From the NCBI RefSeq assembly GCF_037042905.1, contig NC_087245.1, positions 24,182,001 to 24,246,000 of the forward strand: 64,000 nucleotides of DNA, in the 5' to 3' direction. Positions 1-64,000 of this stretch are shown here, in pieces (within the stretch, counting starts at the first letter, position 1; each line of letters begins with the position of its first letter). The DNA comes from Lytechinus pictus. Lineage: Eukaryota. The notes beneath the pieces are model-generated. The model saw nothing but the letters and a program-made list of their open reading frames with translations. It did no database searches and was not told the DNA's origin. The position numbers and the translations under genes were made by a program.

Positions 1-1370
1 TTTTAATTTGATGTGGCTTCCATTATGAACTTCAATAGTCCTAGGTATATGAGGAAGTAATTTTCCGCATTAATTTTGTTGACAGGTGTTGCAAAAGCTT
101 TTTAAAAAGTATTGGACAAAATTTACAAAGAAGAAGAATTTCCTGTGGAAATAATAAAAAGTTTGTCACTCAATACTGGCATCTCCTTTATACGTACACC
201 CTTAAAATTAAAAGTATTAAAAGAATGAAAGCATTTATTTATTCACATGTCTAAACAGGTTCATAGGATCAGAGATATAATGACTGTTTTGCATCTTAGT
301 CCTGTTGTATGAAAATAGTAATTATTATATCCTACATAGATTAAATCCTGTATGCTGATTGGTTTAAATAGCATCATGTGACCAAACATATTCTCATTAT
401 TTTGCGGTGATGTCGAAAATGAAAGCCCACGGAAGAAAATGTGCTATTCCGTTATCACTGACGTCACTCGCAAGCACTAATACGCGCACTGAGCGCGTAG
501 CGAAGCACTTCAGGAAAAGCAGGTCAGTCACTGAGTCAGCGGGGCTGGTTTGGTTCAGATTTTAAAAAAAGGATGTACAAGAACTAGATTATCAAGATCT
601 ATTGCTCTAACTTATTAAAGTAGGATATAAAACAAATATATCAGGCCATTATTTGGAAAACTATGGAGGGAATTATTCATCCTCGGTTGTACTGGCAAAA
701 TCATTATTTTTCCCTCAGGGCTTCGCCCCTCGGGGAAAAATAGTAATGCCAGTCCAACCTCGTATGAATAATTCCCGCTATACTCACTCAAAGCCTGGTA
801 TATTTTTATACTATAATAAGGTATAATTAATATCAATAGGGGATAATGGTTGGAACTTCCAATCATTTATGCAAGCACTTATAGTTTGAAATTTGGGTCG
901 GATTTATCTTACCACTTGTGCATATACTTCTTTTCATTCTATTGGGGATTTTTTTAAGGAATAGAAGACTCTGGTAAATGGCCACTGGTGGATATATTGA
1001 TGGATAAAGAGTCTCAGAATACACCACAAAGACATCTTGATCCAACTTCGGAATTCTCAAATGATGAACAGCAACCTATTCAAGCGGTAAGTAAATGTGT
1101 AAAAGTAGCCAAATTAATCCTGCCAGTACCCGCTTTCCTCACTTGGGTTGATTGCAGCACAATGTGGTTCAATTTCTTGCTGAAGAAAGTTAACCCATAG
1201 CTGGGATTCCAAACACTCAGAATTAATCACTTGTGCCCCATAATATGTTCATGTGCACTGAAACACTGTTAACTTGTATTGCCTTTGTAATAGATATTTA
1301 GATTTTTCTCATTGCAATATTTCAGGTCCATCTAAGGTACTAAGCAGAAAAGGCCTCAACAGCTAGTATT

Positions 1371-1686
1371 AAAACTGGGAGATATGGTTGCAGTCTACTT
1401 AGAAGAGTTCAGTAATGAGTGGCCGCGAGTGAGCAAAGTGTTGGAAATGACTTGAGACAGTGTGAAGCTGCATTGGTACTCAGGATCAGAAACGTCCATG
1501 TGGATATCACCTACCACATCAGTTCAAGGACAGAAGGGTCAGCCGTACACAGGAGAAGTCTCTCTTCAAGAAGTCTCTCTTCAAGAAGTCATTTCTTTCC
1601 CCTACAGTCTCACTAAAACAAACAAATTACCATAGGATATCCAGTGTCACTTGAAGGAAAAACGTGAAGAATACTTTGCATATTAG
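1371..1686 (+). pseudogene. Decayed ORF (possibly transposon-derived, Tudor/SH3-like beta domain) with two in-frame stops
   Basis: One frame reads KLGDMVAVYLEEFSNEWPRVSKVLEMT*DSVKLHWYSGSETSMW...EVSLQEVSLQEVISFPYSLTKTNKLP*DIQCHLKEKREEYFAY*. There is an acceptor at 1326 and an upstream donor at ~1087. Confidence 0.45.
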
Positions 1687-1836
1687 GTCTGTATGAACAT
1701 ACACTGTATTCATACCAATTTGGAATGAGTTTGTTTGTCCAGGACTCAAAAGCTGTATGTGTATATGGAAGCCACTTGAATTATGTATTTTTGTGATATT
1801 ACAATGTACCTATATGTTTCCACATTGGATATGGTG

Positions 1837-2385
1837 CCCGGGGGGGCCACTTACATTGACGAGTGGATACCATGCGCGACCAAAAAATATGTAAAAAGGA
1901 TGTCTTATTCAAGATTGGGCACGTTACGTACGTAACAAGGGTGTCAAAAACACAAAAATAATGGAAAAAGGGTATCTATTTCGCTAGGAAAGTTACGTGT
2001 TTAGGGTCAAATTTGGGGGCATGATGAAACAAAATTAAAGTGTTTTATAAAGGATGTCCTCTTTGCCCCAACACTACGTGTTTAGAGTCCGATTTGCGCG
2101 AGGTGTGGAAGGTGGGGCTGTGCACCAAATGGTGTGTAAAGGTAAAACCGACGACCGACGGACCCGTGACATAACATATCGCTGTACTTGTTTAGGGGTT
2201 CATTTCAGGGAATACTTGCCAAGAGTGTTAATTTGTTACCAATACTTGTTAAGGGTAGGGTTTCAGACGCCAATACTTGTTAAGGGGTGCATTTTCAGAA
2301 TATGGAAAATACTTGTTTAGGGTGCTTTTCGAGACCCCATGGTCGTGCATGGTATCCACTCGTCAATGGAAGTGGCCCCCCTGGG
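1837..2385. mobile_element. CCCGGG-ended MITE with 8-bp TSD (ATATGGTG)
   Basis: TIR CCCGGGGGGGCCACTT.CATTGACGAGTGGATACCATGC; exact 8-bp TSD. Confidence 0.8.
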
Positions 2386-3048
2386 ATATGGTGATAATTT
2401 CCAGGGTTTATCTTCACATAATTTTGATCACCTACATGTATCTACATTTAGAAGAGATAAATGCACAATGATTGATAGAGAGTTGGTACCTGAAGTAGGT
2501 AATGAATTGAGTTCCACTGCCAATGGAAAGTTTACCCTCTCAGTGCTCAAGAGGTAAGCTCCTTACCATGGAACTCATTATGCAACATTTGCATATACTG
2601 AACAGGCACAAATAACGATTTTCTGTAATGGCACATGTCAGTTATCTCTCAAACAAAAATTTTAAGTCAAGACTATGTGAGAAAGAAATTATACATCAAC
2701 TGGAACCATCTGAAGACCTTTCATTGATTGCATAGTGCAATATAGTTGAATGAGTTTTATTGTCTTGCCTGCCTAGCTGAGTGAGACAATAGGGGTCACT
2801 TTTCCGACAGCGGCAGTGTCGTCAACATTGAAATCTTAACCAAGTGGTAATTCCATACGTCCGACCCCCTATATGTGGGACTTTCATGAAATTTTCTGTC
2901 TCTGATTTCTGGTTCTCTTGACAGTCTGTAATGTTCTATAACGTCCATGATTCGGTCAGTTTATGAAGTGAAGTAAGAATTTAGAAAAATGGGGGTCGGA
3001 TGTACAAAAAGGCTTATCATTTTATGGAATTTCCCCAAGGTTAAGTTT

Positions 3049-4847
3049 TTGTCTCGCCTGCATAGCAGAGTGAGACTATAGGCGCCGCTTTTTCGACGGC
3101 GGCGGCGTCGTCAACATTGAAATCTTAACCAAGGTTAAGTTTTTGAAATGTCATCATAACTTAGAAAGTATATGGGCCTAGTTCATGAAACTTGAACAAG
3201 GGTAATCAAGTATGACTAAACATCCTGCTTGAGTTTCAGGTCACATGACCTAGGTCAAAGATTATTTAGGGTCAATGAACTTATACCATGTTGGGGGAAT
3301 CAATATCGAAATTTTAACCAAGGTCCAGTTTTTGAAATGTTGTCATAACTTTGAAAGTATATGGACCTAGTTCATAAAACTTGGACATAAGGGTAATAGT
3401 GTATCACTAAAGATCCTGCTTGAGTTTCAGGTCACATGATTAAGGTCAAAGGTCACTTAGGGTCAAACTATGGCCATGTTGGGGTTATTTGAGGAATTAT
3501 CATCATAACTTTAAAACTTTATGGATCTAGTTCATGAAACTTGGACATAAGAGCAACCATGTATCCCTGAATATCATGTGTGAGTTTCAGGTCACATGAC
3601 TAAGGTCAAAGGTCACTTAGGGTCAACGAACTTTGGCCATATTGGGGGTATAGGAGGAATTGTCATCATCCTAAGGATACGGGGGGGCTGAATTGATTCA
3701 GCCCCCCCTCAACATTTTTCGCGATAAATCCGCCGCTCAAAATTTTTTGACCGCGTCGTTCACCGACATTTTACTTTTAAGTCTCGCGCAACTTTTGAGA
3801 CCAAAATTGTGACCCCCGGGTACGCGGTTCCGAAATTACGCAACATTTCGTAAGTGCATGCAGACCCAAAATTACTCAAAAACGTGAATTTGTGTGCAAA
3901 TCCAATGCAAATAATGTTTTTAGCCAAAATTCATATATTGTATCATTATTTTTCCTTTTACTGCTTAAAATCAATTAATTTTATCTTGCTGATGGTCAAA
4001 ATAAAGTCCCCGACAATTTCCATTGAAAAAAACAATAAAAAACAAAAAGTAAAAAAACAAAGAAATACATAAGAAATTTAGAAAACAATAAAATACATAA
4101 GAAAATAAATGTGATGTTGAAATTTTTGAAAAATAAATTTGATCAGATGCCTATCTTGAGTCTGTGAAACAAAAATTAGAATTTTAAGGGCATTATTTTA
4201 TTAATTAGAGCAAACTCATGATTTTACGCATAAATTAACATAATTAATGAGCAATGAGATTTTTCGCAAAATTTGATATTATAGTTTTGTAGATAATGCC
4301 ATGGGTAAGGGACGTGCCAATTTTCGTCGTGATCGCGCGATCGACGGCCGAGATCATAAGGAGGGGCTGAATCAGCCCCCCCCCCTGAGTCTTCTTAGGC
4401 GTCGAAATAGCCCAGTCTATTTAGGGTTAAAAGTCTATGGATCTAGTTCATGGAACTTTGACATAAGAGCAGCAATGTATCCCTGAATACCCTGTCTGCG
4501 TTTTAGGAACATGGCCAAGATCAAAGGTCATTTAAAGGTCAATGAACTCTGGCCATGTTGGGAGTATGTGTTGAATTGGCATCATAACTTAGGAAGTTTA
4601 TGGATCTAGCTCATGAAATATCGACAGAAGGGTAATCAAATATGAATGATTGTTTTGCACATGTCTTAGGTCACATGATCATGGTCAAATGTCATTATGG
4701 GTCAATGGACATAGTATTTTATTTTCGTATATACGTATTAGTGTTTTCTTCTGTGAATAATTATTCATTAGCTGTTTTCAAAGGAAGCACTGCTGCTTTA
4801 TCGAATTGCGTAATGCAGGCGAGACTGCCAGAGGCGTTCCACTTGTT
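3049..4847 (+). mobile_element. Non-autonomous Helentron-like (DINE/Tsp/pearl-type) element, itself interrupted by a MITE
   Basis: Subterminal inverted repeats GTCTCGCCTGCAT / ATGCAGGCGAGAC, a GGC microsatellite near the 5' end, ~120-150-bp internal tandem units, 3' end CCACTTGTT, inserted in a T-run. Confidence 0.75.
3670..4426. mobile_element. piggyBac-type MITE (related copy at ~26676-27431)
   Basis: (C)CCTAA...TTAGGG|TTAA termini, palindromic GGGGGCTGAA..TTCAGCCCCC blocks, internal sequence shared with the copy at 26676. Confidence 0.6.
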
Positions 4848-4917
4848 GAAATGTCATCATAACTAACAAAGTGTATAGACCCAGTTCATGAAACTTATGA
4901 GGGAAATCAAGTATTAC

Positions 4918-6000
4918 CAGTCAGACTGCAGGTCCCAAGAAAGTGGCTTCTTTCATCCAAGTGATATTCATGACTTGAGATGTTTTGCATATTTAATGAG
5001 CTTGATGCGGACCAAAACACCTCTTTTCATTCGGTCATTACTGCTCTAATTGTGCATCAAATTTCATGAATTTGGTACCATTGTAAAGAAGAAGAATCAT
5101 TCTTTCAGGTCATGTGTTTGAATTATTCAAAGATTTTGTAATATAGGTTAAAATTTTGATCTAAAATATGCTACAAAATAAATATTTTCACCTGACAAAA
5201 GCTGCTATTTTCACACTTTATTTTTGTTTGAGCCCAAATGATTTTTATATCATGATAAAGCTGAATATGTATGCTTTGAAATGATATAGGTTTCAAAATA
5301 AGAATTGGTTTAATCGGGTCAAGATCACACTTTTCATTTGCCAAGTACATAACACAGTTTGAAAACAAGAATACTGCACTCTGATTGGTCAAAGAGACCA
5401 CACAATGGCAAATTCCAACGGTCCCAGTGCCTGGGTTCGTGGGAAGATCACACTTCCCATGTGGTAATCTCCTCAAATACCCCGCGCCTGTTGTTCTGTG
5501 AACCTTATCCAGCCAATCAGAACTCTGGATTTCTTGCAAGTACAAAATTTCAGAAATCTCGTCTTGTACCTTGGTGGGGAAAGTGTGATCTTGACCCGAT
5601 TAAAAGGTGCCGCATATCAAGAGTGGCATTGTGAGAAAGTACAGAAGTTAAGCTTTATGGTGATATAGATATCATTGAGGCTCAAAATAAAAAGTTTTGC
5701 ACAATTTACAAAAGAAAACAGAGGAAGAAAATTCAGTTTTGAGGCACATTTTGAGGCCAGAAATTTACTTATTTAACAAAATATTGTATACAAAATAAAT
5801 GACCAATATGAAAGAGTAACTTTTACTCTACCTGATGGTGCAATAATATTCCATTTAACTTGAGGTTAAAACAGGTAAATTCTTAGAGAAAGAAAATCTC
5901 ACGAATCACGAGATTTTGCAAGGAGGAGGATTCAGCCACGAGATGATTTGGATGAATCTGGCCTTTTTGCTCATTAGCATAGGGACCTGCGGTCTGACTG
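4918..6000. mobile_element. Non-autonomous DNA transposon, 19-bp TIR, 4-bp TSD (TTAC), with a nested MITE at ~5313-5600
   Basis: CAGTCAGACTGCAGGTCCC / GGGACCTGCGGTCTGACTG flanked by TTAC. Inner IR is TCGGGTCAAGATCACACTTT / AAAGTGTGATCTTGACCCGA. Confidence 0.75.
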
Positions 6001-6170
6001 TTACTGAGCATCCTGCCTGAGTTTCAGGTCACATGACCAGGGTCAAAGGTCATTTAGGGTCAATGAACTTAGACCATGTTGGGGGAATGAATATCGAAAT
6101 CTTAACCTCGAGTATATATATTTGTTTATTTCTTCTGTTTTTCATTGTTGTTGATGTAGTTGATGTAATG

Positions 6171-9100
6171 GTGTAGCTTTGAAATTAAGATAAATTTATC
6201 CTCGTGTAGCCTTGAAATTAAGATAAATTTATCCTCGTGTAGCTTTGAAATTAGGATAAATTTATCCTCATGTAGCCTTGAAATTAGGATAAATTTATCC
6301 TCTTGTAGCCTTGAAATGAGGATAAATTTATCCTCGTGTAGCTTTGAAATTAGGATAAATTTATCCTCATGAAGCCTTGAAATTAAGACAAATTTATCAT
6401 CGTGTAGCCTTTAAATTAAGATGAATTTATCCTCGTGTAGCCTTGAAATTAGGATAAATTTATCCTCATGTAGCCTTGAAGTTAGGATAAATTTATCCTC
6501 ATGTAGTCTTGAAATTAAGATAAATTTATCCTCGTGTAGCCTTGAAATTAGGATAAATTTATCCTCATGAAGCCTTGAAATTAAGATAAATTTATCCTCG
6601 TGTAGCCATGAAATTAAGATAAATTTATCCTCATGTAGCTTTGAAACTAGGATAAATTTATCCTCATGTAGCCTTGAAATTAGGATAAATTTATCCTCTT
6701 GAAGCCTTGAAATTAGGATAAATTTATCCTCGTGTAGCTTCGAAATTAAGATAAATTTATCCTCATGTAGCCTTGAAATAAGGATAAATTTATCCTCATG
6801 TAGCCTTGAAATTAGGATAAATTTATCCTCATGTAGTCTTAAAATTAAGATAAATTTTTCCTCGTGTAGCCTTGAAATTAGGATAAATTTAACCTCGTGT
6901 AGTCAATCCTGACTGGTTGCCAACCAAGGAAAGAAGAAGAAGAAGAAGAAGAAGTAGCTTTGAAATTAAGATAAATTTATCCTCATGTAGCCTTGAAATT
7001 AAGATAAATTTATCCTCGTGTAGCCATGAAATTAGGATAAATTTATCCTCGTGTAGCTTTGAAATTAAGATAAATTTATCCTCGTGTAGCCTTGAAATTA
7101 AGATAAATTTATCCTCGTGTAGCTTTGAAATTAGGATAAATTTATCCTCATGTAGCCTTGAAATTAGGATAAATTTATCCTCTTGTAGCCTTGAAATGAG
7201 GATAAATTTATCCTCGTGTAGCTTTGAAATTAAGATAAATTTATCCTCATGTAGCTTTGAAATTAAGATAAATTTATCCTCATGTAGCCTTGAAATTAGG
7301 ATAAATTTATCCTCATGTAGCATTGAAATTAGGATAAATTTATCCTCATGTAGTCTTGAAATTAGGATAAATTTATCCTCGTGTAGCCTTGAAATTAGGA
7401 TAAATTTATCCTCGTGCAGCTTTGAAATTAAGATAAATTTATCCTCATGTAGCCTTTAAAATTAAGATAAATTTATCCTCGTGTAGCCATGAAATTAGGA
7501 TAAATTTATCCTCGTGTAGCTTTGAAAATAAGATAAATTTATCCTCGTGTAGCCTTGAAATTAAGATAAATTTATCCTCGTGTAGCCATGAAATTAGGAT
7601 AAATTTATCCTCATGTAGCCTTGAAGTAAGGATAAATTTATCCTCATGTAGTCTTGAAATTAAGATAAATTTATCCTCGTGTAGCTTTGAAATTAGGATA
7701 AATTTATCCTCATGTAGCCTTGAAATTAGGATAAATTTATCCTCGTGTAGCTTTGAAATTAGGATAAATTTATCCTCGTGTAGCCTTGAAATTAGGATAA
7801 ATTTATCCTCATGAAGCCTTGAAATTAAGATAAATTTATCCTCGTGTAGCCATGAAATTAGGATAAATTTATCCTCATGTAGCTTTGAAATTAAGATAAA
7901 TTTATCCTCGTGTAGCCATGAAATTAAGATAAATTTATCCTCATGTAGCTTTGAAACTAGGATAAATTTATCCTCATGTAGCCTTGAAATTAGGATAAAT
8001 TTATCCTCTTGTAGCCTTGAAATTAGGATAAATTTATCCTCATGTAGCTTTGAAATTAGGATAAATTTATCCTCGTGTAGCTTTGAAATTAAGATAAATT
8101 TATCCTCATGTAGCTTTGAAATTAAGATAAATTTATCCTCATGTAGCCTTGAAATTAGGATAAATTTATCCTCATGTAGCCTTGAAGTTTTGATAAATTT
8201 ACCCTCATGTAGTCCTGAAATTAGGATAAATTTATCCTCGTGTAGCCTTGAAATTAGGATAATTTTATCCTCGTGCAGCTTTGAAATTAAGATAAATTTA
8301 TCCTCATGTAGCCTTGAAATTAAGATAAATTTATCCTCGTGTAGCCATAAAATTAGGATAAATTTATCGTCGTGTAGCTTTGAAAATAAGATAAATTTAT
8401 CCTTGTGTAGCCTTGAAATTAAGATAAATTTATCCTCGTGTAGCTTTGAAATTAGGATAAATTTATCCTCATGTAGCCTTGCAGTTAGGATAAATTTATC
8501 TTCATGTAGTCTTGAAATTAAGATAAATTTATCCCGTGTAGCTTTCAAATTATGATAAATTTATCCTCGTGTAGCTTTGAAATTAAGATAAATTTATCCT
8601 CATGTAGCTTTGAAATTAAGATAAATTTATCCTCATGTAGCCTTGAAATTAAGATGAATTTATCCTCATGTAGCCTTGAAGTTAGGATAAATTTATCCTC
8701 ATGTAGACTGAAATTAAGATAAATTTATCCTCGTGTAGCCTTGAAATTAGGATAAATTTATCCTCGTGTAGCCTTGAAATTAGGATAAATTTATCCTCAT
8801 GTAGCCTTGAAATTAAGATAAATTTATCCTTGTGTAACTTTGAAATTAAGATAAATTTATCCTCGCGTAGCCTTGAAATTAGGATAAATTTATCCTCGTG
8901 AAGCTTTGGAATTAAGATAAATTTATCCTCATGTAGCTTTGAAACGAAGATAAATTTATCCTCATGTAGCTTTGAAATTCGGATAAATTTATCCTCGTGT
9001 ATTCTTGAAATTAGGATGAATTTATCCTTATGAAGCCTTGAAATTAAGATAAATTTATCCTCGTGTATCCTTGAAATTAAGATAAATTTATCCTCGTGTA

Positions 9101-9530
9101 GCCTTGAAATTAGGATAAATTTATCCTCGTGAAGCTTTGAAATTAAGATAAATTTATCCTCATGTAGCTCTGAAATTAAGATAAATTTATCCTCATTTAG
9201 CCTTGAAATTAGGATAAATTTATCCTCGTGTAGCTTTGAAATTAAGATAAATTTATCCTCGTGTATTCTTGAAATTAGGATGAATTTATCCTCATGAAGC
9301 CTTGAAATTAAGATAAATTTATCCTCGTGTATCCTTGAAATTAAGATTAATTTATCCTCATGTAGCCTTGAAATTAGGATAAATTTATCCTCGTGAAGCT
9401 TTGAAATTAAGATAAATTTATCCTCTTGAAGCCTTGAAATTAGGATAAATTTATCCTTGCGTAGCCTTGAAATTAGGATAAATTTATCCTCATGTAGCCT
9501 TGAAATTAAGATAAATTTATCCTCCTGTAG
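6171..9530. repeat. 30-bp tandem satellite, ~110 units, consensus CTTGAAATTAGGATAAATTTATCCTCRTGTAGC
   Basis: Directly visible array; each unit contains the 16-bp palindrome AGGATAAATTTATCCT. Confidence 0.98.
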
Positions 9531-9619
9531 TATTAGCAGGATGAACTAATCCTTATAATTGTAATAGATTTGTATGATATATTTATTTGATCTGTTATTC
9601 CCATTAAATGGTTGTATTA

Positions 9620-10540
9620 ATTGAAATGCTGTTCCCATTTGTTTCTTTTATTGTTAGAGACTTGCAAACATACATTGAATTGCCAATAGTCATTAAATAG
9701 AGTGATTGGAGAGAATGTGTAGAAGAGAGAACAAGTGATACAAGTGGATGTTAAGTGCAAAAATGTGAAATAAATATTATGGAATGAATATGATGAACAT
9801 TTGAAGAAAAATGAACAAAGATTCATTCATTTTGAAAAGATTTACTGTTTGTGGTGTAAAGTTCAATTTGCGCCAAAACCCAGATGCCAATTAATGGTGT
9901 CATAGTCATATACATGAGTTAGTAATTCAAGTATATTGCAAATCCCATTTAAATGATTTTTTTTAAAGGATGTGTTATTGTATTCTCTCAAATCAAAATA
10001 CACATTCACATTCCATAAGCAAGTTGTACAAACTATTTGAAACATGATTATAAATTATACAATAAATCCATAACAAGTATAATTATACAAATTATACATC
10101 AAACTTCAAAGATACTGGAAATTAATACTAATGCGTTTCAGCAATTACAAAATGAAATATCAACAAGATGTATGAAATGATAAGAGAGAAAAAAATAAAA
10201 ATAAAAAGTGATGTTCTACCTCCCAACAAGTGGTGATTTGTTTAAGCAATGCTGTGCAACATTTTAAACTGAAACTCTCTTAATCTACTGTTCAGAGTAC
10301 ATTGTCTTGGTCTCATAAAAATGTGTTCAATCTGTTAATAAGAAAAACTATATTTGTTTTTTAACCATTCGAAAACATCAGGTATTGCGAAGGATACATT
10401 TCATAAAATTTGCATAAACGTTTTTAGATACTAACTCCTCTATTGGCAAAATTCTTTTTCCAGAAATTGACTTGAGAATCGATACTAAATTAGTGTTTAT
10501 TAAACACTTCTATAAATGCTAGTTAATAAATAGGTGTATT
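9620..10540 (-). mobile_element. Degenerate 3' fragment of an L1/Tx1-clade LINE ORF2 (zf-RVT region)
   Basis: The minus strand at 10225-10313 reads RPRQCTLNSRLREFQFKMLHSIA*TNHHLL (cf. KLREFQYKILHRIL.TN). LLMECECVF and WHLGFG motifs follow downstream. Confidence 0.65.
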
Positions 10541-11760
10541 ATAACGGATTTTAATGCACCTATTGCAGGATTATTACATTGACATCTGGATTCCTATTGC
10601 ATTCATGTGTTACCTTGGCGCAAATCAAAATTTACATCACTGCTAAGAGTACCTACTGATTATCCAAGCATGAAGACATACCAAGGAGATAGTAAGAGGT
10701 GATATCTCCTTGGACATAATATTATGTATAAAATTATTTGGGAGAAATAATTACAATACTAGTCTTTCCGGCCATGTAATGATTATGTGATCATGCCATA
10801 TTTTTTTTTCTTAGTTAGATTGGGGATTTGTGAGGTGTCAAGATTTATTTTACTGACACGTGAATCTGCTCGTCAGGCGGTGTGTTACCCTCCCCCCCCC
10901 CCCCCCCCCCCCCGCTTGATGGTGTGGCGCTCATAAGTATGCTCGCATAGTGTATGACAGAATCATAGGCCCGTATTCTGAAGTCACGGTCTAACTCTGT
11001 ACTAAAATTATGGGGAGCCAACAATTCAAAAATTATGTTTCTAATGTATATTTTTTATGTTTACTATTTTGCTTTCATAATGGAGAAAAATACTTTAAAA
11101 TACTTCATTTATCATTCCCAGACAATTATAAACAATTTGGGTGTCATATGAGTCAATAAATTGGATGTGTACTGTTAGGGATTTGTGCCCCAATTAGCTC
11201 CATATAGTTAAACCACAACTTTAAACCAGGTTTTAATTCAAAACCGAGTTCAGCTAGAGTACGGGCCATAGTCTTCAAGAATTTCTATTGAAATATATGG
11301 CTCTGTACATGTGTAGTTCTATGTACCGGAATAAAAAAAAAATATGACTTATATTTCTACATAATATGTTTTATAGAATTGCCATTGACGTCACATGATT
11401 GATTTATAACACTTTCTCTGTACGTCTTCGGTGCCTATATAATTAGTACGCTGCCTATATATCCCCTATCTGCCTATGATGCTTTATATTCACGATTACA
11501 TTCCAATTCAAACATCTTAATTCATCGACATGACGAGTATATCCTGCGTGAGATGAATTATATCCCGAAGGCCGAATGGCGTATATACACTTCGTAATAT
11601 ATTGCGAAATTCACGTGAAAATACAACCTAGTACGTAGTAGTATATGCGTGTCATGCAGTGATGTTTATGTTCTAGTAAATCGATATCACGTCGCAAATC
11701 TACAAAAAATACAGTGACTTTCTCCTAAATATATTGTGAACACTTGACATTATGACTTAC

Positions 11761-11824
11761 CTGTTAATTGCTGACGATTCAACGGCTTGCGAAGGTCTGA
11801 TATTGCAGTTCTATACAATGTCAT
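11761..11824 (-). CDS. Candidate first coding exon of a minus-strand gene continuing leftward
   Basis: The minus strand reads ATG ACA TTG TAT AGA ACT GCA ATA TCA GAC CTT CGC AAG CCG TTG AAT CGT CAG CAA TTA ACA G|GTAAGT (perfect donor). It sits in CpG-richer unique DNA with a CRE (TGACGTCA, ~11954) upstream. No downstream exon was identified. Confidence 0.35.
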
Positions 11825-12482
11825 GAATGTGAAACCACGGAGGTAAACCGGGATGAAACACCACTGATCATATATCCTTTTTTTTTTTACCGCAGACCGT
11901 GAAAGTATAATTATGCACGGGAGTCATCGAGCGCTGTACCGTATATAAATCGGTGACGTCATCACGCTTCTTTGGTATACCAATAGGTCCACGGGTATAC
12001 TGTGGTTTATTGTCCGTGGAATACAGCATGGAGTCCATGAATCCCGTCAACCATGCAAGCATAGCTATGCAAGCAAGCTTTTTATTGACGACACATTGGT
12101 TTTTAATAATTCCGCAATACCAAACAAATGCATGTCAAAAATAATAATGAGAGATAAATCTTCTTAGATTCTCGTTGAAACAGACAAATCCGTGCATAAG
12201 TGTACGCCTGCATCCCATGCATCTATGAAAATAAATGGAGCAAATGCTATATTTGTTATATCAGCTGACGAGGACGATTAACCTTGATGATCTATGAAAT
12301 TTATATCGTTTTATGGTCGAAGTTTTATCGTATGAACCCATAAAATCCAAGTCCACCCCAACAAATAGCTTTGAATAAATAGGCCTTCAGAAAATGATAC
12401 TCGATCAGCCGATCAATATATACGGTATATATATATATATGTATATGTATTGTGTGAAAGAAATGGATGAAGAGAACAATAT

Positions 12483-12517
<35 letters not shown>

Positions 12518-12770
12518 AATATATATATATATATTTGCTTGTATAAACAAGCAAAACCAAAACAATACTATTATACTTAAATCAAGATCATCCGATACAT
12601 TTTATATTCATAAATAATGACTTGATTGAACAGGCAAAGTCTATAAGGTATTCAGGCATTGTAATAGATGAATACCTGAAGTGGAATGTATCGATTGCCT
12701 ATATAAAGTCTACTCTTTAGGCACTGAGTTGAATGATTATTAAGTTGAGTAAGTACTAAATATCCTGTGT

Positions 12771-13206
12771 CACTGGCGTACCTAGGATTTTCCAAAAGGG
12801 GGACAAATTTCGTCCGCGAAAAAAATTGACAAGCAAAAAACAAACAAAAAAGGGTCTTCAACCAAAAATCAAGGATTTAATTCTTACCAGAAAAAAAATG
12901 GACAAGCAAAAAAAAAAAAAAATCTTCAGGTTCTAAAGAGGGGGCACACGTCTGTTTTCATTGCATTTTAACATTACAAATTATTAATTTGGCTTCTAAA
13001 AGGGGGGGGCACGTCCCCTGGATCAGATGTGACCACTAGCGTACCTACGGGGGGGGGGGGCAGAGGGGGCAGTCTGCCCCCCTGACGAGCCACAACCCAT
13101 GCAAAGGACGTATCCCTGTCCCCCCCTGACGAGCTTGAAAGACCTTTTTGCCCCCCTGACGAGCTTAAAGACCTTTATTGCCCCCCCCCCCCCTGACGAG
13201 CTTGAA

Positions 13207-13241
<35 letters not shown>

Positions 13242-13399
13242 TGTCCAATTTTTTGGCGGACGGTTTTGCCCCCACCCTGTGGAAAATCCTAGGTAAGCCA
13301 CTGGTTGTGACTCGTCAGGGGGGGGCAGGAATACGTCCCCTGCATGAGTTGTGACTCGTCAGGGGAGCAGTCTGCCCCCCCCCCCCAGGTACGCTAGTG
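12771..13399. mobile_element. hAT-like MITE, TSD TCCTGTGT, with an inverted copy of the same family nested at 13034-13303
   Basis: CACTGGCGTACCT / AGGTACGCTAGTG; inner TSD G(A/T)TGTGAC. Confidence 0.7.
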
Positions 13400-13418
13400 T
13401 CCTGTGTAAATGCTTTAA

Positions 13419-14027
13419 GGGATGGTCCAGGCTGGAAGGCTGGATATATTTATATCTCAATAAATATAATATGTATAATGTACAAAGCAAAATGCTGAAA
13501 ATTGATCAAAATCGGATAACAAATAGCGAAGTTATTGATTTTTAAAGATTTGCAATATTCCGGTGAAACAGTTCTAGGCAAGTCTTCATAAATATTCATT
13601 AGGTGGACTGAAAATGTCATATCCCTACTTGTTCTTTTGTATTTTATTATATTAAATTAGGTTTATTCAAATTTTTTCTACCAATTAACTAAAACAATTG
13701 CATTGACAACTGATTAAGTGCATTAGTTATTTATTGCACCAACTTATTTCATCATAATGGAGACACATCATTAACACATGTATGAAAAATGAATCAATTA
13801 TGATTTCATGTAATAACATAAGAAAAGGGAAAGTGGGGATATGACATCACCAGCCCTTCTAATAAATATTCATGATTATGTGCATATAACTGTTTTCACA
13901 AAATATTTATAAACTTTAAAATTCAATAACTTCGTTATTTGTTGTCCGATTTTGATTTTCAGCATTTGGCTTTGTGAATTTTACTCTATTTATTTAGATA
14001 TAAATATTTTCAGCCCGGACAATCCCT
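13419..14027. mobile_element. Kolobok-like MITE (TTAA TSD)
   Basis: TTAA|GGGATGGTCCAGGCTG ... CAGCCCGGACAATCCCT|TTAA; a degenerate relative lies at ~56033-56480. Confidence 0.7.
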
Positions 14028-14260
14028 TTAATTCAGCCTTGTACTATTATGGCAATCTCTGTTTGGGGCAACTGTGCAGCAGCCGACAAATTTTCCCGAA
14101 GTAGATTGCAAAAAAGAGCTGCTAGATATCGGTATCTGGAATATCTGACTATCAACTTGCGAGCGGGAATGCACTGATAAATCAACTCTCCTGGCAAACT
14201 ATTGACCACCGTCGGGATTATTTTGAAAATACATAAGCGGGGAGGGGCGACGCCCCTTAT

Positions 14261-15150
14261 CAGGGGCGTCGATCCATTTTTCAGATTGGGGGCAAAATCA
14301 TGAATCAACTTTCCAAAGGCGCTCGATCACACAAAACAAATAAACTCACACACACACACATACCTGCTTACATGGCTTATATATACATATATGACTCATG
14401 AGATAGAGACACATAATCTCACCAACAAATTAATGCGAGCGCGGAGCGTGATAAGCGAGCTGAAAATTTTAAGCATACCTGACCTGAAAACAGGCAAAAG
14501 GTGCCTGTTTAGGACTATTTGTAGTAACTCATGAGGAGGATACGTATCTCACTACACAGATAATGCGAGTGCCGAGAGCGAGCTGAAATTTCGTTATATT
14601 CTGACCCGAAAGCTTGATGTTCTGAGCATTTTTGGTACCAATGATTAAGATGGGTATCTAAAAAAAGACAATAGATGCGAGTGCGAAGCGCGAGCTAAAA
14701 TTTTTATATTTCGATATGAAAAAATTGACAGTAATTTAATGGACGTTTTTAATAAAGAACAATATATTTATCCAACAAAAGGTTATTGCATATCGAAGCG
14801 GGAGTTCTTTTGAGGTTTAGAACTGAAAACGGGACATGCTATTCACCTATTTAATCATGAAAAGTATGGGTTTTTGCTACAGAAATGATGCGAGCGCGAA
14901 GCGCGAGCTGAAAAATTTTGTATTCCAATCTGAAGAGCTGACATTTTGAGCACAATTTGAAATAAAGAACGAGTTGTGTATCTCCATCTCGCTTGCTAAT
15001 TTCTGTGTAACATTATATCATCTTGTTTTATTTTTGCACATGCGGAATCATTGGAAAGGGGGGGGGGGGCAAAACGATATGTTTGCCCCCCAATATTTTC
15101 ATTGGTGGGGCGATCATCCCCCCCCCCTCCCCTCAGGATCGACGCCTCTG
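14261..15150. mobile_element. hAT-like MITE, TSD CCCCTTAT
   Basis: CAGGGGCGTCGATCC / GGATCGACGCCTCTG; internal GCGAGCGCGAAGCGCG repeats. Confidence 0.75.
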
Positions 15151-16310
15151 CCCCTTATACACTTGTACATGAGAATAGCCAGAAATTCTGGCGACGCGTC
15201 GCCCCTCCCCGCTTCAAATGAAATTGAAATGTATTTCGTCATGGCATGAATACTAGGAATGCAACTCAATATAGTATTACCCGAACTTAACATATCCCTA
15301 TTCAAACAATCCTTTAAATATGCCGGAGCAGTAACTTAAAATAAACTCCCTGATGATATCCAGAATGCCCTTTCGGTTGAAAGTTTCAAATATTGATATT
15401 AGAAATCTCGCTTAGATCAATTTTAATTGAATTTTTTTATTTTCGTTCATAAATACTTATAGTATTGTTATTATTAGCATGATTACCCAAGAATACACAT
15501 CTAGTTATTATCGATTATTATGATTTCCCTGTATGACACTGCTTATTGGTATTTAATACAATATTATTCTTTAGATTGAGGCCTATTCCTGTTTTAACAT
15601 GATTTCATATCGATGTATAAAACCTCTTTCTTTTTCCTTCACTTCTTTGTTCTTTTTTCTTCCTGATGTTTCACTTTTAGTATTAATTATTTTAACTTTA
15701 GTTTTGCTGTATACAATTATTCCTAATTATTTGTAATCTTTCCTGTTAATGCAAGGGCGGAAATCTCTCTCCAAAGGTAAGGGGACCAGGGGCTGAAAAT
15801 TTTGACAAGCAAAAAAAAAAGGGTTATCACCCCAAATTAATGTAAGGTCATTTCGACAAAGTAAATTTGACAAGCAAAAAAAAGGGGAAAAAAAGTTATC
15901 ACCCCAAAAATAAGGCAATCCGTCCAAAATACATGTTTTATTTCGACTTTGAATCATGTATTTCTTTCCATAAAAAAAGACCAAAAATAGAAGGGGGACA
16001 TTTGATATTGTGTCCCCCTACTGATTTGAGTAGGGGGGGACGCGTCCCCCTGGGATTTCCGCCCATGTGTTAATGTACATATTTCTCTCCGGGCAGGACC
16101 ATAGCCTGCGAGCTGACTAATGTTTTATCCTGTTGAAAATTGTTTAAATAAAAAAAAATACACCCAAAATTGTATTCTCAATATAGTTATTTCTGCACTT
16201 CAGAGCCGATATCGATGTGACCATGCACAACCTTGAAGCTACTAATCTGTGATGATTGTGAATACATCGTCTTTTGTATCAGTGTTAATATCAACAATTT
16301 CATGTTTCAT

Positions 16311-17030
16311 CCGGGGGTACTCACTTCATTGACGAGTGAATACCAGGCGTGACCACAAAGAAACGCGTAAAAAAGTATCTCATTTTCAAGATTGGGCACG
16401 TGGTTACGTACGTAACGTAATAAGTGTCAAAAGCACTAAAATACAGAAAGTGGTATATTCATGTTATTTTGCCAGGAAAGCTACATGTTTACCGCCAAAT
16501 TTGCGAGGGTATAAAATCGACTAAAAATGCTTTATGCCCCCAAACTGTACGTACGTGTATATATAGAGTCCTATATTTGAGCAAGCTAGGTATGGGAGGT
16601 GGGGCGGTACTTAATCCAATGTACGTAAAGGTAAAGCCGACGTCCGTGACATACAATCCAAATAACGCTGTACTCAGGGGCGGATTTTCCAAAAAGGGGC
16701 ACATTTTCCTGAGAACAAATTGACTAGCAAAAAAAAAAGAAAAGAAAAAGGTTTTCAACCCAAAATTAAGGGGGTCCGGCTTTGCCCCCCCCCCCCCCTG
16801 GATCCACCAGTGACTGTACTGGTTTAGGGGGTCAATTCAGGGAATTGTCAAGGGTACCGTTTTGTTTCAAAAACTTGTTAAGGGTATAGGTTTCACGCGC
16901 CAATACTTGTTATGTTAAGGAGTGCATTTTCAGAATATGGGAAATATTTGTTTGGCGTGCTTATCGAAACCCCATCAGTGGTCGCGCCATGATCCACTCG
17001 TCAATGGAAGTGCCCCCCCTCCCCCCCCGG
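16311..17030. mobile_element. CCCGGG-ended MITE (same family), TSD TGTTT(C/G)AT
   Basis: Homologous to 1837-2385; carries a small nested insertion at ~16676-16812. Confidence 0.7.
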
Positions 17031-17422
17031 TGTTTGATGATAAAGCTCTTCACTATGGACGTTTGGGTGGACTTAGCCTTTATAGGGGCCCTTATAGGTT
17101 CATAAAACTTCGACCATAAGACTATTATTTCAAATTCAGACTTTCCAGAGACTCATCAAGTTTCACCGTCTTGATCAGCAAACTGAATGATGAATTTTGC
17201 TCACCCAATATCCAAGACTATACATGTATATGAACATGTCTTATTTTCATCTCAGATTGCTTTCTGCTTTCGTTTGCCTTTTCAACCTTATGATTAAAAG
17301 ACAAGATCGAGCTATGGACTACCTTGAAAGCTCTGTTTTGGCGGTAGATTTTTAGACATAAAACAACTTACCTATTTTTATTTTCTCTGTCAATCATGTC
17401 AATACAAATACAATCTAATATA

Positions 17423-18232
17423 CAGTGCGTCCCAGAAAAAACGAAACCGAGATTAAGCGATGATTTATCATAACTTAATCACAAATACAATAGACAAAAT
17501 TAATGACCTACCAATGTAAAGCTTATAGAATCTCCTCTTTCAACTGATATTACTTACATTATTCCCCATTCACGCATGAGTGAGCAAAAACAAATTGAAG
17601 AATGGATACCAAAAACTCATTTGGCGGGGGTATCTGAATTTCAAAATGAAAATCAAATGCCTACAAAGTTCAGTATCTGCTCTTTTATTTGATACCTTAA
17701 TCACAAAAAATGGTCAAGAAGTAAAAAAGTTATGTTCCCTCGAAACAATGCTTGTATTTCATTAAATAAACGTGTTTTCACCGGTTTCCCCACAGAAGCT
17801 ATCGCATTAACAAAAGACTGCATGGCTGATCGTCAACAAAACGGAGTGTCAAGTGAGTTTGAACGCTAGCCTGTAGAACCTCTTAATTTTATGAAATTAT
17901 TGAAATTCAAGCCTTATTTCAAATAGCAGAACTTTGTTATTTCTTGACCATTTTCTGTAATTGAGTTAACAAATTAAAGAGCAGATATTGAACCGTTTAA
18001 AAATGGGGCTTTCTTTTTGAAACCCAGATATAGCCCGCCAAATGACTTTTTGGTATCCCCTCTTCAAATTGTGTTTGCTCACTCATGCGTGAATGAGAAA
18101 TAATTTAAGTAATTTCAGATGAAAGAGGAGATTCTAAGCTTTACAATGGTAGGTCATTTGTCTATTGTATTTGTGATTAAGTTATGATGAATCATCGATA
18201 AATCTCGGTTTCGTTTTTTGTGGGACGCACTG
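17423..18232. mobile_element. Tc1/mariner-type fold-back MITE
   Basis: TA|CAGTGCGTCCCA...TGGGACGCACTG|TA with ~300-bp inverted arms. Confidence 0.85.
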
Positions 18233-18580
18233 TATTTTAATTTTAAAAAAACTCTTTCCAATTATCGGAAATGGACGTAGGCCTATTAGGCTATAATAAT
18301 TCTCTCTTTATCAAGCTGTCAGTTATAAGGCCGATACAATTTCACCATTGGAACTTGATTCTCCCGGCAAATACCCCACCACCATCACCCAGCATCCCAT
18401 CCTCTCTCTACCCCCTACCCCCCCCCCCCCCCTCGGTCGCAGTAAATTATTTATTTCCCTATATGAGGCCTGCGGCTGATGCATGAATCAGATACATCAG
18501 TGTTTCAAAATTATCAGACAGCACCGCATATTTAATTGAGATGAAAGAAATATTAACGTTTCCTAAATAATTGATCAACT

Positions 18581-18943
18581 CCCGGGGGCCGGGGGCATCG
18601 CACTCAACTAATGTTGCTGCTGTACATATGCGCGACAACACACACAAAAAAAAACCCCGCGTAAACCGGGGGGGGGGGGGTTACTTTTTGCTGATCATGG
18701 CACATCACGCGCGTAACACGTTAGGGTGTCAAACGGTCAAAATCGAGCAAAAAGGGTAAGATTGTGGGGTAAAGCACGTACATTTTTTACGGGTCGAACT
18801 TGCTTTTTTTTTAGGGGGGGGGGGTGCAAAAGTGTCAAAAATGCACGCGAAAATACTTGAATAGATTTTGACCAATGGATAAAACTTGTTTAGCGGGGTG
18901 CCAAAGCTGTTGTACAACAACATAGTAAAGTGGCTTCCCTGGG
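18581..18943. mobile_element. CCCGGG-ended MITE, TSD GATCAACT
   Basis: Exact 8-bp flanking duplication. Confidence 0.65.
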
Positions 18944-19672
18944 GATCAACTCAGTATATAAAGGCAATGTATGTGAGACACTGTCCACTCCCCTCCGCCC
19001 CTTCTAAATGATAAAAATATCCAACGTTGAAAACTGACAAAAAGATCAGAGGGATATGTAGTTATTGGGGTAGTCCGGAGAAAAAATATATATGAGAATA
19101 GGCCTACATTTTTCTTATTGTTTGAATCTTTTTGGACTAGAATTCCAATCAATTTGGCATACTGCAAAAAAAAAAAGGGTGGGGATAAAATCAGACAATT
19201 TTTTGGCACTTTCCTGCTATCGGTTACATTATAATAAATGTATAGTACTCACTCGAATTCAATTTCTTTACCTTCTGTAAATTTATTTTTAATGTTAAAA
19301 ACCTATCTACAAAAAGAAAATAAAATTTTAAACTTTTTGTTATGACATACGATTTTTGTTCAATATTGAATATCTGGTCACAGGCAAGTTTGCGTCAAAC
19401 AGATATGTCATTTTCCATTTTTAGGCAACGCAATGGAAAATGACATTCTTTTAACAAAATACATGAAATAAAGGAGTTTGCAGATCTTAATCATTTCATT
19501 TACGCATCTTAATGTAAACGCAACAATTCACTGCATGCGATGCATGTAATTAATTTATCAGTCAATTACTAGTATAGTCAAGTTGGAACAAGCACTAATT
19601 AGAAGGATCCGGAAAGACCGGAAGTCTCGACAGGCTTACCTTCTTCCTCCGTACACTGATGATGATGATCAT

Positions 19673-22600
19673 CAGGGGCGGATCGAGCTTTCGTCAATAT
19701 GGGGAATTTTTTTCACTAATTTCACCCATATTTTCCATATTTTCGATTCCCAGATCGGCCGCTCAAAGTTGATTTTGGTTTGTTTCATTGAATGGGTAGT
19801 GCTAACAGTCATTTCTTAGCTTAATTCTCATAAAAGATATGTATAACATACCTCCCCCCCCCCCAATTAAATAGTGCGAGCGCGAAGCGCGATTTTTTTT
19901 TTTGGGGGGGGGAATTTCATGTCTTTTTTTTCTGAAAATCGAATATCTGATCAATGTTTGTGATCCTGATCAACAGATGGCCTATATAGGTCTATTATGT
20001 AACTAACTGATTACTGCGAGCTGAAATTTTTAACATACATTCGATGGCCTGATCTAAAAGGAACCTGTTAAAGACTGTTTGCTGATACATATGAAGACAA
20101 TACATATTCTTTATATAAGCACTGATTTTAATTATGAACAGGATAGGCTAAACACTTAATTGGACAAAATAAATATTTAGAACTAAAAACGGGACACTCT
20201 ATTCATGTTTTATCAATTGTGAAAGGATGGTATCTTGTTACATTAATAATGCGAGCACGAGCTGATATTTTATATTATTATTTTGACCTATAGGACAGGG
20301 ACATTCTAAGGACATGTCATCATATGAAAATGATGACTATCTTTTTATTCCTCTTCCTATAACTGTATATAATGCGAGATGAAACTTATCGATATTCTAT
20401 TCTGAAAAAAGGGACAATTTGATTATTAGGAATTCATGAAAATGTAATATTATTCATCAATGAGAGCTTAATAAGGCTAATGGGAGCGCGAAATTTGTTG
20501 TTATTAAGGCATGCCCTGATCATATTAAGCATTTTTGTAATTATGAATACGATGCATATGGGTTAATATATTTTTAACAATTATTAATGCTAGCGCAAAT
20601 CGCGAGCCGAAATTTTTGATAAGCTGTCATGAAAATAAGGATATCTTCTTTAATGCATAACTCGCCAATCAAGGTGCAGCGCTAGGGTGCAGCGCTAGCT
20701 GATACGTTTTGACAATCAGACCTTAATAAAAGGGATATTGTGAGAACTTTAAGCACATAATAGGTATAGGCCTACTTGACAAATCAAAATCAAATAATGC
20801 GTGCATGCAGCGCGAGCTGAAATGTTGATGATCAGACCATAAAACGGACTTTCGTACCTTTTTAAAATCAATTTGTAAATCAAACAAAATAATGAAAATC
20901 GATGTCCGAGCTTAAATATATTTTGTATATAAAATCAAAACTTGATATTTTAAGTTCCATATCAGCTTATTGAGCAAGATAATATCATCGAACAGGCAAT
21001 GCAAGCGATCGAGAAGCGCGATCAAAAAATGATTGTGACATGAAAGATTTTTTTTAAATAAATTTTCCAAGTCTTCCCCTTACCTCATTCACCCGGCGTC
21101 TTCCTCTTGTGATAGCCCAATATAATTGAGTGATCGTAGGACATTCTGCTTATTTTACTAAATGTTTGTCATAGGCGGATCCAGGGGGGCCGGCCCCCCC
21201 CCCCCTATTGACGGAGCAAAAAAGGGGAAAAGGGGAAAGAAAGAAAAAAGAAAGAAAAAAGGGGGGGGGGGAAGAGAGGAGAAAAAAGAAGAGGAGGAAG
21301 ACGAGTGAATAAAATAAGATGAGGGGAAGACTTAGAAATTAAAAAGAATATTTCATGTCACTATATATAAAATTTTCGCTCGCGCTTTGCACTCGCATTG
21401 CCTGTTAGGTGATTTTCATATCTTGTTCAATTTGGATTTCAAATTTTGGAAGTCAATATAAAAAACATACTTCACCTCGGAAATCGAACTTTCATTATTT
21501 TGTGTGATTTACAAATTGATTTTTAAAAAGTGCTCTGTAAAAATATCAGTTTTATGGTCTAAATATTAACATTTTCTGCTCGCGCTGCGCGCTCGCAAAT
21601 TTTGATTTATCAGGTACCTATTATTTTCGTGTATTCCATAAAGTTGATTGTCAAAACGAATCAGCTTGCGCTGCACGCTCGCATTTTGATTGGCGAGTTT
21701 TGTATGTCTCAATATTGATTATACAACAAACTACTTAAAATCCCCTTTTTATGACAGTTTATCAAAAATTTTGGCTCGCAATTTGCGCTCGTATTAGTGG
21801 TTGAAAATATATTAACTGATGCATGCTATTTATGAATACAAAAGTGCTTGAAATTTCCAGTTTTCAGGCTATATTATCATCAGATTTCGCGCCCTCATTA
21901 GGCATTAATGAATAATATATTAATTGAATAATTAAAATTTTCCCTTTTGTTTCATCTCGCGCTTAGAAAGAGGAATAGGAAGATAGTCGTCATTTTCATA
22001 TGATGACATGTCCTAAGGATGTCCCGGTCCTATGTCAAAACTCAAAGTAAGAAAAATATCAGCTCTTTGTTAAGTGCAATTCATATCCACCTCACAATTT
22101 TCCTAAAAAGTGCTTGATATATGAGCTGAAATTCACTTTTTTCCAGATCGGAATATAAAATAGTTTAAGCTCGCAGTTCGCGTTCGCTTTGATTTTCATG
22201 ATAAAAGATGTCTTTAGAATGCTTAGATTCTAGGTCTAAATATGAAACACGCGCGCGCATGTTTATTCAGATTCTCAACTTGTTCTCTATTTAAATCATT
22301 ATCCAGTTTCAGATCACAAAATTAAAAAATTGTGCTCGCACTTTGTGCTCGCATTATTGATGTAATTGGAAGATCCACAATTATCATCCTTTTTATGATT
22401 TACAAAACATGAATAGAGTGTCTCGTTCAATATGTCTAAATCTCGAAAATTTCCGCTCGCACTTCGCGCTCGCATCAATTGTTTAGTTATGCCTATATAG
22501 CTATCCTTTTCACGATTACAAAAAATGATTAAAATTTTAGCAGGAATCTTTTCGATCTGTTCAAAACGTATATAAAAATTGTCTGCTCGCTTTGCGCTCG

Positions 22601-23227
22601 CATTATCAATGTTAGGAAGATCCCCAATCACTCATCCTTTTCATGATTTACAAAACATGAATAGTGTCTCGTTCAGTAGGTCTAAATCTCGAAATTTTCC
22701 GCCCGCGCTTCGCGCTCGCATCAATAAATCATTTGGTTATATACCTATTATGTTTAAGTTACAAAAAGTGCTTAGAATTTCTATTCTTTGTGTAAAAATG
22801 TCAAAAAATTCAGCTCGCGCTTCGCGCTCGCATTATTTGATTAAAAAAAAAAAATCTTCATGGCTAATTATAACTGCATGCCGCAGTCATTAACAGGTAT
22901 CTTTTCCATCAGTTCATTTCTGCTCGCTCTTCGCGTTCGTAGTAATTATTTAGTTGCATACACATCTTTTTAAGGATAACAAACATTGCCCAGAATTTTC
23001 AAATTTTAGGAAAAAATACATAAGATTTCCAAAAAAAACTTGCGAAGCGCTCGCATTATATAAATAAGGATTATGATATATTTATGTATTTTAAAAGAAT
23101 AAAGCTAAGAATTGACTATTAGGACTACCCTTCAAAAAATCATCTTCGAGCAGCCGATCGGGAAAATATGGCGGGAAAAAAATTCCGGGCCCCCCCCCTC
23201 TATTGGCGAAGGCTGGATCCGCCCCTG
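19673..23227. mobile_element. Two adjacent CAGGGGCGGATC-type elements (~19673-21110 and ~21173-23227), in roughly opposite orientation
   Basis: GCGGATCC..GGATCCGCCCCTG ends and repeated GCGAGCGCGAAGCGCG / CGCGCTTCGCGCTCGC motifs; a related copy lies at ~37722-39840. Confidence 0.6.
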
Positions 23228-23329
23228 TCTGTCATATCAGGCCGTGGACCAAAATAAAAAGGGTTAGCCCAAAATTACGACGTGGCCCATTTTGAAAATC
23301 TTTGATGTTGTATTTGTCTCAGTGTGAAT

Positions 23330-23390
23330 ACCGCCAATCCAAACCCATGCAATACCCACAATTCCTTGCCATGCCCCTTTCTCTTTGACC
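23330..23390 (+). promoter_or_regulatory. RPS8 core promoter: CCAAT, Staf/ZNF143-like site and TCT/5'TOP pyrimidine tract
   Basis: CCAAT at ~23334. TACCCACAATTCCTTGC (23353-23369) resembles the ZNF143/Staf site. CCCCTTTCTCTTT (23374-23386) is the typical ribosomal-protein TCT/TOP start. Confidence 0.7.
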
Positions 23391-23404
23391 TCTGGCCGTA
23401 CAAT

Positions 23405-23408
23405 ATGG
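23405..23408 (+). CDS. RPS8: RPS8 exon 1 coding part (ATG G)
   Basis: ATGG|gtacga lies 28 nt after a pyrimidine tract. The phase-1 join with exon 2 gives Met-Gly-Ile-Ser, as in vertebrate RPS8. Confidence 0.85.
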
Positions 23409-26400
23409 GTACGAAAATTTCTATAACTCTGAGTAGAATCTTAAAACATCGCCCTTCCCGTGTAATTATCAGGATTCTAGATGAATGTTAATGCTAATCA
23501 AATACTAGCTACACATAATATATAAGATTTGATTCAAATTCTATGTTATTTAATCGAGAAATACTGTTGAAAATAGTGTGGAATTCCCTGTGATGTTCGG
23601 TTCATAACATATGCATCGATCAATTGAACGCGAACGAATGTTATTTAAATTCGACTGCCATGGAACTGCTTACCAATAAGATATATATATTTCTACTTTC
23701 ACTGACTGGGTCAGACAGTGGAAGCGGTAGTATGAATGATGGCAGTTAATTTAAGGTCCATCATGTCCATCGTGAACTAAGGCCCGATTATTACTTATTA
23801 GTAAAATAATTCCCCACTTTGACAATGTTTGAAGTTTGCGCAGAGCTTAGTTAGTCCGGTCTCGGTCGAGACTGATTTTCATTTATTTTTAGAATGTCTG
23901 CGGCGCGGCCGTGCGCATCTTTCACTGACACTCGCTGTCTGCATGCTAGACCAAAAGCTTCGGTCTCTGTTATGTTGGTTGTTCAGCTGAACTCCGTTGG
24001 CTTCACTCACCAAATACAGAGACCGAAGTTCTAGCGCGATCTGTACAGGGGACTCAATGGCCATATGTTTATGTACTTAAGATCGGATAAAACGGGGAAG
24101 TGAATTTGCGCGACAGCCGAGGTAAGTCACTGTTTTTGTTCCTTTTAACTTGATTTTTCTCCGTTTTTTGGCAATTAATGCCAAGAGGGAATATTAATTT
24201 GCATTTTGGTCGCGTTAATTTTCAAAATTTTTATTCATTAAACTTTAAAGACAAAAATTGAAGAGCCCCGACGGGGGGATTTTGCATTGCAAGTCCCCTA
24301 ATGGTGGCTGCACGCTAGCAAGCCGTCTGTGTACGAGGAGAAATTTAAAAAAAAAAAAAAAAGTTAAAAAACTCCTCGAAACAGACGGCTGCCAGCTGTC
24401 TATCTGCATGCTAGCACTTGACTTAGCAGTGCCAGTGCCCTCACATTGGGTGATTTCAACAGTATGGTTGGAGCTACCCCTTATCGACCACCTAATTTTC
24501 TAAGCATCATATCTGCGAAAATATTTATCAGTTTTACCTAGTTTTCGTCTCATTTGTGCAGAAAATTGAGCAGATCAGATTCCCATGTTTTGATCGGCGA
24601 CTTCGATTCAATTCGCGTACCGGTATGCACGGCCAATATGGGAGACTCCAACAGGGGAGACAATCTCTCATATTGGAAACTTGCTTTGATAAAAAGGACA
24701 AAAGAAACAACAACCAAGGGATCGATATTTTTTCCACCCAAAATTTTGTCTCGCTTGTGACTTAGCCAAACTTGTTAGGTCAGAAGTAGCCTGGATCTGG
24801 AGGCGTCTGGGGAGTAAAAGTCATCTACTCTACGTAGGCTTACTCCCCACTGACGCCTGGGACGCCCCCGGGGGGGGGGGCACTCGACCAAAAAAGTGGT
24901 AGGGCCAGGGGTGTGCCGCGGGCGAGACAAAAAAACGGGGGCCTTGGAGTGGGCTTATTGTAAAAAGGAGGGTCCTCGGAACGGGCTTCGGAACTACAAA
25001 TGTTTGTGAAAACGGGGGTCCTTGGAACGGGTCGCCTGCGTGTGCATCCCAATGGAACGAGCATACGTGCATGCAGCTAGCATGGCGCACGGGCGCTGGC
25101 TGTGCCAGCGCAGAGGCGATGGTCGGAAAGCGCTCTCCGGCCGCTTTTCACCAAAATTGCGGCTCATCGTAGCAGATCGATGCGACCGGAACGGCGTAAC
25201 GGAAAATATGCGAAGCTTTGGAGCGGATTTCTTTCTTCTTTTTTTTTCTGGATAAGAAGAAAATGCTATGCCTTGGAGCGGCTTTCTTTGTTCTTTTTCT
25301 CAATAAGACAAAAATGCTATGCCTTGGAACTGAAATTTGAGTGTAAAAATGGGGGTCCCCTCCGCGGCACATACCCACTATGCATTATATACTGAGTGAC
25401 CCCCCCTCCCCCCCCCCCCCCCCCCCCCCGGGGGGACGCCAAGGTATATTCACGCACATACGGCCACTAAATCTGAAACTCTGGCCCCCGAGATTTCTAC
25501 TTTCCCTCTAAAAGATCTAGCCCTAAAAGTACATGGGGTTCAACTTCATTTCCAACATTTCTGCGATATCGATTTCGTTTTTAAAGAAGAATTCAATAGA
25601 AAAACGAGAAAAGTGTTATGAAAAGATGGGAAGAGCTTACGGCCGTGTTTACGTCGCCATCTTGATTTCTTTGTCTTCCGCTTGGCGACAGCACGAAATC
25701 GCGTGAACTCCATGGAGCTGCGGATTGTGCCTAGATCATGTGCGCACAGGGCGGGCAAAATTCAAATTTTCGCCACGCCACATTCTACTTCCCTGTAAAA
25801 TTTCTAGACCTAAACAGTGTAAATAGGCTAGAACTTCATTTCCGACATTTATACATTATTGATTTCATGTAAGACAAATATTCATGATGTTGGCGCCCTC
25901 TCTATGCATCTCGTAGCTACTAACAGAGAAAAAGATGGCGACGTAAATTTGACAAGTTTTTTCCTGCCTTCTCATGATATATTTCTCGGCTTTTTAAATG
26001 AATATTTGTTTAAAAATGAAATCAATGTATAAATGTCGGAATCAATCATCATATTAAAAAGAAAAATTGTTTCATCTTTAGAGGCAGCATGTGTTCCTTA
26101 AAGTGATCATTTCACTTTGTTCTGATTTTAAAAAATATCCTTTTGGTTCCTGAAAATGGGCTAAACGTTAGGCTTATAGTGTAAAAATACCATCCCAAAA
26201 GTTTCAAAGTATTATATTTACAGGATCAATTTTAAAACCTTGGAGATGTAAACCAAAGTTTGAAATAATCGGGAGTTGGTTTCAATGACTATGTGTATAC
26301 AGGGAATCTGTGCACCACAACACATTAATTCTAGATGAACACAGCATGACCTACATACAGTGTGTACAAGGTATACACTGAATGTACAGTGCAGCTAATA

Positions 26401-29400
26401 GTGTGTGTATAGGAGATACACACAACAGAAGGCAGTCAAAATAGCCAACGGACTTTTTGAATTGGAGAAAACTGGTCATAAGCTGAACCCGTCTACTAGA
26501 CGGTTCTCAAAATCAGGCTAATAAATTGCTACTTGTATCTAAATTAGAGTTTTTCATCCTATATTGTGGTCTGTTTCAGGGTTTTTGAGGACAAATACAG
26601 GCACTCATACGCACGTTTCAACTCAGTTTGAGAATTTTTTAAATCAGCTGCTCACAAAGTTAAACAATACCTTTAACCCTAATTCTCCCGGGGAGGGGCC
26701 ATAATGGCCCCCCCCCCCTCGACAATTTTCGCGATATATCTGCTGCGCAAAATTTTTTCACCTTGCCGCTCACTGACTTTTTACTTTCAAGTCTCGCGCA
26801 AATTTTGAGACCAAATTTGTGACGCCCGGGTACGCGGTTGCGACATTACGCAACATTATGTAAGTGCATGTCAGACCCAAAATTGCTCATAAACGTGATT
26901 TCATGTACAAATCCAATGCAAATTGTGTATTAAGTCAAAATTCATAAATGTATCATTATTTCTACTTTTACTGATTAAACTTAATTAATTTGGCTTTGTT
27001 TATGATCAGAATTAAGTCTGGAACGATTGCCATCGAAAAAACAATAAAAAAACAAAGAAATACATAAGAAATTAAAAAAACAATAAAATACATAAGAAAT
27101 CGGTCTTGGTTCCAGAATTTTTTTCATTCACAATTGTTAGGAATGCTAGAATATTTTCACCAAAAAATAGCTTTCTAGGAGCTTTATTTAGTGAATCAGA
27201 GCAAAAAGTATGATTTCATGAATAAATTAGCATAATTAATTCATATAAAATAAAAATATATGAATTCAGTGAGATTTACCAATGCAACTGCGTTGATTAC
27301 GTCATTCTGTACCATCATGCAAATTTTCGTTGTGATCGCGCAATCCGCAGCTGAGATCTTAAGGGGGGGCCATAATGCCACCCCCCCCCCCCGGGAATGA
27401 CAAGAATAAAAATACCCCGGGAGATTTAGGGCTGAAATAATTAACTAAAATAGAGGAAAACAGTAACATTGACACCGGTGTCAATGTTACCTCTGAAGTA
27501 CAATTTCAGTTTTGTTAAGAGTTCAATGTACCAGCCTGTCACTTAGTCACAATTATTCATTACAATGATACGAGTATTGTTAATAGATTTCTTATTGAAA
27601 ATAGATTGTTGAAATTGTAATTTTTTTTCTCAAATTGAAAGGTATTAGTTTGAAATTTATGAATCAAAATAGGAATGTCAAGAATAATTTATCCAAGAAT
27701 GTAGGACAAGATTGAGTAAAGTTATGCTGTTATTGTGTTAATATTGCTGTAGTATGACTCGCTTTCATAGACAAGAATATTTATATTTAGACTAACGTTT
27801 TATTTAAGAAAAACTTTTTGGGTACTTTTTCGAGGCAATAAAACCAATAATACATTTTTTTCCATCTTTCCACAGGTATCTCACGTGATAGATGGCACAA
27901 AAGACGAAAGACTGGAGGAAGATGTCCTCCTATTCGCATGAAGCGAAAGTTTGAGCTGGGTCGTCCACCTGCACTCACAAAGGTAATGCTTTTTTATGTT
28001 TACTTGTCAATCATAAATGTTACAGTAGTAATTAACTTAATTTGCCAAAACTAGACATTGATGCTTAATGAAAACCTTGTATTACCTCAATGAATAATGT
28101 CAAATTGTAGATGAATGGTAAAAAATACAACAAATGTTGATTAATAATAATCATGTTAACTAAAAGAATTCCCACTTAATATTTTTAGTATTTTTTGTAG
28201 GCTTTTGTCCTTCAGTAATTCAATCACCAACGGGATATTAGGAAAGGGAGATGCAGGATGATGTTAATTTTCATTTGTTGACAGGCTGATTGTCGTTTTG
28301 ACTTTCATCAGCGTTGTGGATTTGACTTTGTCATAGTTACACTGACTGCAGTCTCCTGATTACTCATCCTATTTATTTCATTTGATTGATTTTTAATATT
28401 CTATTGGTTCTATCATTCTATTTGGTTTTATCTGTTGAACAAAATTATTTTCTTTATTTGTATGTTTTGATTGATTTTTAATTCTCTATGTCTATTGGTT
28501 TTATCATTTATTGTCTCGCCTGCATAGCAGAGTGAGACTATAGACGCCGCTTTTCCGACAGCGGCGGCGTCATCAACATTGAAATCTTAACCAAGGTTAA
28601 GTTTTGAAATGTCATCATAACCTAAAAAGTATAGGGATCTAGTTCATAAACTTGGACATAGGGGTAATCAAGTATTACTGAACATCCTGCCTGAGTTTCA
28701 GGTGACATGACCAAGGTCAAAGGTCATTTAGGGTCTATGAACTTAGACCATGTTGGGGAAATCAATATCGAAATCTTTACCACTGAGGTTAAGTTTTTGA
28801 AATGTTGTTATAACTTCGGAAGTATATGGACCTAGTTCATGAAAATTGGACATAAGGGTGATAGTGTATCACTGAAGTTCCTGCCTGAGTTTCAGGTCAC
28901 ATGACCAAGGTCAAAGGTCACTTCGGGTCAACGAACTTTGACCATCTTTGGGGTATTTGTGGAATTGTCCTAACTTAAGAATTTTATGGATCTGGTTCGT
29001 GAAACTTGGGCATAAGAGCAATTAAGTATACCTGAACATCCTGTGCAAGTTTTAGGTCTCATGACCAAGGTCAAAAGTCATTTAGGGTCAACAAACTTTG
29101 ATAATGTTGGGGGTATTTGTGTAATTGTCATTGATCATAACTTTAAAAGTTTATAGATCTAGTTCATGAAACTTGGAACATGAGAGATACCATACATGTA
29201 TATCCCTTAATATCTTGTGCATGTTTCGGGTCACATGATCAAAATCAAAGGTCATTCAGGGTCAATGAACTTTGGCCGTGTTGGGGGTATTTGTTGATTG
29301 GCATCATAACTTAGAGAGTTAATGGATCTACACATGTAGTTCATGAATTACATAAGGGTAATCAAGTTTGAATGATTGTTTTGCACATGTCATAGTCATA

Positions 29401-32400
29401 GATCACATGATCATGGTCAAAGGTCATTCAGGGTCAATGAACTTTGGCCGTGTTGGGGGTATTTGTTGATTGGCATCATAACTTAGAGAGTTAATGGATC
29501 TACTCATGTAGTTCATGAATTACATAAGGGTAATCAAGTATGAATGATTGTTTTGCACATGTCATAGATCACATGATCATGGTCAAAGGTCATGTTGGGT
29601 CAATGGACTTAGTATTTTATTATCATATGAGTGTTTTCTGTTGTGAATAATTATTTAATTGCTGTTTTCAAAGTCAGCACTGCTGCTTTATCGAATCCTG
29701 TGATGCATGCGAGACTGCCAGAGGTGTTCCACTTGTTCTTTTTGTCTCACCTGCATAGCAGAGTGAGACTATAGGCGCCGCTTTTCCGACGGCGACGGCG
29801 GCGGCGGCAGCGGCGTCAACACCAAATCTTAACCTGAGGTTAAGTTTTTGAAATGACAGCATAACTTAGAAAGTATATGGACCTAGTTCATGAAACTTGG
29901 CCATAAGGTTAATCAAGTATTACTGAACATCCTGCCTGAGTTTCATGTCACATGACCAAGGTCAAAGGTCATTTAGGGTCAACAAACTTTGATAATGTTG
30001 GGGGTATTTGTGTAATTGTCATTGATCATAACTTTAAAAGTTTATAGATCTAGTTCATGAAACTTGGAACATGAGAGATACCATACATGTATATCCCTTA
30101 ATATCTTGTGCATGTTTCGGGTCACATGATCAAAATCAAAGGTCATTCAGGGTCAATGAACTTTGGCCGTGTTGGGGGTATTTGTTGATTGGCATCATAA
30201 CTTAGAGAGTTAATGGATCTACACATGTAGTTCATGAATTACATAAGGGTAATCAAGTTTGAATGATTGTTTTGCACATGTCATAGTCATAGATCACATG
30301 ATCATGGTCAAAGGTCATTCAGGGTCAATGAACTTTGGCCGTGTTGGGGGTATTTGTTGATTGGCATCATAACTTAGAGAGTTAATGGATCTACTCATGT
30401 AGTTCATGAATTACATAAGGGTAATCAAGTATGAATGATTGTTTTGCACATGTCATAGATCACATGATCATGGTCAAAGGTCATGTTGGGTCAATGGACT
30501 TAGTATTTTATTATCATATGAGTGTTTTCTGTTGTGAATAATTATTTAATTGCTGTTTTCAAAGTCAGCACTGCTGCTTTATCGAATCCTGTGATGCATG
30601 CGAGACTGCCAGAGGTGTTCCACTTGTTCTTTTTGTCTCACCTGCATAGCAGAGTGAGACTATAGGCGCCGCTTTTCCGACGGCGACGGCGGCGGCGGCA
30701 GCGGCGTCAACACCAAATCTTAACCTGAGGTTAAGTTTTTGAAATGACAGCATAACTTAGAAAGTATATGGACCTAGTTCATGAAACTTGGCCATAAGGT
30801 TAATCAAGTATTACTGAACATCCTGCCTGAGTTTCATGTCACATGACCAAGGTCAAAGGTCATTTAGGGTCAATGAACTTAGACCATGTTGGGGGAATCA
30901 ACATCAAAATCTTAACCTAAGGTTAAGTTTTTGAAATGTCATCATAACTTAGAAAATATATGGACCTAGTTCATGAAACTTATACATAAGGTTAATCAAG
31001 TATCACTGAACATCCTGCATGAGTTTCACGTCACATGACCAAGGTCAAAGGTCATTTAGGGTCAATGAACTTTGGCCGAATTGGGGGTATCTGTTGAAGT
31101 ACCATCATAACTTTGAAAGTTTATGGATCTGATTCATGAAACTTGGACATAATAGTAATCAAGTATTACTGAACATCCTGTGCAAGTTTCAGGTCACATG
31201 ATCAAGGTCAAAGGTCATTTAGGGTCAATGAACTTCGGCCAAATTGGGGTATTTGTTGAATTACAGCCATAAATTTGAAAGTGTGTTGGTCTAGTTCATA
31301 AAACTTGGACATAATAGTAATCAAGTATCACTGAACATCCTGTGCGAGTTTCAGGTCACATGATCAAGGTCAAAGGTCATGTAAGGTCAAAGAACTTTGG
31401 CCACGTTGGGGGTATTTGTTGAATTGCCATCATATCTCTATAAGTGTATTGGTCTAGTTCATAAAACGTGGAAATAAGAGTAACCAAGTATCACTGAACA
31501 TCTTGTGCGAGTTATAGTAGTTTTCAAAATCAGCACTGCTGCTATATTGAATCGCGTGATGCAGGTGAGACGGCCAGAGGCATTCCACTTGTTGTATATT
31601 GCTATTATTTTTTTTTTTTTTGGGGGGGGGCTCTTCTCTATTATATTATTTATTTTATCAACATTACTCCTCTGTCATGCAGTTATTAGAGTTCCTCAAT
31701 TTTGTCATAAGGATATGTGTTTGTTATTAATTTATTTTGTTTTGCACAAAAGTATTGCTATATGCTATTGTTGGAATTGAAATCTGTTGACTGATTGCTT
31801 ATAATTGATAATAATGGTAGTCCACTTTGAGTAATATGCCTTCATTACGAATGAGATATTTAAATTCATGCACACAAGTTAAGGGAAAGTGTGATTCTTT
31901 TTTTTTTTCATTGTAGATTGGAGTCAAGAGGATACATCTTGTACGATGCATGGGAGGAAACATCAAACGCCGTGCTCTGCGTCTGGACACAGGAAACTTC
32001 TCCTGGGGATCAGAACGTAAGTAGAGTCTTCTAAGTACCCTCTGAAGCCTGTTGAAAGAGTTGCAACAAAACCTGACAAAAAAATAAAACATTACTACAA
32101 ATTGCCTTCCACTGATTGGATAAAGTCAAGCTGCGTTTGAATTTTTTGAGTTATGATTTGTTGCAACTCGTTCTTTAATGGGCACCCAATGTGCTTGAAG
32201 ATGATCTTATGCAATTACTGCCCATACTGTGTGATGGGACGGTTCTCAACCATTTTGCATTTGTTAGATTGCTCTTTGGATTCCTAAAGAGACTGTTCAC
32301 TGGTGTTATGTCTTCATGTTTTTCAAGCAAAAGAGTGATTTTCAATTTTGATATAATGCAGAATTAGAATGTGGTGGTTCTCATCATTGATATTTTTATA

Positions 32401-35400
32401 CAAGTCTTTGGTTTTTCCTCTCATTACATTTGTTATTACAGTGATTCATAATTAAATTTGATAAGAGCCATAGTTTGTTACGAATTGCAGAATGATGCCT
32501 TAAGATTAGTCTTTCTGAAGGGGTAGACCCTTGGTGAAGACCATTGTCATAGTTACACTGACTGCATTCTATGTATAATTCACTACATGTATGCAATATG
32601 CATTTACAACACAAAGTAAAACTATGTATTTATTGTCCCTTTTGGTTTTTCTCCCCCTTCCAGACACTACCCGCAAGACCCGCATCATTGATGTTGTGTA
32701 CAATGCAAGCAACAATGAGTTGGTGCGTACCAAGACTCTGGTCAAGAATGCCATTGTTCAGATTGACTCCACGCCATTCCGTCAGTGGTATGAGGCACAC
32801 TATGCTCTACCTCTTGCCAGGAAGAAGGGAGCTAAGCTGGTGAGTTTCTTCCTGCCCCAAGAAATGGAGCAACTCAATAGATCAGCAAAAAGTGAAAGGT
32901 CTTGGCCAAAAATGACACTAATTTAGGATAATTTGGTTGAAGCTGTAGCAGAATGATGTTGAAGATTAGTCTTTCTGACAGGCTGTTTGTCGTCTTGACA
33001 TTGAATCAGCCTTATGGAGACAAGTCATAGTTACACTGACTGCTATATGCTTTGTGATATTGTTTTGCAGCATGTAAAAATGTAGATTTGGGTTGTACTG
33101 TTTTTGAAAAAAAAAATATTCTAAAAGCTTTTTGACAAAATATGAGTTCAAAACAGAGTAGTGAAATAATTCTGTATTGTATCTGTTTGCCTTTACTCCA
33201 ATAAACTTTAGTCATTTTTGTCTCGCCTGCATAGCAGAGCGAGACTATAGGCGCCGCTTTTCCGACGGCGGCGGCGGCGTCAACATCAAATCTTAACCTT
33301 AGGTTAAGTTTTTGAAATGACATCATAACTTAGAAAGTATATGGACCTAGTTCATGAAACTTGGACATAAGGTTAATCAAGTATTACTGAACATCCTGCT
33401 TGAGTTTCAGGTCACATGACTAAGGTCAAAGGTCATTTAGGGTCAATGAACTTGGACCATGTTGGGAGAATTATTTTCAAAATCTTAACCGAAGGTTAAG
33501 TTTTTGAAATGACATCATAACTTAGAAAGTATATGAACCTAGTTCATGAAACTTGGGCATAAGGTTAATCAAGTATTAGTGAACATCCTGCTCGAGTTTC
33601 AGGTCACATGACTAAGGTCAAAGGTCATTTAGGGTCAATGAACTTTGGTCAAGTTGGGGGTATTTGTTGAATTACTATCATAACTTTGAAAATTTATGGA
33701 TCTAGTTCATGAAACTTGGACATAAGGTTAATCAAGTATTAGTGAACATCCTTCCTGAGTTTCAGGTCACATGGCCAAGGTCAAAGGTCATTTAGGGTCA
33801 ATGAACTTTGGCCAAGTTGGGGGTATTTGTTGAATTACCTTCATAACTTTGAAAATTTATGGATCTAGTTCATGTAACTTGGACAGTAGGTTAATCAAGT
33901 ACCACTGAATATCCTGTGCGAGTTTCAGGTCACATGACCATGGTCAGTGGTCATTTAAGGTCAATGAACTTTGGCCGTGTTGGGGGTCTTTGTTGAATTA
34001 CCATCCTAACTCTGAAGTTTATGGATCTATTTCATAGAACTTGGGATATAAGAGTAATCAAGTATCACTAAACATCCCCTGTGAGTTTCAGGTCACAAAA
34101 CCAAGGTCAGTGGTCATTTAAGGTCAATAAACTTAGGCCATGTTGGGGTAATTGTTGAATTGCCATCATAACTTTGAAAGTTTATGGATAGAGTGAATGA
34201 AATGTGGACATGGGTGTATTTGACAAGTCTTAAGTCACCGTTCAAATGTCATCTATGGTCAATGAACGTGGTATTATGTCATTATATGAATGGTGTGTTT
34301 GTGAATGATTATTTTATAGTAGTTTTCAAAGTTAGCACTGCTGCTATATTAAATTGCGTAATGCAGGCGAGACTGCCAGAGGCGTTCCACTTGTTAATTT
34401 TTGTTCTGCCTCTGCCATCCGTAGATATTTGCTTGAGGTATGTCTGGGTCATTTGTCTTGTTTTCATTCTTGCAATAAAATTTGACTAAAACTTTGTGGT
34501 TCCTCATTTTTATTTTGTATTCGTACAAAATTCATATAATTTCATTTTTTTGCTCCAATTATAGATTGACCACTGGTTTTGTGTGTAACTTTGCAATTCC
34601 TGCAAGTAATTTTCTTTTCAAAGATTTCATATGGAAAAAAATACCAAATTATGATTCTGATTCTGTCATGTTTTGTATTGAAATTTTATAATTTTGACCC
34701 TGATTACCTTTTCAAATTTGAAATTTCTCTTTTTATCATCAACAGACTGAAGATGAACAGAAGGCTTTGACTGTGTCTGGTTCCAAGAAGGTTCAAAAGA
34801 AGTTTGAGGAACGCAAGAAGACCGCCAAGGTTGCCTCGGCCCTTGAAGAGCAGTTCGGTACTGGCCGTCTCCTGGGTAAGTTCTTGTGCTGAATATTCAT
34901 TCCAATCGCGGTATATATTGGGGTGAAAAGTGACCTGCCCCTAAGATAACACACCCTTCACAGCATATTCAAAATATCAGTTTCCCCCCTCAAATTTCAA
35001 CTCTGTTGCAAGATATGCGTGATGTGGTATTCTGAATACCATTGCAACTGTTTTAACCTCTTAACATGTGTCTACCTGTTGACTCAATCATTTTTTTTCC
35101 TACAGTGTAATTCATTTAAGTCCAATAGAGAGCAATGAGTTATCTACCGCGATACATGAAGATTGCAGGGGCAAAAGTAATTCCTCAATTGATGCATTGA
35201 TATGATTATTGTGCACAAGTGATACAATTTAATTAACTTTTGCAGGATTCCTCACACTGGAAGGTGCTCTTTCTTGAAAAAGAAGGGGGGGGGGGGAATG
35301 GGTGAACATAAAAAAGCGAAGCTGAAGTTAAAAATTGGGCCTGAATTCAAAGTTTTCTTAAGGATACCAATTTGCAAACTAGATGTAGAATGGACTTCAA

Positions 35401-35868
35401 ATTATCGCTTGAAAGTGATAATATATGTACTCCCTGGACAACAATACTAGTGGCTCTGCAATCTAATGATTGGTTTTACTAGGATCATGCTGGATATACT
35501 GCCACACTAACTATTCTGGGGGAACTTTTCTGTTGGTTTACAAAGTACATCTGCTGAGCTATTGAAGAATGAAATTGAAAATCAACAGGCTAATTGAATG
35601 TCACAATTTTCATGGTCTGCATTAGTAAATGTAATGTTCTTAACTCCATAATTTGTTTAGGCCACATTACTTTTGTCCTGTTTGATTTTGTTTTTTCTTT
35701 GAGTCAATTCACATATGATTTTTAATCTCTTGTCTCGTTCTTTTTATGTTAAACACAGCATGCATTGCTTCAAGACCTGGCCAATGCGGCCGTGCCGATG
35801 GCTACATCCTAGAAGGCAAGGAGCTCGACTTCTACATGAGGAAGATGCGTGCCAAGAAGGGCAAATAG
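23405..35868 (+). CDS. RPS8: 40S ribosomal protein S8 (eS8), join(23405..23408,27876..27982,31917..32016,32664..32839,34746..34875,35759..35868), 208 aa
   Basis: The spliced translation [16 protein letters not shown]...[80 protein letters not shown]...[36 protein letters not shown] is clearly eS8. All introns are GT..AG, phases are consistent, and the exons sum to 627 nt. Confidence 0.97.
24867..25432. mobile_element. CCCGGG-ended MITE, TSD GGGACGCC (RPS8 intron 1)
   Basis: CCCGGGGGGGGGGGCACTC / GAGTGACCCC..CCCGGG; exact 8-bp TSD. Confidence 0.7.
26676..27431. mobile_element. piggyBac-type MITE
   Basis: TTAA|CCCTAATTCTCCCGGGG ... CCCCGGGAGATTTAGGG. Confidence 0.6.
27876..27982 (+). CDS. RPS8: RPS8 exon 2
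   Basis: ttccacag|GTATCTCA...ACAAAG|gtaatg; encodes [35 protein letters not shown]. Confidence 0.97.
28252..28350 (+). ncRNA. SNORD46: Box C/D snoRNA, SNORD46/U46 (snR63) homologue, copy 1, RPS8 intron 2
   Basis: Terminal stem TGCAG/CTGCA, C box ATGATGT (28258), D box CTGA (28342-28345). The guide GTCATAGTTAC is antisense to the conserved 28S segment GUAACUAUGAC. The 3' end GACTTTGTCATAGTTACACTGACT matches my recollection of human SNORD46, which is also hosted in RPS8. Confidence 0.88.
28511..31593 (+). mobile_element. Head-to-tail Helentron-like elements with an internal 891-bp duplication (RPS8 intron 2)
   Basis: Same subterminal IRs and 3' CCACTTGTT ends at 29737, 30628 and 31593. Confidence 0.75.
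31917..32016 (+). CDS. RPS8: RPS8 exon 3
   Basis: ttgtag|ATTGGA...GAAC|gtaagt; encodes [33 protein letters not shown]. Confidence 0.97.
32486..32566 (+). ncRNA. SNORD46: Box C/D snoRNA, SNORD46 homologue, copy 2 (dual guide), RPS8 intron 3
   Basis: Stem (GAAT)TGCAG/CTGCA(TTC), C box ATGATGC, D' CTGA at 32515 preceded by GATTAGTCTTT, C'-like GTGAAGA, guide GTCATAGTTAC-A and D box CTGA at 32558. It lies ~100 nt upstream of the acceptor. Confidence 0.9.
32664..32839 (+). CDS. RPS8: RPS8 exon 4
   Basis: ttccag|ACACT...AAGCTG|gtgagt; encodes [58 protein letters not shown]. Confidence 0.97.
32946..33045 (+). ncRNA. SNORD46: Box C/D snoRNA, SNORD46 homologue, copy 3 (dual guide), RPS8 intron 4
   Basis: Stem TAGCAG/CTGCTA, C box ATGATGT, D' CTGA at 32975 preceded by GATTAGTCTTT, internal hairpin AGGCTG..CAGCCT, C'-like ATGGAGA, guide AGTCATAGTTAC-A and D box CTGA at 33036. 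Confidence 0.9.
33215..34395 (+). mobile_element. Complete Helentron-like element (RPS8 intron 4)
   Basis: TTTTTGTCTCGCCTGCAT...ATGCAGGCGAGACTGCCAGAGGCGTTCCACTTGTT with internal tandem units. Confidence 0.8.
34746..34875 (+). CDS. RPS8: RPS8 exon 5
   Basis: aacag|ACTGAA...CTGG|gtaagt; encodes [43 protein letters not shown]. Confidence 0.96.
35759..35868 (+). CDS. RPS8: RPS8 exon 6 (coding part to stop)
   Basis: acacag|CATGC...AAATAG; encodes [36 protein letters not shown]. Confidence 0.97.
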
Positions 35869-35936
35869 GTCCAAAGCCTTTCTTCTCGTGGGAGTACTGT
35901 ACAATATCCAGAAGCAGCAACAACAAACAAAAAATC

Positions 35937-35942
35937 AATAAA
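35937..35942 (+). terminator. RPS8 polyadenylation signal
   Basis: AATAAA ~70 nt after the stop codon, followed by T/GT-rich sequence. Confidence 0.7.
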
Positions 35943-36571
35943 AATGTCATAAAAATTGAAAATGCCCGATTCTTGTTTCATTTCTCTTTAATACAGTATG
36001 TGATTGCTTTGATGATTTGGAGTATTTTTGTGAAAGTGTTTGTATTTCCTATACCAATTGCTTGAGTATGAAGATCTGAATTGAATATGAAGTGCGTGCA
36101 CATGTGGAAATACACACAAGGGGGGGGGCAGCCTTTTTGCCTTACCCTGGCCCTTGAAAGTATGTGTGAGACATTCTGTATAAAAGAGTATCACAATGAA
36201 TGGTCTCTGCCAGCCTTATGTTGCAGCATTGCATTGTTAAAACAAAATGTAGCATATAGCTTTCAAGTTTTTTGTTACATTGTGTTCATACAAAAGCATG
36301 GATTGATGTGCCGTCCATCTGTGCTTGGTGGCAAGCAATGCTTCTTCTATAGGCGTACTCCGGGATAAAAATTATTACATGCAAATAAGCAGAGTGAAAT
36401 TTGAGAAGCAAAATGCTGAAATTTAATCTAAACCTGTTATGTTTTTAATTAAAACTGACAATATTTTGTGAAGACGGTTATATGCATGAAGTCTTGAATA
36501 TATGCAATAGATAAGCTGATGTCATGTCCACTCTATCCTTTTTCTTACGATATTGCATGAAATCTTGTTAA

Positions 36572-37174
36572 AGGACAAGTCCACCCCAACAAAAAGTTGA
36601 TTCAAATAAAAAGAGAAAAATCCATCAAGCGTAACACTGAAAATTTCATCAAAATCGGATGTAAAATTAGAAAGTTATGGCATTTTAAAGTTTCGCTTAA
36701 TTTCACAAAACATTTATATGCACATCCTGGTCGGTATGCAAATGAGGAGACTGATGACGTCATCCACTCACTATATCTTTTGTATTTTATTATATGAAAT
36801 ATTAAATATTCTAATTTTCTCCCCATTGTCCAGTGAAACATTGATTAATTCCTCCCTGAACATGTGGAATTAGCATTATTTAATACTATATGGTTCAGTC
36901 AAATTGGTCCTTATTGTCAAATTTGTAAAAAATGAAATATTGTATAATTTAAACAATAAAAAACAAAAGAAATAGTGAGTGATGGACATCATTGACTGAC
37001 CCATTTGCATGTCACTGAGTTGTGCATATCACTGTTTTGTGAAAAATAAGTGAAACTTCAAAATGCCATAACTTTTTTATTTTACATCCGATTTGGATGA
37101 AATTTTGAGCGTTATGTTTGTTTGATTTTTCTCTTTTTATTCAAATCAAATTTTTGTTGGGGTGGACTTGTCCT
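36572..37174. mobile_element. Kolobok-like MITE (TTAA TSD)
   Basis: TTAA|AGGACAAGTCCACCCCAAC ... GTTGGGGTGGACTTGTCCT|TTAA; a truncated copy lies at ~53787-53960. Confidence 0.8.
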
Positions 37175-38359
37175 TTAAATTTAATAGTTGAATTATTGTT
37201 AAATGATGTGTCTCCCTTGTTACAAAGAAGTTTCAGTAATTATTATCTTACACATTTAATCAATAGTCAATCCAATTTGTTTTTTCATTAATGGAAATGA
37301 ATAAATATTACTTTATATAATCAAATACAAAATAATGAAATTGCATCAGCTCGCACATTACATATTAATGGAGACGTGCATGGAACTGATTCACTGAAAT
37401 AACAAAATTGTTGAAACAATCTTAACATTTTAATTCTTGATCAAACTGCGATTGAATTTTCAGTGTTTGTCTGGTTTTACATTATCTGTTAAAATCTTTT
37501 TCAGCCCTGAGTTTCCCAATTAATATGTAAATTAGTTAACATCCATAGCACATTCATATGTGATCTACTTTTCTGTTTGATTCAGCGAGTCACTGAGTGG
37601 TAGGCAGTGTGCAGCTTGATGATGTCTTGCGTGGATGTGGGCTGAAACTATTCCCCAGAACAAGTGAAAATATCTGAATTGACGAAATGATTACCCAGAA
37701 CCCTTGTGGGTGCCACTTTTTACAGGCGGGTTCAAGGGGAGGGGGCAGTTGGTCACAGCCCCCCCCCCCCCCCTCGATTGGCAGCCAAAAAAAAGAAAGA
37801 AAAGATTACAGGAGAAAGAAAGAAGTGAATAAAATACAGGAGCAGTCTGGTAGCGAGGTGAATGTAGTACCAGTATCAAGAGTATTGGAACATGATGATG
37901 AACCCTTCACTTGCCAAACTAATCATCTGGGCGATCTGGCAGATCTCTGCTGCATGTGGTTCCTAAGAGTGTCCCTTAATTTTACAAGAAATTGTATTTG
38001 GAACAAACAAAAAAAATTCCAAGCACACTAACATTGGTATCAATAAAAGGCTTCTTTACAGCTTTTTCCCCCATTTGCTGAGTTGTAAAATATTATTACT
38101 GGAAATATGAAGACAAATTGAAAATGTTTTAGGAGAAAATGAGAAAAAATGCAATTTTCGCTAACGAAATATTTTGTCCATCTCTATTTCATAACCGTAT
38201 CAACTTAATAGTTTGGGTATGTTAAAAAAGTCCATAATTATGCAAAAAATATTCTCACATTTCGAGCTTTCAATCTCCAAAAAAAATTTTCATCTCGCAT
38301 TTCTTTGTTATAAAGCGGACTTAAATACTGTCATTTTTTACGTTCAGTTTTGCCCTTAA

Positions 38360-38753
38360 AGAGAAATTCCAGTATTTGCAGTAAACACTGATTTCATGAG
38401 AAGGTCTGTAAAACAAGGCTTAATTGTCAGTATATCATCGAGGATCTAGATCTGGTACGGTTACATAAACTGAACTTTGTAAAATCTTGAAATCTACGCT
38501 GAAAAATGTTCACACTGAAGATCACCAACACAGATAGGCACACGTGGGACAGTGTATTATTATTGCTAAAATAAAGACCCGACGGAAGTGACCGAATCCG
38601 CGCTTATTTTGCTTATTTCTCAGCAATTACACAATTTCTTCCAGAATCCTTTGGCACATATTTTTTATTCATATAAACAGACACTTTGGTGGTCATTATA
38701 TCAGATTCTGTAAAAAGTCATTTTTAGATCGTTACCAAAACTGGAATTTATCT
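38360..38753. mobile_element. TTAA-TSD MITE
   Basis: TTAA|AGAGAAATTCCAGT ... ACTGGAATTTATCT|TTAA. Confidence 0.7.
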
Positions 38754-40399
38754 TTAAACTATTTGATTAGTGAGAGTATCTTCTTCATGAGTTCCTATGA
38801 CCGGTCCTTTGTTTCAGGTAGGTAGGCCTACAATAAAAATGTTATCTCGCATTCCCATTCATGTAGCCCCTATGAAAATATTTTTGTTATTTCAGTATAA
38901 AAGTCAAAGCTAGAATACATCTTTTTTTTTTAATTAGCTTTTTTTTAATTAGCTCTTCGATAAGCTGATCGGGGATTGTGTGGATGAAGTATCAAGTAGG
39001 CCTATCACCCCGCCCCCCCCCCCCCCCTCTTACCCTAAGCTTTTTTTTTTTTTTTTTTCCGGAAAAGCCTTTGAATACAGACAGCCGTCGACAGATTATC
39101 GTCCTAGTTTGTGCTTGTAAAGTGTCGTTTAGTTGTGTCCACACCGTTTGTCCTATCTATATTCATGCCCCTTAACAATAAGACATAGGCCTATGGCTCT
39201 ATTTGTTCTATTCCTATAAAGGCCCCTCGAGCGGTTGGGCTGTTTCCCATAGGACGATTTCAAATTACTCATCCTTTACATGATTCACAAAACAGAGTGT
39301 CCCATAAATCTTTAATTTTTCCGTTCGCGCTTTGCGCTCGCATCAATTGTTTAGTTATAGACTTATACTTTTCACGATTACAAAAAGTGCTTAGAATTTC
39401 CATTTTTCAGGTAGAAATGTCAAACTTTTCGCATTATTTGAATGTTGAAATATATGTAGCGTTTTCATGGCTATTAACTGCATGCAGCCGTTAACAGACC
39501 CAATTTTGATCAGATCAAAACGTATATTACAAATTTCTGCTCGCGCTTTGCACTCTCAGTAATTATTCAGTTGGATACACATCTCGTTTATGATCACAAC
39601 ATTGCCCAGAATATTTACATTTTAGGACAACATAAAAGAAAAAAATAGCTCGCACTTTTTAAATAAGGCTTATGAGATTAATATATTCATGTTGATTTAA
39701 TATAAGAAAGCTTAGAAGTGGCTATTAGGACTACCCCTTCAAAGAAACAAAACAAAAATAAACTTCGAGCGGATCGGGGAAAACGTGGCTGAAAAAAAAA
39801 TCCGCCCCCTCCCTAATGGCGAAGGATGGATCTGCCCAGCCAGGTTGGCAAGCAATAATAATATAAATGAATAAATAAAAAAAAAACTGAATAGGAGCAA
39901 TAGGTCTAATCTTTTTTTTTGCTTGTCAAAATTTTTCCTCGCCAAATTAGGTCCATAATCATTGATTTTTTTTCTGGGGGGTGTCATTTTTTTTAAATCT
40001 GAAATAAAACTACTGAAAACCTTAGTTTAAAAAATCGTTCCGAATTACACATGTCAGTTGACATACCCAATGAACTGAAGAAGTCTAATCGGTTAACATA
40101 ACATTTATTACTAGTAGTTGAGAATTAAATGTCGGATGATATCCTATGCGTATAAAGGGCAGTTATTAACCCACCAACTTTTATAGGTCCAATAAATTTT
40201 TTTAAGAAAAAAAAAGCCTCATTAAAGTTAGCTAGCTAGCTGGCAATTTAATCATCCATTTTTTTTTAGACATAATTCTCTCCTTGAATTGATTTACAGT
40301 ACCACAGTTTGACTAGCCAGGAGGTAAAAATCATTCACGTAGGCCCTACCTGTATGCTAGTAGTAGTACTTTACTCTCGAGGAGCTAGGACTACCAGGA

Positions 40400-40556
40400 G
40401 GCAGGAGCCTCTGACCCCGCCCATTTCCTGATCGCATCGGAGTACCGGTACCGTACGTACCAGATAAGTGACACTGACACTATTTCGTTGTTTTAAAAAC
40501 CAGAGGATATTTGAATAATGAGCAGGCTCTTAGACGAGACATGTGATGATGTGAGT
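40400..40556 (+). promoter_or_regulatory. Candidate promoter and non-coding first exon of the mucin-like gene
   Basis: GC-box plus ETS-like CCCCGCCCATTTCCTG at ~40415 in non-repetitive sequence, and a donor-like GAT|GTGAGT at ~40551. The next acceptor is at 46174. Confidence 0.35.
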
Positions 40557-40826
40557 TTGCCTGTATCGCCTTGTTTTCCTTTTGCTTTTTGCCAATCTGT
40601 TGGTTAGAAATTAGAATGCATTTTATGGAGATTAGGCCTAGTAGTAGTGCTATTTTTTTTTTATACAGGCCCATATATTGACAAACGTGTGCTCGGTTTT
40701 CGGTAGCGGGGCTCAAGCGGGTGCGGGCTCAAGTCGATTACTCGCCATGGCTCATGCTCGCAGTAGAAAATGCATACTCGTACTCCAGTGCATTTTGAGT
40801 CTGTTTCTAATTCTGAGTGTTGAGGT

Positions 40827-43268
40827 CAGGGTGACCAGATTTCACAAAATGAAGTACTGGTAGGGTGTCTGAAGCCACACTGAAAAGTGTCAGCATAAAA
40901 CAGCCTGATTTAGCTTAGGGGAAAATATGGCACATATTTTGGGGGAAGTTCAGGCTACTACAAAAAACAACTAGAAAAATGTGATCTGAATTGATTATTA
41001 ACTTGTGTTTGGGCCTTGGCATGTATGGAAAGAGAAAATTCAGGGGCTTCTTTTGACAGTAAGGACAGGCGCGTAGCCAGGGGGGGGGGCGGTGGGGGCG
41101 GTCGCCCCCCCAAAAACGTCCCCAAAAAGAAAAAAAAAAGAAGGGAAAAAAGAGAGGAGAAAAGGAAAAGGGAAGGGAGGAAAGGGAAGAAAGGTAGCTT
41201 TGTGGGTTTTTTTTTATTCTTTATTTTTTTTTCTTAAAAGAGAAACTCCTTCACTCTTGCTCTAAATTTATATATGAATTTTGCTTCCGCGCTGCGCGCG
41301 GTGAAATGACAATATTGAAGTTCTCCATTGTTTCCCCCACCCTTTCTCTAACCCTGTTTTTCCACCTCAACTATATGTGTTTCTTGGCAGTTAAAGTTCA
41401 AATGTACACATTAGGGCATGGAATTAGAGTAAGATTAGGCCGAAGTATATGAAGTTATCTTTTTTTTTTAATTGATCGCGCAACTTATGGCCGGGTCGGC
41501 TCCAGGCGGGTAAAATCTTTATATCAATTTTTGCCGTCACCTCCATAAAGTCAATTTTTCCCGCTTTTCAGCTCATTGCTAAACAACCATAATTTTGGGG
41601 CAAACAGGTTCCTGCTTTAAAAAGAGGAAGGTATAAAATTTGTGCGTATCAAATAAAAAAGTACAATATTTTTTATCAAATTCAATTAAACTTCATGTCA
41701 TTTCCCTGCACATTCATCTCCTGTCCTGTTTTGCGCCCTCAGTTTGAAATTTTGAATGACACTTAAGTTTCTTTATAATCCATAGTGAAGCGCTTCAGGA
41801 TAAGTCAAAGAAATTAGGCATCCTTTTTTTATATAATTTCAATAAATCACAGAAGTTTTAACTTTTTGCGCACTATTTTCCTTGTAATGAAGTTCAATAA
41901 TCTTGGAAAATCAATTGAATTAGAGCCGATGGGGAATTAGAGATATCTGCATTTGATGAAACGTCTGCCCTTTGAATTTTCAGAGTTTCATTGCTCTGCG
42001 CGGGGAGGAATATCTTCCTCCCGGCATATACACTTCTTCTCCTCTGTTTTGCGAGTTAAAGATATGCGCTGTCGCTAAATTGTTTGTAATCAAATCTGAT
42101 CTTTCCAAGGAAGTATTCAATGTATTTTTGAGAATACCCTTTTCTCTGGACTCTTTTCATGGCAAAAAATTGATAAAACGCTTTAGCTTCCACGCTTCGT
42201 GCGGGGTTATTATCATTTTAATTTCCTCCATTGTATTCCTTTTTGTGCGTTCACAATCACTTTTGAAAACAAGGTTCATGAAAACAAGGTTCAAAATCAC
42301 AATATAGTCAACTAAATTGGAGCTGATATAGGTACTAGAGACAAGAGAGACGGCTCCTTTTCATTTTAATTTATGAAAAACCAAAAGCTTCGCGCTTTGC
42401 AAGGGAGGGGGAAACTCCCCCTCCCTGCACCCACCCCCTAGGGAGCGCGCTTCGCGCGCTCTGTAAGTGTTGGCACGCTTTGCGTGCATTTACCGCCCCC
42501 TCCAAAATGAAATCCTGGCTACGCGGTTGAGTAAGGACAAGTTTATATGATCATTTTACATAAGGATTTAGAGATAAATTGCAAACCCTAATTTTTTTGT
42601 GTGTTGAGATTGCCATTTCTCCATGCGTTTTCTATGGGAAAATGAAATTTCTGTTTTGCACAATTTTTTTCACTTTGTCGCAATTTTTCATTGTGATCTG
42701 GTTTCCAAATCTTTATAAAAATCATACCATCAGATAGAGCATAAAAAATCCTATTGGACTCTTTATGGACAAGTTTTTGGCATTAATAATAAATTTATAA
42801 CAGCTCTCGGAAGCTAAAAATTTGGATTTGTGTTTGTCCAATTCTTAACTTCACAGTCTGGCAGAGAAATGCTGAAAATTGACCTAATTTCTTTCTTCTT
42901 TTTTGCAGCCAATAATTTGATTTTTTTCAAAAATGTTACATTTCTGTCAGTCTGAAGGTCATTTCTCTTCAAAATCACAAAGAAAATGTGATATTTTCTT
43001 GAAATAAGAAAAATAATTTTTTTCTCCAGACACCATAGTACTGGACATTGGGAGTTTACAGTTATCGATTTTATTGTTGTCTCTGCTTCGTCATCTGTTG
43101 GTTATTTAATGAAAATTTGTCACTTTTAAATGTTTTAACTATATTTTGTTCAATATTCTGAAATATGGGACAAACAGGCGTTCCGTTCCGGGAAGGGTTT
43201 GTCGGGACGCCGGGATAAAAAAAAAATACGGGACGATCCCTGGAAATATGGGACGTCTGGTCACCCTG
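40827..43268. mobile_element. Triple-nested hAT-like elements (40827-43268 > 40861-43037 > 41066-42529)
   Basis: Outer CAGGGTGACCAGA/TCTGGTCACCCTG; middle TAGGGTGTCTG/CAGACACCATA with GTACTGG duplicated; inner CAGGCGCGTAGCCAGG/CCTGGCTACGCGGTTG with TSD AGTAAGGA. Confidence 0.7.
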
Positions 43269-44188
43269 GTCAGCTGGTTGAGGTACTGGCAACTCCTCCT
43301 TTATGATGCAATGCAACACTAAAGATCGTGTTGCACAACCTTTGATACCAATGATATGGTCCAGATGCTGTCACATTCCAACTTAGTTAAGTTAGGGCCT
43401 AATGTTAGTTATTACAATTAAAATGTTAGGCCTAGAATCTAGTCCTAGATCTAACAAAGTGACAAAAGTTAGGTCTAACTTAGTATAAAGTAAGTCTCAA
43501 CTTCAACGAGGATACTCAAATTATAAAATGGTACCTATGTCATGTATGTGCTGCACCCAAAAAACAAAATCGGGGGCTCTAAGAAACGTTAGAACGAAAC
43601 TTTGGTCTTGACTTAAATATGGGGGTCTCTGGAACTGCTCTAGACGTATCAACGGTTGATAAAATTTAAATGCAATGCTCTGAGCTCTGGAACGGCATAA
43701 ATTCTATATTCAAGAGCATTGCATGAAATTGGTTATTATGTTTCTGCATGATGAACCAGTCAGCGGCCTCTGAATCGTTGTGCAGAGCTTTGCCTTTGGC
43801 TGTCATTGAACGTAGTCAAATCACAAATTTGAGGGTCTCCGGAACAGTGAAAAATATGAATTGCTACATGGCTATTTAAATTGGTGATGCTCTGGAAACG
43901 AGATTTAGGCTGAAAATGGGGGTCTCAACCGCAGCACAGACATACATGTACTTTTGTATTAAGTTAATTAATCAGTAGAGCTATAAGATTAATGCTGATT
44001 TCTAGTTCATATGTTCAAGGAGGAGTAGATGAAAAACATGGGTTGTCTTGTTTTACAGAATTCTTTTTTTTTTCAATTCAATTCATTTTATTTGGCATTA
44101 TAATGAAAACAATGCAAAGGAAATCTAGTAACTGTAGTATAATAAGGCCATCAGTTGCAGTTACATGCTTCATGAACTCGCCCCACAT

Positions 44189-44755
44189 CCCGGGGGGGGG
44201 GGGGGGGGGGCACTTCCATTGACAAGTGGATACCATGCGCGACCATGGGGTCTCGAAAAGCACCCTAAACACGTATTTTCCATTTTCTGAAAACGCACCC
44301 CTTAACAAGTATTGGCATGTGAAACCCTACCCTTAACAAGTATTGGAAACAAAACGATACTCTTGGCAAGTATTCCCTGAAATGAAACCCTAAACAAGTA
44401 CAGGAATATTTTATTGTTATGTCACGTGTCCGTCGGTTGTCGGTTACACATCTGGTTTAGTACGACCCCACCTTCCACAACTCGCGCAAATCGGACTCTA
44501 AACACGTAGTGTTAGGGCAAAAAGGACATCCTTTATGAAACATTTTAATTTTGTTTTATCATCCCCGCAAATTTGACCCTAAAGTTGTAGCTTTCCTAGC
44601 GAAATAGATCCCCTTTTTTCATTATTTTTGTGTTTTTGACACCCTTAACACGTTACGTAACGTGCCCTATCTTGAAAAAGACATCCTTTTTACGTGTTTT
44701 TTGGTCACGCATGGTATCCACTCATCAATGTAAGTGGCCCCCCCCCCCCCCCGGG
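44189..44755. mobile_element. CCCGGG-ended MITE, TSD CCCCACAT (reverse orientation to 1837)
   Basis: Reverse complement of 1837-2385; exact 8-bp TSD. Confidence 0.8.
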
Positions 44756-46242
44756 CCCCACATAAAGGTTGGGTTACGCTTTTTCAGATTTTCGTTCGGT
44801 TCAACATACGATATTTCGAATGAACGGGGAGATATTGTCATAAAATTGGTGTCATCTTAAAGTTGAATATATACTCTATAACTAAGGTCTGTAAAAATGA
44901 GCGCAATAGCACATGAATTGTGACACCATGATTGACAGAATGGAAGAGGGGGAGGAAGTGGTCAACAAAGTATACCCGGGAGAGACACATTTCATACTTA
45001 AAACGTGAATGACTTTGGTATACAGGGGGTTGAAGACTTAATTTTGATCTCATTTTAAAGCATGAGGTTTAGTAGTATAATAATCCAACATTATTCACAA
45101 TTTATTTCAATTAATTCATTATATTAAACAAAAACCCTCAAACTCATTAAATAAAATAGCCAAATATTCTCACAAAGGAACACATTATGATGTAATTTTT
45201 CGGCCTAATGGATTGTCATGCATTGGTGTAAGAAAGCTTGGCATTAGCTTTATCAGGGTTCATAGTATACTATAGGCTTATATGCAAACATATATGCAAC
45301 TCTGCACTCGATGTAAAGAATAAAACAAGGGTAATGAGATATGGTTGAAGGCATTACATGTGACTATGGGATTGTGGGTTTGTACTACACATGCAAAACT
45401 TTGGTTTTCCAGGGGCTAAACCTTTGATTTTGGTCTCATTTTACAGGTATATACAACAGGTATGGTGAAACACATCGTAGAATCATTAATTATTATTTGT
45501 TTGAAATTTTAAGTAATTTATTTTATTTTTTATTAATTTTAAAATTTGCATATCAAAATTACCTTTATGAAATGAATGAATCCCTTTATATCTGAAAAGA
45601 AATTTCATGAACAATCCAAATATGGTTACAATTAATTAATGGTAGGGGCAAAGAAAAAAAAATATGGACGTTTGAATTGAAGTATATTTGGGGTCCTAAA
45701 ATTTTCACTCATAAGATGTGAGTTCACCCTATCTCATTTTTAATGCCAATTTTGGAATCATGAAAATTCCTTTCAGAAAAAGTATACTTTTGTATGGATG
45801 TACAGGAGATATTTTTGAAGTTATGACCATTTTTATGCTGAAGGGTACGCGATCATTGGATTTCAGTGACACAAATGGGACGAGTTCAAGACACATGGCT
45901 ATACCAAACTTAAAGTGAAACCATGCGAATTGTTTTCTTATACTGCCCATGTTGTACATCTCTGCATTTTAAGCAAATTAAAATGCTGTTAGATCTATTT
46001 CATATTCCATTTCTTCATTGAATTTTCAGTATTATTGTTGTTGCTTTATTGACTTCTTGACCTTCAAGTATCATATCAAAATCTTGGGAAATGTGTTCAT
46101 GTGTGGTCAGTTATCATTTACCATCATTCAAATCCTTGCCTGCAAGTAATGTCACCAATCTTCATCCCTTCCAGATGTTCATCCAACAATAGCACTGTGT
46201 TCTCTACTGAGATGAAGAAGCGTTGCATTAAGTCAGCTCAAG

Positions 46243-49200
46243 ATGGCATTGCTTACATGGACATTGTTTCCAAGGCAAACGTCTGGCAGTGTTTTCAGAT
46301 GCCAAAGGGTGCAAGGGTTCAGTATTTGTAAGTTTATTTTAAAATTCATGTACATTCCGTTTCAAGTAGTTACATGTAGATACATATATCTACATGAATG
46401 CAGGGAAGACCGCGTTCAGCTGCAAAATTAAATCATATCCCTTTTGCTTAAATAAGTTTTCAAGATTACAATGTATGGTTTGGCAAAGGGTATGAAGACT
46501 GGATATATTTTGAATGTTCAATTATGGCTTTGATGCAAGGAAAGCCCCAAATTATTCACTAATGTTTGGAATGTGCTACTATACATACATGTGCCAAAAA
46601 GGTGAAAGTACAATGTTTTTATGTTCTATTTCACAAATAAGGATGAATTTCTGTAGATAAAAGAATCCAATTCATTCTTAAAATATTTTTACAAATAGAT
46701 GAAGTCCAGTTTTCTATTTTCTAAAAAGACAATTCTTTGTTCAAATTTTTCTTATGAGAGATCAAGTTTCTTTAAAATGCTATGAATTCATTATTCTATT
46801 ATTTTTGTGTGTGTGTTTTTTATACACAGCATGGAAAATTGGGGACTTACTTAATTCTAGATGTCACAGTACAGTGTGTTTTGGAAGTCAGTCTTTTACC
46901 ACTTACATGTACTTTCACTTGGTGTTAACTTTACTTTGGAATTTCCATGTTAAGCATTATACCAAGTATCACTGTAATGAGTGATTATTTTTGTATTCAT
47001 CTGCAGATCTGTTGATGCTGCTGGCTAACATTACGCAGACGGACAGCAACAACGTGACTACATCTATGGAGTTTGAGTACACCACTATATTCATTACTAA
47101 TTCCACCATAGAAATGTTCATTCCATCTACATCTATAACAGCAAGTACATTGTCATCACAACCGTCATCCTCGGTGGAATCTTCTTTCGATGTGGCGCCC
47201 TCTACAGCCCTATACCCATCTCCTACTCCATCAGGAATATCTCAAATATGGACTAGTGATGTCACTACATATACTGAAATGACTTCTGATCTTGTTTCCA
47301 TAATAAATCCTACAATAATGACATCACCAGTAACTCCTATGTCAAGGACATCTACATTATCACAAAGTTTGGTGAGTCCGATAGCATCGCACACTGTGAT
47401 TTCAACGGAAGAGGTGCGTGTGACATCATCCATACTGGAATATTTCTCACCATCTTTCACGGAGTTCTCATCTTCACCATCCTCTTCATTGGGTACATCA
47501 TTTATAAAGTCAATTCCAACAGAATCGATGCCACCATCTGTTCCCATGCCAACAACTTTTCCAGTCTTATCATTATCATCATCATTGTCATCATCACCTT
47601 CATCACAATCACTGTTCCCATCTTCCTTTCCATCATCTTACATGGCATCACCATCTTCCAACTCAGTAAATGAAGTTTTACCATCATCAAGTGCTGCATT
47701 TACCACAACTCAGTCCCTCAGTTCAACTCACATTGTTCCTACCACATCACCTCCAGTGGACCCTCCCACCCAACTTCCTCTAACCACAGCTGGACCAGAC
47801 CAACTCTCCATCCTACAATGGTTCGGCATTGCGGTAGGAGGGGCTGCAGTATTGTTCATTTTCTGTGAGTATTGACTTAGTTTTACCTACTGCTTGAGAT
47901 CTTTGAGTTCTTGTCAGAGTTAAATCTTTCCCTAGCCTAGATACCTCTAAAGTATTGTAGTTAAAGCAGAATATAAACAATGATTTTCAGTAATTACACA
48001 ATTTTATGGAAAGTTTCTTTATAGATCATACACCTTAGTTTTTGTCAATAGAAGCATGGTAAAATTTGACACTTGAAAAGGCTTGAATAGTGTATAGTGG
48101 AAACAGAAAAGATTTCAAATTGTAGTAGAGAGAATAAATTTTTGGTGATGTAATATTTTAAAGATTATTATTTGGTATCTTTAAATGTGTGTGCTTGTAA
48201 TGATGCCATGACTGAGTATAAATCTTTTTTATTTTGTGTTCCAGTTCTGCTCTTCCATTGCTACCAACTCAGGCAACGTGCCATTAGGAAACAAAAGAAA
48301 GAGATGAAGAAGGAAATATTAGATTTCTCACAGAGTAATCGGAACGACCGCATCAGCTCATGGAGGAACAGCCTGGCATTGGATGCCATGGCAACACATA
48401 TAGAACTTCCTCATGTAAGTTCAAATGGAATCATCTGGGCAAGACAATTTTGACTTGTCAGTTGTACTTCAGGGCAGTGTTTCACAAATTCTCCTGTCAG
48501 TGATTATCACAAAGAAATCGGCTCTCAGCCAATCAGATACAAGGATTTTGAAAGCTTGTTCAGCTTTTTCGTGGCAATATCCGATATTAAGATGCTTCAA
48601 ATGACCCCATGGGATGTTGCCTAAATACTGTATGTGTCATATATTTGAGACTGATTTTTTTTTTCCACAGACTTCAAATGGGATGTCCTATGTGTTTGAT
48701 GAATCCTTACAGCTTGTTTGATCAAGAATACATTATGAAGTGGTTTCACTATTAAAAAAAAAATACACATAGATTGAATTTTAACATATCTGCTATAAAC
48801 AGTGGTAGCATTGATTAAGGGGATAATTTTAACACTAATGAGCAATACAAAAAGCTTAAAAAAGATAAAGATATGAAGGTGAAATAAAAAGGTTTTGGTT
48901 TGGTCTGCTCTCTATTCCAAAACTACAGGGTTGGGATTTTCAAGTATTAATGTGGAGATTTTATCAAGGTTACAATAAACTTTTTTTTTTAGGTTGAAAG
49001 CACTTTCAACATATTAGTGGTCAATTGAACTTACTATTTTTTAAAAGTCATTTCTAATCAATATAAACTTGAGTTTGGATTCTCTGGATAGCAGGTGAAC
49101 CCTTGGCTATTAGAAAATAACTATTTTACTCCCTATGTTGAGTTAGAATTTAAGAGATGATGCAAGGCCTTTACTGTTGTTGTATTGCAGGAAGATAGTA

Positions 49201-49301
49201 TGGACATGCAAGCCATGGACAATCTTGGATTTGAGGAAGTGTTCTTAGGGGATGAACCAAAGTCAAACAACAACTATTTCCTACCACAGACCAACTTGTG
49301 A
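46243..49301 (+). CDS. Uncharacterised type I single-pass mucin-like (Ser/Thr/Pro-rich) membrane protein, join(46243..46327,47007..47864,48245..48414,49191..49301), ~407 aa
   Basis: Four exons with GT..AG boundaries and compatible phases (1,1,0). Domain order: N-terminal hydrophobic stretch FSIYLLMLLA, ~250-aa S/T/P-rich ectodomain, TM segment ILQWFGIAVGGAAVLFIFFLLFHCY, basic stop-transfer RQRAIRKQKK, tail ending ...DNLGFEEV...LPQTNL*. The first coding exon and start codon are less certain. Confidence 0.78.
47007..47864 (+). CDS. Mucin-like ectodomain plus start of TM, exon of the uncharacterised membrane protein
   Basis: ctgcag|ATCTG...TTCT|gtgagt within ORF 46991..47875; strongly S/T/P-rich. 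Confidence 0.85.
48245..48414 (+). CDS. End of TM and juxtamembrane exon of the uncharacterised membrane protein
   Basis: ttccag|TTCTG...CCTCAT|gtaagt; in frame with the previous exon. Confidence 0.82.
49191..49301 (+). CDS. Last coding exon of the uncharacterised membrane protein
   Basis: ttgcag|GAAGAT...TTGTGA; encodes EDSMDMQAMDNLGFEEVFLGDEPKSNNNYFLPQTNL*. Confidence 0.78.
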   Translation, partial: EDSMDMQAMDNLGFEEVFLGDEPKSNNNYFLPQTNL

Positions 49302-52138
49302 TCATCAACTACGGCATCAGTTATTTTCTTCTGCAGTTACCACTCGATGACCAGTGTGGAACACATCTTGCTTTCGCTTTGAGAAATCTCCAGAGCATTG
49401 GCGTGCACGGAGCTTGTGGGAAGGACACACCATGAGGTAACTGATGTCTGATTGTTCCCAAAGTCACAAGTAATTTCTCTGTAATAAAGTCCGTTGCTGC
49501 ATGAGGACTCGACGTTAGTCTGTTCAAGACCATTGGCAATGCAGACTTGCTCAGGTAAGCCAGGCATGCCTCTTCTGGTCACTTGAACCAATGGAAGTGA
49601 TTCACTTGGCCTGTAAGGAATGCTCATGTGGCACTGATGGGAGCTGGTTAGCTACATGTTTGTGGCCATCCTTTGTCTAAGGGCTGTGCGATCATCTGAT
49701 TGAGAGTTTATCATACATGTACCTATTGCATTTGTTGTACATGCTCAGCAGCTTGAAGATAAATGACCAAGATGCAAACAGGTGTTTGTTTTTTCATGTT
49801 TGAACATTCTCTGCCCTGTATTGGTATTATTGCTTGATTATAAATAAACTACCAACTAATATTTTGTAATAACTTATTTAAATATATAAAAAAGAATTAT
49901 TCCTAATTTCTTATCCATATTTTTTGATATTGTACTATATGGCATTTAAGTCTTGAATCATTCATATTGAAGTGGCTCTAAAAGGACTGATGGTATGTCA
50001 TTGGTGATAACATCAAAACCGTATCCAGCATCAACTATGACAAAGAAATTTATGGGGCCCATGCACAAGCATAATAGAGTCACTGTTTTCCCCAAACAAA
50101 TTGGGCCTATGAAATGGGGTCTTATGGCTGGATGTGCCCCTACCTGGATCCGCCACTGGGTTAGTCAGATGTATTGAACACCACTTACCTCCTGATTTGT
50201 ACCCATGTCATGACTGAGCAGGGCAAAGCTAGCATGAGACTCATTAATAACCAAGTATTCCAGAACTCCATAACTAAAGGTAGACTGGATATAACCTATT
50301 AGCGCTTTTGTTGGGGCATGTTTTTTATTCTAATATGTTGTATTCAGCCTAAAGCAACTTTTCAAAAGTCTGAGTTACGTCTTGAAGCAGGAATCCCGCA
50401 ATGAAGGCACTACAAGTCTTTTCATTGTGGCTTTCCAGCATTCCCCATTATTTTGTCCATTATGAACAGTGAGGATTTGTAATGGCAATTCCCTTTAATA
50501 CAGGAGTTCTGCAGGAAAAACGAGGTGCTGACTTTTGGAAAGGCGCCTTACATGTGCAGGTGTATTGAACAATTTAGAGCTGATCTCTAGCTGTTGATAA
50601 CCCTTAAAATACGGTCACATAGGTTCATACGAACACATCGTTCATACAAAACTCACTGGTCATATGAATTCTGGAGTTCGTAGTTGGGGCATACATGTAG
50701 ATTCTTATGGCCTTGATATCAACCTAAGACCTTGAGAAACAAAATTATTTTCGGATACTACTCTACATTCATAGGTTTTTCGTAAGAATTATTTTGTCAG
50801 TCTTCCGGCCATCTTACGATTTCTGTAGCAAGATGATCTAACATGCACCTATCAGCAATCTCAAATCATTTGTAAGATTTACTTTACAGTTGCAAAAATT
50901 GTTGTCTGCCTTACGAGTCTTTGAATGCCTTACAACCGCTAAAGAGTCATTTGCAAGAGCGCCGTATGAACCTCTTTTCATAAGGCGTTCTTACAAATGC
51001 TGTATGAGCCCTCGACAAACAACTTACGCCGTTCTTACGATCATCGTAATAGTTTTAAGTCTTCTAGAATTGTCTCTCAGTCCTACAAAATCTTGCATGG
51101 TTCTTTAACATTTGTGCAGAGCCTGCTTTACAAAGAGGGGGTTTTCTACAATGTTTAAAACAATCATGGACCATCTACTCAATCTGCGAACTTACAAATG
51201 GTCTGTGAACGCTAGCTTTGTACGGCCTTCTTGAGAAGATCATTCCATGGTATAAAAATCGTCCATACTGAGTTTGTAGCAGTTCTTAATGGTATTTTGT
51301 GACCTACATGTAGCCATTAAGTGAAAATGGTATTCAAATAAGTCTAATAGTGTGTATTCAAGGTATTTTATCTTATGTATCACAGAATTGGTTTTAATGA
51401 CACAATTTATGTCGGGAGCCAGATATTTATACACGTATTATAATTTTATATCCACAGTACTCAGTATACACTCCACTTTGTATTCCAACCCCATTCCTTT
51501 TCCAGAATAGAATCTTGCATGATTCTATCGTGATTATTCAAAAGATGTATTTCATTACTTAATTTATTACTTAAAATTGTATTCTATATGTATGGATACG
51601 TACTCTCTTTGAGTAATTTGTATATAGGCCAATATAGTGTATAATTCAAAAACATTCTCTGTAACTCATGTTTGTGTGAAGTTTGGGAAGTAATACAAAC
51701 ATAGTGTCAATTATTATTGTGTGCCGGTTCACTAATCTTGTGGGGTCTTTTTTAATCAAGTTTTGTATATATGTAGCCCATTCCTTCAATTTGGAAAAAA
51801 ATGTTACAAAACTGCATTCAGATTTATAGCTTAAGCAGAATTTATAACATCAAACCTGACTACTTTGGCAGTTCATTGCCAAAGTTTCCCAATCTTGGTG
51901 CACATATAGCTAATATCACTTAGACTTCAAGAATGATAGCTTTGAAATATCTTGTTTGACTATTTATTTATTAATATATAATAACTTATTACCTGTATAT
52001 GTCAAATTCTCATGAAAATCTAATGTTTACAATTTGCTTTATTGTTTTCAGCAAGTTTGTTATAACAGCTTTATTAGTCAACATCTCTTTTATCATAGAT
52101 GGCATAGGAGGAATCAAATTTGTCATATTTTATTTGCT

Positions 52139-53586
52139 TTTTAGCTTATGCCGTGGCGTGGCGTCCGTTGTCTGGCGTCTGACGTCCCTCCACAATTTCA
52201 AAATGCTTCTTCGCCATTTCAAGTCCGATTTCAATTCTGTTTGCTTTATATGATAGCACTAGGTGGGGGATTCAAAACTTCTACACAGAATTTTGAAACT
52301 CATTAAATATGCTAATTCATGCACATTTTTCAAAATTCACATAAAATGCTTCTTCTTTATTTGTTGACCGATTTTGATTTTTTTTCTTCCATCTGGTAGA
52401 GCTTCATGAGGTTCACCAAACTTCTACACAGAATTTTGAAATTTGGAGTAGAAAATTATTTATGCTAATTTATGCAAAATTCATAAATCACAGAAAATGC
52501 TTCTTCTTTATTTGTTGACAGATTTTGATATTTTTTCTTCCATCTGGTAGAGCTTCATGAGGTTCACCAAACTTCTACACAGAATTTTAAAATTTGGAGT
52601 AGAAAATTATGCTAATTTATGCAAAATTCATAAATCACAGAAAAATGCCTCTTTATTTGTTGACTGAATTTCAAAATGCTTCTTCTTCGTCATTTCAAGT
52701 CTGATTTCAATTCTGTTTGCTTTATGATAGCATTAGGTGAGGAATTCAAAACTTCTACACAGAATTTTGAAACTCATAGAAAATGCTAATTTATTCATAT
52801 TTTTAAAAATTCACATAAAATGCTTCTTCTTTTTTAATTGGTGACCGATTTTGATTTTTTTGCTTCCATCTGGTAGAACTTAATGAGGTTCACCAAACTT
52901 CTACACAGAATTTTGGAATTTTCAGTAGAAAATTATTTATGCTAATTTATGCAAAATGTATTCATAAATCACAGAAAATGCCTCTTCTTCTTTATTTGTT
53001 GACCAATTTTGATTTTTTTTTCTTGATCTGGTAGAGCTGCATTACATGTAAGTTCACCAAACTTTAACACAAAATTTTGAAATTTTGTCTAGAAAATTAT
53101 TAATGCTAATTTATGCAAAGTTTATTCTTAAATCACAAAAATCATTTTTTCTTCATTTATTGATTTATTTCAGTTTTGTTTGCTTTATATGATATCTCGA
53201 GGTGGAGATACAAAATTTTAACACAGAATTTTGAAACTCATTAAATATGCTAATTTATTCATATATTTTCAAAACTCACAAAAAATATTTATTTGTTGAT
53301 TGATTTTTATTATTTTTGTTCCATCTGAGAGCTACATGAGGTTCACCAAGGTTCTACACAGAGTTTAGAAATTTTTACTAGAAAATTATTTATGCTTAAT
53401 TTATATGAAATTTATTCATAGATCACAAAAAATGCTTCTATGTCATTTCTTCATCAATTTCAATTCTATATCCTCAATTTATGTCACCAATGTAATTCAC
53501 TACAGTGTCAACTGGGCTGAAATTAAAATTGTGTTAAATTTCGTTGCGAGATGCCGGATGAGCTCCACATCATTGATTTGCTAGTA
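52139..53586 (+). mobile_element. Second Helentron-like non-autonomous family with ~115-bp internal tandem units
   Basis: 5' TTTTTAGCT..GGCGT repeats, tandem AAACTTCTACACAGAATTTTGAAA units, 3' GATGAGCT...GCTAGT. Confidence 0.6.
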
Positions 53587-55547
53587 TTGTATATCTGATT
53601 GATTATGCATACATGTACATGCACATTTGGGGGTCAAGATTTTCCATGCATTTGTTTTTAAATTCCTATATATTTCGTTATTTTGTAGTCCATTTATTAT
53701 TTCATACATACTTATTAACACAATCACCATTTATTTGATCTAATGATAAACATGGGGAATATAGTTTGGGAAGGACAATCCTTTAAAGGACAAGTCCACC
53801 CCAACAAAAAGTTGGCTTGAATAAAAGGAGAAAAATCCAACAAGCTTAACAGTGAAAATTCCATCAAAATCAGATGTAAAATAAGAAAGTTATGATTCAC
53901 TCATTTTCACAAAACAGTTATATGCACATCCTGGTCAGTATGTGAATGAGGGGACTGATAGACACCTTCTCTATCTTTTTTTTTTGTATAAAGCATAAAC
54001 TTGTGGTAAACTCAGATTGATCTGTTGATATTAAACTAAAACTATTTTTGAAATTCTTTGTACACAATTAATAACCTAAGAACTTAATCAAGACTAAAAG
54101 AACTTAAATGGAATTCAGCAGGAGAAAAATATCAGTGAAAGTTATGGCAAATATTAATGAATAGAAATAAAAGTCTTTCCTGTGTTTTGTTTGTCATATC
54201 TTGCATCACCTGTATGGGATTATTGTGTATTGATATTTTTGTATTCATTCATACATGTATTCAAGAATTTGTGTATTTGTAGAATTTTGCCATTTATTGC
54301 AAAAAAAATTTATATACAATTCTTTTACTATTTTTTTTAGATGTAACCTTAGCAAGGATGGATATGCTTAAGATCTGGAAGAGCACTTAAGTTAAAATTA
54401 TTTCAAGAAGCATCTGTTCTGTAGATATAATTGTCTACACAATCTATTTTTACCAATTTTCAATAACCAAATATCATTATTATCAAATAACTATGAAATT
54501 TCTTACCTTGTTATACATGTGTCTTTGTAATGTATGTCTTATAGTACTATGATCCCCCCCCCAGAAAAAAAAACGAAAAAAATTTAATCCATGTAAAGAT
54601 TGTTTTTATTTTTATTGGTATTTATTTCAGCATGTGTACCACAATATCTGTTGAATGTGTTTAATATAAATGTATGTAAAGTGTTGTGTGAATACATCAG
54701 ATTTGCAATTTGTTTTAATTATGTGTGCTGCATTATCCCAGAAGATGGGGATATAAACATCACCTCCTTCAGAAGTGAAGGGGCAAATTGTATGGGGGAT
54801 AAAAGAAGAATGATGGTGATGATGATTTAATAAAAATTACAGTTTTAATGATTTAATGTTATTAATGATAATAATAAGAACAACAAAAGTGATGATGAAA
54901 AAAATTATGATGATGATGATGAAAAAAATGATGATGATGATGATGATAATGATAATACTACTAATAATAATGTGTTCAGAATAGAACCATGGACCTGGTA
55001 CATGTACTTATGTTGGATTCAATAAAGACATGATTTCAACCAAGTTCAGTGATATTAGTAATAATATTTATGATAATAGTTATAATAATATATAAAATCA
55101 CATAATAATGATATCAGTAACAAACATTGTAATGATGGTGGTAATGATTGGGCTAATAACAATCTTGCAAGCTTTCTGTGCCCTTCTTTAGTCCGTTTGC
55201 CATATATACCACTTACATCTAACAGAAACTGGTAATTATGAAAACTTTGAACTACGGCATGCTGCTCATTTAATTTCTTAAATGTATTTTTTTTAATTGT
55301 GATACAGTGTTATAGTACATGTATGTATTCCATATTTTATTCATAAATCCTGTTCCAGTATGATCCATTCCAAAGTAAATAATAGTAATAAAAGTTGGAT
55401 TTATATGGTGCTACTTTTACCCCGGTTTTAGCTCGAGCTGCCTGTACTTTGTTGGTAATTTGTTTCTTTTATACATTTGCACTGCAGGTATTTCATGCTT
55501 CACAGGTGAACTTGCATGTTATAAAGATTTTTTTCTCATTAGGTGTA

Positions 55548-55730
55548 GAGGTGTTGTGGCTCAGTGGATAAGTCTCCAGGCTTTGAACCACAATGTCCAT
55601 GGTTCGTTTCTAACCACTCTCCACCCAGATGCAGTAAATGGGTACCTGATGTGGGTAGCCGTGCTAAAGCCGGGGTAATAGTATGCAGCACTTAAAAACA
55701 TTGTATTAAAGGCTATATAAGTGTTGCATA
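55548..55730 (+). mobile_element. Degenerate tRNA-derived SINE
   Basis: A box TGGCTCAGTGG (55557) and B-box-like GGTTCG (55601), followed by the SINE-core-like CTCTCCACCCAG..TAAATGGGTACC; no tRNA cloverleaf. Confidence 0.6.
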
Positions 55731-56490
55731 TTGTTATCAAATATTATGAGAGTAGATTCAATTTGTTGTCTCACATTTTAATGTGAACATGTTTGGATAC
55801 CCTTCTCAAGGCAGATACTTTTACTTATCACATTCGTCAGTTGAAATGTTATTGTTTTTTAATTCAGAACGTTATGATGAACCTTTGTATTGCCCAACAG
55901 TACGCAAATTGCAACACAGTACTAACTAAATAAATATGGATGATAATGGTAATTGTGTGTTTTGTGAGAATATTTATTTGAATGACCTACTCCTGTTGTG
56001 TTAACTATTGTTATGATTGTGTGTTAATGTTAAAAGGATACCCCAGGCTGAAAATTATACGATTTGAACAGATAACAAAGAATCGGACAAACAAAACACA
56101 GAAAATTTTCTTCAAAATCAGACAAGTTATGGGCTGGCATTTTAAAGTTTTGCATTATTGAGGTGAAACAGTTATGCATGTCTTTATGAATATACAATGG
56201 GCAGGCGGATGTCAGATACCCATTTGTTTTGTATTTGTTTTATGAAATTACATTAATTGAAATTTTGTCCTCCCAGATGGAAAAAATGGATTGATTAGAT
56301 GATTACTGATTCATTTAGTATGAATGAAATAAATTAGACAATAATACATACATGTATGACAATATGAAGTAATTCTGATTTCATGAAATAATATTTTTTT
56401 TAAAGGCAAGTGGGGACATGATATCTACAGCCCGCCAACTGCATAATCATATGGGCATACATATAAATGTTTTCACATTTGTGTCTCACC

Positions 56491-56527
<37 letters not shown>

Positions 56528-59500
56528 GGTTATAGAAATTAAATATATATATATATATATATACATACATACAATATTCAGAATCTATGCTAGTCCATAG
56601 TTATTGAAACGAAATTATAATTTTGTTTTCTGGCGACGGAGAAAAAAAAAACTGGAACGGAAGAGAAAGGGGGAGGAATAGGCCAATTAACGCGCATTTC
56701 AATGGGGCTAGTAGATTATAGGACCTATGAATTTTATTTTTTTGAATAGCTACTTTGCTATTCTTATATATCTGTACACTCACACTAGCACAAAGAAATG
56801 CAATGAAAATGTCTATTTTCTATGCAATGACCCATTTTAATGTGTTACTCATACATGTTATTTTCACTATATATGGATGTATACAAATCCTACCTGCATA
56901 TAGCCCAACAGTGAATGCAATGACAATATAGGTCCCTATCAATTTTAATATAAAGGTGTATGTAAATTTTGTGTAGATATCAGGATACCAGAACTGCCCC
57001 AAACATAATTACCAAATATCAAATATACATGAGATTTGATGAGGAAACAATAAAAGAATGAGATACTACTTTAGTATACTTGCATTTGACCTATTCAAAA
57101 TCTTCCTAGGGCTGTTGCCTCTCAAATGTAAGAAGGAAGAGATACATAAATAGATAGATAGAAAGAGAGAGAGAGAGAGAAAGAAGGATCATTTTATAGA
57201 TGGCATGGCTTAATAAAGAGGGGGGGCTATACTAAGATTGCAGCACACAGCCACCCCCCCCTCCTCCTTAGTTGAGCACTATTAGATACCTTACCTTACT
57301 ATGTGCCCTTTCTGAATTCCTTCTTGAAGGTACCACTCTAGTTCTCTTCAGTAAAGTTCTCAAAGTTCTACCTCCTCTCTACCTACCCCCTTCCTAAGAA
57401 CAATTTTAACATGAGCAATTTCTAAAGGTCTTTCTAATGCTAAGTAGGTGATGTACACTAACACAAAACAATGATAAATCAGAACATAAAGAGGCATTGA
57501 CTCTATACATTGACCAATCTACATACATTCCTAGGCTACACAGACCTACTAACTTTACCTGATGTAGCCCTGCTAGCCATTAAATCCATTTTTTGCACCA
57601 CTTGATGACTAAACATATTGATATCAGTGAGAAATTGTTTGCTACTGAACAGTTTGGCCAGGTATACCATCCACTACTAGGGATTTCCCATATTACTTAC
57701 AGGTGTCACGCGCGTAAAAAAATTCCCCATAGACTTGTGTGTTAAAATGGCACTTTTGAAAAATTCATAAAAAATAAATGTGAAATTAGAGGGTGGAATG
57801 TTTACTACCAATGGATAGGTTATATATCTGACATTCCAAATCTGACCAGGATAGGGTACCGTAGCCAGCTCATTTTAAAAATAAATCGCCATTTATGAAG
57901 ATAACTATGAATGGATCGAATTCATCAACTGAAACAGTAAAATAGCCCTAATTATTCCGCCAGTCAAAAAATAGTTCCAAGACACTTATTTATCTTCCCA
58001 ATTTGGGCGAAGGAAGTTCAGTAGTTACCATTTTTAGAATCAGTGTTAGATTTTGAATCATATTTATACATTTTTGACAATCAGCAATATCAAATTGACA
58101 AAAATTCGAATGGGTTGGGTCGAACGAATATCTTTAGCCCTCCTGATGTAATTAGGCCCGTGGAACCTAGATATTCATATGCTACATTCTGGGCCCCTAT
58201 GGACGGACTCCCACCAAATTTGGGTTGTGAACGTCTTTTAAGCTATAGCCTTAACTTTTTTTTTAATGATTATTTTTTGTTGACGTACTCTATTGGCATT
58301 AAAAAAAATATTACATATAGGCGTAAATTTTCTCTAATCTCTATACTTAAAATTCAAGTTAATGGAGGAGAGGAATTTTATGTAAAAATGTAAGATATAT
58401 ACTTTTTTTTACGTTTAAAAGAAAGAGAACACGGGAGAAAGACCTGAAAGGGGGATAGGGGATTGATAGGAGTGGGAGCTCAAGAGGTGAGAAGGGGGAG
58501 GGGTGGATTTGAATAATGGAAATGATGGGGGGATGGTGGAGGCAATTTTAAGACAATAGTGAATCACAACGATTTGATATAATACAGTCGATCCTTGGGT
58601 CCTTTGCATTTGAAACTTTATTACACCACTTAAGAAGTTTAAGCCAAGCTGCACATAATTATCAAAAACATAGTTCACTGCTATAACACACTATTAAAGA
58701 GTTACGATTGAGGCGATCAATCTCTTATGGAAATCCATCAATGTCATAATTCTTTCTTCAGGAAATTTGCTCAATGTCCTTTCAAAGCAAAGAGAAGCAT
58801 ACTGAATTTTCAAGAAAACAGTGAATGTATGAATACACGTCATTTCTATTGAGAAAATATTTTGAATAAACATGTATTTTAGATGTTTACGTTGCTGGCT
58901 TTCCATATTTGCGATTGATCGGATCAATCAACTCTTTGTAAGATGGGCGGCATGGGCCCCCAGAGTGTGGCTGTAGCATTCTAAAGTACATAGATCCAAT
59001 GTTAAAAGTACACATAGTGTCAAATAAATCAGATTTTTTGTAATTAAGTCTACTAAAGTACATGTAAAATATATGGATCAAGGTAAAAGTAGTAATATAT
59101 CACCAGACACTTAAATATCTCTTAATATAAGCATCCATCAACACAACTTATTGTTTGATACGCGGTGGTCATGGCGGTAGCACGGAAAACATACTAAGAA
59201 TTGGAGAAAAAGTTTGACATTGTATCTATAAGTGCATGTGTAAAGTTACGATGCAGCACCACCACCACCAATTATACATTATTATTATTATTATACATGA
59301 CGTCCATGGTCGCATTCAGCGGGGATGGAAAGTGGGGAATCCCCCCCCCCCCACGAAATTTTGAAAGCATCCATCTATATCCCACCCCCTACTTAAAAAA
59401 AAATCTTAGTTTAATTAAGGTAATTGCGACTTGTACGAGTATAAACCATCATGTTAATAACATGCAAATTCTTATGTAAATCAATGAAAGTTTCAATGTC

Positions 59501-60269
59501 AGACGGACAAGTTAAAAAAACTAAAAGCATTCATTTTAGTTACAAGCCACATACATGGACTCTCAAACTGTTTCCTTGAGTATAAAGTTACATAAATTAT
59601 ACGGCTTCATCATCTCTATCAAGTTTATTCTAAACCCTTTATAAGACTTGCAATTGCAATAATGAAATGCTTTGAAAAATACAATTATTAACAGTATCTG
59701 TTGTTAAGCGCAATATAAATGTTGCATATTAATATCATCATTATTCATTCAAGTGTCTCTCTTTATATTTACTTGGCTTTCATTTGTCTGTAAATTGATC
59801 AATAATAAATGCCGCATTTGGTGCCCATTAACTTTACTGATGCATGTTATATAATTATGATAAACTTTATGATTTCATATTGCTGACCATGACTGTGAAC
59901 GAACTGCAAGACAAGTGGATCGCCTCTGGCAGTCTCGCCTGCATTACGCGATTCAATATTAATAGTAGGTCAAACGGAGTCAGGCAATGTAACAAGACTT
60001 TAATCAAAACATGTAACATAAGCTTGGTATCATATCACCAAGTTTCCTACATGAAATAAAACTGCATAGTGTTTTTTTAAGTTTATAATCAAGGACAGAA
60101 TCATACACTGTAAATAATGTATTTCAAACAATTTCCGGTTTAGACTTCTTCAAAACAAATTCACATGTTAGACAAGTATCCAATTAGACAAATTTGACAT
60201 TTTACATCATCCTAACTCCACTACATTTTGTTCTCTCATTCATCTACCAGTCTGATTTTCCCTCTTTAG

Positions 60270-61030
60270 TCTCAACTGCATGTTCAGTTTTCCTTGCATT
60301 TAGAATGACACAATGTTATTTACATTATGATACACGATAAGTGGTAAGTGCTTACCCTAGAGCATAGTGGCCCCGATTTAAATCCACATGGAACAAGTTC
60401 TGATAAATATTCCTTAGGAGTAACTAATGTGCTATGTACAGGTACAGGAGTGCCCTCCTAACTTATACTTCCCATCCATACATGGGAGGCAAGTTCCAGG
60501 GGAGTCATTCTGATCAGTTGCTCTCCAGATCAAGCTCCTGAGGAAGAGCACCTTTGATAATCATGCTCTTTTGCTGACTTGTCAGTTGGGGGTAAGCTCA
60601 TGATCTTTGAAGCACCTGTCTTCTTGCTAAATAATGTGAAGTAGTACTAAGTAATTTTAGAGAGACCATTACAAGTGTTATATTAGTTAAGAAAGATGAA
60701 TACTAGTAGTATAAATATTTCACCTTTAATTGATCCAGTCCACTTCTTCAGCATCGGACTCTATATATTAAGATCTTCTTCGAGCAGCAAGTTTATAGTG
60801 GAAAACTTTCCCTTGCCAAATTGACACAACATAGTATTACAACCTGATTAGGGAATTATCTGTGCAAAGCTGGCATTTTTCTCCAAACTTCAATGCGATA
60901 CCTTTAATGTTAATTACTTTTCCATCAGTATGCAAAAGACTTAATTGTAAACCCAAAATGAGAACACTGGTAGAACAGAAATGTTAGTGTCGTCAGAGAA
61001 AAAATATACATGCATCTACTGCCATTACAT
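60270..61030 (-). mobile_element. Degenerate Academ-like transposase relic (PIN/XPG-like and Cys-rich C-terminus)
   Basis: Minus-strand motifs in the expected order: SDDTNISVL, SGCNTMLCQFGKGK, SLPPTDK, LIWRATDQ, YGWEV, ELVPCG..C. Many stops and frameshifts. Confidence 0.6.
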
Positions 61031-63667
61031 CTTTAGAAGATAGCTGATAGTATTTGGAACAGGACATTGAGCCTACGCCGTACTTGTCGATACACTGTCA
61101 GCGTCACCCTGTTCTTAATGCAGTTGCTGGTCGGCCGTCGAATCGCGTATTTCATAGTTCATAGTGTGAATCAAAGTAACACAGAACTGGCAGAGGCATG
61201 TAGTTGAGATTGTTGGTGAAGGGGAAAATCCTATGAGCATCCGGTCGAAGAAGTATGGTACAGAGGGTAGTTGTGAGAGGAATATAACAGGACGTGGTGT
61301 AAAATGTTAAATTTGTGTAGATTATTTGGAATCCCATGGAATGATTTGACACAAAATGATAAATTAAACGTTTTGTATAAAGTCCTGTGAAACTCGAGCG
61401 ATCTTCAACTTTTCATGCGTGTAAATGACCCAAAAGGTCATCTTTACATGTGCTTCATTTTTGTTGTAACCTCTATGTTAAGTCCATTTTCCATCAGCTT
61501 TAATTTGATACCAAACATGATATGTTTATTTTGTACATTAGATAAGTCATAATTAAGAGGTTGACCTGTGTAAAAAGGATATAGTGTGGTTTATAATTAT
61601 AATGTCATAAAATGACGTTGCCCAAGGTTGCCAAAGTAGCCGAGCTTCGTCAGATTCTTAATCTGCACATCCTCAACATAACTTTCAGCCAAAAACAGAC
61701 CTACATAAATAATGCCCAATTGTTTGTATTCCAAACATGATATATTTCACATTATTTGCTGCATTACTTACATTTGTGACCCAATTTGACCTTTTATGAC
61801 CTTAAATGACCTTTAATTGCCCTGGGCATGTTTTAAATGCGTTGCGATTCATATTATGTGGATTTTATTTTGCATTTTATTTAATGTGATTTCAAACATG
61901 ATATGTTTATTCCGCTAAATAGAAAAGTCATATTTAAGAGGAATGTAACTGAAAGAGTTGGTGTGGTTTATGACGTGTGAAAAATGAAATTCCTCAAGAT
62001 GCCAAGGTAGCATCCATCGGATTCTTAATATTCACACTCTCAAACTTAACCTTTGCAAAGAAATGCATATAATACCTAACTTGTTTGTATTTAAACCATG
62101 GTATGTTCCGCATTATATTTGTAAGACAATTTGACCTTTTATGACTTTAAACGACCCATAACTGACCTATTCGTGATTTAAATGCCCAGTAATTCATATA
62201 TTTGCATTTGATTTTACATTAGCTTAATTTCATACCAAACATGACATGTTAATTCCGTAAAATATGAAAATCATATATAAGAGGTATGTGAAAAAGTGGG
62301 CGTGGCGAATGACGTCAATTAGAAAAAATGCCCAAGGGTGCCCAGGTGGCACCCGTAGGATTCTTGGAGTAGACACCCTATACTACAACTTCCAGCAAAA
62401 AAAATCGCAGTCATGCCCAACTTGACGGTTATGTTGGGGTTCTACTTGACTACTTGTTTTCATTAGCAATATCAGCACTGGGTCTCTCGTAGTTACTTGT
62501 CGATGGCTGTTCTTCCTGTCTGTTTGGCTTTCGGCTTCACATATGCGTTACCTTTCTCTTTTTGTCTGTATGCGCCACCCTACTTTCCGAATTGCTGAGG
62601 GCATCTTCAAGGAAATTCAGCAACTCAATACTTTTTTCTTCATCTTCCAAGCAATTGTTTTTCGTGTAATTTTCGAAAAAGTACACGTTCTCATTTACAT
62701 CTTGGGTAGCAAGTTCTGTTTTGATGTCGTATCTTTCCGATTCGGTAAGCGATGCTGCATGGGTAATAACGATCATTGGGGGATGACCTGGAATGAGCAT
62801 ACACAAAAACACTAACTTTGTATTTCTAGAAATCATAATTACCCATTTCAAACTTTTCTTTCAGACCAATATTAAGAATATCTAATAATGATAATAATAC
62901 ACAGTTCTCGTGTAATAGAAACATGCCTAATGCCTCTACACGCTACCAAATATCCTCGGTGGCTGTTTCATCACGCATCAATCCTTCCCAAATTGTGAAA
63001 CTATACTAAAAATCCATTAGCCTAGGAATAGTTTATTGAGAAAATAATGAAAACAAATACATGTATCTGTAAGCAAAATTAGATAACATTTTGTTATCTA
63101 ATTTGAAAATTGTGTCAATAAATCAATAAACTTAGTAAGGAAGCATAAATGTTTACAATGGTTTCAGCACACGAATTATTCCCCTCACGTGAAAGTCCTT
63201 AATTCAAAGGCCGCTCAAGACATTTTGACAAAGACACTTGAGTATCGGAATAATGCTGCCAAATGATAATTTCCTCGATGTTTGTTGAAAAAAGTTATGT
63301 TATGTGTTTTAAGGGGAGCATAGTTTTATCATGCTACAAACAACTTGATGCTTATTTATAGCCAAGTAGACCTCATTGCTTATTTATAGTCAAGTAGACC
63401 TCATAATTAAGTCGATCATTAACATCACATCTTGTCGAATAATCACTGAGGTTGCTCGAAACCACTGTGATTACCTTTGCCACCCTTTAGTGAGATTTTT
63501 ATAAGATCTTATATGTGATTCATGAATGAGATCCAATCATCTGCTGGGCTAATTTTGCATTATCGGCATAATTTGTCTGCTTGTTTTGAGGCGGGGCAAA
63601 GAAGCAAATACATTTTGAATGTCATATGCCTCAACGGTTTCAGGGTGTCGAGAGTAACAATACCATA

Positions 63668-64000
63668 CCGGTAAATTGCCAATTCGTCTACTGCCAACTC
63701 GTCCACTCACGACATGGTCTACTTTCATTTAGTCTTATGCCATTCCGTCCATCAACATTTCGTCTAACAACCATTTGGTCCATTAACCATTTGGTCCAGT
63801 CATCACTACGTCTAATCACCATTTCGTCTATGACAGTTTCGTCTCATAACCAGTTGGTCTAATATCCATTTCTTTTTCATTCATTTTGCACAATTCAAAA
63901 CTTAGTCCAATGAGACCACATGGTATATAGACTAAATGGCTATTGGACCAATTGGTCATTAGACGGAATGGCATTAGACTAAATGAAAATAGACCATGTG
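63668..64000. repeat. Element made of short ~15-16-bp (T)CGTCTA/GGTCCA units, partly inverted; truncated by the window end
   Basis: Periodic ATTTCGTCTA/ATTTGGTCCA units, then the reverse-complement TAGAC/TGGAC units. Confidence 0.55.

Follow-up and report, generated by a model that had tools for sequence, protein, structure and literature searches.

The RPS8 (eS8) gene in the 64,000-nucleotide stretch of Lytechinus pictus DNA analysed here (the window) probably hosts three intronic C/D snoRNA genes of the SNORD46/snR63 family, all of which would guide methylation of an adenosine in helix 69 of 28S rRNA, and two of which are likely to guide, in addition, the equivalent of yeast A917/human A1634 by means of an added D' guide. 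The features directly seen are the boxes, the terminal stems, the intronic position, the splicing of the host, the two complementarities to rRNA and, in copies 1 and 3, a central hairpin. C/D snoRNAs are freed from the spliced intron, trimmed and assembled with 15.5K, NOP56, NOP58 and fibrillarin, and the methylation falls five nucleotides from box D or D'. The pairing of snoRNA and host, which had been flagged in the initial annotation of this DNA, is largely known; the D' guide is the element added here.

The host gene extends on the forward strand from position 23405 to 35868 and encodes 208 amino acids in six coding exons (23405–23408, 27876–27982, 31917–32016, 32664–32839, 34746–34875 and 35759–35868), which were defined by their boundaries and translation and are separated by GT-AG introns. 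A pyrimidine tract is found immediately 5' of the ATG, and the position of exon 1 was taken from the sequence only. The joint between exons 3 and 4 is supported by RNA reads, which extend into exons 2 and 5, and the peptide of exon 4 matches, with 100% identity, a protein cluster that bears the name Lytechinus pictus eS8. This exon map with its GT-AG introns places the three snoRNA units in introns 2, 3 and 4. In introns 1 and 5, C/D scans under relaxed settings yielded no candidate combining box, stem and rRNA guide.

All three units lie on the forward strand. Copy 1 (28251–28351, intron 2) has its C box at 28258, its helix-69 guide at 28330–28340 and its D box at 28342–28345; its D' box is a degenerate TTGA at about 28278 with no rRNA guide before it, and its central hairpin has a 5-nt loop. 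Copy 3 (32946–33046, intron 4) contains a C box at 32953, a D' box at 32975–32978, the same type of central hairpin, a C'-like ATGGAGA, a helix-69 guide at 33024–33034 and a D box at 33036–33039. Copy 2 (32485–32567, intron 3) is a short form with 70 nt from C to D, in which the C box is at 32492, D' at 32515–32518, the helix-69 guide at 32546–32556 and the D box at 32558–32561; it has a C'-like GTGAAGA and a short stem after D', and the family hairpin is deleted. Compared with copy 3, it is identical at 66 of 103 columns and shows a 21-nt gap. The C boxes (ATGATGT or ATGATGC) carry a single mismatch, at the last base, relative to RUGAUGA, the C' boxes have one or two mismatches, the D boxes are perfect (CTGA), and the terminal stems of copies 1, 2 and 3 comprise 5, 5 and 8 bp; the stability of the folds is not unusual (z −0.7 to −1.5). 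Boxes, stems, guides and exon map thus all agree with the three C/D units that the initial annotation had placed in introns 2, 3 and 4. It had, however, treated the copies alike, which does not hold, as only copies 2 and 3 carry the D' guide and copy 2 is without the hairpin. As a weak side observation, a depth-2 contig from another sample has four listed differences flanking copy 3, none inside it, and a fifth that is unplaced.

The window holds exactly three instances of the helix-69 guide, GTCATAGTTAC (28330, 32546 and 33024, all on the forward strand), each followed by A-CTGA, and a search allowing one mismatch found no additional match there; at least three matches were obtained in 8 of 100 shuffles in the control, which applies to the one-mismatch search and is weak when taken alone. 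All three copies have an 11–12-nt helix-69 complement before box D, as scored on LSU rRNA of other eukaryotes; antisense elements of C/D guides measure 10–21 nt. The target sequence was present in 3/3 Rfam-confirmed eukaryotic LSU rRNAs tested, which are eukaryotic contaminant contigs within prokaryote assemblies rather than the urchin's own 28S, and it is consistent with the spacing of the yeast modifications 2256–2266. An rRNA motif scan across viral contigs found none. The base at D+5 is the second A of GUAA, just as previously proposed. The three copies are predicted, from their complementarity, to guide 2'-O-methylation of the 28S helix-69 adenosine (yeast Am2256, human Am3739/3760), a site that is methylated in Drosophila (Am2634) (PMC11014333).

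With regard to family assignment, SNORD46/snR63 had been named beforehand together with the helix-69 target, and both are upheld by the guide complement and by matches to a model, R1, built from 20 non-urchin animal units. R1 scored copy 1 at 57.3 bits (E 2.9e-9), copy 2 at 40.1 bits (E 8.7e-6) and copy 3 at 52.1 bits (E 3.3e-8), and these three ranked top in the window, the next hit having an E of 0.28. This support is not fully independent, because the model's units had themselves been picked for having this C box, guide and D box. In the Rfam check that had been suggested, SNORD46 gave matches of 26.5, 18.2 and 30.4 bits for copies 1, 2 and 3, all of them under the gathering score of 40 bits, and at gathering score Rfam produced no hits over the whole window. 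Coral, termite-like and L007 homologues also missed this score (25.5–36.9 bits) while the fish homologue passed it (61.5 bits), so that the SNORD46 cut-off appears to be vertebrate-biased. We class the copies under the wider clan CL00061, or by function, and not as formal RF00218 hits. Matches to the Rfam families DdR4, snoR442 and GlsR7 were rejected as identities since they reflect only the common helix-69 guide.

The central hairpin, located between D' and C' and having a 5-nt GUYNU loop, is a family feature with 3–4 contiguous pairs in copies 1 and 3. In 15 aligned animal units, 91% of the cells were paired and 3/3 pairs showed double changes, compared to 13–47% paired in slid controls. 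An equivalent hairpin is seen in the fungal snR63 alignment (PMC3116282). Duplex folding of the central region against the flanks of helix 69, run with no shuffle control, hinted that several units pair with rRNA upstream of the target, and we make no claim from it.

It is quite unlikely, in our judgement, that one or more of the copies is a non-expressed pseudogene, for which copy 2, being truncated, or copies 1 and 3, displaced by transposons, would be the foremost candidates. Copies 2 and 3 had zero depth in three RNA-seq runs, of which 6%, 6% and 25% were covered with 28, 129 and 6747 reads placed, respectively. These are 150-nt, long-insert libraries with intronic reads nowhere, and for that reason they are probably blind to RNAs of 70–90 nt. 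The loss of the conserved hairpin from copy 2 also fits such decay, as do the mobile-element insertions that separate copies 1 and 3 from their 3' splice sites (3571 and 1706 nt away, respectively). Against this, copy 2 is only 102 nt from its 3' splice site, in every copy the D box and guide are perfect, the C box is close to consensus and the terminal stem is kept, and, as a weak point, no difference is listed inside copy 3 in the depth-2 contig.

Copies 2 and 3 contain a second antisense element of identical sequence. It is located on the forward strand at 32504–32514 in copy 2 (position −5 at 32510; shuffle p 0.0015) and at 32964–32974 in copy 3 (position −5 at 32970; shuffle p 0.0011), in both cases directly before a perfect CTGA as D' box. 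The 11-nt element complements 3/3 of the LSU rRNAs perfectly, these being sequences of other eukaryotes, and among the window's 479 remaining CTGA sites, no more than 3 have a comparable rRNA complement. The D'+5 base is the equivalent of yeast 25S A917 and human A1634, as judged from a numbering check in which 14/14 modified bases were in register over six LSU loci, and it is 1234–1635 nt from the main helix-69 target. We did not accept a second guide for copy 1, since outside the D guide only 9-nt, non-conserved complements were seen.

The same base is modified in the fruit fly. Am1117, the fly equivalent of yeast A917, is a high-confidence, fibrillarin-dependent site with a MethScore of about 0.96 (PMC11014333 Tables S3 and S4), and is among only 61 high-confidence Nm sites of that species (PMC11014333). 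A published six-species comparison has the site methylated only in the fruit fly and unmethylated in the five others. The fly guides are CD28a-d, and these serve Gm1108, the SNORD80/snR60 site, as well.

Copies 1 to 3 might instead be single-guide SNORD46 paralogues only, with the D' complement a functionless chance match that was spread by duplication. We consider this unlikely. The guide in copies 2 and 3 has a single origin, not two, and was noticed after the fact; it is missing from copy 1 and from all 110 other helix-69 units, not one of which has even 8 nt of it and none of which was recognised as echinoderm. The lack of methylation in the five listed species likewise agrees with a chance match. 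However, the probability of such a match at this fixed position is about 0.001–0.006, and it falls on one of the 61 fly sites with the exact base at D'+5. Moreover, the 17-nt block of guide and D' has been kept identical in copies that have diverged elsewhere, including the 21-nt deletion.

We regard it as very unlikely that pairing of the D' element with pre-28S serves to chaperone folding or to provide a docking site, the methylation being left to another snoRNA (e.g. a SNORD80-like one) or to none. The folding of rRNA can be aided by snoRNA pairing (PMC5699541), and the snoRNAs serving the fly site are guides of the SNORD80/snR60 site too. Nevertheless, the D' element has the canonical geometry for guiding methylation, and the 'extra base-pairing' described in PMC3116282 adjoins the main target, which the distant urchin site does not.

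For the preferred reading, in which copies 2 and 3 are dual guides, copy 1, which occupies the intron of vertebrate SNORD46, would represent the ancestral-type form. Copies 2 and 3 may have inherited the D' guide from the forerunner in which it arose, and copy 2 presumably lost its hairpin afterwards. We suggest tentatively, as a minority possibility, that sea urchins evolved the methylation of the A917/A1634 equivalent anew, by equipping a spare SNORD46 copy with another guide, flies using SNORD80-type snoRNAs. If true, one rRNA mark would be made via two unrelated snoRNA scaffolds and caught mid-way, in an ancestral, a dual-guide and a trimmed copy. Should the second guide be confirmed, the supposedly fly-specific mark would have arisen by convergence or else be an older mark of invertebrates that vertebrates lost, and the paralogues, three in number, would show how an idle D' site is turned into a new guide after duplication. 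The D' guide also predicts one particular nucleotide as modified in a deuterostome ribosome yet to be mapped. These matters concern specialists in snoRNAs and rRNA modification, and no new kind of system is involved.

To place the urchin gene among animals, helix-69 units were located at 123 loci, 25 of which lie inside RPS8 in sense orientation, coral, clam-like, annelid-like and termite-like loci included; the other 98 gave no RPS8 hit and were left unclassified. No echinoderm locus besides the urchin's turned up. In assigning lineage labels, the over-long fish protein P0013 was disregarded as distorting; the annelid-like label rests on L032, L072 and snoRNA similarity, and L007, L100 and L122 carry none. 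The RpS8 gene of Drosophila harbours Me28S-A2564, which has been equated with SNORD46/snR63 (PMC11014333 Tables S4 and S6). Together, the fly RpS8 gene (PMC11014333) and the units in stony coral RPS8 confirm the earlier proposal that the host pairing is older than vertebrates; this is already in print, and the extension to stony corals is added here. All the way from corals to vertebrates, SNORD46 has remained a passenger of RPS8, shifting among introns 2 to 5. Multiple copies in RPS8 are not special to the urchin: chicken has two, in introns 2 and 3 (PMC2653536), Xenopus has two (PMC11014333), and in one annelid-like contig introns 2 and 4 each contain a copy (L118 and L119). SNORD55 and SNORD38 were absent from urchin RPS8 at E up to 10 over 23300–38000 and from the guide scan, as had been noted by eye, while a fish RPS8 control was positive for SNORD46 (61.5 bits) and SNORD38 (53.6 bits).

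Compared with known systems, the urchin copies share the D guide, target and host gene with SNORD46/U46/U40 (RF00218, CL00061) and yeast snR63, copies 1 and 3 also the hairpin, and the intron of copy 1 is that of SNORD46 in chicken and in a fish locus. They differ in scoring below the Rfam cut-off, in being three, in the missing hairpin of copy 2, and in the D' guide of copies 2 and 3, which is missing from the Rfam SNORD46 consensus and from the part of the fungal snR63 alignment that was compared (PMC3116282). Drosophila snoRNA:CD14 (Me28S-A2564) guides the helix-69 site (Am2634) from RpS8 as in the urchin (PMC11014333 Table S6), but it is a single gene with a single listed target and no Am1117 guide listed (PMC11014333). 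The target shared with the D' guide belongs to snoRNA:CD28a-d (Me28S-G1083a-d), which differ from the urchin copies in their pairing of Am1117 with Gm1108, their Nop60B host and their scaffold; no urchin copy has a complement to the Gm908/Gm1625/Gm1108 site or an Rfam match to SNORD80, snR60 or Me28S-G1083. In hosting several snoRNAs, and in their duplication inside the gene, urchin RPS8 is like that of vertebrates, where the set is SNORD55, SNORD46 and SNORD38A/B (PMC2653536); fly RpS8 additionally hosts CD62 (PMC11014333), and the clam-like RPS8 has SNORD58-like and Me28S-Am982-like units. On the scale of animals, SNORD46 in RPS8 is a counter-example to the way in which snoRNAs generally move from host to host (PMC3511168), and its persistence there resembles that of SNORD100 in RPS12 (PMC3412847).

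The three SNORD46/snR63-family box C/D units lie in introns 2, 3 and 4 of RPS8 (copies 1, 2 and 3, respectively). Translation and splice sites place the six coding exons of this gene on the forward strand at 23405–23408, 27876–27982, 31917–32016, 32664–32839, 34746–34875 and 35759–35868; the eS8 product is 208 aa, and the introns, all GT-AG, follow coding nucleotides 4, 111, 211, 387 and 517. Reads from three RNA runs span the joint between exons 3 and 4 (32016 to 32664) and extend into exons 2 and 5, and the putative exon 1 was assigned by sequence alone. A protein cluster named Lytechinus pictus eS8 matches the exon 4 peptide at 100% identity (starfish proteins, 93–95%), so the gene belongs to a sea urchin within or close to that genus. 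Intron 1 also contains a strong 5' splice-site-like GAG/GTAAGT downstream of a promoter-like stretch (24095–24130), possibly an alternative non-coding exon.

The 11-nt helix-69 guide occurs three times in the window, always in sense and once in each of the three introns, and every copy has a C box, a D box and a terminal stem of 5–8 bp, as the initial annotation had described. The guide is perfectly complementary to three of three Rfam-confirmed LSU rRNAs of other eukaryotes, and D+5 falls on the second A of GUAA, which bears out the proposed target. This site is yeast Am2256, guided by snR63, and corresponds to human Am3739 (3760)/SNORD46, fly Am2634 and Dictyostelium Am2522 (PMC5699541; PMC8817022; PMC11014333). 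A eukaryotic 28S motif was present in at least 49 stretches of prokaryote reference assemblies (L124–L172); all five that were checked are eukaryotic rDNA by Rfam and hence contamination.

An Rfam search of the window returned no match at gathering score, the copies scoring 26.5, 18.2 and 30.4 bits against SNORD46 (cut-off 40), whereas a custom model of 20 non-urchin RPS8-hosted units ranked them as the top three of ten matches (57.3, 40.1 and 52.1 bits; next 17.7), a score partly built in since the units were chosen on the same boxes and guide. Against the Rfam SNORD46 model, four invertebrate homologues from elsewhere fell in a similar range (25.5–36.9 bits) while a fish locus reached 61.5; for five further invertebrate loci no SNORD46 match was listed with E of 1 or less. 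Alignment of 15 animal units yielded a central hairpin whose loop is 5 nt long. Of the 45 cells that make up its three pairs, 91% are paired, and every pair shows double-sided changes; slid controls reached 13–47%. The structure was derived from the sequences on which it was scored, which favours it over the controls. The hairpin is present in copies 1 and 3 and absent from copy 2 and a clam-like unit. Fungal snR63 shows the same motif (PMC3116282, which also counts human U46 as one of the snoRNAs that form additional base pairs with rRNA). The hairpin thus speaks for shared ancestry on grounds other than the guide. The observation is real, the family identification is correct, and the bulk of it was already known.

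The new part is a putative second guide, which gives one sharp, testable prediction. Copies 2 and 3 share GATTAGTCTTT, abutting a perfect CTGA D' box (forward strand, 32504–32518 and 32964–32978, from the sequence) with an internal stem and then a C'-like box downstream. The D' 11-mer (12 with the first D' base) has a perfect complement in three of three LSU rRNAs of other eukaryotes. Shuffling of the C-to-D' segment gave p values of 0.0015 (copy 2) and 0.0011 (copy 3), and comparable rRNA complements adjoin eight of the 484 CTGA sites in the window: the three D guides, the two D' guides and three others, two of which belong to one repeat. D'+5 is the A after GAAAG, in what we take to be helix 35a. 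When the yeast modification list was fitted, no register did better than position 917 in any of the 38 loci listed, and in six of them 14 of 14 bases agreed. The D' guide arose once in evolution and was spotted post hoc. Not even 8 nt of it was found in any of the 110 distinct helix-69 units listed from other eukaryotes. Gain of new antisense elements is a known process in conserved snoRNA families (PMC6984369). Searches of the open-access literature, a body separate from subscription journals, bioRxiv supplementary files and snoRNA databases, turned up no article dealing with snoRNAs of sea urchin RPS8 or with a SNORD46 that guides this second site. The three RNA runs (28, 129 and 6747 reads placed, every one exonic) contained no reads from copies 2 and 3.

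Copy 1 has a U-rich D' region without a guide, like the outgroups, and occupies the same intron as vertebrate SNORD46; a 17-nt block of guide and D' box is common to copies 2 and 3, and a 21-nt deletion removes the hairpin of copy 2. In the simplest order, a SNORD46-type unit would have been duplicated, one copy would have gained the D' guide, and a second duplication would have produced copies 2 and 3 before trimming. With one genome compared, loss of the guide from copy 1, or gene conversion, may instead have produced this pattern. Downstream of copies 1 and 3 sit insertions of a 0.9–1.8-kb non-coding repeat (28513–31590, as three tandem units, and 33220–34395; further ends at 3051–4850 and about 59932–59944), which have pushed these snoRNAs far from the 3' splice site. 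The repeat has subterminal inverted repeats of 13 bp, contains internal tandem units, is flanked by T-rich sequence and is presumably akin to Helentron/DINE-1-type non-autonomous elements. Elsewhere in the window, an extended array of tandem repeats of about 30 nt (6411–9545) produces repetitive open frames on both strands, and a Ser/Thr/Pro-rich open frame of 296 aa (46985–47875) terminates in a hydrophobic stretch and resembles an exon of a mucin-type membrane protein.

A metagenome scan for C box, helix-69 guide and D box gave at least 123 loci, at least 25 of which matched RPS8 exons, with the snoRNA always in sense, in intron 2, 3, 4 or 5. The 25 listed RPS8-hosted loci, to which lineage grouping was applied (leaving the other 98 of the 123), fall into about seven groups, two of them (three loci) without a lineage label: stony coral (at least three; L024 is 94–96% identical to a named coral eS8), annelid-like (at least 13, weakly assigned), termite-/roach-like (at least four), clam-like (at least one) and teleost (at least one). 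From this sequence-based distribution the pairing is apparently as old as the cnidarian-bilaterian split, in keeping with the earlier proposal that it predates vertebrates; an invertebrate case, Drosophila Me28S-A2564 in RpS8, was already in print (PMC11014333). Two copies are known in chicken (PMC2653536) and Xenopus (PMC11014333), and one annelid-like contig bears two (L118, L119). One coral RPS8 lacks intron 2 (L024:1558–1764) and another has it (L003:3564–4134), the snoRNA being kept at the intron 3 position in both.

Neither SNORD55 nor SNORD38 was detected in the urchin gene by Rfam models or guide scan, as first noted. A 10-nt stretch in intron 1 (26236–26250) that resembles the SNORD55 guide has no D box, C box or Rfam match and probably reflects chance. 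In a teleost RPS8 (L033:246–701) the second intron harbours SNORD46 and the third SNORD38, whereas U38 of chicken occupies introns 4 and 5 (PMC2653536). The passenger set of a clam-like RPS8 (L057:599–5322) differs from that of vertebrates: along with the helix-69 guide there are three Me28S-Am982-like units and four SNORD58-like ones, of which two exceed the gathering score. SNORD100 in RPS12 is an earlier example of a snoRNA kept by its host over long evolutionary times (PMC3412847), against the general mobility of snoRNAs at the eukaryote scale (PMC3511168).

The second site, yeast 917, equals fly Am1117, human 1634, Arabidopsis 926 and Dictyostelium 1131, and among the six species listed only the fly is methylated there, with a score of about 0.96 that falls on fibrillarin knockdown (PMC11014333). 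In the fly its guides are CD28a-d, which are hosted by Nop60B and act on Gm1108 (the SNORD80/snR60 site) as well (PMC11014333). Judged from their sequence, copies 2 and 3 in urchin RPS8 thus appear to be directed at a genuine site that can be methylated, but on another snoRNA scaffold.

Follow-up and report, generated by a model that had tools for sequence, protein, structure and literature searches.

The RPS8 gene of the sea urchin Lytechinus pictus harbours three box C/D snoRNA copies of the SNORD46 type, two of which carry, besides the SNORD46 guide, a second rRNA-complementary segment directly before an internal CTGA box. The question raised by this locus is whether the second segment is a guide, and whether the nucleotide it would select is a modification site peculiar to this lineage. 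We examined the locus in a window of 64,000 nucleotides, which is the whole stretch of DNA analysed (NC_087245.1, 24,182,001 to 24,246,000, forward strand). Positions given below are those of the window, 28S positions are those of the urchin's own rRNA unless another species is named, and the features are collected in Table 1.

The host gene was identified as RPS8 (eS8): translations of its exons matched PDB eS8 entries with E-values of ~1e-30, and the peptide of exon 5 was 100% identical over 42 amino acids to a cluster named eS8, Lytechinus pictus. RNA reads joined position 32016 to 32664, splicing out a GT..AG intron (32017-32663), which holds copy 2. In the raw-read RNA runs coverage was confined to exons, with 29 reads for X21 (sampled at ~6%) and 6749 for X24, and their 150-nt read pairs and depth are uninformative on snoRNA expression. 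Copy 2 lies about 97 nt from the 3' splice site, which is close to the spacing of roughly 70 nt described as favourable in the available part of PMC1821038, and copy 3 lies 1.7 kb from the 3' splice site of its intron, which starts at 32840.

Table 1. Features of the RPS8 locus and its three SNORD46-type snoRNA copies (window positions).
Feature	Position	Strand	Basis or remark
Host gene RPS8/eS8	27876..35868	+	Translations, PDB eS8 matches, read joints and loose ends
RPS8 coding exons	27876-27982, 31917-32016, 32664-32839, 34746-34875, 35759-35868	+	First exon, with the start codon, outside the list
SNORD46-type C/D snoRNA copy 1	28251..28351	+	RF00218 26.5 bits; D guide and internal hairpin kept, without D' guide
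SNORD46-type C/D snoRNA copy 2, short form	32485..32567	+	RF00218 18.2 bits; terminal stem
Copy 2 box C (ATGATGC, off consensus at its final base)	32492..32498	+	Sequence
D' guide of copy 2, complement of own 28S 1158-1168, predicts Am1162	32504..32514	+	rRNA pairing
Box D' CTGA of copy 2	32515..32518	+	Sequence
Short hairpin of copy 2	32519-32531	+	Fold
Box C' GTGAAGA of copy 2, one mismatch from consensus	32534-32540	+	Assignment inferred from C/D consensus
Copy 2 box D with its D guide GTCATAGTTAC, target own 28S A2605	32546..32561	+	rRNA pairing
SNORD46-type C/D snoRNA copy 3, hairpin-containing long form	32946..33045	+	RF00218 30.4 bits, E 0.0024; fold
Copy 3 D' guide (32964-32974) with its CTGA box D' (32975-32978)	32964..32978	+	rRNA pairing
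Internal hairpin of copy 3	32980-33012	+	Fold
Degenerate box C' ATGGAGA of copy 3, two mismatches	33014-33020	+	Assignment inferred
Copy 3 box D with its D guide, target 28S A2605	33024..33039	+	rRNA pairing

All three copies carry the D guide for 28S A2605 (human A3739/3760, yeast A2256), and a search of the 812-Mb genome for box C combined with the SNORD46 D guide returned three matches, exactly the three RPS8 copies. The same D guide and target are found in SNORD46/U46 (U40), yeast snR63 and Drosophila snoRNA:CD14 (Me28S-A2564), grouped as RF00218. The host gene is shared as well, as the fly orthologue lies in RpS8, and an internal hairpin is present in copies 1 and 3. The terminal features comprise a C box RTGATG(C/T) that ends in C or T where the consensus has A, a CTGA D box and a closing stem of 5-7 bp. 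Note that the C box of the fly orthologue, GUGAUGU, is also off consensus at its last base. Scanning with Rfam at gathering thresholds gave zero matches in the 64-kb window, the copies surfacing at the E-value level only, and their RF00218 scores all lie under the gathering cut-off of 40 bits, so that we class them as functional and syntenic SNORD46 orthologues and not as formal members. When RPS8-hosted metagenome loci were scanned with RF00218, 1/6 reached the cut-off among the matches listed, indicating that this model misses many such RNAs.

The segment that sets copies 2 and 3 apart, GATTAGTCTTT, has just two occurrences in the window (32504-32514 and 32964-32974). In both cases AA stands before it, and a perfect CTGA follows directly (at 32515 and 32975), the latter as a preliminary description of this DNA had stated. 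Over the 13-nt guide segment, the two copies are identical in 13/13 columns. The description had also called the sequence downstream of D' completely different; this holds up to the D guide, where 8/45 columns are identical, but not beyond it, where D guide and D box are common to both copies. The internal hairpin can be aligned between copies 1 and 3, with 34/49 identical columns in the hairpin region against 5/13 in the guide segment, and copy 2 has a short unrelated stem in its place. A guide kept in copies 2 and 3 amid diverged interiors is the pattern that selection on the guide would be expected to leave. In a run labelled as another organism, one 301-nt contig differed by 14 substitutions, 3 inside copy 3 and 11 in the flanks, which also had 4 indels. 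The boxes and guides of copy 3 are unchanged in this contig, which has a chance probability of roughly 0.4 at about 6% flank divergence and is consistent with conservation but not significant.

For the target search, an rDNA unit was fetched from the same genome, with the bounds of 18S, 5.8S and 28S set with Rfam. The 11-nt segment is an exact complement of 28S 1158-1168, in agreement with the match to the conserved large-subunit rRNA reported earlier. The target stretch has 51 exact matches genome-wide, and 45 nt around it are identical in 10/10 rDNA copies inspected. Together with the C of D', the guide forms 12 Watson-Crick pairs (28S 1157-1168) with a duplex energy of -17.4 kcal/mol, compared with -4.3 for the same region of copy 1, and this 12-bp duplex is the longest perfect rRNA match of copy 2 and the joint longest of copy 3. 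The D'+5 position falls on A1162, opposite a guide U. Other G-U-containing targets in 18S, 28S and the spacers, the search being confined to the rRNA unit, were weaker or out of register and were rejected.

As a bare 11-mer the segment is not distinctive, since matches with up to one mismatch are common by chance (2.28 expected per window) and genome-wide matches number 599 against 894 for the control. When each copy was shuffled 20,000 times, 11 nt perfectly complementary to rRNA stood immediately in front of the box in 0.19% and 0.12% of the shuffles. Across the window, 6/241 CTGA motifs on the plus strand are preceded by such a complement, five of the six being snoRNA guides, and 0/243 on the minus strand. 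One could suppose that a recent duplication or a gene conversion gave copies 2 and 3 their common segment and that its complementarity to rRNA is accidental. They are indeed neighbours, 460 nt apart, and a complement anywhere between box C and the D guide appears in 3-4% of shuffles (3.1% and 3.7% of 20,000). However, their upstream flanks are unrelated (alignment score of 19 over 60 nt), the spacer between box C and guide differs between them, and conversion would explain the sharing but neither the register, nor the perfect D' box, nor the coincidence with a site known from fly, planarian and fungi. We regard this explanation as very improbable.

The folds bear on another explanation, in which the segment common to both copies persists because it forms one side of an internal stem, GTCTTT pairing with GAAGAC or GGAGAC near C', and the rRNA match is incidental. 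In the minimum-free-energy folds of the free RNAs, part of the guide does pair with the C' region in both copies. Nevertheless, the folding z-scores are weak (-1.64 and -1.37), the stem accounts for about 6/11 nt only, and a perfect rRNA complement (P about 0.002) on a known 2'-O-methylation site would be left unexplained, all of which makes a purely structural role hardly likely. The reading of the segment as a D' guide with predicted target A1162, and thus of copies 2 and 3 as dual-guide RNAs, is well supported by these sequence comparisons.

Box C/D snoRNAs as a class are released from introns, assemble with four core proteins and select their targets by the +5 rule. By analogy with this class, copies 2 and 3 would be released from the spliced RPS8 introns and joined by fibrillarin, NOP56/58 and 15.5K. 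Their D guide would then direct methylation of the site universal to SNORD46, A2605, while 2'-O-methylation of A1162 (yeast A917, human A1634, fly A1117) would fall to the D' guide. In all, we consider it probable that copies 2 and 3 are intron-encoded dual-guide C/D snoRNAs that would methylate A2605 from D and A1162 from D'.

The identity of A1162 was fixed through its neighbours. The urchin's own SNORD80/snR60 genes are an RF00309 pair (G000:C15, 62.5 and 58.9 bits), and both copies have guides for A1062 (D') and G1153 (D) only, the equivalents of yeast A817 and G908. These genes form a separate pair to which copies 2 and 3 do not belong. They were located by the family search, as the real SNORD80 guide contains a G-U pair and a search assuming a perfect guide gave 8 matches against 4 for the control. 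A1162 lies at +100 from A1062 and at +9 from G1153, which places it at yeast A917 and human A1634 and agrees with the earlier statement that the selected A lies a few nucleotides 3' of the Gm guided by SNORD80.

SNORD80/snR60/Z15 (RF00309) acts on this neighbouring Gm, and its D-guide duplex for Gm1153 overlaps the D' duplex of copies 2 and 3 on 28S, so that the two snoRNPs would have to act sequentially. The overlap also suits a reading in which the D' element pairs with pre-rRNA and brings about no methylation, or fractional methylation, serving as an anchoring or chaperone arm or as a competitor of SNORD80. Consistent with such a role are the degenerate C' of copy 3, whose two mismatches include the GA pair, the non-consensus C boxes and the fact that copy 1 manages without the guide. 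Against it, copy 2 has the canonical D'-stem-C' layout with a perfect D' and a single mismatch in C', an anchor would need no D'+5 register, and the register falls exactly on a position where fly and planarian have a methylated nucleotide. We therefore judge pairing of this kind to be unlikely, and methylation of A1162 by the D' guide remains the preferred reading.

The description knew of no methylation of this A in human or yeast, and published tables bear this out: human A1634 and S. cerevisiae A917 are unmethylated in Table S4 of PMC11014333. The same source, in its accessible part, aligns Drosophila Am1117 (formerly Am1092) to human 1634, yeast 917, Arabidopsis 926 and Dictyostelium 1131, and among the six species tabulated there the fly alone is methylated. 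Am1117 is a high-confidence site, with a MethScore of about 0.96 in 4/4 controls and of 0.75-0.84 after fibrillarin knock-down, and is assigned to Me28S-G1083a-d in the Nop60B introns (PMC11014333, accessible part). It was also seen as Am1092 by low-dNTP primer extension, with the guide at box D, in the available text of PMC1821038. We found the fly guide in the identical register before its box in the RF00528 consensus. The further claim of PMC1821038 that vertebrates share Am1092 and that 'yeast snR84' guides it was rejected, as the later RiboMeth tables record no Nm at this position, either in human or in S. cerevisiae.

In the planarian, Am1049 is described as fully methylated and fibrillarin-sensitive, and its RTL-PCR validation failed, according to the part of that report at hand. 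Among fungi, a 13-nt D' guide of Neurospora CD39 is predicted for 26S-Am897, nine bases past Gm888, and S. pombe snR83 is listed as the CD39 homologue (PMC2780460, accessible part); S. pombe 25S Am949, guided by snR83, was mapped by primer extension and is given as absent from humans, from plants and from budding yeast (PMC4138321, likewise). Note that the planarian, Neurospora and S. pombe positions were equated through +9 offsets and the authors' homologue column and not by a new alignment. On the negative side, Arabidopsis A926 is scored as unmethylated (PMC8053127, Table S4), Dictyostelium has no such site in Table 1 of PMC8817022, and in the parts of the published tables consulted the site is unmethylated in human, mouse, Xenopus, zebrafish, S. 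cerevisiae, Arabidopsis and Dictyostelium. Our literature search found neither echinoderm rRNA methylation data nor a C. elegans methylation map, and the available portions of PMC8393311, PMC3412847, PMC6461891, PMC7668251, PMC4605285 and PMC13487219 yielded no information on the 28S site.

It was proposed in the preliminary description that the modification is undescribed and lineage-specific. Its absence from the seven organisms just named is what such a proposal would predict, but the same nucleotide has been measured as methylated in Drosophila and planarian, mapped in S. pombe and given a predicted guide in Neurospora. Since the modification is catalogued in other lineages, the claim of lineage specificity fails unless the +9 offsets from the conserved Gm are wrongly numbered in every one of these tables, and a previously unknown mark at this position is scarcely credible. 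Three papers each called the site peculiar to their species, the fly site being marked 'Dm' only, the planarian one 'unique' and the S. pombe one absent elsewhere, in the parts of them at hand. These 'species-specific' reports, from fungi, fly and flatworm, concern one nucleotide, for which a predicted guide now appears in a deuterostome. Known absence is thereby narrowed to vertebrates and a few other lineages, through loss there or repeated gain elsewhere. With 5 positive and 7 negative taxa, the mark may be either ancient with losses or a repeated independent gain.

What would be new in the urchin is the combination of guide and scaffold; the mark itself is known, and neither a new mechanism nor a new RNA class is involved. 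DmSnR60 (snoRNA:Me28S-G1083a-d, CD28a-d, RF00528) addresses the same adenosine, its antisense element being equivalent to the urchin guide and placed in the +5 register as well (PMC1821038 and PMC11014333, accessible parts). It differs in having the A guide at box D, a Gm1083 guide at D' and a location in Nop60B/dyskerin introns, whereas the urchin copies have the A guide at D', no Gm guide and a location in RPS8. RF00528 gave no match over the cut-off in the urchin genome; the urchin copies thus appear to share the target of DmSnR60 but not its family membership. Neurospora CD39 and S. pombe snR83 have a D' guide for an A at +9 from the snR60 Gm (888 to 897), just as 1153 leads to 1162 in the urchin (PMC2780460, PMC4138321, accessible parts). 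However, the D guide of CD39 targets 26S-Am375 and that of the urchin RNA is the SNORD46 one, a comparison made by description and not by sequence, and the Neurospora snR63 homologue, CD33, is a separate, single-target RNA (PMC2780460, in the part available).

Among the SNORD46-type sequences compared, the D' guide was found in urchin copies 2 and 3 only. The fly orthologue has one listed target, to which copies 2 and 3 add the D' guide, and the guide is absent from the vertebrate-based SNORD46 consensus in the RF00218 alignments, as the preliminary description had expected. No dual-guide SNORD46 was found described in the literature searched, subscription papers being mostly outside the search; to that extent, the suggestion of an undescribed dual-guide snoRNA stands. 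We also scanned public metagenome contigs for box C combined with the SNORD46 D guide and obtained at least 124 loci, with 110 distinct sequences among the matches listed. Among these listed matches, the urchin D' guide occurred in 0/110 distinct SNORD46/snR63-like sequences, and an internal NTGA preceded by any 11 nt complementary to rRNA in 1/110, directed at another site. RPS8 was detected by tblastn at 23/124 of the loci (among the matches listed, which include no known echinoderm). The 20 distinct snoRNAs of these RPS8 loci are off the guide by at least 2/10 bases, and in several a D'-like box occupies the corresponding position but follows unrelated sequence (6 aligned), again among the matches listed.

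Other carriers were also sought in the urchin genome. Pattern searches gave as further matches 4 with exact guide plus CTGA, 17 of D' type (against 5 for the control) and 8 of D type. None of the further guide-plus-box matches had a convincing scaffold, and an Rfam C/D match at the site was seen in 0 of 10 loci scanned. Locus L186 is a weak candidate for an alternative carrier, and no better predicted guide for A1162 was found elsewhere in this genome. SNORD46, with the A1162 guide in its D' slot, is apparently a new carrier for this guide, and the urchin guide would be the first predicted for this site in a deuterostome among those found.

These comparisons suggest that the A1162 mark may be old and patchily kept, its guiding job sitting, in the urchin, in the D' slot that SNORD46 normally leaves empty, and elsewhere being carried by the D box of a fly snR60-like RNA or by fungal CD39/snR83. 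Urchin SNORD46 thus looks like a case in which a guide has passed from one snoRNA scaffold to another. Translocation of guides between snoRNA families, sometimes with a shift between D and D', has been described for the fungal clans CD_5 and CD_19, as is proposed here for the urchin; those switches concern other sites, in fungi, and involve neither SNORD46 nor the A1162 site (PMC5824354, accessible part). It is possible, if slightly on the doubtful side, that a single ancient modification of the opisthokonts, Am at yeast A917/human A1634, reached deuterostomes and was lost in vertebrates and budding yeast, its guide having passed among at least 3 unrelated scaffolds. Urchin SNORD46 would then be a hand-over in progress, with one paralogue lacking the guide, one having the full scaffold and one a rebuilt interior. 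The locus would also provide a clean animal example of a target held constant by selection while the carrier snoRNA and the box change. The three paralogues, with and without the guide in a single gene, form a natural experiment that can be tested in a tractable embryo.

The genome assembly of the sea urchin itself contains a tandem pair of SNORD80/snR60 snoRNA genes (L160 and L161), both scoring above the Rfam cut-off. These are canonical members of the family, and their guides match A1062 and G1153 of the species' own 28S rRNA. A further locus, L186, has a perfect box C, a box D, a closing stem of 4 bp and a 9-nt complement to the same 28S stretch that is targeted by the D' guides of RPS8 intronic copies 2 and 3, and an Rfam scan of the locus gave no support. 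Judged from these sequence features, L186 might be a D-type guide of its own for A1162, though the candidate is weak. In the same assembly, the rDNA repeat-unit length varies by contig, with spacings of ~13.8, 14.3, 15.2, 16.3 and 17.1 kb (C112, C115, C135, C170 and others), and the chromosome-scale contig C18 carries one rDNA match.

Features located in the genome and in public metagenomes
Feature	Location	Strand	Basis
SNORD80/snR60, L160	G000:C15:10499881-10499969	-	score > Rfam cut-off
SNORD80/snR60, L161	G000:C15:10500729-10500822	-	score > Rfam cut-off
L186, weak D-type guide candidate	G000:C11:34080581-34080652	-	boxes, complementarity, stem
SNORD46-type internal hairpin	window 28284-28313 (copy 1)		alignment
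SNORD46-type internal hairpin	window 32980-33012 (copy 3)		alignment
Tandem snR63/SNORD46-like loci, metagenome	L047, L053, L079, L092, L110; L048, L062, L069, L081, L098, L107		among matches listed

On eukaryotic metagenome contigs, snR63/SNORD46-like snoRNAs occur as tandem pairs or triplets among the matches listed. A CGTYYTG-like loop in the internal hairpin is frequent in such RNAs, being found with a simple pattern in 15 of the 110 metagenome sequences among the matches listed and seen by alignment in, for example, loci L065, L035, L106 and L133; the hairpin with this loop is absent from copy 2. The loop may represent a conserved element that binds protein or provides auxiliary pairing.

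In vertebrates, SNORD38 and SNORD55 are neighbours in RPS8. No guides of either type were found in window 24000-36000, and SNORD38 is present in metagenome locus L065. The RPS8 coding exon at 27876 starts mid-codon, and no first exon bearing the start codon was located in window 24000-27876. The RPS8 intron sequence downstream of copies 1 and 3 is filled by several units of an interspersed repeat with internal tandem subunits (window ~28520-31590 and 33218-34395), so that copy 1 lies 3.6 kb and copy 3 lies 1.7 kb from the 3' splice site. Within the first of these regions, 29040-29730 appears to be repeated in tandem, almost exactly, at 29930-30630.
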